Below are positions 1 through 64,000 of a stretch of 64,000 bases of DNA, piece by piece. The notes beneath the pieces are model-generated. The model was given only the letters and a program-made list of their open reading frames with translations. It made no database searches and was not told the DNA's origin. The DNA comes from Eutreptiella sp. 'Long Island Sound 2002' (taxonomy: Eukaryota; Protista; Euglenida): contig OZ038378.1 in assembly GCA_964036045.1 (NCBI GenBank), forward strand, positions 6,200,001 to 6,264,000. Reading direction: 5' to 3'. Position 1 is the first letter of the stretch. Each line of letters begins with the position of its first letter. The position numbers and the translations under genes were made by a program.

Positions 1-952
1 CCCCCGTTCGGGAGGCCCGTACTGTTGGGGGGAGGGGGGGGGGGGCGCGCAAAGGCATGCGTACACCGACCTGTTTGGGGGTTGGAATTGAAAGGCCGGT
101 GCAGTGGATTCAGAACATGACCGGGCTTTGTATAACGCAGGTCTGGCACTTCTGAGTGCCTGAAAAGCAAAGTCTCCTCCGCTGACTGCCAGCCATCAGC
201 AGTTAGGGAGCAGAACAGAGGGTGCGTGGCCCGATGGGTGGACCTCTGACCCGCAATCACGCGGGAAATCCTGAATCTGTTGGCATCCCTCGCTGAGCAC
301 ACAGGTCATGCAGAGTGCGACTGGGCATAGTGGCCCTGCTGTAGTCCCGTCCCATGTGGTGTGCTTGCTTTGCGGCCCTGGGGAGCATCATGCTGAAGAT
401 ACAACGACCGTCATACTGTTGACTCCGGGATCGCCTGGCACCAATTCCCACATGTGTCATTGAAATGGCGCGTGATGTATGATGACTGATGTACATCCCC
501 ACTGGATGATGAACGGTTGCGGTTCTACTCCTCCAAGTGTTCAACAGAGACATAAGATTCAGAAGATGGAAAGTATCAGGACTATGTTCGTGGCGTTGGG
601 GTTTCTATTGTTTTCACGAAGATGGGGCGCTTTAGGTGGCAATGCCCAGGAATGGTCCAATCTGCGCAAGCGCGACCTGATGATGTGGGATGACTTTGTG
701 ATCAAGGGTCGACACCTGCGACACGTCTGATGGTAACGAACCTCAAAACTGACTGGGCCCCACCGACCCTCCTGTGCCCCTGTGGTGTGTGACATGGTAT
801 TGCCTCGCATGGCGGCAATTCCTTTGGGGACGCCTTGCGCATTTATGTCCGTTGAGATATGTGCTCTGCAGTGGTCTGCCGGTCACTCCCTGTCCCTGCG
901 TGATGAAGGTTCGTGGCTGTGTTGTGGTTGCTGGGCCCCGATCGTGACGCAG

Positions 953-1285
953 GTGAGCGGGCACAAGCTGGCCAAGCAGTACGAGGTGATGGAGGTGGCC
1001 ATGAAGGCCGCGAAGGTAGCACAGGAGGAGAAGAAGACGCAGAAGAAGGAGAAGGAGAAGGAGGAGAAGGAGGCGGCCAAAATTGAGCCGGGCGAGAACA
1101 AGGACGAGAAGAAGGAAGAGAAGAAGGACGAGAAGGACCCCATGAAGAAGCTGTCGAAGGAGAAGCAGCAGGAGCTCGTGGGGCTGATGGTGGAGATGAT
1201 GTGGCGCACCACGGTCCTCGACATCGAGGACACCCTTCGGCACGTGCTCTGGCGCGTCTGCGAGGACCGGGGGATCTCCAAAGAG
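953..1285 (+). CDS. Internal exon of a DnaJ X-domain protein (penultimate coding exon)
   Basis: Acceptor ACGCAG|GTG at 953 and donor GAG|GTGACG at 1285/1286. Translation VSGHKLAKQYEVMEVAMKAAK...LMVEMMWRTTVLDIEDTLRHVLWRVCEDRGISKE fits the DnaJ-X motif (MWxxxVLDIExTLRxVxxxVxxD). Upstream exons were not identified. Confidence 0.8.
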
Positions 1286-2555
1286 GTGACGCTGAGTGCG
1301 TGTCTGTTCCCCCGCTTTGGCTGCGCTGGCCGGGGCAGAGAAGTAGGGGCGGAAGGTAAAAGGGCGCGGTGCGCACGCGGTGCGGGACCTAAGCCACGTG
1401 AGTGCCCCGTCGACCCGGTCACGGGCCCCCACCGCCCGCGCTGTGGCGTGGGTCCCACGCAGCGGAGGAATGTGTGGCGGGCCGTGCGGCCCTAGTGTGG
1501 CTCTTGTGCAGCGGCCACTGCATCCTCCACAACCACAAAGACCACCAGAATGTAATGCAGCGGCACAGACATCTGGACCGGGTGGGGGACCAGGTGCAGG
1601 TGCCCCTCCCCCGCTTTTGTGCAGACAACACACCCTTCCGCAAAAGGCCTTGCAGGCGTTGTTTGTCCGGTTCTGAGGTGGTCTGATGAACAATTCGCAC
1701 AAAATTTGGAGACGCTGGTGACGATAGGGACAGGGGGTCATGAAGACCTAAAGTCTACCAGCCCCTTAGGCAGGGGTCATGAAGTTGCTGGCCACGCAGT
1801 ACATGCCGCCTACAAATGGATGGATCGGAGCGCTTCCCGCCGTATCCCCAAGAATCCTTGTTCATAGGATTTACCCCCCGAGTCGATTGAAGCCGCCAAC
1901 TGCCAGGAGAGCAGCAACATGAACAGGGCTTTGCCCCCCCTCCGGGCAGTTGAGGATGATGACCGGCAACGGCGTCAATGGTGTCGTGCAGCACAGACGG
2001 CTCATGCTGCCGCACCCCCCACACCCGCGTACGGTTGTGTGTGACGTGACCTCTGCGGCAGCTGGACGCCATGAAGCGCAGGAGCGGGACAGACGGTGAC
2101 GAAGGCTGTGTGAGGCACGCACGGCCGGAGCCTTCGCGGACATTCCTGAAATGTTTGCGCCCCCGACAGTTGCATATCAGGCCCCAGAGAAGCTCCTTTT
2201 TTGTGGGGGGGGGGGGGGGGGGGCAGTGATTCACCTCTCTGACGCTCCTGCCCTCCATTGCATTGCATGTTCACCCCCAATTTCTGCCGCGCGCCTTTTT
2301 GCGGAATCCATTGGGCCATTTCAGGTCCACTTGTTGTGAGGGGGCCCCCCTTTCCGAATTGGAATGCCCCGGGCCGAATCCCCCGTCCCAGGGCAAAGGG
2401 GGCGGCAGGTCGGTGTTGTGCCCCCACGGCCCTGCCCGTGCCGTGCCCCACCCCGACCCACAACGGAGAGCCGCAGGGCGGGTGCGGACCCGCTGAGCCC
2501 CGCGTCGCAGGCGCACGCCTGCCCTTGGCCTCGTTCGTCACCCTCGTGCCCTCAG

Positions 2556-2717
2556 GACCGCACCAAACGGCAGCGGGCCATCCTCTTGTTGGGCCAGACG
2601 TTCATGGAGGTGTCGGGGGAGAAGGCCGAGGACGGCATCGAGGACTTCAAGAAGATGGTGCAGGGCCAACTGTCCGGGCCCGGCGCCAAAGAGGAGGCGG
2701 AGTCCGAGAAGAAATGA
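2556..2717 (+). CDS. Terminal exon of the DnaJ X-domain protein
   Basis: Acceptor CCCTCAG|GAC is in phase 0 with the previous exon. DRTKRQRAILLLGQTFMEV continues the X-domain pattern (R..RA.AL..LG.IF) and ends in TGA at 2715-2717. Confidence 0.8.
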   Translation, partial: DRTKRQRAILLLGQTFMEVSGEKAEDGIEDFKKMVQGQLSGPGAKEEAESEKK

Positions 2718-5700
2718 GAGCGCGGCCCAGCGCCGGCGTCATATGGGGGGGGCCTGCGCCTGGGGTCGCCGAGGGACGTGTGCGGGTGTCGAAGGGCAAC
2801 GCCGTCTCGGAGTTTCCCTGGCAACCGCTCACAAGTGTCAAGTTCACTCGCCAAACCCGGTCCCCTGTTGTTTCTGCCGGGGGCTTTGGTGCTCGCGGCT
2901 TCAGAGGCGCGTGTTGTGAAGGGCGTGGGGGCGGGTTCCGAACGTGTCAGCCCCGCCCCCCCACCCCCCCCCCCCAAGAGGTCCTGCATTCCTGAAGGAA
3001 CACTGTGCAGACATGACGTGTGCGGATGGGGACGTCCGGGGGGGGAGGCCACGTGGGGGTCATGAGTGCCCCCGCAGGGGCATCGGGTGTTGTGGATAGA
3101 AAGGCATGTGACCGAGTCGGAAGGGCCCATCTGAAAGTCTTCACCTTCTGAGACCGCAGTCAAAGGAGGCCGTTGACTGCTACAAAACGACGGGGTGCGT
3201 GGGTCAAAGACGGACGCATTGAGATCCAGATTTGCTCTTGACCTGCCGCCCCAGCACAGCGATATGAACTTGTTGTATAATATGCGACTGGTGCACACCG
3301 GTCCGTCTGCTTGCCTTTGTGGCTTGTGCCCCCTTCCCCGGCGGGCCGCGGCGAATCAGAGATTGTGAAATAGCTCCTGCGTCGACTGTTGGGGGTATGA
3401 TTGATGGCAGCACACAAGCCCTGCCGTCTCAGGGCAGGGTACTGGACTCTGCATTCATGTGCTGGGTGTATGCGGATGTGCATTCAAGTTTCGGAGCATA
3501 GGTGGCCCGCATTGCGGGGTATCTTTGATGCCACAGATCACGATAGGCCGCCGCTGCAACGTACCTGTGAGCTCCTTGGAGTGCAAGGTGGTGCAGAAAT
3601 TATGTTGGAATGTGCAAGTGATGCGATGTGTGCGGGGGTATATGGAGGGTGTGTTGCGTGGACGTGAACATGTGCCATTGAGCACGGCATGCATACATGC
3701 ATGCATGGGTATCTTCGGGGGGCTATTCCGTCCACGAACGGGGGTGTCAACTTTTGGAACCAGGGTGGGAAAATTTGGTCCTGGAGGTATGGGTATGTTA
3801 TACATTTCTGGAAACTGCATGAAAAGGGCTTTTTATTTAATTTGATTTAGGGTGCAACTCACCGATTTGTTGAATTTCCGGATGTGGACCTCTAGTTGCT
3901 GTCTAGGCTCTGGCCTCGGCTGACGTCTTGACCTTGTGGTAGTTGTAACACCTGCTACATTGGCTCCCATTGGGTCAAATTTAGGGAATGGCCTCCCAAC
4001 ATAGGGCCTCTAAAGATGTGCAAAAGCACACATGTAAATTCACCCTGTCACGGGCTGGGTGGTGCATGCACCGCCCATGGGGAGGTTTGTCCACAGGTTG
4101 CATCTGGGTTTTGGAGGAAGGTCTGTAGTTTATGACAGGATCTGGATCTGCATCCCAATTTGGATCCTGATGTGAATGCAGGCCAGACTGCGTCCAGACC
4201 TGGCTGCAGATCTTGCTCTAGATCCGGTCGCAGATTCTGACGTACATTAACACGTAGATCTGAACCTAGATCCAGATGTGGCTCTCAATCTGAATCTATG
4301 CTTAAACTCCAAATCTGGTATTTCCTCTTAAACAGGATGTGGTCCCGGAAGGATGGCTGTGACATGAAACCACCACCCCCCGCCTTCTTGGGGTTGTGAA
4401 GATTTGGACCAGAGCGGGTTTCTGTGAATGCGGAGGGGAGGGGTTTATGAAGTCGCCAGGGGTCAATGCTGTGCAATTCCTACACGTGGATGTCAATTTG
4501 ATCAACCAATCATTCATGAGCACTGCAATTGAACTGAAGTGTTTTGGAGTGCTGTGGGAGAGGCCTCGGTGGTGGCTGGGTGCAGTACAAGGATGGGGTG
4601 CAGAGGATGTATATGTGCGATTGGGGATGCGGCATTTGAAAAGGCTGCAGTCTGCACGCACAAAAGGTGGGGAAAAGAAGAAGAAGAAAAGAGAGTCGGG
4701 GTCGTCACAAGAATTCATTGACACCTTCATGAATTTCACTACAGGGGTCTTCTTCAGGGAGGACTGTGCTCTGCGGGAACCCGTATTGTATACCCATGAA
4801 ATCTGTGACCTCCCAAGAGCATAAGGAATGCGCCAAACCGCAATGCACCATCACTTTCATCTTCTCTGGAGGCATCCTCATCTGCCCATGAAAATGGTGT
4901 ACCAATCGGCCAATGCATTGCGTCTTGTGCCATGATGTTGTTTGGTTGCACGGCATGGCGTATCAATTTGAGGTGAGGCACTAGGTTTCTCACCCCTGAG
5001 CATGTTGTCTATAACAATATCAGAAAAAGATATAGTTGTCAGCTAGACCACCCATATGAAAAATAAGATGGAGGAGGACGGAGGGGACAGTGCTGTGGCC
5101 CCGGTGCCTGCCGACACTAAGCATTCCACCACCACCACAACCACCACTTCCACCTCCTCCTCATCTGGTGTAGAACGCTGCCGCAAATTGCAGAGCATGG
5201 AAGACAACCCAGACCTGACCCTGGTGCATCAAGGCGCAGATGGCAGACCATGGTGGGCAGTGCAAAAGCGGTTCTGGCACACACGGCGGACTATAATTCA
5301 GGACTGTCCAACCTGGTTTTGGACACATCACGAGAACCATCAAACTTTGGAAACCCTTGTGGAAGAGGCTGCATTGGCAGGCCACCAACTCCAAGGACTG
5401 TGCCCATGCTCCGAGTAGTTAGTAGGGGATGACTGCTGTTGGTAGACACTGTATCTCATGAATGCAACCATTGCCCGGATGCTGAGGGTGACGTGGCAAA
5501 ACAAAAGCGTTCCATCATTTCAATGGAACTACTCAAAGCGTCCCAGCTGAACATGCCCCCGCCCCCCCCTGAAAAGACGCCCCCCCCCCCCTACCCCGAA
5601 GTACACTGCCGCCGGCTACCAGCAACTGTCGGCAAGTAGCACAAACCTGCTATGGGTTGAATCGGGTGCATAAATAATCACACACAACCCGCAACCACAG

Positions 5701-5789
5701 TGCCAGGCCACCCCTGCTTTTGCACAAGCACCAAAATGCCCAGAAATGCTGCGCACCACTGATGTGTAGCGCTTGGTGTTCCGAAACCC

Positions 5790-5935
5790 CCTGGTCCTGC
5801 GTCAAGTTGCCCGCATCAGCGGCGGAAGCACCCTCCAAACTTCACGGTCATGGGAATGACTGAGTGTGAAGCATGCCAGTGCTTGCATGAGAGGGCACCA
5901 AGGGGCAGAAGCAGCCTCTGTGAGGAGTCCTACTC
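5790..5935 (+). repeat. Decayed dispersed repeat, copy 1 of 3 (others at ~14915-15250 and ~16035-16400)
   Basis: All three loci share the core GCATG...GCATGRGAGGG(A)CACCAAGGGG(C/T)A(G/T)A(A/G)GCAGC. Confidence 0.6.
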
Positions 5936-6141
5936 TCACCTACCAAAGATACTTTCCCGCAGTTGCTTTAGATGAGCAATGTCCACAATTTCCTCCTGAA
6001 ATCTCAAACCAGTGTGTACAGCTGGGAGCACCAACCGGCACACTTACTTGGCCTTCATAGCAACCCCACCAAACACCGCAGACGCCACCCACTGTCGCTC
6101 TCTTTTGTCAGGGTCTGTTTTCCTGAATTTTAGCTGCAGTC

Positions 6142-6830
6142 ATGAAACGGTCCTCCTCTGCCGCCAGTCCACAGGGCAAAAAAATGAAGATCGAGGACCA
6201 CTTCAAGCCTGTCAAGCTCGAACCCAAGGATGAGCCGACTGGGCCATCAGCCGTGAAGCAGAAAGCGACCCCTGCGAAGCAGGAAGCGACCCCCGTGAAG
6301 CTTGAGAGCTCCAACGCAAGCACAAGCACCATCCCGGCCGCTGTTGACCTGAAGCGAGTCCAAGTACTGAGGGACAGTGCCTCTGATGGGGCCGTTGTGT
6401 ATTGGATGTCGCGGGACCAGAGGCATCAGGACAACTGGGCCCTGCTCTACGCGCAGGAGAAGGCCATCTCCGCCAAGGCCCCTCTATATGTTGTGTTCTG
6501 CCTCGCCACCAAATTTCCGGGGGCCAACCTCCGCTCATATGATTTCCTGTGGAGGGGGCTCCAGGAAGTGTCGGGGGGGCTGCGGGCGCATGGCATCCCG
6601 CTGCACCTGCTCTGGGGGGGTCCGGAGCAGGTGCTGCCGAAGTTCGTGACGTCACACCAGGTGGCGCTGGTGGTGGCGGACTTCTCGCCGCTCCGCATTG
6701 CGCGGCAGTGGAAGTCGGACGTGCAGACGGCGCTGCCGAAGGGGGTTGGGCTGCATGTGGTGGACGCCCACAACATCGTACCTTGCTGGCTTGCGTCGGA
6801 CAAGCAGGAGGTCGGGGCCCGCACCATACG
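6142..6830 (+). CDS. phr: Class II CPD photolyase, exon 1
   Basis: ATG at 6142 follows a pyrimidine-rich AG acceptor-like stretch. Motifs VVYWMSRDQRHQDNWAL, DFSPLR and VDAHNIVPCWLASDKQEVGARTIR. Donor ATACG|GTCTGT. Confidence 0.95.
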
Positions 6831-7522
6831 GTCTGTCCTAATTCTTGCAGCCTCGCATCTTTGCAACTCTTTGCCCCACCTGAAGTCGTTCTTGCTCAGA
6901 GAAAGAAGAGGTCGTCCCAAACCTGACAACAGTAAGGTGATTCAGCGTGCTTTATTTCGGTCTCATCATCAGTTTGGACATCTCCCACCATTGCTGGTGT
7001 GCCCCATGAGGCTATCTGAAGCAGGTAGAATATACGGAAGAAAAGTGTTGTACGTGACATCACAACCCAAACCTATGTCTTCTACACATAAAAACAATTA
7101 AGTTAGCATCGTTCCACCGACCAAAGTAGTTCTGTGAGGACTTCTTTCGAAGCATATACATGTACGTAGACGTATACAGCACACATGGCGTATCTTTAGG
7201 GCGTAAGCGCTACCAGTGCACTGGAAGCAAAAACTCATTTTTCATGTCTCCCAAGTTCCAACCCTTTCGTGTTTGGCCTGGCCCAGCGATAGGGTCCAGG
7301 AGGGATTTCTCAGGCAGGGGCGGCCACGTCCTTGGCTCCAAGGGCATGCCTGACCAACTGGTGGCTCGTTTCCCTCCACACCCCGAACCATCGGCTTCAG
7401 GCTGATTATGTGCAGTCGTGGGCTGGTCATTGGGTTTCCAGACTGTCTGAGCCTGTGCCCTGCAGTATGAGGACGCCGTACCTGCCACTGGGCTGGCCTT
7501 TGTATTGAATCTGCTCCAACAG

Positions 7523-7610
7523 GCCCAAACTGTGGAAGCACGCCGACCGCTTTCTGACGGACATCCCCAAGTTGCGAAAGCACCCGATCCCAGCAAAAGA
7601 GTTCCCGGAG
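7523..7610 (+). CDS. phr: Class II CPD photolyase, exon 2 (88 nt; not resolved in the ORF track)
   Basis: CAACAG|GCCCAAA...GAG|GTCAGT. It completes the split Arg codon and reads (R)PKLWKHADRFLTDIPKLRKHPIPAKEFPE, the expected 'RTIRPK' continuation. Confidence 0.88.
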
Positions 7611-8040
7611 GTCAGTCTCCCTCCCTTTCTCCCCCCTCCCTCCCTCTGCCCCCCCCCCCCCTCTCTCTCTCACGTAAAGCATCACCTTTTTAACTCTTGC
7701 CTCTCTTCTGTTTGCGTGAGTCCACTCACTTTTCAGCAGCGACACGTCATCACGCGGTCGGCTGTCCGGTACGGCATTCAACCTGTTCGTGTTTTAACTT
7801 GGATGCTTTGATGCTTGTGAGAATAGTATGTGTGTCCAAGGTCATTTTCTAGGACAAGATGCCTTTTTTTTTAGGTGACAAACACGGTTGTTAAGTAACC
7901 GATGGCAGTATGCATTGCATATGCTTGGCCGGCTGGCCGCGAACTGTTTTTCCACTCAACCACTGTATTTGCCTGCACACATGAGGTTCACCATCGCATG
8001 TAGATGTAGGCTGCCACCAAAAAAACCAAACTGGATGTTT

Positions 8041-8140
8041 CTGCCTGCATGCCTGCCTGCCTCACTGCCTGCCTGCCTGCCTGCCTGCCTGCCTATCTGA
8101 CTGACTGGCTCATTGGCTGACTGTTAGCCTAATTGACTGA
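8041..8140. repeat. Compound (CTGC)n/(CTGA)n microsatellite in photolyase intron 2
   Basis: Directly visible tetranucleotide runs. Confidence 0.85.
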
Positions 8141-11100
8141 CTCTAGTGTTCTAGCACTCTCTTCGAGGTGCCTTGCCGGAGGCAATAGAATTTGGCAGCA
8201 TCCCAATACCACCCCTCTTACCCCCCCCTCCCCCAAAATGGTACCCAAATACGGGGGGGGGGTCGAGGGCTCAAAATCGAAAAAATCATTGGGGGATTAT
8301 TTTGTCTCGCAAAATAATCATTTTACAAGGGTTCAGACATCCGATATCATGCCTTGGGGTATCTCACGCGAACGACCCCCCAAAAAGGGGGGTGTATGGC
8401 GTCCGCGCCTCCGCTTGATCTAACGGCCTCTCTTTGAGGTGACTTTGAAGATTTTTAGACCCCATTATGGGGACACACTCCGACGATGTCGGCGAGACAA
8501 AAGAGGTTGGGCCCACAGAATGTGTAGAAAAAGGGCAAATAATATTTAAGGGATGGCACATGGTCCTTCTCAGTAAAAAATCTGTACTATGCATGGGCCT
8601 TACCTTATTGAATTGGTACTCTACCGCCAAAGTATACACCTTTCTCTTTCCCCCTTTCCCCCATTGCCCCACTTTCCATGTTTCGCTCTTCGGTTACAAG
8701 TTGTACGAGCCCATTGTTTATACCGTGCAGGGGGAGGGGACCGGAGCTGGAGGCAAGAGATGCGTAGACCTCCAATGGGATGTTTGAGGCTCTCTTAGGG
8801 GCAGCTTGTCCATCTTGGTGTAGGCTTCCCACATGAGACCCTACGGTGCGGGGAAGGAACTGAAGGGGAGGATACTTATGGGGGCTGGTTGTTTCCGGCT
8901 CTGAGGATGGTTTCTAAGTATCTGGGTGTCTCGCGCCTGTCAAGTCAACTAACTCTTACAAGATTAAAATTTTGTGCACTTAAAATGAGAGGAAGACACG
9001 GCACGTTTGTTGCAAACAAGCTCCCACTTGGCCCTAAGGTAGTGCCTTGTTCACTAGCCCCGTCCCACAAACACGCAAACGCCCATATCACAAGCCAGAT
9101 TTGGCTCCCACCTTGCCCAAGGATGGCACATTTCTCTCAGTTTGACACCCACCTTGCCCAATGGTGGTGTCCAGTATGTTTCATTATTTACACCCATTAT
9201 GGAAACGTGCGAAACACACCTATGTGTTTTCATGTGAATCTTCTGCATTTTCATTTTTCACTGCGTGTCCATGTACCGTCTCGATTTTCTACGCCGTTCA
9301 CGCTGTAGATTGTTTTTTTGTTAACAAACATTCATGATCCCTATGACAGGGTCAACATCAGTGAGGAACATGCAGAAGGGGTACGCACAGCGCGCACATC
9401 ACTACTGGAACATGCACCATGCAGCCCAAGGTGCATGTAACAGCACTGGCATGCCGACTTACTTTTTGTACTTGTTGGGTGTCTCGGCCACCAGTCGTGG
9501 AGCCCAGATATCCGGATGCCGTAGACCACAACCCATACCCCGTAACACCAGTGCAGCTCTGTTTGTCGAGGGGCTGCTGCACTCCTGTCCAGAATGCCTT
9601 TGATTACGCCGCCGGGTACAGTGATACGACGTGGGGATTCTCTGTGGATGTGAGGCTCACAGACCTGCTGGTTTCGTCTTGCATCAGGCGCTTTGCCGCA
9701 TGGCGATGCTGATCCCAAGGTAATGCAAACAACCAAAAACCGACCCCCCCCCCCAAAGTGTGTTACATTCCCCTAGTATGAGCCCAGCGACCTCGCCTCC
9801 GCATGCTCTTCATTAGCACCCTCCCATGTGTGCGTTTGAAACGTTCCCCCTCCTTGTGCCTCCTGAAAGGGATGGTCCCAAATCCCAACTTGGATGGCCT
9901 CCATACCTCACGTTGTTGAAATAACGTGATGACAGGCCCAAAGGGCTAACATTTGCAATCGGATTCGGTGACAACATTTGGCGATTATCCCCCCCCCCCA
10001 AAAAAGGTTCCTGCCGAAGTCAATGGTCCAGATAGGGGCTTAGGCTCCCCTCCTCCACTTCAACGATCAAGGGCCTCTCCCCTGTCCCCTCCCCAAAACA
10101 GTTACCAGGACAAACGAAATATCAGGGGCCCAAAGACTCCCATTGTCCGCGAACGAAAAAAAGCACAGACTTTCCATCATAAGGAAACAAACCTGTCCCT
10201 TGAAATGTGGGCCTACAAAACCAGCCACAGTCTACTTTGGAATGCACAAGGAGCAGGGCTCTGCAAAAGCCCAACGCCTGCACTCCTCGCTCTGCACAGG
10301 ACGGCAGTACACTTGAACCACTGACCGTATCCCTCATTGACGCCTTTTCAAGCCCTGAACACAGAATTCAGAGGCTCTTTGAGTGTCCCTCAGCCCTTTT
10401 GCAAACCAGGGTTCGAATCCCACCAAGCACAAAATTTTGACCCCCCCCCAATAATTGCATCAAGGGCATCGTGTTGCATCACGTACCAGTTGGGCCTTCT
10501 TGCTGCGTGGAAGTGCCATTTTGTGTGCAGTGATATCTTTTGACAATACAATGCATGCAACTTCCAACGCTCAAGACCAAACTTGGTCTCAACTCGCCTG
10601 CTATTTAGGTTGTTGTCCAAACCCTGAAAACCTATGGTTGCAACACACAAACCCTACACACAACAATAATACACACTAGGTCCACATTGATTTTGAGCAG
10701 CAAGTTTGAGCATGACACACACAATATTGCATGCATAAATGTGAGCAAGACTAACAGCATGCAAACATGTAGGAGTAATTAGGAACAACATTTCAACAAG
10801 GAAAATAGTACATTTATAGACTCCAATGCAGAATAGCATCATTAAATAGTTGCCCCAACTCATTAGCTTATATGTTAAATGTAGCGATTTGGTGTGAGGG
10901 GCGCAACTATGTCCTAGTGTACATTATTGCTATGTGTCACACAGCGAGTAGGGGTCCAGTGGGTGTTCCCGAATCACGCCATATCGTTGGAAAGGGAGGA
11001 GGTGGGTTAGCCACTATAGGCTCTGCGACAAGGGGAGTTCTTGTAGAGACCTGCGGGCCTCCTGCTCATAGGTGATGGGCCGAGGTGGACACCAAGCCCG

Positions 11101-13621
11101 CGCATCGTCACGCTAGGGGCGGTGGAATGGGTTTCCGGAGGGCTGTTGATGGTGGGCGCCCTCGTTCCCACTCCTCCGGTTTTTTTCCTGATGGAGAGGG
11201 TGCCCGAGAACTAGGTGCTATCCAGGGTGCCTCGGAATACCGGTACCCATTGCTGCCCTTCCACGGGGTTTTCGTTGTCCTCATCTAGCCCAGTTGGTGT
11301 GCCAAGTTTGGCATGTGCCTCACTAGCTACTCTGAGTTGTAGGCCGTTTTGGGGCCGTGTTCTGTGTACCAAAGGATGATACGCCCCTTGCACTAGTGCC
11401 GGTCTCCAGTTTGGTTGTTACGGAAGGGTTGTGGTATTCCCAAGCCCTCCTGCTACTCCGTGTACATGTCACTAGACGCCTTCGGGCCGGTTCAGGGCTT
11501 GAAGCACGGTTTTGGCAGTGGGTTTGACAGTGTGTGTGCTTGCATGCTCGTCCTCCTGCAAGGCTTCCGAGGGGCTACCGGGGCTGCCTTGGGGGGTCTT
11601 TGAAATATGGGTGAATGGTGTTGTCGGAGGGGGGGTTGGGCTAGTGCCTGCATGTTTACTGATGCCCTTTCCTGGGTGAGTTTCGTGAGGCGTTTGAAGA
11701 CCTCCATGAGATTGGTTGGCCAAGAGAGGGCGTGTGGGTTGTCTACCGGGGAGTGTCCGAGGTGGTATGTGTGGAGGGCCTGGGCTTGGTTCAGCCATTG
11801 GGGGGAGGGCTCCGGTGGGGGTGGTCCCTCCAGGGCTCCTTGTACCAGTACATGGCTGTGTGTATGGTATGCCACGGTGTTTGTGGTCGTCCAGTGGCCG
11901 TGGTGGCCTGAATGAGTCGCTGCTGGCCTCGTGTGTTGAGGATCAGTGTGTTTGGTATGCGCTTGGGCCGCCAATAGAAGCCCTTGTGCCCTGTGGGACT
12001 GCCGCGTCGGGCGGGGGGGCCTCGAGTATGTCCCATAGAGCGACAATTATATGGGCTCATGTCGGATGCACGTGCCAAGAGTTGTGCCACTTGAATGGGG
12101 CTGATGTCTCTGTCTGGGTCTTGGTTTGGTGGTGGCATAGTAGGGACGGTCTTAATGTCCCATTGCTTAGTATTCGCTACCAGAGGTTACAACACTACAG
12201 TACTGATGTGCGTTGTTCTGTCTCTCTAGGACTACATGGCTTTTTGTGCCAAAATCCTTTGGGGGTGGGTTGTGGGGCACATGGTGATATGAGAGATGGC
12301 TTGTTGCAACCCCTTCTTTGCCTGTGGTTCTTGGGCCTATTGGTCCCCTGAGATGCAATGTGGATGGTGGCTTAGCAGTGGAGGTCCGATGGTTTGGGAT
12401 GTCGCCATGTCTGGTGGTACGGCATGTTCTTTGAACCTGGTGGGCAGGATATATATCTCGGGGTCCCTAGAATGGTGCCCAGGTGCACGTTGGAGTAAAT
12501 AAATAGTGCTTAGAGGGTGTTGGAGTGCTAACGTGCATGGAATCGAGCACACTGGGCTGTGGTGTGTGCCGAGTGTGTGATTCATGTTGTGGGGCACTGT
12601 GTACACCGTGAAAGGGGCCACTGTAGTCCCCAGTACTATTCTAATATTATGCCTATTTCTTCCACATTTTAAAAGACACCTATTACTTTTGCAATATCTT
12701 ATGTTGCTGTTTTCACTGCTTATCCCTGTCCAGTTCCTTCATAGGCTGTATTCATTTTACGGGGCAAGTGTAATAAAAGTTTCTTTTTATGAAACACGCT
12801 TCCCACCAATCGTTGCAACCAAACATTTCATGTTTTTGAAAATATTGCATAACCAAAGCATCTGGTATGTGGGTAGTTTGCTCGTTGACATTTCTTGAGA
12901 CACCTGGTGCCATTTTGTTTACGGCACTTGCACAGCAGCGTGCTATTCTAGTGGTGCTTCTGCTTCCTTCAAATTTTTGAAGACATTTCTTGGGGAGTCT
13001 TCTACAGTGCTTTCATTGTACCATTTTCAGTACTTATCTACGGCACCAGGGCTGTAAAAAGGGAATCCTACCATTTCACAAATTTTCAACTAGCAGGTTT
13101 CACCATTTGCACATAGCTTCCTCTATTGGAGATTTGCATGCAGAGACTGCATTGGGCCGAAACTGTTGCTGAAAAAACTGCCCCCTACAGGTTTTTGTTA
13201 TTGGTGTTTTCTGATGGTTGCACTAAAACACATTTGTGGTAGGTCAACCACAATTTTCTGTTTTGCTGCCTACATTTTGCTGCACGATAAACAGGCTATA
13301 AATGTTTGGTAGTTGAGGGTAATGAGCCTGAAGCAGGGATTTTGTTGCCTCAAATAGCCCTTTTTTGTCTCAAATTCAGGCGGATGATGGTAGCTTTTAA
13401 CTGTCGTTTTTTGATTTGTTGGCTCATTTTTTCCCCTGCTGAACCTTTTGCTCTCTGCCTTCTACCTTTTGCCCAGAAGTGGTGTCCCACTGTCAAACAG
13501 GCGTGGTGCGTACAGACCTTTGCGGATTTTTATCATTTTATGGCGCCCCCCTGTTTGGGCCGTTTGTGCATAGTGCACCCCAAGTGCACCCGCCCCTGTT
13601 CCTTTCCACATCCATTTTTAG

Positions 13622-14113
13622 GCCCCAAGCTTAGAGGAGGCATTGCGGAACGTGGAGGACGTAGACATGACAGTAAAGCCTGTGGCGCGCTTCACGCCAG
13701 GCGAGGCGGCGGCGCACAAGCAACTCCAGCGCTTCCTGGAGGCAAAGCTGCAGCTGTACCAATCCCGGAATGACCCCAACGAGGATGCTCTGTCGGACTT
13801 GTCGCCGTACATGCATTTCGGGCAGATCTCCGCGCAGCGCGTCGTGATGGAGGCCCGAGAGTACCGCAAGAAAAATTCTGCTGCGGTCCAGTCTTTTGTG
13901 GAGGAGCTGTTCATCCGTCGGGAGCTGTCGGACAATTTCTGCTTCTACCAGCCGCACTACGACTCCCTCAAAGGGTCTGCGGGGTGGGCCCAGGAGTCGT
14001 TGCGGCTGCATGAGAAGGACGCGCGTGAGCACGTCTACACCGTTGAACAGTTCGAAAAATATGACACTCACGATGATCTCTGGAATGCGGCACAGAAGCA
14101 GCTGGTGGTCGAG
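13622..14113 (+). CDS. phr: Class II CPD photolyase, exon 3
   Basis: TTTTTAG|GCC acceptor, phase 0. Motifs PGE, RNDPN, LSDLSPYMHFGQISAQR, EELFIRRELSDNF and THDDLWNAAQ. Donor GAG|GTCTGT. Confidence 0.95.
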
Positions 14114-14914
14114 GTCTGTGTGGATGAGGGCCTGGGAGACAGGGTTCGTGGGGATGCAAATGGCGATCGGATGGGGGGCAGGGGTGGACGCATGTGAGGG
14201 AGAGGAGGGAGAAGGGGTGCACACCCAATGTGATATGGATACCATGTGCGCACTGGTAAAGAGGAAGGTGGAGTGCGCACACAGTATCATTTGCACCCAA
14301 GGGTAAACCACGTGCATGCACAGTGTGAGATGGCATGTGTGTTTGATTTGTCATTTTTTCTCGTTTTAAACATGACAGATCTTTACAGAGCACGTACACG
14401 TGCACTGTGTCGCACTTTTTTTTTTCAGTCTGAGTTTGGTTGCACGTCTTGAGGTTTGCAAGAGGACATCACACTCACTGCAACTCCTGGAATTGTAGGG
14501 GAGGGGTGTTAAATGGATTCAGTTTGCCGCAAGCTCCCACTATGTAGACCTTGTTCCTTCGGCGCCCTTGAAGAGGACACCTGGGTCGGGGTGGAGTGGA
14601 GGCTTTCGCACCGATTGTTGGGAGGGCGTCTAAAGAGAAACGGGGGGGAGGGGGTGTAATGGATCACAGTGGATCCTCAACAAGGATGCCGAACGGATGG
14701 GAGGGAGACGTTAGAACGCGACGTCCGGGGATGCTTCATAGCCCCCCATCACTCTCTCCCTCTTTGAGCCTGGATTACTTTGCTGTGCTGCACTGGGTCC
14801 CTCCACGGGAAATTTTGTCCCCCCCCCCCCCCTGCTCCCACGCACACAAATCAACAACAACTGGCAAAATGCCTGAACATGCTGCCCAGGACTGATGGGT
14901 AACAAATGGTGATT

Positions 14915-15250
14915 TGGAACCCCTTGGCCCTGTGTTACATTTCTCACATCAGCGGTGGTGAGTGGCCTCCAGGCTTCAGTGTTTCAGGGAAGAGCTTGTG
15001 TGGAGCATGCCCCTGCTGGCATGGGAGGGACACCAAGGGGCAGAAGCAGCACTTGTGATTAGCGGACGGCTGTCCCATCTCTCGCAGTAAAAATGAATTT
15101 TCCTGGGATGTTAGGTAGCCCAACAAGCTGCCCACCTCTCGCAGTCTTTTTGAGCCCTCTTCACCCAGGTGGGCAATCAACCCACCTAGCCACAAGTGGG
15201 TGATTCCCTCCTCAAAAGGGAACATGCGCTTACTCTTTCAGCCCTTATGG
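14915..15250 (+). repeat. Decayed dispersed repeat, copy 2
   Basis: GAACCCCTTGGCCCTGTGTT...GGGACACCAAGGGG...GGTGGGCAATCAACCCACC aligns by eye with 16035-16400. Confidence 0.7.
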
Positions 15251-16034
15251 CACACAGCCCATGAGACGCTCTTTTGTGCGGGTACTATGCCCATGCTACT
15301 GAATGTTTTCCCTCCACACTCCCTCAACATAAGGAAGGGGTCGTCCTTGCGGGGGGTTGGACAGGGGTCACGTGGTGACCCATGAGGCATGTACTGCCTC
15401 CGAGTGGATCAGTTTTGCCAACCCAACCTAGTACGGGGGCATGACTATGTTTATGAAACACAACATCCAAACCAAGAGCGGTCATCCTGTACGTTTTCAC
15501 AAGGGGTGGGGCCTAGATAGTGCGTTGCAATGGGTGTTTGGTGGGGGCATTTGCACTTGGTAGTTGTAATGGGTGTTTGTCTTGCCATGGCCCTGCACTG
15601 GGGTTTAGGTAATGTGTGTGTGTGTGTGTGTGCTTGTGCGTGTGAAGGCCTTGTCCTAGACTAAGGTCTAGGTCCTCTATGACACCCTTGCGTCGAGGGC
15701 ATCTGAAGAGCGCAAACAGAATGATTCTTTTGGCCATTGGCCTTGTCTTAGCGTCCAAGGCATTTGAAGAGCCCTTACACAACTCACTACGACCTTTTGT
15801 TATCTCTGGGTGTCTAGGGTCTTTGAAGAGCCCAAATCACGTTTTGCCATTGGTCTTGTCCTAGCGTCCAGGGCATACAAAGAGCCCTAAAGTAAATTGC
15901 CACCACCTCGGAAGAGCCCAAACACAATTCAGCACATCTGTTTGTTTGACCGCACAATGCACGGACGAATACCTGAAATAACCAGCAAAATAACTGAACA
16001 TGCTGCCCACCACTGGTTGGTACCACTTGGTGAT

Positions 16035-16400
16035 CCAGAACCCCTTGGCCCTGTGTTGCATTCCCCACATTAGTGCTGGTGAGCACCCTCCAAAGTTCAA
16101 TGTTGGGGAAGATTTTGTGTGGAGCATGCTTGTGTTGCATGGGAGGGACACCAAGGGGTATAGGCAGCACTTGTGAGTAGCAGGACAACTCTCCCGTTCA
16201 CACGCAGTAAAAACAACACCCCTCCCCCCCGGTTGTTAGGGGGCCCAACAACCTGCCCACCTCTCACAAGTTTGTTGAACCCTCCCTCTTCACCTGCACC
16301 CCAACAGGTGGGCAATCAACCCACCACAAGTGGAAGAGTCCCTCCTCAAAAGGCAAACATGTGCATACACATGGACAACTGGCATACACTTTCAGCCTTT
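16035..16400 (+). repeat. Decayed dispersed repeat, copy 3
   Basis: Shares the same blocks as 14915-15250. Confidence 0.7.
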
Positions 16401-17649
16401 ATGGGTCATCTCTCCCACAAAAAAAATGGAAATTAGGGAGGCAATGGATTTGGATTGCACAAGGGGGGGGTTTCCTCCCCCCCCCCCCCCGCCTTTTTGT
16501 ACCTCACTTCACCCGTACACCCTGTTATGTGTAAATTAATTTACTCATACACCCAGTTATGTGCCCCACCCGTTGCCCATACACACTGTTGTGTGTGTTT
16601 CACACTTGCCATACACCCCGTTATGTGTTTCTCACAGATTGATACAAACCACCGATACGGGATGGGGGGCATCAGGCACATCAAGAGGGTGTGAGAGAAA
16701 GGGAGCAAGCAAGGGATTGCATGTATTTGTAGGTGTTATCTGTGTGCTTGTGAGTGTTGTATAATGAGTTCATGAGGCTTTGTTGCTCTTAAAAACACTT
16801 TGGGACGCCTCTCGTGTGCAAGCTGGTAAGCAAGTTGGTATGGACCCTCATTGAACCCCTCTGGAAGGTCCTCGTATGTCTTTGTCGATTGGTGCTAGCT
16901 AGGGTGCACAAAGATGCCTATTTACACCCAACTCCACAGCATCTTACGATGGGAGACCATATTGCTGCATATCCGTCCTTCCTTGTTTTTTTTTTTGGCT
17001 TGTTTGTCGAAGTTGTTCAACCAATCTCCCCCTTTTCACATACATGGGTTTGCATAATATGATTATGGGGTGGCTGGGCAAGGGGTATGGGGTATGAGTG
17101 GTTGGCGCAAATGCAAGGGAGGGGGAATGGACCACTAGTACAGGGGTCGAGGTGTCTCGTTGGGCGATTCTACGGCTTGGAAACCACAAAAAGTGGGGAG
17201 TTTGGGGTGGACTAAGTGCCTTGGGAATTTGGATTTGAGCCACGTAGCCCAAGATACGGCCCGTTCTTGGTCTTGGGGCTGTTGGACACAAATTGCGCAC
17301 ATTTTGGGCAATTTTCGCCATTTTTGGGCCGTTTCTCGGACATGTTGTGAAGTTAGAGGGCAACAAAGGGCTCTTTGTCATGAGGAAGTCAAGGCACGCA
17401 TGGAGCGTAGCAACCGTTTCCTTTCGTTGGTCCGTTTTGAGTGGATTTCGGGGCCGTCTTGGGCCAAAAAAGGCTGTTTTGGGGCACAAAATGCGCGGGA
17501 GGGCACCTCCCTACGTGGCACCACCGCCCTGGGGTGCCACCGGTGATTTTTTGGCCCAAGGGCACCACTTAGGGGCGAAGGTGGCTAGACTAGAGTAGAG
17601 CCCGCAGCGTTGAGAGGATGCAATGGCCAAAACGGAAAAGAGGATTGCT

Positions 17650-18180
17650 TGCTTGCTTGGTTGCTTTTGTTAGCTAGAGTTCAGTGGAGAGGGGTGTGGT
17701 AATATACATACATGTATACAAATTTGGTGCCCACATATATCATTTTCCCTCCTTTTGCAGAGCATTATCACGACACCCACATGGTTGGGTGCTTCCACTT
17801 CGCAAGCGGTTGCCCTCAGAGATGTGATTTGGGACATCTAGGCCTTTGCCATTGCAAGGCGGACATCACCTCACAATCTTCCCTCACTGTTGCGGTATTG
17901 CAACTTTGTGCTCGTGCAAATTTTGCGGTTCCATTTTGAAGCAGTCTACCTCGTTGTTTGTATCAAACCGTCCAGCCAGACCAGCATGGAATCTTTCTCT
18001 ACGTCGATGCATTGTTCTCATGGCGGTTCTAGGTTCAGAAGTCATGCCGGCCTTTTGTTTTGCACATCACCCTTGTGTGTTAAGCACATCATGCAGTACC
18101 GCTGAAAGTAGTGCGCATCTTTTTCGGAAGTGGTGGACAAAAGGTTTAGGGTTTTATTGGTGCACAAGTCAACTCGGAGA
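17650..18180 (+). repeat. Dispersed repeat family A, copy duplicated at 18685-19452
   Basis: GGAGAGGGGTGTRGTAATA...TGGTGCCCACATATATCATTTTCCCTCC...AAAAGGTTTAGGGTTTTATTGG is present in both copies. Confidence 0.85.
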
Positions 18181-18684
18181 TGGCAACTGGACAACTGGTC
18201 CCATGGCATGGTGTAGAGCGTGAGAAACGGTACGGAGCAGAAGTGGCTGAGTTGACGGAAAGAGACCCAGTGTGTGCTACCTTAGATTCAGAGGGTGTTC
18301 TTCCGCATGATTTGCAGCCAACATTGTCATGCCAAACCATTTTGCGGCCTAAGGACCCTGAATAGATTATGAATGACCCACCTCAGTGCAACATTTCCAA
18401 CATGGGGCAATATGAGAGTTGAGGCTTCGCAAGAATGTGATTCGCCACAACGCATCAAGTCATGTGTTTTCTGCATTTCCCCGGCTTTGTACATGCCCCA
18501 TTGATACCTCCATGATCCATATGCATATATATTTTGAAAGCTTGTTGGGATTTCGTATGGGCCAAAACGCGTCACCATGGTCTCGAAATGCGCTGAAAAC
18601 ACTTGTTTGAGCATCCTGAATGGTGCAGGATCACTTTTGGAAAAACACATTTTTGACTCATTTTTGACCGATTTTCGGCACTTG

Positions 18685-19452
<768 letters not shown>

Positions 19453-22189
19453 TCACAATTGGACATTCATTTGTCTTGAGCACACACCTCTCGGATTTGT
19501 TTCCATTTTGGTATGCCTTGTTGGGAATCCCCTCATCGATGGGGAATTAGAATTTGAGGTTCTCCAAATCTCTGCCATCCATGGGCAATGGCAGGAGCCC
19601 TAGCAAGAGCATGCTTTTTCTTGGATTGGCTTTGAAATGGACAAACTGAAGTGGACTGGTTGATGGGAAGTATTGCCCCACCTTTTACATCCCCACTGTA
19701 CCAATCCGGACTCCTTGCCACCAACATAGTAAATGAAGCTCCTATAGGGCACACAAGATCAAAGTATTAAGTTAGTAAGTAAGTAAGTAAGTATTAAGGC
19801 AAGCATGGGGCAATGAGATGATGGCCGATGGTTTGGGCCTCTTGGGTGTCTACAGCGGACTGCCCACCACAAAAAACTGGACCCCGCTACAATGTGCAGC
19901 ATGTGCACCCCAAATAGAAGTAATCCCCGTTCATAGGCGTCCACAGGGGGGGGAAGGGGTGTGCCCCTAACAACGAAGGGACGCGGTGAAAATCGTCTAC
20001 CCCAGCAACCCGCACACACATTTATGCTCATCCAGTTATCCAAAATTCAAACGATTGCAGACCAATGGACCCTCCCCAACGGGGGTTAGAATCAATTTGC
20101 TAAACACAGGGGGGGATTGCAAGCTGTGCAGCGGGGCACAAGAGGAGGGGGTCAGGACATTTGTCTGCGCCGTGTGTGTTCACGGTGCTTCGGTTAATTT
20201 GGGATGCTTTTTCGTTGGTGCTGTGTTAGGCCAAGGTGTGTGTGTTTTGGGGGATAGGTGTAGTCCGCCTCGCCAAGCAAAACAAAACACTTTTTTCTTT
20301 TCAACATTGGTTTAGCGCGAAAAATGCAACGTTCCGGCAGAAGTTCCGGCATAGCGTTCTGGCGACCTTGAAAGCGCCTTTTTCATAGAAGTTGCGGCCA
20401 TGGATGTAGGCCGCAAACATATGGTCAACATGGACCACAAGTCTGTTGTCTCGGAGAGGAGGGGGGAAAAACCATTTCTTGCATGCATTGGGTTGTGAAG
20501 ATGTGTTGATCGGAGATCCAAATGCTGATGTGCGGAAATGGGCCTCTGTGCAGGAGGGAATGCTATTTGGGCTGCTCGATGCGGATGCACAAACACTAAC
20601 GCCCAACCAAATCATTCTGCAATGCACGCAACATGCAAGCGACACGAGGAATCACAGAGACCACATGTCATCTTCCTCAAATGAGGACGATGCGTGATAC
20701 GTTGACAAAATGGTCATGGTACCCACTACGGCACAACTAGACGGCATATATCCACATAACACATATCCAAACGGGACAAGCGAACACTATTTGTACTTCC
20801 CATCCAAGTGCATGAAGTCCACGGAAATGGCTTGATTCCCAAGTTGTGTTGCTTTGCGAAAAAATAGAATGGACCGTAAACCCAATCACCATAACAACTG
20901 CAATGTACACAAAATATTTGATGCAACCATATGGAACACAATGGAGTACTGAACATTGCGAAGGAAGCATTCAAGCACACACTGGGTTTGGTGAATGTTG
21001 GAGGACAAATGACAAGTATCCCGCCACAAGCAAGTAAACTCTACAGCTCCGTACGAAGGTTCAACATCCACTTGGCACTCTGCTGCCGAAAATGATTTGA
21101 TTTCCCATGCTTGCTAATTGAATCTTCAGTGTTGACTGTGCTCACATGTGTCATGCCACATTATAAGACCACCAATCTTCTCGTGATCTTATGATCTACG
21201 TGCATGTAATGTGATTTAATGTTGTCCTCAAATTTTGATGCAAGGTTCCTGTTGAATCATGGGTTTGTTTGCCACAATTTAGACCTACAAAGCAGCAAAC
21301 CGTGTCATGACCATGCCCATGGCTGGCTTTTTCCTACTACAGAGTTTGCCTTGTACCTTCAATGCCTTTGTGTTGTGCACGTTCATCCAAGCAAGCCACC
21401 AAGGCCACCTCGAATTCCGAAGTTGACATTCTTCAACAACTGCTGATGCAATGTTACCACCTTCACGGGACAGACATGGGCACTAGGCCGTCAAAAAAAG
21501 AATGCAAGATATACTCCAAAACCTACAAGGGGAATTTTGATGCAAGCAAAGGGCGCGCCTGACCAGTGGTCAAGATACATTCAAAGATGGCAAGGGGAAG
21601 ATGCACTATTGTGGGCACTACCGGTACTACACTGGATGCGACAATCAATGGTGCTCCGAAGTTTACAATTTGGGCTTGGGTCCCTCTGCTTGCAAAGAGG
21701 GCGTCACCAGTTTCAAGCGTGGAAAAGATGCCCGTTTTCAAGTATGGTGAGAATGATAGAGATACAAATGGAAAGAAGAAGTGTGGCAGCATTAAGGCTT
21801 GGTGGGTGGAGACAAGGTGAGTGTTTGGCTGGCGGATGGAACAATGGTGGTTGGGTTGGAACATGTAGGATAGGGGGCATTTTAATGGAACCCTTACATA
21901 TGTGTCTTGTATGCCCTATTTGGACCCTCTCTTGCGCGCCCTATTTGGACCACATGCCTGACCATGATAGGGAGTTCCCTCATAGAAATCCTTACATACA
22001 CAGCCAACACATGCAGCCATACTATCACATATCATCTCCCACTCACGCGAGAAACCAACCCAATGTGGACCACCAAAGCGGTTCATTGATGATGACAATG
22101 GTGGCTCATTGCTGACAGAATTTTCCTTCCGACCACCGCGCTCCCCAATGCTTGCACCATGTGGCCCAGCCTTGGCCATTCCCAATTAA

Positions 22190-22900
22190 ACATATGAGAG
22201 TTGGGGCTTCGCAAGAATGTGATTCGCCACATAGCATCAGGTCATGTGTTTTCTGCATTTCCCTGGCTTTGTACGTGCCTACATCACATCTCCATGATCT
22301 ATATATATCTATGTATATCCTCAAATGTACACCGCAAGACGGTAAGGTACATGAGAAGTGTACAACTTGGTGCATACATGTGGTGAAATAGGCTATGCTG
22401 GGTCAAAATGGGCTCAAAATGGGTGGCATTGTTCCGTTTGAGCACCCCAAATGGTCCAAGATCGTTTTTGGAAAAGCACATTTTTCACCCATTGTTGACG
22501 TTTTTTTGTTCACAAAATGGCCCGTTTTCAACGCTTTTTGGGACCTTAGAAGGGCCAAAATGGCTCAAAACGGGCTCAAAATGGGCCCGTTTTAGTTGTT
22601 TATGCACCCCAAATGCTCCAGGATCACTTTTGGAAAAACGCATTTTTGACCCATTTTTGACCCATCTTTGCCCCCAAAATAGCCCATTTTCAAGGCATTT
22701 TGGGACTTCCGACGGGCCAAAATGCGTCATCACGGGCTCAAAATGGGCTAAAAACACTTGTTTGAGCATCCCAAGTGGTCTGGGACTAACTTTGGAAAAA
22801 GACCTTTTTTTTTTTCGCCCCGGGGACCCTCGTGGACCCACCGTTGGCCCCCACGTGTGCGCGGCCCGGGCTGCCCTTTGGCTCCACCAAGTGACCATTC
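22190..22900 (+). repeat. Family A-associated repeat with ~162-bp internal tandem units
   Basis: GGGCTCAAAATGGG recurs at about 22410, 22572 and 22734. Related blocks at 18390-18680, 61240-61430 and 62330-62640. Confidence 0.75.
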
Positions 22901-23253
22901 TGGGTTGATTTCTCCCCACCATGGGGACCCTGAGAAGGCAGGGGTTCGGTAGCCATATTGACACATATGCCGTCGCTGCTTATCAAACAAGGATTGTGGA
23001 GAGAAGATGAAGAGAGTCTGTGGCATGTTACACATCTTATGTGCGATTTTGATGTCAGATGTCAGACATAATTGTGTGATATTGTGTTAGTACACAATGT
23101 TCAGGTGCAAGGAATTTCAGCACACACAAGTTTCAGTGGAGCAAAACCCATCAAATTTGGAAGCAACATTTTTCAGTGAAAAAAAATGAAAAAAAATTTC
23201 CATGTCAGACCGCAACCTTTACACCCCTCGGCTACTTTGCACCCCCAAGGGTA

Positions 23254-23369
23254 GGGTCGCCTAATTTTAAGGGTGTTTGGGAGGGGCGTACTTGGGGGCT
23301 CTTCGCGGGGAATCTAGGCTGAAAGTAGCGCACAGTACGCAGTGCGCGCGCAGTGCAAAGATTCCTCCC
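23254..23369 (+). mobile_element. Isolated right end of the GGGGG...CCCCC MITE family seen at 48284 and 61744
   Basis: GGGTCGCCTAATTTTAAGGG...GGGGGCTCTTCG...AAAGTAGCGC...GCAGTGCAAAGATTCC matches the right ends of those two elements. No left end was found. Confidence 0.75.
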
Positions 23370-24034
23370 TTGACACGTGGTGCACAGACTCCCTGCTCCC
23401 TGCTTGCCCACAATGTGTGCTTGGGGCTGGGTCTTTGTATAATTGGCGACTCTGCCTGAGTAATATTTGCAGAGGCCTTTCAGGGATGAAGGGATGGCCT
23501 GCCGTTCCCTGTCAGATTGCAGTAATCATGCCCTGTGTCCTCCTGTTCGGTGTCAATATGCTCAGTAAGTGTCACGCCGGACAGTAGAGCAGAAGGGTGT
23601 CAAGCAATGCTGTAAATGGGGACACGACGTGGTCGGTACCCAAACAGCGGCTCAATGCTGGCGACCCACTCAAGATTGGGTGGTCGAGGGCAGCAACTTT
23701 GTCAGGCCGTCCCCAAGACGGCCTCCCTCCTCATCGCTGCACATGGATTTCCCTCATTAGTAGACCAGAGGTGTTCTAGGGCAATGGTATCGATGTATCA
23801 CACCTGTTTGTACATCGCCACCCTTTACGGACACTTCCTGCTTCACGATGAAACAGTCATCGCTAACAGGGCAGGCCACACTTTGCAGTGACCAGCTCAT
23901 GCCATTGTCAGAGCCACACTAGCCCTCAGAGTCACACGTGGACCAGTCCTCGGTGCCCCAACAATACCCACACTGCAACATCTTATGATACACTGTACCA
24001 CGGTCTATTGTGTTGCAACCCCCCTTTCTCTCAG

Positions 24035-24349
24035 GGCAAGATGCACGGGTTTCTGCGCATGTACTGGGCCAAGAAGATCCTTGAATGGACCCCCAACGCA
24101 GCGGAGGCCCTGAAAATCAGCATTTACCTCAACGATAAGTTTTCGCTGGATGGGCGGGACCCCAACGGGTACGTGGGCTGCATGTGGTCCGTGTGCGGTG
24201 TGCATGACATGGGCTGGACCGAGCGCCCCGTCTTCGGCAAGATCAGGTACATGAACTACAACGGGTGCCTCCGGAAGTTCAAGGTGGCCGACTTCGTGCG
24301 GCGCATGGGCGTGACTGCAAAGCCTCAGCCCAAGCCCAAGAAGAAGTAG
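24035..24349 (+). CDS. phr: Class II CPD photolyase, exon 4 (FAD-binding C-terminus)
   Basis: CTCTCAG|GGC acceptor. Reads [58 protein letters not shown], then TAG. The four exons total 1584 nt = 527 aa plus stop, in frame. Confidence 0.95.
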
Positions 24350-27300
24350 GCGGCTGAGGTGCAGCCGGAGCAGGCCTTTGAGCGCTTAGATCACATGTTC
24401 AGGTGGTCTGTCGCGGTTGTCTACCTGGCGTGGGTGACTGAGGACTGTGGACGGTGAGTGTCTAGAGGACAGCGGGTGGACGGCAACCGACGGCGGGTCC
24501 TTGTCGACCGACGGTCTCCTGAAGTTTGGGGGCACCGGAGTCCAGCAACTTGTTTTCTTTGATTGGACCGCTTTGGGCGTGAGGCTTGGGACGTCACATG
24601 CAGCCGCCGGGAGTGCGGGACGAAGCATGAGGCTGAGTGGGAAGCGTGGCCCAGTGCGTTGGGGATGGCCACATGCAGCGTTATATATTTCTTGGCACCG
24701 TTCCGTACCTCTGTTTTGAAACATCCGGGAGTCTCTGTCGATTGGGGGCTCTAGCCGCATGGCGTTGGAACGAAATGGGCTCAGGCCACGGCCCCAACGC
24801 ACAACAGTGCATGGCCGCACTAATGCTGATGTGTGTTGTGTTGTGGGTTGGCCCAGCAGCAGTCCTTATTGATGCGCGGGCGCTGCAAACTGCGAAAAAT
24901 TGCAAATGGTAAAAAGTGAATTGGTGTGGGCCCCTGTTATCATGCGGAGATTGAGTTGACCCACGGTGGTGAGGTCACGGAGGTGATGCCGAGGCTCTTC
25001 AGGTGCATGGACTGAGCCTCTGTGCCACTGTGCACTGCGTTCCTGCCGTTTGGTATGTCATCCAATGTGGGGTCTGTACTGTGCCTTGGAAGCCTGTGGG
25101 GCGCGTACGCGGCGCGTGTCAGACTCCCTCTAGCAGTATCGAGGCTGTGTACTAGACGGGCATCTCTGCTGGTTGCATAGCGACTGTGGCTCAGCCATGG
25201 ACTCACTAGAGCGACTGAGTACCATAACCCCCCCTTCCCCCCGCCTAGTTTGATGACGCCAAACAGCCATGCTTCATTCTGGTTGTGGGCAGTACCTGCC
25301 TCCCCCCCCCCTCTCCCCTTGAGTGAGGGCACTCTGGAAGGTGGCTCAATGTGCCACAGTCACGTGCAGCTTCTGAAGCACTCGATTGACGGTTGTATTA
25401 GACCGGGTCAACCTTCTGCAAGTTCCTGAGAGTTGTCTGAGCACGGGATCCCCGTCTGACGTGGTGCCCTGGCAAATCTGTGCCTGCGTAAGCCCCCCCC
25501 CCCCCCCCCCGCCTCCATCCTGGCCATTTGCGGTGGGATTTTCCTGACAAAGACTGTCAGTTTTATGAGCATTTCTTGACAAACACCCGAGGAAGGCCCC
25601 AGCCAGACCCTCCCCTGTTCCACAATCCCCTCGACCTCTCCCCCCCGCTCTTCTGCCAATGCCCTGTGCCTGGGCCCGGAGGGCCGTCTCCGGGGGGGCT
25701 TTGGGGTAAGGCCCTCAGGTGTTGCTCCTCTTCTGGCAATTGGTGTCGACAATCGACTTTTTGCCATTCACGAAGATCCACCAAGCCGCTGTGTTGGCAC
25801 ACCGTTTGTGTCTCTCCATGGTGGTGGATCGTGGCACCAACACATTACGGAACCACGCGGCAATAATCTTCAGTGCGGAGTGCAAGCACTCTGCCACGGC
25901 GGAGAGCCGTGCAGCTTTACAGGAGCAGCGCAAACAGTGGTGCGGACTTGACTTCACCAGGCTCGCACCGCATTAACAATAGCTGCAAGTGTTTGGCAAC
26001 AGCTCCTTGTCAGGGAGCGGGCCATCCCCTGCACCAGCGGCATTTGCTCAGCTGTTCACCGTAGCCATACCCCCAGCAAAGTCAAATGCTTGAGCCCGCA
26101 GAGTTGATCGTTGAGTTGAGTTGAGTTGAGTTGGTTGTCACATCTGCCTTACAGAACTTGGATCCCATGATCAATCCCTGCTATACACAAAATTTGCCGT
26201 TTCAGCCAAATGAGCCTAACTCTTGCAGGATAGTGTACAAAGTATTGATCTTCTCGGTCAATCACTGTCCACACCACCTGATGGCATGTTTGGAGCTCCC
26301 CCGCCGGCCCCTCTCCATCCCTAGTCCTCCCCTCTCACCCCTTTGGGCCGGCTGACGCAGGCAGTCAGGACATAGGCCGTTCTGATTGGTAGGCACTGCC
26401 CATGCGAGATACAGGGCCGTTGCTGTTGGCCCCACCCTTCCCCTCTGCGTAGGGGTCGCTTGATTGAAGGGGATTTCGTCTGGGGACAATTTCGTGAGGG
26501 TTCAATTTCGCCACCCCCCCCCCCTCCCCTGCCGGGGGCCTGTCAGGCCCCAGGATAGTGCAGACCAGGTGGGTGTAGACCTACCGAGCCTGGATTCCCA
26601 TGTTCAATTGCCCCTTAAGTGATCTCCAGGACGTAAATCATCATGACCTCAACCTTTCGGAGGATGCTGTGCATCGAAACTTTGCGCACTCCAAGTTCCC
26701 CAAGTCCTTCGACGAGATGCTGCCTGCCGTAAATCATGCCTCTTCGGTTAATGTCTGCCCCCCCCCCCCCCAAAAGAAAAACCCGGACGCACTGCTGTGA
26801 ACTTGCTGAAGAACAATGGCTGGAAGTGTCTATGGCGGGGACATCCAGCTCAGCCTACCGACCAATTGAAGCCAAAAGAAAAACAAATCCCCCAAAACAA
26901 ACAAAGGCGCCCAAGGGGCGCCCAATACGCTTCATTAGCTCCATAGGACCGATCAAAGCAGATATTGTCGTCTGCCCTGCAGCCTGAGCCTCTGATTTTG
27001 ACTGGGCCCTAGCGCTTCTCCCTCGTGTTCTTTGAGTGCGGGTGCGTTGGGGGCCCATGGTGAGGAGCCCAGACTCAAGGGGAACACGCATAGCGCTTGT
27101 GTGTGCTCTTCCATGTGTCCATGTGCACTGCTGTGCATTGTTGTGTAACATTTCACGCATGGCAGTGTGACAGCTTGCCACGGTGCAGTGCCCTGTACCC
27201 TGTTGGTGCAGCGCGCTGCACCGCATGCACACCCTTTGTCTGTGCTTCACAGAGTTGTGCACACGCGTTGGTGGTTTCCCACTATCTGGGGCAGCATTCA

Positions 27301-30300
27301 GCCCCTGATGGTAATCAGAACATGACAGAACAATTTTTTGGTTGAAAAATTCGTATTTGATTCAAGAAACCCAGTCAGAGACTTCCGGGCTTTTCTGTGA
27401 AATGCCGCTCCAACTCCGTCAGCAGCAGTTGGTGGTTGTGCGACAGTAAGGGGTGTTGGAAAATCACTGATCTGCACGTATCCGACAGCGATTGGCAGCA
27501 ATGCCACCGCATCTGATGATCTGTTGACCTATTTGCTGTTGATTTAGCTGCGAAGCGGACCCCATCGTTGTGTCCTGTCCTTTTCATCTTTCAAAGAGCA
27601 CCCGATTTCCACCTTTGCGAAGGACTGGAGTCAGGACTGGGCTGTGGCGTTCCACCATGGACGCGGCCTGCAGCTGCGGAGGCCCGCCAGACCGGGCAAA
27701 CACCTTGTACATATGATGCCATACAATGGCCCATGCACTGCGTAATGAAGAGGGACAAGGCAATGCAGACCCGCTGTATCCCATATCAGTCTGTGTTGCG
27801 GTGACTTCACCGGGTTCCATGTTTGTGCTTTTCTTTGCTTTGCTCCTGCGATTTGCTGCCTTAGGGGCCGTGATGCTACTGGTGGCGAAGAAGCAGTTGT
27901 GGACAAGTACAGGGGAGGAGGGGGGGGTGGCAAGGCTCTAGCAAATACAGCATCCGCCATTGGAATTCAAGCCTAGGCAATAGTGTTGGGTATTTTTGTC
28001 GACCAGGCAATCATTTTCCTGGATTTTGCAGGATCCAAGGTGGTTGAAGTGAGGGGTGGAGCACGGGATAGGGTCACTTGTTGGACACATGAAGCAGTGC
28101 TGCGACTTTTGCCTTGCATCCATGGAAATGGTTGCAGCCAGCAAGTGGGTGGAAGAAGGGCAGGCGGTGGAATCATCAAACAGCATTCTTAGAACAGAGG
28201 TTTGGGCAATCCACATTGCTGACATGGCTTTCTGCCCTCTCAGGCAAGGAACAGTTTGACTCGCCTTGACAATTGTCTCTGGGTCACTGCCCACTCGAGG
28301 ATCAAGGTTTAATCATGTTTGACGTTGAGCATGTCTTGAAGAGTGTCACATTGTATGCGGTGTATGCACAGAGTACACAGGCTTGCTTTAAGATTCGTCA
28401 GTAGACCAGCACAATGGCCCCAAGGGGTGTTTGTGTGCATCCCTCTCTTCAAAGAGTTTCCTAGTAAGGTCCTTGGGCTTTCAAAATTGATGGCGCAGTT
28501 GAAGAACACCCAGGGTACCATATTCAAATGGAATAAGCATGTTGCATGAGGTGGAACTGCCCATGCATCAAGGTCATCCATCAAGGTCGGGATGGTTGTA
28601 GTTGGTGTAGCTCCTGGACCTAGCAACAGTGATGCAGGTCTGCTTCCTGTGCTTGGGCAGCGGTTACGCACTGTAGGGTGTGTATTGGGCAGGTTCTTGG
28701 GGAGGACCAGAACTGGATGCACAAAAATAAAATTGGCACTCAAACAGGTGGCCTGGAAGGATGACTGCCGTCCACGTGCCAGACACACCCATGAGCAATG
28801 TGGTTGCACGTACATTTCTGCTCATGCTAATAAAATCTACGAGAAAAGAAAAGACCACGATGGTCAAGGCAAACATCATAGCACTCCATATGCCACCAAT
28901 GGAACTGATGGGCATGGAGTCCGTGAAATGTGTCATAAAGAACGGAAAATGGGGACAATGGTTGAAAGGATTCAACCCGTCAGCCCTGCGAATTTCTTGT
29001 ACAACATGGTTAAGATACTCATGAACACAAGCAACGCTTTGACGCCAAGCCGCCTCCGAACATCCCTTGGTGCCCGGCCCCGTTCCAGTTGGGGTTATGG
29101 ACTGGCCCTTTTCCGATTGAGGATACCCACCTGCAAAACCGGTGCTTTCATCCATATCCCCAAATGGAAAGGGGCCAATCCATATTCCCAACTAGAAAGG
29201 GGCTGGTCCATATCCCCAACCAGAAAGGATTGGGGCTCCGTATCAAAAGTGGCCCAAAAGGATGCCCAGCGCGCTGGCGCTCCCCCCAATCCCCTCAATT
29301 GGCCCCCCATCCTCCTTGCCATCCCTTCCACATAGACAACAAAACCTCCCCGATGTGCTAGGCTATGTCTACCCCCATCCGCTGTGTGTTGTGGGCTAGA
29401 AGTGAACGATGCCCTATTCTTTTGCGCACATAGGAAACACAACACAAGTTCAATGCATACTTTCTCGTTTCGTTGGATTTGCAAAAACAAGAACATGCTA
29501 AGGTACATACCAAGTCAAAGCATGTTTGTGTTTTTCTACCCTTGTTGGTCATTGGGAGCACGTCCATGAGCAAGTTGTGCATGCAACCAAAAGCATCCTA
29601 TGCATGCACACACATTGTGGACAAGTGGCATTTGGTCCATAGTGGCTATTGAAACCCAAATGTAGGGTCGTTTTATGTACCTTAATGGCTGTCCTAACTT
29701 GTGGAATTCTCAGTATATGTGCATGTTTACAAGGTAACTATTGCCGTTGATATGTCGGGATAGTTAATACAAACGTCGCGCCGGGCATTCGCCGGGCACA
29801 CACCGGACAAACACCCCCCCCCCCCCTGATAACCCTCGGTCGGCAGGGCGGACTAGCTAGCACTTGGTTGGATGACTCCTTTTTGCAGTTAACCCCCCTC
29901 CCTTGGAGTGCTAGCTTGTTTGACCACCATGGGGACTCCCTCCATAATAAGCGGGGGTGCAAGTCTACACAACCCCAGGGCCTTGGGGTTTATGCACATT
30001 GTACCACTAGACACAAATGGTGGGAGAGGAGCCTAGGAAGGGGCCAATCCTGTGGTTATAACTGTACACAGGGTCTGAGTCAAATGTGTGCGCAACTGTG
30101 CAAGGTATCGGGCCCTATACGCAATTGTACAACCTCTGTTTGTCCAACTGTACGCAAACTTACACAGGTTTTCTTTGGACGGAAAGCCCCTTAGGTACTG
30201 GTCACGTCTGATGGATAGTGTTTATTTGTACAACACAGAGGGAATGGGGGGAACCGTCGTCCTTGGGGGGGTGGACATGGTGGAGGGAGGGTACATGGAT

Positions 30301-30659
30301 GGCTCTTGAGAACGTATTTGGCACATGGCTTCGTTGGTGGATAGGGTGTGCATGTCCCAGGTCGTTGCATTTGGGGGAGCATATGCCATGGTGCTACCCC
30401 CAAACCGATAGTGTATGCGAATTGTTTGCCCCCATTCAGGGCCTTAGGCTCACCAAGGGTGACAATGTGGTTGTGGCTAGTCATTCGGCTCATTTCTACT
30501 TGGGGGTCACCTGACAAGCTAGCCTCGAACAATGTTTTTGTCTTTGTTTTGATTGGCCTGACAAGGTGTTTGGAGGCATTTGCTCCGTGACCCTGCTGCG
30601 CTGTGCTCTGTATCATCCACACTGGGCCTCTGGTCATTGGTTCATTTGTTTCCCTCACG

Positions 30660-30661
<2 letters not shown>

Positions 30662-30690
<29 letters not shown>
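30662..30690. repeat. (GT)n microsatellite
   Basis: Direct inspection. A shorter run lies at about 15613-15635. Confidence 0.95.
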
Positions 30691-31758
30691 GTCCGTACGG
30701 TGCTGAAAAATTGTTGGAATCTGGAGGTAGAATGTGGGTGCATTTCGAAGGAAATCAGGAGTTGCACAGGACAGTGCTGTGGTAGTATAACAAAAGCGGT
30801 GGGAGTTGTGATGGTCCTGAGTGATAATAGGGCAACAGCCTTTGCTGAACTTGCTGCATTGGCGCCAGACTGGAATCTGCGACTGGGACCACCACTGCTC
30901 AGCCCGCACCAGGCGTATCCAGGATATTTGGCTGGAATTTTTACAGGCATTCTGAAAAATGCAATACCCTGGGTGGAAACATGGATATTTCAAATTATGG
31001 GAGCATGTGCCTGGCTCCAAGTTGCTCTCCTCTCAGGGTACAGGAGGTCTGACGCCACAAGGGCCATGCACGATCACCCCATGCACACCAAGCTACCACG
31101 AAACGTGTGCACCATGTATCCTATCATCTGCCCAAGAGACGGTGCCAGGTGGCAGTGATAGTACAGAATTGGTTGATTAAAAATGCCTACTGGAGCGGGG
31201 ACCTATTTTCTTCCTGGATTCTCCCTCCTGATCTCACTGTGGGCGGCGTCTGCGGGGAATGGAATGCAGACTTCGCTTCCCTGGGTTCTGTGATACAGCA
31301 GTGCAGGGACCGGGAGTGTGGCTGCGACAAACATTGACCGTCCAATGTGTGTGCGTGTGGTACACCAGTGATGGTGTACATCTGATACTTCCCACTGTGA
31401 ACTGACGTCTCTACATTCCTCGAGTGGGCGGTGGGCAAGGAGGGAGCACAGTTTCCGTCTCTGACCTATGGGGTAACTTTCTTCGCATGCATTCGTCTAT
31501 TAGTTCACACGGAGCTGAGCTGGGCTGGGCTGAGGGTGAACTGACGTGATGCCGTCGTGTGACGAGCCGGTTCTGCAAGAGGCAGAGCCTGGCTTTCCGT
31601 TTCCTGTAGGTTCCGTGGACGATGCTGTGCGTCTCTTCCTGCAGAAAGGCGCCTACTGGCGTTGGACATGCTTTGTCTTGTTTGATGACCAGCTGACGAG
31701 GAATTGACATCCAGACTTGGCGTTGTGCACGTCTGTTTGTTGACAACCGAGTGTGTGT

Positions 31759-31780
31759 CTTTCTCAGTGGCTATTTTTTT
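31759..31780 (+). other. Relict euglenid spliced-leader sequence
   Basis: CTTTCTCAGTGGCTATTTTTTT matches the core of the Euglena SL (ACTTTCTGAGTGTCTATTTTTTTTCG, recalled from memory) at 20 of 22 positions, 12 nt upstream of an ATG. Confidence 0.75.
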
Positions 31781-31792
31781 GTCATCTACAAA

Positions 31793-34363
31793 ATGTTCTG
31801 TGTGGGTGCCATTTTGCAATCAGTGTACGATGATCGTCGAAGCTTCATTGAAGAGGCACAGCACGACGAAGGCCATGGGACTGAAATCCAACAGAGCCCA
31901 GCCGAGACCAGCAACCGCGCAGAAGCCCCGCTTCAAGAAGCCTCCAGGCAAGTCACTGCAGACAGTTTTCTGTCAAACGATGCCATGCGGGACCTGCAGC
32001 TGGAGTCAGTCCGAGACAGCCAAGGGCTGAGTCCGACTGCGTCAGGGGAATCGTGGAAAACGAAGTCCCAGACTGTCGACCAACTTTTGCAGTTGAAGGA
32101 TGAGCAACTCTGCAGCACTCTGATTCGCGAGGAATGGGGCACGAAGAAGCTACGGACGCGGATTAGCCAGCTCGAAGAGTCACTTGCCGAGAAGGACTCG
32201 CTCTCCATGAAGCTCAAGCTGCAGCTGAAGGAGTATGAAGCAGGGATGGAAGAGATGGCCCTGAAGCTCAAGATCTCTGAGGCTCAGGTGGATGCCGCCA
32301 AAAAGGCTGAACCAAAGAAACGCACTTCCAGAGGGCGCAAGGGCGACCCTGAGGCCGGGATGAAGCAGATGGAGCAAGTTGCCAAGTACTACGAGAACAA
32401 GTGCAAGGAGATGCAACAGCAGCTGCTTATTCTTTCCGGAAAGGGTGGGCAGAAATACGCGGCGTTGCATGTGGCGGCGAAGCGGCTCCAGAACGATTTC
32501 CGTTCCACCAAAGTTTACCTCAAGTTTAAGATCCAGTCGACACTGGACGACATTATTGCTGATATCAGCAGCGCTCAGCTCCCGGAGTTACCCGTCCCTG
32601 AACTGCCGCCATGACCACCACCTGCTCCTGCTGCTGATCCCCCCACAGGTCCATCCCCTGCCGAGCCTAGTATTCCGATTCATAAAGTTGCCAGGCTGGA
32701 AGAACAGCTCGTGCTGCTCACAAACACGCTCAGCACAATGCAAGAAGACAACCAGGAAGTGCATGCGGAGGGCACTGAGAACACTTTTCTTGAAGACTCT
32801 CATGATCCGAACGCCCGCTTCGATCGTGCCCTTGAAAACTTTGCAGGCCTCAATGGGCAGCTGCGAGGCCTGGTCACGAAGCTGTTGGCGAAGGATGTGG
32901 AGAGCAATGACCGACGAATTGCCGAGTTGGAGGGCCAGAATGACCAGCTGAACGAGGAAATCATGGGCTTCATCCAGCAAGTGGAGGCCCTGAGGGTCAT
33001 GTTGCGGGCCTCTCAGACCCGAGCAGATTCCCCGAAGCCCGAATCCACAGAGATCGGCACTGAAACTGACGAAAACCAGCGGCCCTCCCCCCTGCAAACG
33101 GAGGAGACGAGCGGCGCCCTCTGCGCCAAGTGCGGCGTTTCGCTTGCCCGAGCCCACGCGCCGGACCAAGACATATCCGCCGCCATTCGCGCGCTTTCCG
33201 ATTGCGTGGAGCCGGCCGACGGTTGGCAGCTCCGGGAGTTCGCGGAACAAGTCGACTGCGTTGCGCAAGCGATCCAAAGGATGCCGCGCCCGCGCTCTCC
33301 GAAGTGCAACGGCCGGAGCCACATCCCCGACAGTGAGCAGCGGGCAGTCCAGGCCCTGCATCGCTGGCAGGAGAAGCAGCTGATGCTTGTGCAGCGGCGG
33401 CAACGGATCTTAATGTCCACCTGCACGGTCCTCCGCCAGTCCGTCATGGGCGGGGCCATGGCTGCTGCCGACCGAACTGCCACCAGCCCATCCGCCTCTA
33501 GACCCCGCGCTCTGTCCCGCGCCTCTGCGGACAAGTCTTTCCGGGAGCAGCCCTTTTCCCACCTCAGCTTGAGCCCGACCGCCCCTACCGGCGCTTGGTC
33601 GCCCCAATCCGGAGGCAGTGGCACGCCGTCCGGCTCCCCCGTGGCCGCCGTCTGCCACCTGCAGACCACCGGCCTTGCCCTCTCCGCCACCACCAGCCCC
33701 ACAGTGTGCCGCGCGCTCTCCATCAGCGGGTCGCCCCAACACGCCCTTGTGATGGCCAACAGCGGGAGCAGGGGCCGCAGCCCGCTAACCTTCAACGTCG
33801 GCACCAGCGTGGCCGTCCCGCGCACGTCCCTCCCCTCCTCCCCTGCGTTGCCCCGCTCCCGCTCACCTCCGACGCCGGAGTCGAGGCCGACCCCCGCCGC
33901 GGACGGGCCACCGCGCCACTGCAGCCCAACTTCAGTGGCCAAGGCCCTCACGCAGGGCCGCAGTGGCTTCAGGCTGAGGTCCCTCCCCTCCGCCCAGAGC
34001 GCCTCGCAGCCCGCCACACGCCCAAAGGCAGGGCCGGACGCCCCCAGGCCCGGCAGGTGCCCCGCGAGCCGAAGTGCGTCGCTGGAGGCGGGGCCGAGCC
34101 CTGCGCGCCGGACGGGCTCTTTGGAGGTCTTCGGCCTGACCCAGCACCGCCGCAGCGGGTCGCGCGCTCCCACGGCCGAGATGACCCCGTCGGGCAGCCG
34201 TAGCAAGTACGCGTTGGACTCCCCGCAGCACTCGGACGAAGCGGAGCGCGGCCCGGAGCCCAAGGCCGCGGGCAGTGACCTGCCTCCCGTGTCCTCGCCG
34301 CTCCGGAGGCGGGAGGCGGGGCGCGCGGCGTCCTCGCCTGACGGGGCCTTCTTCAGAGTGTGA
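31793..34363 (+). pseudogene. Intronless coiled-coil plus Ser/Pro/Arg-rich protein; probable processed pseudogene with one in-frame TGA at 32612-32614
   Basis: The track ORFs 31751-32614 and 32711-34363 are in the same frame, and the gap is open (PPPAPAADPP...ARLEEQL). There are heptad-like E/K/L/Q segments and an upstream SL relic. No family was recognised. Confidence 0.7.
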
Positions 34364-34446
34364 GACTCACGGGGCTGTGTGACACCGGCGATAAGTCGGG
34401 GGACTGCGGGCCTTGACAGTGGGCCGTGCCGCGGGCCAAAGACCAC

Positions 34447-35000
34447 GTTGCTTCTTGTTCCAATTTTCAGTCGGGTACACAAAACAACATAGGCTCTCGA
34501 CAAAGAGTCACAATAGTAGTTTCCAAAAGGCTTATGCATTCAGAGGTGATTGTAATATATTGTAGAGAATTTTGCTGAACAAAGTTCCTTTGTTCATTCG
34601 TGCGATGTCCCTGTAATGTTGTGTGTTCCATGTTCCATGGATGTTTTATGTTCTTGCAGCGGCGGAATATACTTTCTGTGACAGAGTTTCCCAGTTCCAT
34701 AGTCTGTTTTAAATTTAGCTGATCCTCACTACCTGTCAGATGCGCCACCACAGCCATTGTGGGATCATTGTGGGAACTGGACAGGTCTGAACCTTGAGTC
34801 CAAGAGGATCTCGAATACCATATGCTACACCAGCTCATCTTTGTCTGGGACAAAAACCAATCTCCTTTCTGTGACAGAGTTCATTTGCTTAAGATTATGG
34901 CTGTTGTGCCAAGTCGGGTTCGTTGTTTGCCCTGCAATGGATCATCATTGTTGTCGCCTCCTTGTCTGGCAGTGAAACCAGGAAAGTGAAGTCTGGTTAC
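34447..35000 (+). repeat. Leader segment of the satellite family; second copy at 50017-50588
   Basis: GTTGCTTCTTGTTCCAATT...GTGAAGTCTGGTTAC is present at both loci with small indels. Confidence 0.9.
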
Positions 35001-38000
35001 GGTGAGCGAAACTTTGGTTTTCGATGCTTAAAATTATTGTGCCGCCAGGCTATGCACTCTGCTATCTTTCTCAGCCTACACTCTTTTGTGCATGCTGTGC
35101 GGTGGTTTCCAACTGCAGAATCTGGTGTCAGAGTCAGCTCATCCTGCACTATGTGTGTCAGATCCGCTACCGCAGTCATTTGTGGGATCATCGTAGCATT
35201 GGACAGCTGTGCACCTTCAAGGGTTGTCTAGACTGGTGAGCAGGCCACACCAGCTTGTCTTTGTCTGCCCCGCCCCTTCAACAAGAAACATTGAGTTTAC
35301 GACACGTGAAACTCACACAATCTTTAGATTCTGCAGCCACGTCTATCCCTTGTGTCTGCCCTAATCAGTAGCTGCTCGGAATCGACGCAATTCATGAACC
35401 CACGATAGCCTGCTGCATATCTCACGATATTGGCAAGCAGCAGTAGCGTCACAGGGTGTGTGCATGCATGCCACACCAGAGTCTTCCCTTGAAATACTTC
35501 ATTGCGATGACTCTTGGGTGTGTGCAAATAATCATTAGCACACGCTCACCGATTGCGTACTAAAGGCTGTCGCTGGAATGCCCGTCTGGACATCTTCTCA
35601 TCCGATATACGCCACTTCGATGCAGGAGGTACACACTCGTCTGATACAGCGAGTCCATCCATGAGCAACTTCCCCGCCCGAGTCGGTGAGGGGCCCAACG
35701 AGTCGGCGAAATTCGGCGAAGCTGCCAAAAACCAAAAATTTGGGTGCAGCACTGATTGAGGAATGCCATGCAAAATGGAATGATAACTACACAGCTAACG
35801 CCGCATAATGGGCTTTTCTTTGTGCCAACCTCCAGAATTTTGATCCCGCCCTCCAAGTTGGGTAAAACGCGCCGCCGACTCGCTCGCCGACTCGTTGGCC
35901 GCCAGGTTTGCCGACTCGGGGCATGGGGGGGGGGGGGCTTGCATGAGGAATGAGCCACAGCTCTGGGCACTGACACAATGCATTGCGGTAGTAGCAAACA
36001 GGGTGCTCATGCGGCGTGCACGCCATGCGTACATTGGGGTTGTACCAAGACCCCACTCCAAAACCATCCATTTATTGCCAGCTCTGGAGCGCTGCAAGGG
36101 ACCCCATTTTGAGGGCTTCCGAGGAGAGCGCATTGGCCGAGCTTTTAGCCCAACAGCGGGCAGGATGTGCAGATGGTACCCGCGCGGTCACAGGGCTCAG
36201 GGGCGTTCAATGATACTCTCATTGCGAGGTCGAAGATCAGTGAACCCAACAATGACAATCATGGAGGAACGGTTTCCAATGACAAAGGCACAGTTACTGA
36301 CGCTAATGCTCATTCAGAACTCCCAAGAGGCCTTGCCGTCTGACCAGATCCCATCCATGAAACATTCCATAGCTCACAGGGCGAACTCAAGGCAACATTC
36401 AGAACTGGTTTCAAGCCGACCCGGGGGCATACGGTAGCTCAGTGTCCGTTGCTTCATATGCCCCAGAAAGGACCCAGTGTCCGTTTGGGTCGTGGTGTGA
36501 CATGTCATGCAAGCCCTGAAGGGGAGGTTTGGGAGGGTCTGAGGGCGGGGCTGCAGCGACCTGCCCCTGCGTGCAAACACGTTTCTCCCACCCCATTTTG
36601 CACGCCGCCCACAAAAGTTTGATCGTTGTTTGGGAAGGTAGACAACGTGGTCCCGGGTAGATTCTGTGCCACGCAAACGCCAGAGGGCAGACTGTTGTCT
36701 AGAACACCGGTGCCCAAGGCAGCGAGCTGGCACAAGGACCGAGTTTACCTTTGCCCATGAGTAAGACAAACAGGTCAGTGTTAGCACCCACGACCAGTTT
36801 CTACGCCACTGTGAAGTTCCTCACGGTGAGCGAAACTTCGGTTTTCGATGCTTAAAATTATTGTGCCGCCAGGCTATGCACTCTGCTATCTTTCTCAGCC
36901 TACACTCTTTTGTGCATGCTGTGCGGTGGTTTCCAACTGCAGAATCTGGTGTCAGAGTCAGCTCATCCTGCACTATGTGTGTCAGATCCGCTACCGCAGT
37001 CATTTGTGGGATCATCGTAGCATTGGACAGCTGTGCACCTTCAAGGGTTGTCTAGACTGGTGAGCAGGCCACACCAGCTTGTCTTTGTCTGCCCCACCCC
37101 TTCAACAAGAAACATTGAATTTACGACACGTGAAACTCTCACAATCTTTAGATTCTGCAGCCACGTCTATCCCTTGTGTCTGCCCTAATCAGTAGCTGCT
37201 TGGAATCGACGCAATTCATGAACCCACGATAGCCTGCTGCATATCTCACGATATTGGCAAGCAGCAGTAGCGTCACAGGGTGTGTGCATGCATGCCACAC
37301 CAGAGTCTTCCCTTGAATTACTTCATTGCGATGACTCTTGGGTGTGTGCAAATAATCATTAGCACACGCTCACCGATTGCGTACTAAAGGCTGTCGCTGG
37401 AATGCCCGTCTGGACATCTTCTCATCCGATATACGCCACTTCGATGCAGGAGGTACACACTCGTCTGATACAGCGAGTCCATCCATGAGCAACTTCCCCG
37501 CCCGAGTCGGTGAGGGGCCCAACGAGTCGGCGAAATTCGGCGAAGCTGCCAAAAACCAAAAATTTGGGTGCAGCGCTGATTGAGGAATGCCATGCAAAAT
37601 GGAATGATAACTACACAGCTAACGCCGCATAATAGGCTTTTCTTTGTGCCAACCTCCAGAATTTTGATCCCGCCCTCCAAGTTGGGTAAAACGCGCCGCC
37701 GACTCGCTCGCCGACTCGTTGGCCACCAGGTTTGCCGACTCGGGGCATGGGGGGGGGGGGGGGGCTTGCATGAGGAATGAGCCACAGCTCTGGGCACTGA
37801 CACAATGCATTGCGGTAGTAGCAAACAGGGTGCTCATGCGGCGTGCGCGCCATGCGTACATTGGGGTTGTACCAAGACCCCACTCCAAAACCATCCATTT
37901 ATTGCTAGTTCTGGAGCGCTGCAAGGGACCCCATTTTGAGGGCTTCCGAGGAGAGCGCATTGGCCGAGCTTTTAGCCCAACAGCGGGCAGGATGTGCAGA

Positions 38001-41000
38001 TGGTACCCGCGCGGTCACAGGGCTCAGGGGCGTTCAATGATACTCTCATTGCGAGGTCGAAGATCAGTGAACCCAACAATGACAATCATGGAGGAACGGT
38101 TTCCAATGACAAAGGCACAGTTACTGACGCTAATGCTCATTCAGAACTCCCAAGAGGCCTTGCCGTCTGACCAGATCCCATCCATGAAACATTCCATAGC
38201 TCACAGGGCGAACTCAAGGCAACATTCAGAACTGGTTTCAAGCCGACCCGGGGGCATACGGTAGCTCAGTGTCCGTTGCTTCATATGCCCCAGAAAGGAC
38301 CCAGTGTCCGTTTGGGTCGTGGTGTGACATGTCATGCAAGCCCTGAAGGGGAGGTTTGGGAGGGTCTGAGGGCGGGGCTGCAGCGACCTGCCCCTGCGTG
38401 CAAACACGTTTCTCCCACCCCATTTTGCACGCCGCCCACAAAAGTTTGATCGTTGTTTGGGAAGGTAGACAACGTGGTCCCGGGTAGATTCTGTGCCACG
38501 CAAACGCCAGAGGGCAGACTGTTGTCTAGAACACCGGTGCCCAAGGCAGCGAGCTGGCACAAGGACCGAGTTTACCTTTGCCCATGAGTAAGACAAACAG
38601 GTCAGTGTTAGCACCCACGACCAGTTTCTACGCCACTGTGAAGTTCCTCACGGTGAGCGAAACTTCGGTTTTCGATGCTTAAAATTATTGTGCCGCCAGG
38701 CTATGCACTCTGCTATCTTTCTCAGCCTACACTCTTTTGTGCATGCTGTGCGGTGGTTTCCAACTGCAGAATCTGGTGTCAGAGTCAGCTCATCCTGCAC
38801 TATGTGTGTCAGATCCGCTACCGCAGTCATTTGTGGGATCATCGTAGCATTGGACAGCTGTGCACCTTCAAGGGTTGTCTAGACTGGTGAGCAGGCCACA
38901 CCAGCTTGTCTTTGTCTGCCCCACCCCTTCAACAAGAAACATTGAATTTACGACACGTGAGACTCACACAATCTTTAGATTCTGCAGCCACGTCTATCCC
39001 TTGTGTCTGCCCTAATCAGTAGCTGCTTGGAATCGACGCAATTCATGAACCCACGATAGCCTGCTGCATATCTCACGATATTGGCAAGCAGCAGTAGCGT
39101 CACAGGGTGTGTGCATGCATGCCACACCAGAGTCTTCCCTTGAAATACTTCATTGCGATGACTCTTGGGTGTGCGCAAATAATCATTGGCACACGCTCAC
39201 CGATTGCGTACTAAAGGCTGTCGCTGGAATGCCCGTCTGGACATCTTCTCATCCGATATACGCCACTTCGATGCAGGAGGTACACACTCGTCTGATACAG
39301 CGAGTCCATCCATGAGCAACTTCCCCGCCCGAGTCGGTGAGGGGCCCAACGAGTGAGCGAAATTCGGTGAAGCTGCCAAAAACCAAAAATTTGGGTGCAG
39401 CACTGATTGAGGAATGCCATGCAAAATGGAATGATAACTACACAGCTAACGCCGCATAATGGGCTTTTCTTTGTGCCAACCTCCAGAATTTTGATCCCGC
39501 CCTCCAAGTTGGGCAAAACGCGCCGCCGACTCGCTCGCCGACTCGTTGGCCACCAGGTTTGCCGACTTGGGGCGTTGGGGGGGGGGGGGGGGCTTGCATG
39601 AGGAATGAGCCACAGCTCTGGGCACTGACACAATGCATTGCGGTAGTAGCAAACAGGGTGCTCATGCGGCGTGCGCGCCATGCGTACATTGGGGTTGTAC
39701 CAAGACCCCACTCCAAAACCATCCATTTATTGCCAGCTCTGGAGCGCTGCAAGGGACCCCATTTTGAGGGCTTCCGAGGAGAGCGCATTGGCCGAGCTTT
39801 TAGCCCAACAGCGGGCAGGATGTGCGGATGGTGCCTGCGCGGTCGCAGGGCTCAGGGGCGTTCAATGATACTCTCATTGCGAGGTCGAAGATCAGTGAAC
39901 CCAACAATGACAATCATGGAGGAACGGTTTCCAATGACAAAGGCACAGTTACTGACGCTAATGCTCATTCAGAACTCCCAAGAGGCCTTGCCGTCTGACC
40001 AGATCCCATCCATGAAACATTCCATAGCTCACAGGGCGAACTCAAGGCAACATTCAGAACTGGTTTCAAGCCGACCCGGGGGCATACGGTAGCTCAGTGT
40101 CCGTTGCTTCATATGCCCCAGAAAGGACCCAGTTTCCGTTTGGGTCGTGGTGTGACATGCCATGCAAGCCCTGAAGGGGAGGTTTGGGAGGGTCTGAGGG
40201 CGGGGCTGCAGCGACCTGTCCCTGCGTGCAAACACGTTTCTCCCACCCCATTTTGCACGCCGCCCACAAAAGTTTGATCGTTGTTTGGGAAGGTAGACAA
40301 CGTGGTCCCGGGTAGATTCTGTGCCACGCAAACGCCAGAGGGCAGACTGTTGTCTAGAACACCGGTGCCCAAGGCAGCGAGCTGGCACAAGGACCGAGTT
40401 TACCTTTGCCCATGAGTAAGACAAACAGGTCAGTGTTAGCACCCACGACCAGTTTCTACGCCACTGTGAAGTTCCTCACGGTGAGCGAAACTTCGGTTTT
40501 CGATGCTTAAAATTATTGTGCCGCCAGGCTATGCACTCTGCTATCTTTCTCAGCCTACACTCTTTTGTGCATGCTGTGCGGTGGTTTCCAACTGCAGAAT
40601 CTGGTGTCAGAGTCAGCTCATCCTGCACTATGTGTGTCAGATCCGCTACCGCAGTCATTTGTGGGATCATCGTAGCATTGGACAGCTGTGCACCTTCAAG
40701 GGTTGTCTAGACTGGTGAGCAGGCCACACCAGCTTGTCTTTGTCTGCCCCACCCCTTCAACAAGAAACATTGAATTTACGACACGTGAAACTCACACAAT
40801 CTTTAGATTCTGCAGCCACGTCTATCCCTTGTGTCTGCCCTAATCAGTAGCTGCTTGGAATCGACGCAATTCATGAACCCACGATAGCCTGCTGCATATC
40901 TCACGATATTGGCAAGCAGCAGTAGCGTCACAGGGTGTGTGCATGCATGCCACACCAGAGTCTTCCCTTGAAATACTTCATTGCGATGACTCTTGGGTGT

Positions 41001-41042
41001 GCGCAAATAATCATTGGCACACGCTCACCGATTGCGTACTAA

Positions 41043-42319
41043 GGGGGTGTTGCCTGAACCGTGCGCGCACCGTGCGCGCACCGTGCGTCTTTTTGCGTAT
41101 TCTGTGTCCACCAGATCCACAATGCCTGAATCTGAGCTGCCCTGGCTTGTCGCCGGACTGCCTGTGTACTACCACCGCTCCAACGGGGATAGGGTGTCGG
41201 CCACTGTCGTTGGCCCTTCTCCAAGAGGTGGGCGTCGTGTCTCTATTCGGTACGAATTGGGTGGTGAAGAGGTCTTGTACGAGCATGCACCCGAGGAGCG
41301 GTTGGAGTTTGCAATTGTGACTGCTGAGAGCCCCGATTCCCCCCAATCTGTGCACCATGAGGCGCCGGTGGACGCTTTGCTGGAGCCCCAATTACCTGAA
41401 GTGGAAGCTGAAGCCCCTAGAATTGATGATCATGAGCCAGAAGCCCCCCGACCTGAAGATGATTGTCCACACGATGAGGCACTTATGGACGTTCAAGTGC
41501 CCCCCCCTGAACCTGTAGTGGATCCGGAAGCCCCCCCAGTGATGCACATGAGCCCGCAGCAGTGCGCACAGAAGCCCATGCCCCCCCTCCACCAGAAGTA
41601 GATCCTGAGGTACAGCCCCCCCGCAAGCAGTATGCACCCAAGACCAGTGTTGCTGCTCGGCAGCGCGTGAAAGAGCTGCGGGAGCGTGCAAAATCCGTCT
41701 CCATCAATCTTACGAATGAAGATTGGCAGGAGGTGGTCGATTGGGTGCTGTGCAAACGGGCAGAGACGGGAAAGAATCTTTATGCTGATGCTGCTGAATT
41801 TTTTTTTTGCGCCGTTGGGATCTCGCGCCTGAAGGAGACTCCCGGGCTGCATATGTGCGCAAATTTGCGGATATGGCTGAGTCCCGTGTGAGTTGCGTTT
41901 TTTACTGTGTGCTGCACACAAGTCAACAAGACACAAGTCAAGACACAAGTCCCATAACCCAACCAGTGTTGTCGCCTGTGTTGTCGCCTGTGCATGGTTT
42001 GTTACGGAGGTGCGTGCAAGGTGCAGAAATTGGGAGCTTGGAACCTGTGACAAGCATCAGATTCAAAAAAAAATTCCCGGTACGCCAATAGGGGCTGCAA
42101 GGTGCAGAAAATAGGACCCTGGAACCTGTGACAAGCATCAGACTAAAAATTGAAGAATCCTGGTATGCCAATATGGACTGCAAGGTGCAGAAATCAGGAC
42201 CCTGGGTGTGTTTCTATGGGGGCCATTCAACGGGGTACAAGTTGGGCAACCATCCCAAAAACATTGAACCGTGCGCGCACCGTGCACGCACCGTGCGCGC
42301 ACCGTGCGACAACGCCCCC
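41043..42319 (+). mobile_element. Non-autonomous DNA transposon, PIF/Harbinger-like, inserted in array unit 4
   Basis: The empty site in other units is GTACTAAAGGC. Here it reads TAA|GGGGGTGTTG...CAACGCCCCC|TAA, a 3-bp TSD. ACCGTGCGCGC repeats lie near both ends. The superfamily is inferred from TSD and TIR only. Confidence 0.85.
41119..41891 (+). pseudogene. Frameshifted ORF carried by the 1277-bp transposon
   Basis: MPESELPWLVAGLPVYYHRSNGDRVSATVVG...EEVLYEHAPEERLEF is followed by a Pro/Glu linker. After a frame change near a C-run (~41580) it reads EVDPEVQPPRKQYAPKTSVAARQRVKELRERAK. The start was counted by eye and no transposase motif was seen. Confidence 0.5.
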
Positions 42320-45300
42320 TAAAGGCTGTCGCTGGAATGCCCGTCTGGACATCTTCTCATCCGATATACGCCACTTCGATGCAGGAGGTACACACTCGTC
42401 TGATACAGCGAGTCCATCCATGAGCAACTTCCCCGCCCGAGTCGATGAGGGGCCCAACGAGTTGGCGAAATTCGGTGAAGCTGCCAAAAACCAAAAATTT
42501 GGGTGCAGCGCTGATTGAGGAATGCCATGCAAAATGGAATGATAACTACACAGCTAACGCCGCATAATGGGCTTTTCTTTGTGCCAACCTCCAGAATTTT
42601 GATCCCGCCCTCCAAGTTGGGTAAAACGCGCCGCCGACTCGCTCGCCGACTCGTTGGCCACCAGGTTTGCCGACTCGGGGCATGGGGGGGGGGGGCTTGC
42701 ATGAGGAATGAGCCACAGCTCTGGGCACTGACACAATGCATTGCGGTAGTAGCAAACAGGGTGCTCATGCGGCGTGCGCGCCATGCGTACATTGGGGTTG
42801 TACCAAGACCCCACTCCAAAACCATCCATTTATTGCTAGTTCTGGAGCGCTGCAAGGGACCCCATTTTGAGGGCTTCCGAGGAGAGCGCATTGGCCGAGC
42901 TTTTAGCCCAACAGCGGGCAGGATGTGCGGATGGTACCCGCGCGGTCACAGGGCTCAGGGGCGTTCAATGATACTCTCATTGCGAGGTCGAAGATCAGTG
43001 AACCCAACAATGACAATCATGGAGGAACGGTTTCCAATGACAAAGGCACAGTTACTGACGCTAATGCTCATTCAGAACTCCCAAGAGGCCTTGCCGTCTG
43101 ACCAGATCCCATCCATGAAACATTCCATAGCTCACAGGGCGAACTCAAGGCAACATTCAGAACTGGTTTCAAGCCGACCCGGGGGCATACGGTAGCTCAG
43201 TGTCCGTTGCTTCATATGCCCCAGAAAGGACCCAGTGTCCGTTTGGGTCGTGGTGTGACATGTCATGCAAGCCCTGAAGGGGAGGTTTGGGAGGGTCTGA
43301 GGGCGGGGCTGCAGCGACCTGCCCCTGCGTGCAAACACGTTTCTCCCACCCCATTTTGCACGCCGCCCACAAAAGTTTGATCGTTGTTTGGGAAGGTAGA
43401 CAACGTGGTCCCGGGTAGATTCTGTGCCACGCAAACGCCAGAGGGCAGACTGTTGTCTAGAACACCGGTGCCCAAGGCAGCGAGCTGGCACAAGGACCGA
43501 GTTTACCTTTGCCCATGAGTAAGACAAACAGGTCAGTGTTAGCACCCACGACCAGTTTCTACGCCACTGTGAAGTTCCTCACGGTGAGCGAAACTTCGGT
43601 TTTCGATGCTTAAAATTATTGTGCCGCCAGGCTATGCACTCTGCTATCTTTCTCAGCCTACACTCTTTTGTGCATGCTGTGCGGTGGTTTCCAACTGCAG
43701 AATCTGGTGTCAGAGTCAGCTCATCCTGCACTATGTGTGTCAGATCCGCTACCGCAGTCATTTGTGGGATCATCGTAGCATTGGACAGCTGTGCACCTTC
43801 AAGGGTTGTCTAGACTGGTGAGCAGGCCACACCAGCTTGTCTTTGTCTGCCCCACCCCTTCAACAAGAAACATTGAATTTACGACACGTGAAACTCTCAC
43901 AATCTTTAGATTCTGCAGCCACGTCTATCCCTTGTGTCTGCCCTAATCAGTAGCTGCTCGGAATCGACGCAATTCATGAATTCACGATAGCCTGCTGCAT
44001 ATCTCACGATATTGGCAAGCAGCAGTAGCGTCACAGGGTGTGTGCATGCATGCCACACCAGAGTCTTCCCTTGAAATACTTCATTGCGATGACTCTTGGG
44101 TGTGTGCAAATAATCATTAGCACACGCTCACCGATTGCGTACTAAAGGCTGTCGCTGGAATGCCCGTCTGGACATCTTCTCATCCGATATACGCCACTTC
44201 GATGCAGGAGGTACACACTCGTCTGATACAGCGAGTCCATCCATGAGCAAACTCCCCGCCCGAGTCGATGAGGGGCCCAACGAGTTGGCGAAATTCGGTG
44301 AAGCTGCCAAAAACCAAAAATTTGGGTGCAGCGCTGATTGAGGAATGCCATGCAAAATGGAATGATAACTACACAGCTAACGCCGCATAATGGGCTTTTC
44401 TTTGTGCCAACCTCCAGAATTTCGATCCCGCCCTCCAAGTTGGGTAAAACGCGCCGCCGACTCGCTCGCCGACTCGTTGGCCACCAGGTTTGCCGACTCG
44501 GGGCATGGGGGGGGGGGGGGGGGGCTTGCATGAGGAATGAGCCACAGCTCTGGGCACTGACACAATGCATTGCGGTAGTAGCAAACAGGGTGCTCATGCG
44601 GCGTGCGCGCCATGCGTACATTGGGGTTGTACCAAGACCCCACTCCAAAACCATCCATTTATTGCTAGTTCTGGAGCGCTGCAAGGGACCCCATTTTGAG
44701 GGCTTCCGAGGAGAGCGCATTGGCCGAGCTTTTAGCCCAACAGCGGGCAGGATGTGCGGATGGTACCCGCGCGGTCACAGGGCTCAGGGGCGTTCAATGA
44801 TACTCTCATTGCGAGGTCGAAGATCAGTGAACCCAACAATGACAATCATGGAGGAACGGTTTCCAATGACAAAGGCACAGTTACTGACGCTAATGCTCAT
44901 TCAGAACTCCCAAGAGGCCTTGCCGTCTGACCAGATCCCATCCATGAAACATTCCATAGCTCACAGGGCGAACTCAAGGCAACATTCAGAACTGGTTTCA
45001 AGCCGACCCGGGGGCATACGGTAGCTCAGTGTCCGTTGCTTCATATGCCCCAGAAAGGACCCAGTGTCCGTTTGGGTCGTGGTGTGACATGTCATGCAAG
45101 CCCTGAAGGGGAGGTTTGGGAGGGTCTGAGGGCGGGGCTGCAGCGACCTGCCCCTGCGTGCAAACACGTTTCTCCCACCCCATTTTGCACGCCGCCCACA
45201 AAAGTTTGATCGTTGTTTGGGAAGGTAGACAACGTGGTCCCGGGTAGATTCTGTGCCACGCAAACGCCAGAGGGCAGACTGTTGTCTAGAACACCGGTGC

Positions 45301-48283
45301 CCAAGGCAGCGAGCTGGCACAAGGACCGAGTTTACCTTTGCCCATGAGTAAGACAAACAGGTCAGTGTTAGCACCCACGACCAGTTTCTACGCCACTGTG
45401 AAGTTCCTCACGGTGAGCGAAACTTCGGTTTTCGATGCTTAAAATTATTGTGCCGCCAGGCTATGCACTCTGCTATCTTTCTCAGCCTACACTCTTTTGT
45501 GCATGCTGTGCGGTGGTTTCCAACTGCAGAATCTGGTGTCAGAGTCAGCTCATCCTGCACTATGTGTGTCAGATCCGCTACCGCAGTCATTTGTGGGATC
45601 ATCGTAGCATTGGACAGCTGTGCACCTTCAAGGGTTGTCTAGACTGGTGAGCAGGCCACACCAGCTTGTCTTTGTCTGCCCCACCCCTTCAACAAGAAAC
45701 ATTGAATTTACGACACGTGAAACTCACACAATCTTTAGATTCTGCAGCCACGTCTATCCCTTGTGTCTGCCCTAATCAGTAGCTGCTTGGAATCGACGCA
45801 ATTCATGAACCCACGATAGCCTGCTGCATATCTCACGATATTGGCAAGCAGCAGTAGCGTCACAGGGTGTGTGCATGCATGCCACACCAGAGTCTTCCCT
45901 TGAAATACTTCATTGCGATGACTCTTGGGTGTGCGCAAATAATCATTGGCACACGCTCACCGATTGCGTACTAAAGGCTGTCGCTGGAATGCCCGTCTGG
46001 ACATCTTCTCATCCGATATACGCCACTTCGATGCAGGAGGTACACACTCGTCTGATACAGCGAGTCCATCCATGAGCAACTTCCCCGCCCGAGTCGGTGA
46101 GGGGCCCAACGAGTTGGCGAAATTCGGTGAAGCTGCCAAAAACCAAAAATTTGGGTGCAGCACTGATTGAGGAATGCCATGCAAAAAGGAATGATAACTA
46201 CACAGCTAACGCCGCATAATGGGCTTTTCTTTGTGCCAACCTCCAGAATTTTGATCCCGCCCTCCAAGTTGGGTAAAACGCGCCGCCGACTCGCTCGCCG
46301 ACTCGTTGGCCACCAGGTTTGCCGACTTGGGGCGTTGGGGGGGGGGGGGGGGGGCTTGCATGAGGAATGAGCCACAGCTCTGGGCACTGACACAATGCAT
46401 TGCGGTAGTAGCAAACAGGGTGCTCATGCGGCGTGCGCGCCATGCGTACATTGGGGTTGTACCAAGACCCCACTCCAAAACCATCCATTTATTGCCAGCT
46501 CTGGAGCGCTGCAAGGGACCCCATTTTGAGGGCTTCCGAGGAGAGCGCATTGGCCGAGCTTTTAGCCCAACAGCGGGCAGGATGTGCGGATGGTGCCTGC
46601 GCGGTCGCAGGGCTCAGGGGCGTTCAATGATACTCTCATTGCGAGGTCGAAGATCAGTGAACCCAACAATGACAATCATGGAGGAACGGTTTCCAATGAC
46701 AAAGGCACAGTTACTGACGCTAATGCTCATTCAGAACTCCCAAGAGGCCTTGCCGTCTGACCAGATCCCATCCATGAAACATTCCATAGCTCACAGGGCG
46801 AACTCAAGGCAACATTCAGAACTGGTTTCAAGCCGACCCGGGGGCATACGGTAGCTCAGTGTCCGTTGCTTCATATGCCCCAGAAAGGACCCAGTTTCCG
46901 TTTGGGTCGTGGTGTGACATGCCATGCAAGCCCTGAAGGGGAGGTTTGGGAGGGTCTGAGGGCGGGGCTGCAGCGACCTGCCCCTGCGTGCAAACACGTT
47001 TCTCCCACCCCATTTTGCACGCCGCCCACAAAAGTTTGATCGTTGTTTGGGAAGGTAGACAACGTGGTCCCGGGTAGATTCTGTGCCACGCAAACGCCAG
47101 AGGGCAGACTGTTGTCTAGAACACCGGTGCCCAAGGCAGCGAGCTGGCACAAGGACCGAGTTTACCTTTGCCCATGAGTAAGACAAACAGGTCAGTGTTA
47201 GCACCCACGACCAGTTTCTGCGCCACTGTGAAGTTCCTCACGGTGAGCGAAACTTCGGTTTTCGATGCTTAAAATTATTGTGCCGCCAGGCTATGCACTC
47301 TGCTATCTTTCTCAGCCTACACTCTTTTGTGCATGCTGTGCGGTGGTTTCCAACTGCAGAATCTGGTGTCAGAGTCAGCTCATCCTGCACTATGTGTGTC
47401 AGATCCGCTACCGCAGTCATTTGTGGGATCATCGTAGCATTGGACAGCTGTGCACCTTCAAGGGTTGTCTAGACTGGTGAGCAGGCCACACCAGCTTGTC
47501 TTTGTCTGCCCCACCCCTTCAACAAGAAACATTGAATTTACGACACGTGAAACTCACACAATCTTTAGATTCTGCAGCCACGTCTATCCCTTGCGTCTGC
47601 CCTAATCAGTAGCTGCTCGGAATCGACGCAATTCATGAACCCACGATAGCCTGCTGCATATCTCACGATATTGGCAAGCAGCAGTAGCGTCACAGGGTGT
47701 GTGCATGCATGCCACACCAGAGTCTTCCCTTGAAATACTTCATTGCGATGACTCTTGGGTGTGTGCAAATAATCATTAGCACACGCTCACCGATTGCGTA
47801 CTAAAGGCTGTCGCTGGAATGCCCGTCTGGACATCTTCTCATCCGATGTACGCCACTTCGATGCAGGAGGTACACACTCGTCTGATACAGCGAGTCCATG
47901 CATGAGCAAACTCCCCGCCCGAGTCGGTGAGGGGCCCAACGAGTTGGCGAAATTCGGTGAAGCTGCCAAAAACAAAAAATTGGGAGGCAGCACTGATTGA
48001 GGAATGCCATGCAAAATGGAAATGATAACTACACAGCTAACGCTGCATAATAGGCGTTTCTTTGTGCCAACCTCCAGAATTTCGATCCCGCCCTCCAAGT
48101 TGGGCAAAACGCGCCGCCGACTCGCTCGCCGACTCGTTGGCCGCCAGGTTTGCCGACTCGGGGCGTGGGAGGGGGGGGGGGGGGCTTGCATGAGGAATGA
48201 GCCACAGCTCTGGGCACTGACACAATGCATTGCGGTAGTAGCAAACAGGGTGCGCATGCGGCGTGCACGCCATGCGTACATTG

Positions 48284-49062
48284 GGGGGAGCCTCACGCGC
48301 AGTGCGCGCGCAGTGCGCGCGCAGTGCAACTATTTGGGGGTCCGGCCGTATCAGAGCCCCATACTTTGGGATACTAGGGGCCCCTAGGGGCATCATGGTG
48401 ACCCCTAGCAGAGGTTTTGACTTCTGATTTTGTCCCCCTTTGTTTGGGTGTGCCATAGGTGATTGAGTAGATCTTGCGGTTCGGCAAGGGTAACCACTTA
48501 CTAAGGGATGAGGAAAGTGTAATTATTCAGGATGGGTTTGATGGCCAACCATTCTCTGAAGGCGGCAGTGAAGCGCCAACACTGCAGCCTGCAATTGACC
48601 GTTTGCACCGTGAGAAAAGAGAGAGAGAGAGGTCAAGAAACAAGCAAAACATGCGCAGCACGTCCTAGAAAAGCGGCAACGCACACTGGATGCTTTTTGT
48701 GTTGCTGCGCCCCCTCGGGCCGATGTGGCTTCGTCCAGCTCCAATCTCCCTCAACCCTCTCAGTCCTTGCAACCCCCTGTGGCTACACAATCTCAACCCC
48801 AATCCGATTCTAACCGCAAGGGAAAGGAGAGAGCCCCTTCCTCACAACCGAAACCACTCATGTGGCAGTGGGGCATCGTAAGGAACATGTGTGTGTTATG
48901 TTAAGGGAAGGTAGTTTGCAACTTTCTTGAGCTGGGGCAGTTTGGGTCACCTAATTCTAAGGGCGTTTCCAAGGGGTGTGCTTGGGGGCTCTTCGGGGGG
49001 AACATAGTCTAAAAGTAGCGCGCAGTGCGCGTGCAGTGCGCGCGCAGTGCAAAGATTCCCCC
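48284..49062 (+). mobile_element. MITE or internally deleted DNA transposon in array unit 7
   Basis: The empty site is ACATTGGGGTTGTACC. Here it reads TTG|GGGGGAG...GATTCCCCC|TTG. AGTGCGCGCGC repeats lie near both ends. Ends are shared with 61744-62317. Confidence 0.88.
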
Positions 49063-50016
49063 TTGGGGTTGTACCAAGACCCCACTCCAAAACCATCCAT
49101 TTATTGCTAGTTCTGGGGCGCTGCAAGGGACCCCATTTTGAGGGCTTCCGAGGAGAGCACATTGGCCGAGCTTTTAGCCCAACAGCGGGCAGGATGTGCG
49201 GATGGTACCCGCGCGGTCACAGGGCTCAGGGGCGTTCAATGATACTCTCATTGCGAGGTCGAAGATCAGTGAACCCAACAATGACAATCATGGAGGAACG
49301 GTTTCCAATGACAAAGGCACAGTTACTGACGCTAATGCTCATTCAGAACTCCCAAGAGGCCTTGCCGTCTGACCAGATCCCATCCATGAAACATTCCATA
49401 GCTCACAGGGCGAACTCAAGGCAACATTCAGAACTGGTTTCAAGCCGACCCGGGGGCATACGGTAGCTCAGTGTCCGTTGCTTCATATGCCCCAGAAAGG
49501 ACCCAGTGTCCGTTTGGGTCGTGGGTGTGACATGTCATGCAAGCTCTGAAGGGGAGGTTTGGGAGGGTCTGAGGGCGGGGCTGCAGCGACCTGCCCCTGC
49601 GTGCAAACACGTTTCTCCCACCCCATTTTGCACGCCGCCCACAAAAGTTTGATCGTTGTTCGGGAAGGTAGACAGCGTGGTCCCGGGTAGATTCTGTGCC
49701 ACGCAAACGCCAGAGGGCAGACTGTTGTCTAGAACACCGGTGCCCAAGGCAGCGAGCTGGCACAAGGACCGAGTTTACCTTTGCCCATGAGTAAGACAAA
49801 CAGGTCAGTGTTAGCACCCACGACCAGTTTCTACGCCACTGTGAAGTTCCTCACTCCACCACAGGATTCCTTCAAAAGTAAGTGTGTATACTCTTTTGAA
49901 TCCCTGTTTTGCCATCTATCTCGTCATTCTTTTGGGTTTTATATTGTCGGATGAGCGAGCACCGCAACGTGATAGTTTTGTGCAATTTGAGTGTTTGTCA
50001 ACCTCCAAAAGTATTT

Positions 50017-50783
50017 GTTGCTTCTTGTTCCAATTGTCAGTCGGGTACACAAAACACCATAGGCTCTCGACAAAGAGTCACAATAGTAGTTTGCAAAAGG
50101 CTTATGCATTCAGAGGTGATTGTTATATATATGGTAGAGAATTTTGCTGAACAAAGTTCCTTTGTTCATTCGTGCGATGTCCCTGTAATGTTGTGTGTTC
50201 CATGTTCCATGGATGTTTTATGTTCTTGCAGCGGCGGAATATACTTTCTGTGACAGAGTTTCCCACTTCCATCACCTGGTTTCAGACTCAGCTGATCCTC
50301 ACTACCTGTCAGATTTGCCACCACAGCCATTATGGGATCATCGTAGAACTGGACAGGTCTGAACCTTGATTCCAAGAGGTTCATCTCGAATACCATATGG
50401 TGAGCAGGCTGGCTACACCAGCTCATCTTTGTCTGGGCGAAAAACCAATCTCCTTTCTGTAACAGAGTTCATTTGCTTAAAGTTATGGCTGTTGTGCCAA
50501 GTCGGGTTCGTTGTTTGCCCTGCAATGGATCATCATTGTTGTCGCCTTCTTGTCTGGCAGTGAAACCAGGACAGTGAAGTCTGGTTACGGTGAGCGAAAC
50601 TTTGGTTTTCGCTGCTTAAAATCATTGTGCCGCCAGGCTATGCACTCCGCTATCTTTCTCAGCCTACACTCTTTTGTGCATGCTGTGCGGTGGTTTCCAA
50701 CTGCAGAATCTGGTGTCAGAGTCAGCTCATCCTGCACTATGTGTGTCAGATCCGCTACCGCAGTCATTTGTGGGATCATCGTA
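50017..50783 (+). repeat. Diverged second copy of the leader plus the first ~215 bp of the array unit, interrupted at 50783
   Basis: Matches 34447-35217 and stops at GGGATCATCGTA. The expected continuation (TAGC...GGACAGCT..CCTTCAAGGG) resumes at about 58943. Confidence 0.9.
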
Positions 50784-50927
50784 CCACCCTCCCCCCTTGT
50801 TCAAGGAACGCCTATCGTGGGGGCTATTATGATGTCCAACACTCTCATTGAGTGATACAACGCCCCCACACCTGCCTTTGTTACTGTCTCTGTCCTTCCT
50901 CCTGCGCGATTTTGCGGGAGCGGAAGG

Positions 50928-52537
50928 ATGTCGCAACGTAAATCAGGTTCCCAAGGCCGCCGCAGTGCCAAAGACCTGATGAGCACACACCGTACTACCG
51001 GAGAGCCGGTATTACCAGCTGCTGAATCACAGCAGTTAGTGGCCATGACGCCATTATTGGCCCCTGACTTTGTCGTGCAGAACGAGTTCTGGCTGCAAGG
51101 AGGCATTCCAGATGCGGAGCACAGTTCTGAAAAATCTCTGTTCTTGACGAGGTTGAAACCGTTGACCAGATGCGAGCCGTGTTCCATGGCGCCAGTCCCA
51201 ATTTGTTGCTGGTGGATCAAGTGGATGGTGAGAACTTTCCTGTCTTTGTCGAGTACTTGAACAAAATCACCAAGCTGCTCACCACTTTGGGACGCCTGGA
51301 TATTGTGCTGTTCAGCAAAGCCACTGAGGTGGACAGCGCCCAGTTTCTGATGGCGGCCATGAAGTTAAAAGATAAGCTGCCAGACTTGCCTGTCCGCATC
51401 GGCGAATGTGATCGGCTGGTCGGGTCGGTCGCAAAATCGGAGTCCTATGACGTGTGGGTGGCGACCTCCACCCACAGATCCAGAATGGAGGCAGCATCCG
51501 TTTATTACAAAATGTTCAACATGCGGTTGCCGGGCGAGGGCACTGATGGGGTCCTGTTTGCAGATCCGGATATCACTTACCCCATGCTCATCATTCAATA
51601 CGCATTTTCGTGGGAGGATGAGCTCATGCAGTTTTTGGGGTTAGATAAGTCGGAGGTGACGATATGTCCTGGAATTGACACAGCTTCCAGCCGATATCTG
51701 TACCTGGAGACGGATTTTGCCACAGCGAAGAAGGTCATCGAGACGTTTGGCCGGTACCCGCGATTTGCTTTGCTTCCATTGAAGTGGTATACAGGGGAAC
51801 AGGTGAACTCAGCGGAGTACAGGGTTGAGGTCACCATGGCGAAGGATTTTCAGGCGCGACATCTGAAATATTTCTACTCGTACGTCATGGCAGCATTTTG
51901 GGATTTGGGCGATCTGCTGGGGGGCAAACATTTTTCTGCCCAAATAATGCATTCCAAGCGCATCCGCCTGGGTTTATCGAAGAGGGGCTATGAGTTCGCG
52001 AAGGAGAAAATGGCAGGCTGGCTGCAAGACTTGGGGCTGGAGCTCCGTGATGAGCAGTCGGGCAAGCAGCTGTCTGGATCCTCTGCGGCGACCATGACAC
52101 AAGCCAGTGAAACCCCAGAGGCATGGGGCCCCTGTGAGTCCGTATTCCTAACGAATGTCCCCCCGTACTGGAGGGACAGCGTACTGCGACAGGTGTTGTT
52201 AACGCAAGGAACAGGCCAGGAGAATTTCGTGTTGGACAAGTGCAGATTTCACGTGGGGGACATCAGAAGCAAAACGTGGATGCTGACGGGACCCAAAGCC
52301 TCCGCTCTGGTGGGGAAAGTCTTGCAGGCGGCCCAGGCGGGGACGCTCATAGTCCCGATTTCCAGGCAGGAGTATATGTCTCGCAAGTCTACCATCCAAT
52401 CCCGGGGTGGAAAGGGTGGTGGCAAAGGAGCGGGCAAGGGATTGTCGGTTTCGGAGCGGCAAGCGGAGCCTATGGAGGTCAACGATAGTGACGTGGGCGC
52501 GCTGAAGATGTTCAAGAGGAAACGCGACGACTCTTAG
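50928..52537 (+). pseudogene. LINE ORF1, with one frameshift in the A-run at ~51130-51134
   Basis: Adding one A joins MSQRKSG...HSSEK to ISVLDEVETVDQMRAVFHG... The C-terminus has RGGKGGGKGAGKG and KRKR. The stop lies 5 nt before the ORF2 ATG. Confidence 0.75.
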
Positions 52538-52542
52538 TCATC

Positions 52543-55500
52543 ATGACGATCCTTAGCCATTGGCCGTCGGTTCGGACGGCGATAGGGACACTCAATGTCA
52601 ACGGTTGGCTACGGCGACCCAGAGAGCCGAAACGGAGCCTAGAGCAAGTCCTGCGGCGGGAGACCAGGCCCCGCGGGGAGCTGCGGCGGGTATCAGTAAT
52701 GCGCATCGTCAAAAAACATCACCTGGACGTGCTGGGACTGCAGGAGACACACTTGCAAGACCAGGAGATCATCGACTCGCAGCACTGGTGGCTGCGACGC
52801 CATGGGTTTTCCGCCCGGTTCAATATACAAACCACCCCAGCGGATAAGGGATCCACGGGAATTCTCTGGCGAGACGCTAAGTGGGAACACGTGTCCTCGG
52901 AAGATATTGGGCCCCGGTTTTTATTGTCTCAACTCCGAGCTCGAGCGGGGGGGGAGGTGCGCTTTCTGGCAGGCCACTTTTCCTGCGAGCCCAATGAGCG
53001 CAGACAACAGTGGCAGAAAGTGGAGGCCAAACTGGCCCCCCTTCCGCCGCTTCCGCTGGTCATACTGGCGGACCATAACAGCGTGATGGTGCCAGGGTCC
53101 GACACGGCGGTGGTCAGCAAGGAAGTACCGGCAGTGGTTCGCTCACGTCAGGTGGAGGGGTCGATTTTGACATCCTTGGCAGTGGAAGATGTATGGGTGC
53201 ACCTCCACGGGGAACGGAGGGCAGAGTCGTTGGAGGGCTTTACATTTCCGTCGCTGCAGCGGCGGATAGACCGGGTGCACCTGCCCACGGCAGTGCTCAA
53301 TACTGTGCGGTCTGTATACACGGTGACAACGCCCTCGGATCACAAGGCGGTGGTTCTCCAGTTGGGGCCACAGGAGGAGCCGGGGGGCGCCCCGCGGTTC
53401 AGGTTCCCATTGGAAATTCTGGAGTCTCCGGATGCGGCGGCAACGTTGCGAGAGGTCCTGGAGGCCCACAGCCAAGTGCCAGGCCCAATTGAGTCGTGGT
53501 GGGATGGTGTGCGGAGTTTGTTGCGAGAATTTGCGGGGCGTTGGCGCAGGGAGAACCCTTCTTCGGGCTTCACGGAGCTGCAAGCTCTCGTGCGTGAGAG
53601 CACGCCTCTGCGTTTGGCGCCAGGGGCGTGGGAGTTTCTGCGGGACTTGGGTTACGAGGAAACGTCGATCGCGTTGGCGTATCAGCGCCTGGTGCGGCTG
53701 CAGGCGCAGGAAAAGCAGGAAGAGTTTGAGGAGCGCATGCTCACGCGTCTCCGGGCGCAGCTGCAACCCCAAGAGGCTCGGGCCAAGGAGGCCTCGGAGA
53801 GACGTAAGCGTGTTCATGAGATGGTGAGGCAGTTACGTGACCGGCTGTATCTACAGCGAGTGAGGGACAGCAGGGGGGTGGTGCAGGAGACAAGTAAAAC
53901 GATTGCGCGGGCCTTGCATGACTACTGGGGCGGGGTAATGGGGGGAGGGGGGAGCACGCTGGAGGAGTGCCAGCGGTACGTCTCGTCGCTGCCCATCCCT
54001 GAGCGAGTGCGTCGCGCTATGCCGTTACTGTTTAGGGAGCTGTCCAAGTAGCTAGTAAAAACGGCGTTAGAGCGTCTCAAGCGGGGGTCCGCACCTGGTA
54101 TGGATGGGTTGCCAGCAGAGGTGTACCAGGCTTTTCCAGAAATTTTTATACCCAAATTGTACCAGGCTATGGTGTTGTTCCTGCGCAGGGGGGGGGTGCC
54201 AGAAGAATGGGCGACCTCGCTGATGAAGTGCTTGCCGAAATTTGCTGGGGCCGAGTGCCCGAAGGACTTGCGCCCGCTGGCGCTGCAAAACACGTGTGTC
54301 AAATGGATTTCAACAACAATTATGCTGCAGGTAATGGACGCACTGCAACAGATTATTCCCCCCGAGCAGAAAGGGTTTTTGCCGGGACGGCAGATGGTAG
54401 ACCATTTGGTCTTTGCGCGAGCGGAATGGGATAGGCTCCCGGAGCAGGCCATGGTGGCTATCGACTTTCAAAAAGCGTACGACTCTGTGTCGTTTGCGTT
54501 AATGGAGTGTACGCTTCTCTTCTTGGGGTTGGGGGTGGAGTACGTGCGGCTGCTCCTCTCTGTGATGTCAGCACCAATTTTGTTTTGTGTGGGGCGATCG
54601 TTTGAGCCAACGGTGGTGTTGCACCCGCGGTCGGGGATACGCCAGGGCGACCCTTTGTCCCCCCTGCTGTTTGATGTAATAACGGTGTTATTAATTTATG
54701 ACATCAAGTCCCTCAAGATCGAATTGGTGCTGCTGCTGTATGCAGATGATATTTTGCTTTGTGTACCTGGGCGGGGGTCTAAACAGGAAAAAGATTTGAG
54801 GGCGGCACTATATCGCCTGGGGATCTTTGGCTATTTTTCCGGACTGAAGGTGAACGCGTCAAAAACATATGCAGTAGTTAAGGTGCGGGAGGGGGAGGCG
54901 TCGCCGTCGACGCTGGCGGGGGTCGTCGTGAAGCCTCATGTGAAATATCTAGGATCGCTGTTGGGGAATGTGTCAGAAGAAAAAGCATATGCACCAGCGA
55001 TCGCCAAAATGATGGCTCGGGCACGGGCAATGGCGGCCCTGCCGCTGGGTTTGATGGAGAAATCTGTTTTGTTTGCCTCTTGGGTGGCACCGGTTTGCTA
55101 CCTCACGGCGAGAGCCTACCGTCCCACCGAGCATGTTTGCTCACAACTGGATTTGGTGCATAGGACGGCGTTGGGGCTGACTAACTGGAACCTCACCATG
55201 CCAATACTGTTGCTGCCCCCATCGGAGGGGGGATTGGGGCAGGCAAGCCTGTCGGCTTATGCGCAATGGGCGCATAGTCATTCCTTTGTTACGTATGTCC
55301 TGCGGCCGGGCCGGTTTGCGGAACAGCACTCGGGTCCATTCCGGCGGTGGGCAGCGGCACAGGGGCTGTTAATGGAAGAGGAAGTCCTCCCCTATCTGCA
55401 GTTAGGCCCGGTGCCCCTGTCCAGACCTTCTTTTTTGCAGGGCTGCCTGAAAGCCTACTCCGTCACGCGACGGTCGGGGGGGGGCGTGCCGCCCCCCCCG

Positions 55501-57268
55501 GAGCATCGGTTGGGGCATATGCCGGTATGGCATAATGCGCAATGACCTGTCGCTAACCTACCATAGTCCATTGTTGGTCAAGCGGGGGGTCTATCGATGG
55601 TACGACCTGGTGGAGGGAGGGGGGATTCCAGTGCGGTTTGTGGACATGTTGGCGCCCACGTGGCAGCCGGTTTACCTACGGCGGGTGTCGGAAGTTATTG
55701 AGTCGTATCAGCGACCAGTAACGTATACGGGTCCAGAGTTGGGGCGGTGGGCGTATACATGGACCTCCAGGAAAATGCTGCTGTATATGCAGCACCAGCG
55801 CCGGCATGCAGCCCGGCAACCGCCAGAAGTGTGGCGAGCATTTGAACGGTTGTACCTGCCGAGATGGGACAAAGACTTTGTTAGACGATGCTTGTGGAAA
55901 AAACTCCCACTAGGCACCAGAATGGAGAGGCTGGGGGGAAAATTGTGCCCGCTGGACAATAAAGTAGAGGACCATGAACATGTTTTTAGGCACTGCTTCT
56001 TCTGTAACTTTATGTTTGACACGGTCCGCCGGGCATTTGGGTTGGTGGAGAGCGAGCAGGGGAGGGTGGAACCGAGTCGCCTGTTAAGGGACCATCCCCT
56101 GCTGTCTCTGACCTCTACCCAGGGGCTAATCTTGTGGGCGGGTTCCAAGGTGCAGTGGGGTCTTCGGTGCCGGGCGAAGTACCAACGGGTGGCGCCGGTG
56201 CTGGACGAGTTCATTGCGGGCTGGGCGGGGCTCTTGCGGGCTTGGAGGGCAGAAAAGGACATGTCGTGCTCCAAGCGCGACCTCTGCAGGTTTGTGGAAA
56301 TTTTGGATGGGTGGTTTGTGAATCCACAAATGCCACGAATTTTTCCAGCACAGCCACAGCAGCCCACGAATGCCAAGCCAGTCAAGCAGCGGGATAAGTT
56401 AAAGGAGAAGGAAGAGAAGTGGGGCAAGTATAGAGATGCCGAGGTCCAGCGGCTACAAGCTCTGGCGGCAGATGGGTGGACCGTGGCATATTCGGATGGC
56501 TCGGCGAAAACGGTGAGGGGGTGGGCACAGGCGGGGTATGGGGTGTGGTACGCGCGGGGGTCTTCCCGTAATTGCGCGGCTCATGTGCCAGTGGGGGAAC
56601 GACAGAGCGTCAGCAGGGGGGAACTTCAGGGGGTCCTACATGCACTGTTGCACAGATCGCCAGGTGAGCGGTTAGTGGTTGTCTTAGACTCGGAGTACGT
56701 GTACAAGGGGATCGTGGAGTGGTCGCTGAAATAGCGCCGACATGGGTGGCGCACAACCGGCAGAGAAGTTGGCCACAGGGATTTGTGGGAAACAATTTTG
56801 TGGGAGCGGGAGAGGGCGGGGGAGCAAGTGCAACTCCGCTGGATACCATCCCACCTGGGGGTGCAGGGCAATGAGGAGGCGGATGCACTGGCGGAGGCAG
56901 GCAGGGGCTTACATCCGCATAATGAGGAGTCTTTTCCGAAGAGAGTGAGAGTGGAACCACAGTGGGAAGCATTGGGGCTGGAGGAGATGGCGTCGGGGGG
57001 AGAGGCCACAGACAGTGACATGGCGAGCTCAGGAGAGTCCGGCGGGACATTGTCCTCAGGGTCTGAAGGGGTGTCGCTGAGCGACTTGGAGAGTGACGAA
57101 TTTTCGACAGACGTGAGTGACAGGGCGCGGGACAGGGCCCTGGGGGTGGAATCAGAAATGGACAGCGAGTCGGTAGACAGCCTGGAAGCGGGGAGTGGGG
57201 GCTCAGAGTTTAGTACGGATGTCAGTGACAGCCGGAAGAGACGGAGGTTTCAGTCTGTGCATACCTGA
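52543..57268 (+). pseudogene. LINE ORF2 (APE endonuclease, reverse transcriptase, zinc finger, RNase H, acidic tail) with 3 lesions
   Basis: APE: TLNVNG, LQETH, LADHN, RRIDRV, SDH. RT: APGMDG, LRPLAL, QKGF, DFQKAYDSV, GIRQGDPLSP, YADD, KYLG. Zinc finger: CPLDNKVEDHEHVFRHC. RNase H: YSDGS, RGEL, LDSEY, WIPSH..GNEEADALA. Lesions: TAG at 54049, a frameshift at ~55540 and TAG at 56732. Confidence 0.93.
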
Positions 57269-57997
57269 CCTTGCGACCCTGACCCAGACGCTCAGAGCTC
57301 GCATGGACAATCTGTGGCGGCGCCTCCGGCGCCGTATTCGTGGACTAGCTGTGGCGGCGGCTTCGCCGCCTAATCTATGACGATGAACTGAATGAGCAGG
57401 CATAGGTCTGTCGGTGGGGGCCTATCGCTGAACTTTCCACTGTTTATGTCCAAGGAACGCCTATGTCGAAGTGACACTAGGCGTTGATTCCGTCAATTTC
57501 TGCGCCTTTGATTTTGGCGCTGCATTTTTCAATTCGTTCTGCTGTGTGCCAGGTGTGCTTCTCGTTACCTTGGGTGTGAGATGCACGTTGTTCATATTCT
57601 GTGCCAAGGCAGCTCTCTTGGCCAAGAGGACTGCCGCATGTGACATGGCTGAGATAAGCGATACCTTCGACAGGTCCATGTCGCAACAGTATTGTGAATG
57701 GATTAGAGGCAAAGTTGATGAGCGACACTGTCTGACAGGAGTCCCATCCCTTGCCCAGACCATCAGGAGTTTGCAAACATGGTGGCTGCAGCCTGTGGAC
57801 CCGTAATGTTCAATGTTTCCAAACTGTATGTGCCAGTTTTTGGTAACCAATGTTCGCAGCTCATGAGTGTTTTGTTGCATATGTCAACTCTTTGCTTGTG
57901 TACCACCATCTCCGCTTCAAACCCCCTGAGGACGGTCTACACCTGTATCATGCAAGTTGCGGTGTGTAAGCAACACCCTTGTCCAAGCAACACTAGG

Positions 57998-58863
57998 CCG
58001 AGGAGGGACGACAAATGCACCCGCACAACCAGCGGGGGCTGCATAAGAGGCCGGTGTGGAGCCCATGTGGGCAGATCTGGGTTTGGAGGAAATGCCCAGT
58101 GAAGTTTCGTCGTCAGGGGAGTCCAGTGGAGAGAACAGTGACCTGGAGGGGGGATGGGACTCAGAGACTGATGCATTGTTATCTGGGTCGGGGGACTTAG
58201 GCTCCACGACGGGGAGCTCAGGGTCCTGCACGGAATCGTGTCAGTCGGGGGGATCGGAGTGTAGTACGGAAGTAAGTGACAATCCAAACCGGAAGAGACA
58301 CCGGGGGTTGGGGGGGAGGTCAGAATGAGACGCTATAGGGGAGGAGCATACCTGAAACACGTGTGACTCCCACGTCACATCGCTTTTGGTGGCGAAGGCG
58401 GCAGACACGCTGCCGGAGGTCGACCTACGCGGTCGATCTGAGCCTTGAAGGTCTGCACTAGGTGGATACCGGAGGAGAAGCCGCTGGGAGCAACGGGGGG
58501 AGGTCAGACCTGGTGGTACTGAAAGCCAGTAAACAACACATCGGATAATAGCATATCGGAAACACGCTTGTCTCCCACGTCACAGATCATGGGTTCGAAT
58601 CCCGGTGGGCAGGCTGCTGGGGGTTCTTTTTACCGGCAGCCCATTCCTTTAGCCCATTCCTTCTCAACCCAGTTCTTGCTGAGGGCCAGGGAGGGATACC
58701 TGACCATCCCAGACGAACTGTGGCGGCGCCTCCGGCACCGTATTTGTGGAAGAACTGTGACGGCGGCTATGCCGCCATTCTTGGGACTGCTTGGGAATGC
58801 ACTGAATGCGAGGGCATAGGTCTGTCGGTGGGGACCTATCGCTGAACTTTCCACTGTTTATGG
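57998..58863 (+). mobile_element. 5'-truncated copy of a related LINE subfamily, or a LINE-SINE chimera
   Basis: Exact 15-bp TSD CCAAGCAACACTAGG at 57983-57997 and 58864-58878. 58056-58328 (VEPMWADLGLEEM...STEVSD..RKR) is homologous to the ORF2 C-terminus. The last ~155 nt match the 3' end of the full element. Confidence 0.85.
58542..58612 (+). promoter_or_regulatory. tRNA-derived cassette with Pol III A and B boxes (not a functional tRNA)
   Basis: A-box-like TAGCATATCGG at 58549-58559 and B-box GGTTCGAATCC at 58592-58602, at tRNA-like spacing. The CTCCCAC loop resembles tRNA-Gly(CCC), but the anticodon and acceptor stems do not pair. Confidence 0.7.
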
Positions 58864-58942
58864 CCAAGCAACACTAGGTGTTGGTTCCGTTAATTTCTGG
58901 TCATTTACCGTTGCTTGGACAGGCCGAGGGGGGGGGGGGGGT

Positions 58943-59325
58943 TAGCCCCGGACAGCTCTGTACCTTCAAGGGTTGTCTAGACCGGTGAGCAGGCCACGCC
59001 AGCTTGTCTTTGTCTGCCCCACCCCTTCAACAAGAAACATTGAATTTACGACACGTGAAACTCTCACAATCTTTAGATCCTGCAGCCACGTTTGCATCAT
59101 CATCTGCACACCCTGCCAGCTGTTGGGCTAAAAACTCGGCCAATGGTCTCTCCTCGGAAGCCCTCAAAATGGGGTCCCTTGCAAGGCTCCAGACACTAAA
59201 TGGATGGTTTTGGAGTGGGGTCCTGGTACAACCCCACACCAGCTCATCTTTTTCTGGGCCAACAACAAACATCCTTTCTGTGACAAAGTTCATTTGCTTA
59301 AGGTTATGGCTGCTGTGCCATGTTG
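58943..59325 (+). repeat. Continuation of the interrupted satellite copy, containing a ~140-bp array segment in inverted orientation
   Basis: 58950-59091 matches the unit in forward orientation. About 59100-59237 is the reverse complement of about 36043-36176. About 59238-59320 matches the leader near 34828-34910. Confidence 0.85.
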
Positions 59326-60404
59326 AGTAGGCGGTGGTTCTTCGTGCTGGCGCAAAGTGACGGGTACCGCGCCTTGACCGTCACCAGCTGGGCCGCACAG
59401 ACCTCCGGGCACGTCCTCATGTGCCCCCAGCCCACTACCGTCCCGGATCCGTTTCCAGCTGGTGGTGGGAACACCGTCAAGGTACCGACGCCCTGTCCAC
59501 TTGGAGCGCAGGCCTGGTACACGGAGATGCAGGCCCGTCAGGGGGTAGTCTGTGCGGTTTCCATCGACGGTCCACGGTGGCAAGTCCGAGTGCCCCAGCT
59601 GCAACCCCACCGCCACATGTTACTCCACTAGCGTTGGGGCAAAGGTGTCAAACCCGGTCCCCCTCACCTGCATCTTCAATAGCGACGATAGGGCGGCCGC
59701 GCGGGACAAGCGGAGCACCGCCTCCTCACACTCAACACCGCGAAAGCAACGACCCATTCAGTCCGGCGCGCGACCCCGGTCCCAGCATCACACCATCACG
59801 TACAATGGCAGCCCCTCTGGCAGTGGCCGTGCGGAGGTGAGAGTGCCAGTAGTAGGGCTAGCCCTCGATGCACATCAGGGTCGTGAAGCCCTTCAAATTG
59901 TCCGCCCCAGCCTGCCCTCTGATGCCCCATACACAATGATCGACCGTGGAGCCCGTGTTGGCAACGGAGACGAGGGCGGTGAGGCTGTCGGCTCGGTCCA
60001 GCCACACAATGGGGCAGGGTTAGGCTGCGCTGGGGCACTACACTGGCCCGTAGATCGTCACGTTAAGCTCCGGAGCCTCCCGATCAATGAGCAGCCGGGC
60101 AGCCGTGCTCAAGGACACATAGTGCACGGTGTCAGCTGCAACCACACGGCAGGGGCATTGAAAGTGGGCAGGTTCCGCCACGCAATACTTAAGGCTTCCG
60201 CAATGGCGGCGCTCTGGACGCCGCAGAAGCTGGAGACCGTGCCCAGACAGGCACGTGTGGTAACATGGCTGGATTCGGGGTCATCGAAGGGGTCCCACTC
60301 CGCATAGAAGGAGTTGTGGGAGGGCTGAAGAAGTAGTGGTGGGGAAGGGGGGGGAGGCGGGGCTGGACTGGGTTGGGGGGGGTCAACCATTATAGGTGGA
60401 GTCA

Positions 60405-60850
60405 TGTGGTGCGATTTCTGGACATGTGTCACGGCCCAGCCGAGACTCGTGCATGACGCAATTTTGGAAAATGCATCACGGCCCTGCCTAGCCTTGTCCG
60501 TGGCGCATTTTGTGGTCAGGCCTCATGGCCCGGTGCAGCCTGGTCCATGGCACATTTTTGGAAGTTGCGTGATGGCCCGGCCCATGCTGGTGCGTGACGC
60601 ATTTTTTGGTCATGTGTAACGGCCCGGCCCATACTTGTGCATGAGGCATTTTCGGAAATGTGTGACGGCCCACCCCGAACTCGTGTGTGATGCCATTTTT
60701 GGACATGTATCACGGCCCGGCTCAAACTTTTGCGTGACACATTTTTGGGAAATGGCTCATGTCCTAGCCCAGACCGGTGCGTGACGAATTTTGGGACATG
60801 CGTCACAACCCGGCCCAAACTCGTGCGTGACGCATTTTTGGGAGATGGCA
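60405..60850. repeat. 46-47-bp minisatellite, ~9 units, each with an internal inverted repeat
   Basis: The ACGGCCC-like anchor occurs at 60431, 60478, 60525, 60572, 60619, 60665, 60712, 60759 and 60805. The best unit reads ATGCGTCAC-N20-GTGACGCAT. Confidence 0.9.
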
Positions 60851-61743
60851 ACCACACGTTGCCATTGGTATCAAGCACCTTCGAATAGTTGGGTATGCGG
60901 CCCGTCTGTAGCCTGGCACATTTGCACCGCCCCTCACCCTAAATTGGTTGGGGTTTCATGGGCTTGGGTATCGCACACATGGGTGCTGGGAACCTCAGGG
61001 GTGGGTGTCTTGAGGCAGTTCTTGGGTTAGAGAACACCATAGGGTTTGTGGTACGCAATGCGCTTTCTGTTTGAAACATGTATCGGCAAGATGTGTTGGG
61101 TTAAGTTTGGGCCAGGAGGGTTAATACATATGCCGGTTTGCCCGAATAGGCCGGTCACGGGGTGGGGCAGAGGATATGTGGGTTATGGTGTCAGGGCAGG
61201 CATTGTGTAGTGGACAAACCACGGGGTATTTGGTTTGTCGCGGGTTTCGGCCCGAGGATATGTGGTTTAAGGTTCTACGGCTGGGATTTGCTGCCCAAAT
61301 GCCCATTTTCAAGGCTTCTTGGGACCTTACAGGGGCCAAATTGGCTGCAAGCAGGCTCAAAATGGACTCATTTCACTTGATTGTGTACACCAAATGGTCC
61401 ACGATCCACGATGGGAAAACAAGTTTTTGACCCATGAGAAGGTAACACCCCCAAGCATACACCTATATTTCAAAGTCCAACCGTTGTGAGCACAATGTAA
61501 AACAAAGTAGCTCTTGTGAGAGAAACGGGCACATGCACGTGTGGTAGACAACAAATGCTACTTATTTTCGCAACTTGCACTCCCACCGGTACACGGGAAG
61601 AATGCGAAGGTAACACAGCAATGCTACACCTGTATTTCAAAGTCCAACTAGTATGAGCACAAGGCAAAAGAAAGAAGTTGTCATGAAAAAAGCAAGCACA
61701 GGCTTTTTTCCAATCTTTGGAAACACAATGGGGCATATTCTAG

Positions 61744-62317
61744 GGGGGCGCCTCAAGCGCAGTGTGCGCGCAGTGCAACTATTTGGGCGTCTGGCCGTAC
61801 TAGAGACCCATACTTTGAGATACTAGGGGCCCCTAGGGGCATCATGGTGACCCCTAGCGTAGACTTTGACTTCTAATTTTGTTCCCTTTGTTGGGGACCC
61901 CCGAGAATGCAGGGGTGGGCCTTGGGCCTTGTAGGTTAAGCCTAGTGGTCTCCCACCTCAGGACCCCTACACTCAATTGTTTTACCTACTTATTGTGGGC
62001 CTACCTTTTAACTGATTCTGAATTCAGTTGCTTGGCCATGCTGGCCAAGCCATATCCTGTGTCTGGCCCAACCTAGTTGCCCCAGATTCCTAACCAACTC
62101 CATTGCATGTCAAAGTGTGCACATGAAGTGCTTGGGACTATCCTTGAGGCCAGACTGATGCCAGTTTTCATTATAAAATCAATTGCAACTTGCAGTTTGG
62201 GTCACTTAATTCTAAGGGCATTTCCAAGGGGTGTGCTTGGGGGCTCTTCGGGGAGAACATAGTCTAAAAGTAGCGCGCAGTGCGCGCGCACTGCGCGCGC
62301 AGTGCAAAGACTCCCCC
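61744..62317 (+). mobile_element. MITE, same family as 48284-49062
   Basis: TAG|GGGGGCGCC...GACTCCCCC|TAG. It shares ~165 bp on the left and ~135 bp on the right with the other copy, but the interior differs. Confidence 0.88.
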
Positions 62318-62329
62318 TAGTGTTGTTAG

Positions 62330-63272
62330 GACGTATGAGGGGCCAAAATGGCTTAGCATGGGCTCAAAATTGGCTGGTGTCACTTATTTGTGCACCCCAA
62401 ATGCTTTAGGATCAATTTTGGAAAAGCGTGCTTTTGAGCCCTTTTTGGCGCATTTTTGGTTCCAAAACGGCCAACTTTCAAGGCATTTTGGGACTTCACG
62501 AGGGCCAAAACGGGCCACCACAGGCTAAGAACCGGCTAAAACCACTTGTTCTGCCATCCCATGTGGTCCAGGATCATTTTTGGAAAAAATCCTTTTTTGC
62601 CCCCGGTGGACCCGTTGACCCATTTTGGTGCCCATTTGTTTGGACTCAAGCTTGCGGCTGCCTAGTGGGCCCAAGTACGGGGGTCAAGGCGTCTGTTTAA
62701 GCGATTTGAAGGGGTGGAAACCACAAGAAGTGGGTGGACTAGGTGCCCTTGGAATTGCGTTTAGACTAGCCCTAGATGCGGCTTGTTCTAGGTTTGGGGA
62801 TGTCAGCGGCCAAGCGGCACAGATTTAGGGGCTTTTTGGCGCCTTTTTGGGATGTTTCTCGACCATGTTGTGGAGTGAGAGCGCACCAACAGGCTCTTTG
62901 AAATGGGAAAGTCAAGCTGCACGTGGAGTGTACTAACCGTTTCCCTTCGTTTGGCCGTTTTGACCGAGTTCTAGGGCTGTTTTGGGCACCAATGGCTGTT
63001 TTTGGCCAACAATAGTGCACATTTGGGAGGGCACTTCCCGACTTGGCGGCTACACCCCGGGACGCCATCGGTGAGTTGGGGGCTCAAAGTTTGGATTTGG
63101 GAAGGCCATGTGTCAATGTGGGAGATGGCTAGAGTAGAGTAGAGCCCGGAGCGATGAGACAAAGCAACAGCCAAAACGGAAAGGAGAGGTGTTACTTGTT
63201 GTTGTTGCTTATTGTTGTTGCCTGTTGTTGTTGCAAGCTAGATTTAAGGGGAGAGGGGTGTAGTAATATATG
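62330..63272 (+). repeat. Dispersed repeat family A, composite copy
   Basis: 62330-62640 matches 22550-22870. 62700-63200 matches 17170-17650. It ends in GCTAGATTTAAGGGGAGAGGGGTGTAGTAATA, as at 18711. Confidence 0.75.
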
Positions 63273-64000
63273 GTATATGTTAACTCTGCCCCCCCCCCCT
63301 ATCATAGGTCCCCCTAGGCGCCTTCAACCCCCATGTGGGGTTGAAGGCGCCTAGTATGCAAGAATATGCACAGTTTACACCGAATGCCACTCCGTTTACC
63401 CGTACACCCCTCCTGTTTACCCGTGGACCATAGGAAACGCTGTAGTCTACAGACACTAGACACTGTTTGCCCCGAGTAGATGCGGTCTGTTAATTGTAGA
63501 CACTGTCGGCATGTTGTAGATGCGAAGTGCCAAGGGCTCTGATTCGGGGGGGGGGGGGTTGGCCTTCATTGGCATTCCTATCTGTCAACCTTTCCAACAG
63601 CAATTAGCCCAGTAGTTCTTGCTTTGATAGATAGACAGAAGCGGCTAGGTGCAGCAAGCTAGGGCTAGAGTGGGCACTGCCATATTTGAATTGCACTTAG
63701 TCAACTCAGAGCAGGCTTCAGGACACGTTTTCCCGCAAGATACAAAGGTAGAGTGCACAGTAAAATGGAATTTGTCATTTCTGCAAGTGCTTGCATACCA
63801 TACTGTTGTCCATGGGACTTAAAGTCAAAGTGGGTAGTGCAGCAGCATCTTTCAGGCTTACAAGGGCTTGCGCCACTGCGGCAGTTAAGATACAACCTTA
63901 GAGTGTGCAGTACAGTGCCATCCTTCAGCCCCGCAATGTATTGGACACACAATGCAAATGGGAAGTGTACAGGTAAGTGTGTATGGACAGTCAATTTGAT

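What the first reader, a model, noticed from the sequence alone, without database searches (positions are those of the whole stretch)
50784..58942. Candidate system: sequence-specific LINEs that target the terminal motif of a small inverted-repeat element
Seen: two independent insertions, each with its own exact TSD (14 and 15 bp), lie in near-identical targets, CCCTTGTT|CAAGGAACGCCTAT and CCCTTGT|CCAAGCAACACTAGG. Both are followed within ~20 bp by CTAGG(C/T)GTTG(A/G)TTCCGT(C/T)AATTTCTG. The left TSD boundaries, which mark the first-strand nick in target-primed reverse transcription, differ by at most 1 nt. The same motif occurs inverted at about 58910-58921 next to a G-run, so the ~630-bp empty host has C-rich and G-rich inverted ends. 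Known: Xenopus Tx1L/Tx2L insert specifically into the DNA transposons Tx1D/Tx2D, while the site-specific elements known in Euglenozoa (SLACS/CZAR/CRE) use a restriction-like endonuclease and target SL RNA genes. Inference: this is an APE-type family that uses a MITE as a multicopy safe-haven target.
Basis: partly seen in the sequence, partly recalled or inferred. Interest (0 to 1): 0.85.

Follow-up and report, generated by a model that had tools for sequence, protein, structure and literature searches.

The report
Site-specific LINEs targeting MITE ends
In a Euglena-like alga, several related jumping genes (LINEs) insert at one exact spot inside the end-repeat of a small cut-and-paste transposon, which is a protist example of a lifestyle known so far from frog and crocodilian Tx1 elements.

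Summary
Window 50784-58942 is one 629-bp element with terminal inverted repeats (TIRs), flanked by a TA duplication and inserted into a 1.83-kb tandem repeat whose sister units show the empty site. It carries two LINE insertions with exact target-site duplications (TSDs) of 14 and 15 bp. One is a full-length, decayed family-A copy (50816-57450). The other is an 866-bp 5'-truncated copy (57998-58863) of a different family, C.

I fetched 11 more insertions from other contigs of a public assembly of this genome. Twelve of the 13 insertions lie in the same TIR-derived motif. Families A, C and D are nicked at YTGY|CCAAGC and family B at TTGK|ATAAGCTAC. TSD lengths, truncation points and host copies all differ, so the insertions are independent. 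Empty host copies exist in the loci and in read contigs.

The ORF2 has APE, RT and RNase H domains. Its nearest named relatives are Tx1 and L1 ORF2, and no tree could be built. The target matches no Rfam RNA family.

This is a new protist member of a known kind (Tx1L/Tx1D, Tx1-Mar/Mariner). Earlier stages of this scan noted other target-specific LINEs in this genome (a satellite, (CA)n).

The parts
50782..50783 (.). Left copy of the TA target duplication of the host element
   Evidence: The empty site in sister repeat units reads ATCGTA|GCATT with a single TA.
50784..50815 (+). Host left TIR: a C-rich run, then TTGT|TCAAGGAAC (unit 1). It includes the left TSD copy of LINE1 (50802-50815).
   Evidence: Homologous to the left TIRs in L010, L009, L003, L006 and L012.
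50816..57450 (+). LINE1: family A, full length (6635 bp), decayed. ORF1 is about 50928-52537 with a frameshift. ORF2 has APE at 52543-54051 (ending in an in-frame TAG), RT at 54052-55545, then a frameshift, and RNase H at 55535-57268 with an in-frame stop at 56732. The 3' UTR ends in ...CTGAACTTTCCACTGTTTATG.
   Evidence: ORFs; Pfam Exo_endo_phos, RVT_1 and RNase_H; 98.3% identical to the near-intact copy in L007.
57399..57432 (+). Conserved 3'-UTR hairpin of the LINE tail. The stem keeps pairing through a G-C to C-G swap in family B.
   Evidence: fold_alignment: pair 116/133 is GC in 4 sequences and CG in 2.
57451..57464 (+). Right TSD copy of LINE1
57465..57982 (+). Host interior. It starts with unit 2 and the shared CTAGGCGTTGATTCCGTCAATTTCTG block. 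Near 57965-57982 begins a direct copy of the left-end units.
   Evidence: Read depth shows it is multicopy.
57983..57997 (+). Left TSD copy of LINE2 (CCAAGCAACACTAGG), preceded by CCCTTGT
57998..58863 (+). LINE2: an 866-bp 5'-truncated copy of family C (end of ORF2 plus the 3' UTR)
   Evidence: 87% identical over 862 bp to positions 6031-6868 of the L006 LINE.
58864..58878 (+). Right TSD copy of LINE2
   Evidence: Contig joints 57982->58864 share 15 bases.
58879..58942 (+). Host right end: a loop, then the right TIR (GTTGCTTGGACAGG..., 14 G, T), which is the inverted copy of the left TIR. With the subterminal direct unit it forms a 14-16 bp stem.
58943..58944 (.). Right copy of the TA target duplication of the host
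50571..50783 (+). Left flank: part of a 1.83-kb tandem-repeat unit (matches unit positions 396-607)
58950..59091 (+). Right flank: the same repeat unit continues (unit positions 613-754)

Best explanation
A group of related L1/Tx1-like LINE families in a euglenid genome retrotransposes sequence-specifically into the TIR and its subterminal copies of a family of small (160-730 bp) TA-flanked TIR elements (MITE-like). Their ORF2 has APE endonuclease, RT and a cellular-type RNase H, and they have no poly(A) tail. The TSD left edges show that the first (bottom-strand) nick falls between ...CCYTTGY and CCAAGC... for families A, C and D, and between ...CTTGK and ATAAGCTAC for family B. This position is 4 nt inside the C-run of the TIR, or the same position in the direct copy near the other end. 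The second nick is variable, 9-16 bp downstream, and gives the TSDs. Inferred steps: the APE domain reads the motif; the RT recognises the conserved hairpin-bearing 3' tail, which would explain the shared tail and the tail-only copies; and landing in a multicopy, non-essential transposon end keeps insertions harmless while splitting the host's TIR.
For: Element anatomy comes from Pfam: Exo_endo_phos, RVT_1 and RNase_H, and the YADD motif is present. Thirteen insertions have readable junctions: window x2, L001, L006, L007, L008, L009, L010, L011, L003 x2, L004 and L012. Twelve lie in the motif. TSDs of 9-16 bp differ in length and run on into host-specific sequence, the 5' truncation points differ, and the contigs differ. 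Seven of the nine A/C/D tails are followed directly by CCAAGC. That hexamer has a frequency of 4.2e-4 per position in the 279 kb held, which puts the chance probability below 1e-20 (plus my own arithmetic). Empty targets: L003 14946-15672, six unoccupied TIRs at the far end of LINE-bearing host copies plus one more at L008 16383-16357, each preceded by TA, and 33 uninterrupted YTGYCCAAGC sites. Reads: contigs skip LINE2 precisely (57982->58864, 15 shared bases); 67 and 49 contig ends enter at 58864 from ...AAGCAACACCCTTGT; LINE-tail variants in three organisms or samples are each followed by CCAAGC or ACAAGC; and 82 contigs leave the G-run into unrelated flanks. Host as a transposon: the TA duplication with an empty paralogous site, and TA on both sides in L003, L006 and L012. 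Recent activity: L007 is full length, 98.3% identical to LINE1, and has a single frameshift in ORF2.
Against: One of the 13 insertions (L007, the youngest-looking full-length copy) is in a different sequence, C12-AAC|CCATAC, so specificity is strong but not absolute. No endonuclease assay was possible, so it is not shown that the APE domain, rather than RNA-target pairing or DNA structure, sets the site. No transposase-bearing partner of the host was found. The sample of 13 was drawn through ORF2-containing copies of one assembly. The read-depth data are contig word depths, not counts of independent events.
Confidence: 0.85

Rival explanations
1. The site is chosen by annealing or by DNA structure, not by endonuclease sequence readout. 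Read-through LINE transcripts carrying downstream host sequence would anneal to nicked targets (as proposed for R1 and R2), or the near-palindrome CTTG-NN-CAAG with its hairpin and C/G-runs would attract a rather unspecific nuclease.
For: The target core is a near-palindrome. At the right end it lies in a 14-16 bp stem (z about -2.5). The LINEs have no poly(A) tail. The off-target copy in L007 also follows a C12 run.
Against: Left-TIR targets have no nearby pairing partner, yet they are hit at the same base. The subterminal targets have no C-run. Family B and family C use two different nick positions in the same host subfamily, which fits protein readout better.
Confidence: 0.12
2. The association comes from amplification of composites. 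One or a few LINE-in-host composites would have been copied by DNA transposition of the host, segmental duplication or gene conversion, so the junctions would not be independent retrotransposition events.
For: The LINE tail plus the host right end has far higher contig depth (17,000-25,000 in X5) than the LINE body (about 150) or the flank (about 440). Hosts carrying a tail fragment may therefore have multiplied as DNA.
Against: The 12 junction pairs read here that have both TSD copies differ in TSD length (9-16 bp), TSD sequence, truncation point, LINE family, host subfamily, unit used and outer flanks. The 13th insertion, L008, has no readable 5' junction.
Confidence: 0.03
3. The host is not a cut-and-paste MITE but another kind of dispersed hairpin-ended repeat, moved by an unknown mechanism. 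The LINEs would still target it.
For: No transposase partner was found. The interiors of host copies are unrelated apart from about 60-90 bp at each end. The ends are unusual (long C/G runs, and a direct copy of the left end next to the right TIR).
Against: The host has 25-30 bp TIRs, and TA flanks both sides in four complete copies (window, L003a, L006, L012) and the one end read in five more (L001, L003b, L009, L010, L011), and one paralogous empty site with a single TA. This is the Tc1/mariner-Stowaway pattern.
Confidence: 0.12

Closest known systems
Tx1L / Tx1D of Xenopus laevis (Tx1 clade)
   Same: An APE-encoding LINE inserts at a specific site inside a non-autonomous DNA transposon, giving composite elements (PMC4494074, citing Christensen et al. 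2000). Tx1 ORF2 (P14381) is the best Swiss-Prot structural match of this ORF2 (E 1.9e-27).
   Different: This element is in a different eukaryotic supergroup (a euglenid). Its ORF2 carries an RNase H domain. The target is the TIR itself and its subterminal copy. TSDs are 9-16 bp. Several LINE families share the host. Sequence identity to Tx1 is only 18%, and mouse and human L1 ORF2 match almost as well.
Tx1-Mar families (and the SINEU elements they mobilise) of crocodilians, targeting Mariner-N4_AMi
   Same: LINEs, and the short elements they move, show target preference for a Mariner-type non-autonomous transposon, and tandem insertions sandwich a TSD (PMC4494074). Here the host has a TA duplication like Mariner elements, and L003 shows tandem insertions separated by the TSD.
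   Different: Those are animal Tx1-clade elements with a site internal to the transposon. Here the site is in the TIR, and two nick positions are used by different families.
R1, TRAS/SART and other target-specific APE LINEs (R1 clade); Keno, Kibi and Koshi (Tx1 clade)
   Same: The APE domain is thought to set the site, the targets are multicopy, and the 3' ends are precise and lack a long poly(A) (PMC4640811, PMC4494074).
   Different: Those targets are rDNA, telomeric repeats, snRNA genes or microsatellites. All reported lineages are animal. PMC4640811 states that reported target-specific APE LINEs lie in the Tx1 and R1 clades.
SLACS / CZAR / CRE of trypanosomatids
   Same: They are site-specific non-LTR elements in Euglenozoa.
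   Different: They use a restriction-like endonuclease and target spliced-leader genes. SLACS is a much weaker structural match (E 7.6e-14, rank 15). The target here matches no Rfam RNA family.

Membership tests
Target-specific APE-type non-LTR retrotransposon (the lifestyle of the Tx1 and R1 clades) | [quoted passage not shown] | tested here: met
   Pfam Exo_endo_phos (E 2e-7 and 6.7e-8) and RVT_1 (E 1e-19). The YADD motif is present.
Target-specific APE-type non-LTR retrotransposon (the lifestyle of the Tx1 and R1 clades) | Independent copies are inserted at the same nucleotide of a repeated target. The criterion in PMC4494074 is that more than 20% of flanks are of one sequence type. | tested here: met
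   12 of 13 insertions (92%) are in the motif, with different TSD lengths and truncation points. This is a small sample, not a census.
Target-specific APE-type non-LTR retrotransposon (the lifestyle of the Tx1 and R1 clades) | Unoccupied copies of the target exist | tested here: met
   L003 14946-15672, the empty TIRs, and the contig joints and loose ends.
Target-specific APE-type non-LTR retrotransposon (the lifestyle of the Tx1 and R1 clades) | The endonuclease itself cleaves the target sequence specifically | not testable with these tools
   This needs recombinant protein and a cleavage assay.
Tx1 clade (by RT phylogeny) | The RT domain groups with Tx1 references, apart from L1, in a tree | tested here: inconclusive
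   No reference clade sequences were available for a tree. By Foldseek, Tx1 ORF2 is first (E 1.9e-27), but mouse, Nycticebus and human L1 follow closely (4.5e-25 to 3.8e-24). The best PDB sequence match is human L1 ORF2p (4.5e-21, against 5e-13 for R2). The nearest database relatives outside the genome are L1-type elements with zf-RVT, at about 25% identity.
L1/Tx1 group | A Cys-His motif (CX2C...H...C) follows the RT | tested here: inconclusive
   The aligned homologues show CxxC...H....C. Family A has C-PL-D...H-VFRH-C with Asp at the second position in both copies.
Tc1/mariner-type (Stowaway-like) MITE, for the host | Terminal inverted repeats | tested here: met
   The 25-30 bp ends C(n)TTGT-CCAAGCAAC-G and their complement are seen in the window, L003, L006, L010, L011 and L012.
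Tc1/mariner-type (Stowaway-like) MITE, for the host | A TA target-site duplication, with a single TA at the empty site | tested here: met
   The window's filled site compared with two empty paralogous repeat units. TA is also seen on both sides in L003a, L006 and L012, and on one side in five further copies.
Tc1/mariner-type (Stowaway-like) MITE, for the host | An autonomous partner with matching TIRs that encodes a DD(E/D) transposase | not tested
   The assembly cannot be searched by DNA pattern with these tools, and none was seen in the 279 kb held.
Multicopy RNA gene as target (snRNA, 5S, tRNA, SL RNA) | The target matches a known RNA family | tested here: not met
   Rfam found nothing at the gathering threshold over the window, nor at E<=5 over 57300-59000. 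No tRNA was found. The loop's TTTCTG resemblance to the Euglena leader is not conserved among host copies.

The most novel reading that the evidence does not exclude
Sequence-specific targeting by an APE LINE arose independently of the animal Tx1 and R1 clades in a euglenid lineage, and it is diversifying along with its host. LINE families and MITE subfamilies co-vary: families A and D go with CCAAGCA[A/C]C ends, family B goes with ATAAGCTAC ends, and family C uses the second unit of the same hosts as B. The endonucleases would then be tracking the very TIR sequence that the MITE's transposase must bind. Each insertion splits a TIR, so the LINEs and their very abundant tail-only derivatives would act as parasites that disable another transposon.
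Probability: 0.3. Interest if true: 0.65.

Novelty: new member of a known kind. Interest (0 to 1): 0.5.

Why it matters
Target-specific APE-type LINEs have been reported only from the animal Tx1 and R1 clades (PMC4640811, PMC4494074). This is a well-supported case in Discoba, and at least one copy is nearly intact. Four related families cut two different bonds in closely related 16-nt motifs. That gives a natural set of variants for asking which endonuclease residues read DNA sequence, a question of interest for programmable insertion. It also documents a MITE family and TE-in-TE nesting rules that will help annotate the very repeat-rich euglenid genomes.

Tried and rejected
- **Known RNA gene as target.** Rfam at the gathering threshold and at E<=5, and ARAGORN, found nothing. 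The loop's TTTCTG resemblance to the Euglena spliced leader (which I recalled from memory; no hit) is not conserved among host copies.
- **HDV-like ribozyme at the LINE 5' end.** No Rfam hit at 50700-51100.
- **Host as a nonconventional-intron element.** The published signature N3-CAG...CTG-N5 (PMC12501133) does not fit the C-run ends.
- **LINE2 as a chimeric SINE with a tRNA head.** Rejected, because it is colinear with the 3' end of the family-C LINE.
- **Clade tree.** A tree with Tx1, L1, RTE and ingi references could not be built, because no reference sequences are reachable. I used Foldseek against Swiss-Prot and phmmer against PDB as proxies.
- **PDB search with the APE ORF.** No endonuclease hit.
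- **L005.** This LINE copy lacks its 3' end and was uninformative.
- **L008.** The 5' junction was not found.
- **Earlier notes and literature.** Searches of earlier notes for a mariner-type partner, and by sequence, were blank. A literature search for Euglena site-specific LINEs returned one unrelated paper.
Full report
**What is in the window.** The finding's coordinates (50784-58942) are exactly one inserted block. Upstream, the window holds a 1.83-kb tandem array (34986-49854). A further partial unit of that array is split: unit positions 396-607 lie at 50571-50783 and positions 613-754 lie at 58950-59091. Two intact units read ...ATCGTA|GCATT... at that point. The filled site reads ...ATCGTA|CCACCCTCCCCCC... 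on the left and ...(14 G)T|TA|GCCCC... on the right. The block is therefore an insertion with a TA duplication.

With the two LINEs removed, 629 bp remain. These 629 bp begin with a C-rich run followed by TTGT-TCAAGGAAC, and they end with the inverted copy GTTGCTTGG-ACAGG followed by a G-run.

**The two LINE insertions.** LINE1 (50816-57450, 6635 bp) is flanked by an exact 14-bp TSD. LINE2 (57998-58863, 866 bp) is flanked by an exact 15-bp TSD. LINE1 encodes an ORF1 with no Pfam match and an ORF2 with Exo_endo_phos, RVT_1 and RNase_H domains. It is broken by two frameshifts and two in-frame stops.

LINE2 is not a truncated copy of the same family. It is 87% identical over 862 bp to the last 840 bp of a different full-length element (L006, called family C here). 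It matches LINE1 only over the last ~150 bp, at about 82%. The two insertions in the window therefore come from two LINE families that chose the same motif.

**Related copies elsewhere.** The RT piece finds many relatives in one public assembly, which also contains this locus as L002. I fetched ten further loci through their called ORFs, besides L002 and read every LINE 3' end and, where possible, its 5' junction.

- **Family A** (95.9-98.5% identical to LINE1):
  - L001: TSD 13, CCAAGCACCGGGA.
  - L009: TSD 10.
  - L010: TSD 16.
  - L008: 5' junction lost; its 3' flank starts CCAAGCAC.
  - L007: full length, TSD 16.
- **Family C:** L006, full length, TSD 14.
- **Family D** (57% amino-acid identity to A): L011, TSD 16.
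- **Family B** (about 70% nucleotide identity to A): L003 (two insertions in tandem, 82 bp and 4334 bp, separated by the TSD), L004 and L012, with TSDs of 9-11 bp.

In families A, C and D the sequence left of the TSD ends in ...CCYTTGY (or C14-GT in L011), and the TSD starts with CCAAGC. In window LINE1 the 5' copy starts TCAAGG and the 3' copy CCAAGG. In family B the left flank is TA-C(7-11)-TTG(G/T) and the TSD starts with ATAAGCTAC.

After the first 6-9 bases, each TSD follows the sequence of its particular host copy. This shows that the duplicated bases are target sequence and not LINE tail.

The only exception is L007, which lies at C12-AAC|CCATACATC... in the region of a subtilisin-like gene. 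So 12 of 13 insertions are in the motif. Seven of the nine A/C/D tails are followed directly by CCAAGC, a hexamer with a frequency of 4.2e-4 per position in the 279 kb held. By my own arithmetic the chance probability is below 1e-20.

**The host element.** Complete hosts can be read in the window, L003 (two copies, one of them empty, 14946-15672), L006, L009, L011 and L012. They are 160-730 bp long. All share one architecture:

- TA, then a run of 6-15 C.
- TTGT, then [C/A][C/T]AAGC[A/T]AC-G (unit 1).
- A second similar unit (unit 2) and about 25 conserved bases.
- An interior that is unrelated between subfamilies.
- Near the other end, a direct copy of units 1 and 2 and the 25 bases.
- The inverted terminal unit, a G-run, then TA.

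The subterminal copy and the right TIR form a 14-16 bp stem. The LINE target therefore occurs inside the TIR and again in the subterminal copy. Window LINE1, L009, L010, L011, L012 and the two L003 insertions are in the TIR unit, and by their 3' flanks L004 and L008 are too. Window LINE2, L001 and L006 are in the subterminal unit.

Six unoccupied TIRs were seen at the far end of LINE-bearing host copies, and one more at L008 16383-16357. Each is preceded by TA. TIRs, a TA duplication and a paralogous empty site are the Tc1/mariner-Stowaway pattern. No transposase partner was found, so 'MITE' is a structural label here. The host matches no Rfam family and no tRNA.

**Genome-wide view from reads.** Logan contigs of four runs were laid on 57250-59050. 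Two runs are of one organism, one is of a second organism, and one is an estuary metagenome.

- Several contigs join 57982 to 58864 with 15 shared bases. These are host copies without LINE2.
- 67 contig ends (X5) and 49 (X6) enter at 58864 from ...AAGCAACACCCTTGT, and 37 (X6) leave at 57998 into the host sequence.
- LINE-tail variants ending ...CTATGG are followed by CCAAGCAAC. In organism B the sequence is CAAAGC, and in the metagenome CCAAGCAC.
- The family-B tail is followed by ACAAGCAAC.
- 82 contigs leave the host after its G-run into unrelated sequence.
- Summed depth is far higher on the LINE tail plus host right end (17,000-25,000 in X5) than on the LINE2 coding part (about 150) or the outer flank (about 440).

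These depths are assembler word depths and not copy numbers. They do suggest that tail-only or SINE-like copies greatly outnumber long copies, like the 82-bp copy in L003. They also leave open that some tail-bearing hosts multiplied as DNA.

**How it most likely works.**

- Shown:
  - The left TSD edge is fixed to within one base, and the right edge varies (TSDs of 9-16 bp).
  - There is no poly(A).
  - Full-length copies begin at the same base (CGTGGGGGCTATT...) in the window, L007 and L006.
  - The 3' UTR has three conserved hairpins. The last one keeps pairing through a G-C to C-G exchange between families.
  - L007 is nearly intact: the in-frame TAG seen in the window copy reads GAG in L007, and a single frameshift remains in its ORF2. 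The family was therefore active recently.
- Inferred from established target-primed reverse transcription:
  - The APE domain nicks the bottom strand at 5'-...GCTTGG^ACAAGG...-3'.
  - The RT, bound to the tail hairpins, primes from that end.
  - The top strand is cut 9-16 bp downstream.
- Protein readout: families B and C use two different bonds in the same host subfamily, and the left-TIR sites have no nearby pairing partner. Both facts favour protein readout over DNA structure, but this needs an enzyme assay.

**Comparison with what is known.** The AlphaFold model of the 1066-aa RT-RNase H ORF of L007 (pLDDT 82) matches Tx1 ORF2 of Xenopus best in Swiss-Prot (E 1.9e-27). Mouse, Nycticebus and human L1 ORF2 follow closely. 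R2, R1, jockey and SLACS match far less well. The RNase H part is 30-32% identical to cellular RNase H1. By sequence, the best PDB match is human L1 ORF2p. The nearest database relatives outside this genome are L1-type elements with zf-RVT, at about 25% identity. The element therefore belongs to the L1/Tx1 group, and I could not test membership of the Tx1 clade proper.

The lifestyle is known. Tx1L inserts into Tx1D, and crocodilian Tx1-Mar (with SINEU) into Mariner-N4_AMi (PMC4494074). Reported target-specific APE LINEs belong to the animal Tx1 and R1 clades (PMC4640811). A full-text search found no paper describing site-specific LINEs in Euglena.

Earlier stages of this scan noted other target-specific LINE families in this genome, one targeting a satellite and one (CA)n. 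I did not test those notes.

**Verdict.** This is a new, protist member of a known kind of system. Its useful internal variation is four families, two cleavage positions and co-varying host subfamilies.

Noticed in passing
window 57998-58863 (and L006 12692-13529): The 'tRNA-like' stretch and the 35-nt internal repeats in LINE2 are part of the ordinary 3' UTR of LINE family C. LINE2 is colinear with the L006 element over 862 bp (87%). It is therefore a plain 5'-truncated LINE, not a chimeric SINE.
   Followed up: partly
window 58775-58957: The LINE tail plus the host right end has about 100 times the contig depth of the LINE body. This points to very many tail-only or SINE-like insertions, or to DNA-level amplification of hosts that carry a tail.
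   Followed up: no
L007 5779-12437: Near-intact full-length family-A LINE (ORF1 451 aa; ORF2 in two pieces joined by one frameshift). It is inserted off-target at C12-AAC|CCATAC with a 16-bp TSD, between ORFs with Peptidase_S8 and PA hits. I did not check whether the frameshift is real or an assembly error.
   Followed up: partly
L003 10065-14520: Two LINE-B insertions (82 bp and 4334 bp) lie in tandem at the same TIR site, separated by the 9-10 bp TSD. An empty host copy follows directly at 14946-15672.
   Followed up: yes
L004 1569-7546: Three RT ORFs are spaced about 2.45 kb apart with no LINE tail between them. This looks like a tandem duplication of an internal LINE-B segment.
   Followed up: no
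window 34986-49854: This is a 1.83-kb tandem array of about 8 units (98-100% identical), interrupted at 41043-42318 and 48287-49062. The second interruption is a repeat with another copy at about 61743-62318. It starts with a G-run and carries GCGCGCAGTGC repeats.
   Followed up: no
window 50816-50834 vs L006 13549-13567: The first 19 nt of full-length LINEs (CGTGGGGGCTATTATGATG) resemble the host sequence that follows unit 2 (CGTAGGGACCGTAATAATT) at 12 of 19 positions. This may be chance or a trace of target-derived sequence.
   Followed up: no
window 56900-57700 (runs X1-X4): Estuary and sediment metagenomes hold 24-64% of the sampled words of the LINE 3' end plus host, so this or a closely related euglenid is present in those samples.
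   Followed up: no
window 60414-60841: A 47-bp tandem repeat with about 9 copies at 70% match.
   Followed up: no
window 31759-31790: A spliced-leader-like relic (TTTCTCAGTGGCTATTTTTTTG) lies in front of an ORF. Together with earlier notes, it was my basis for calling the genome euglenid.
   Followed up: no
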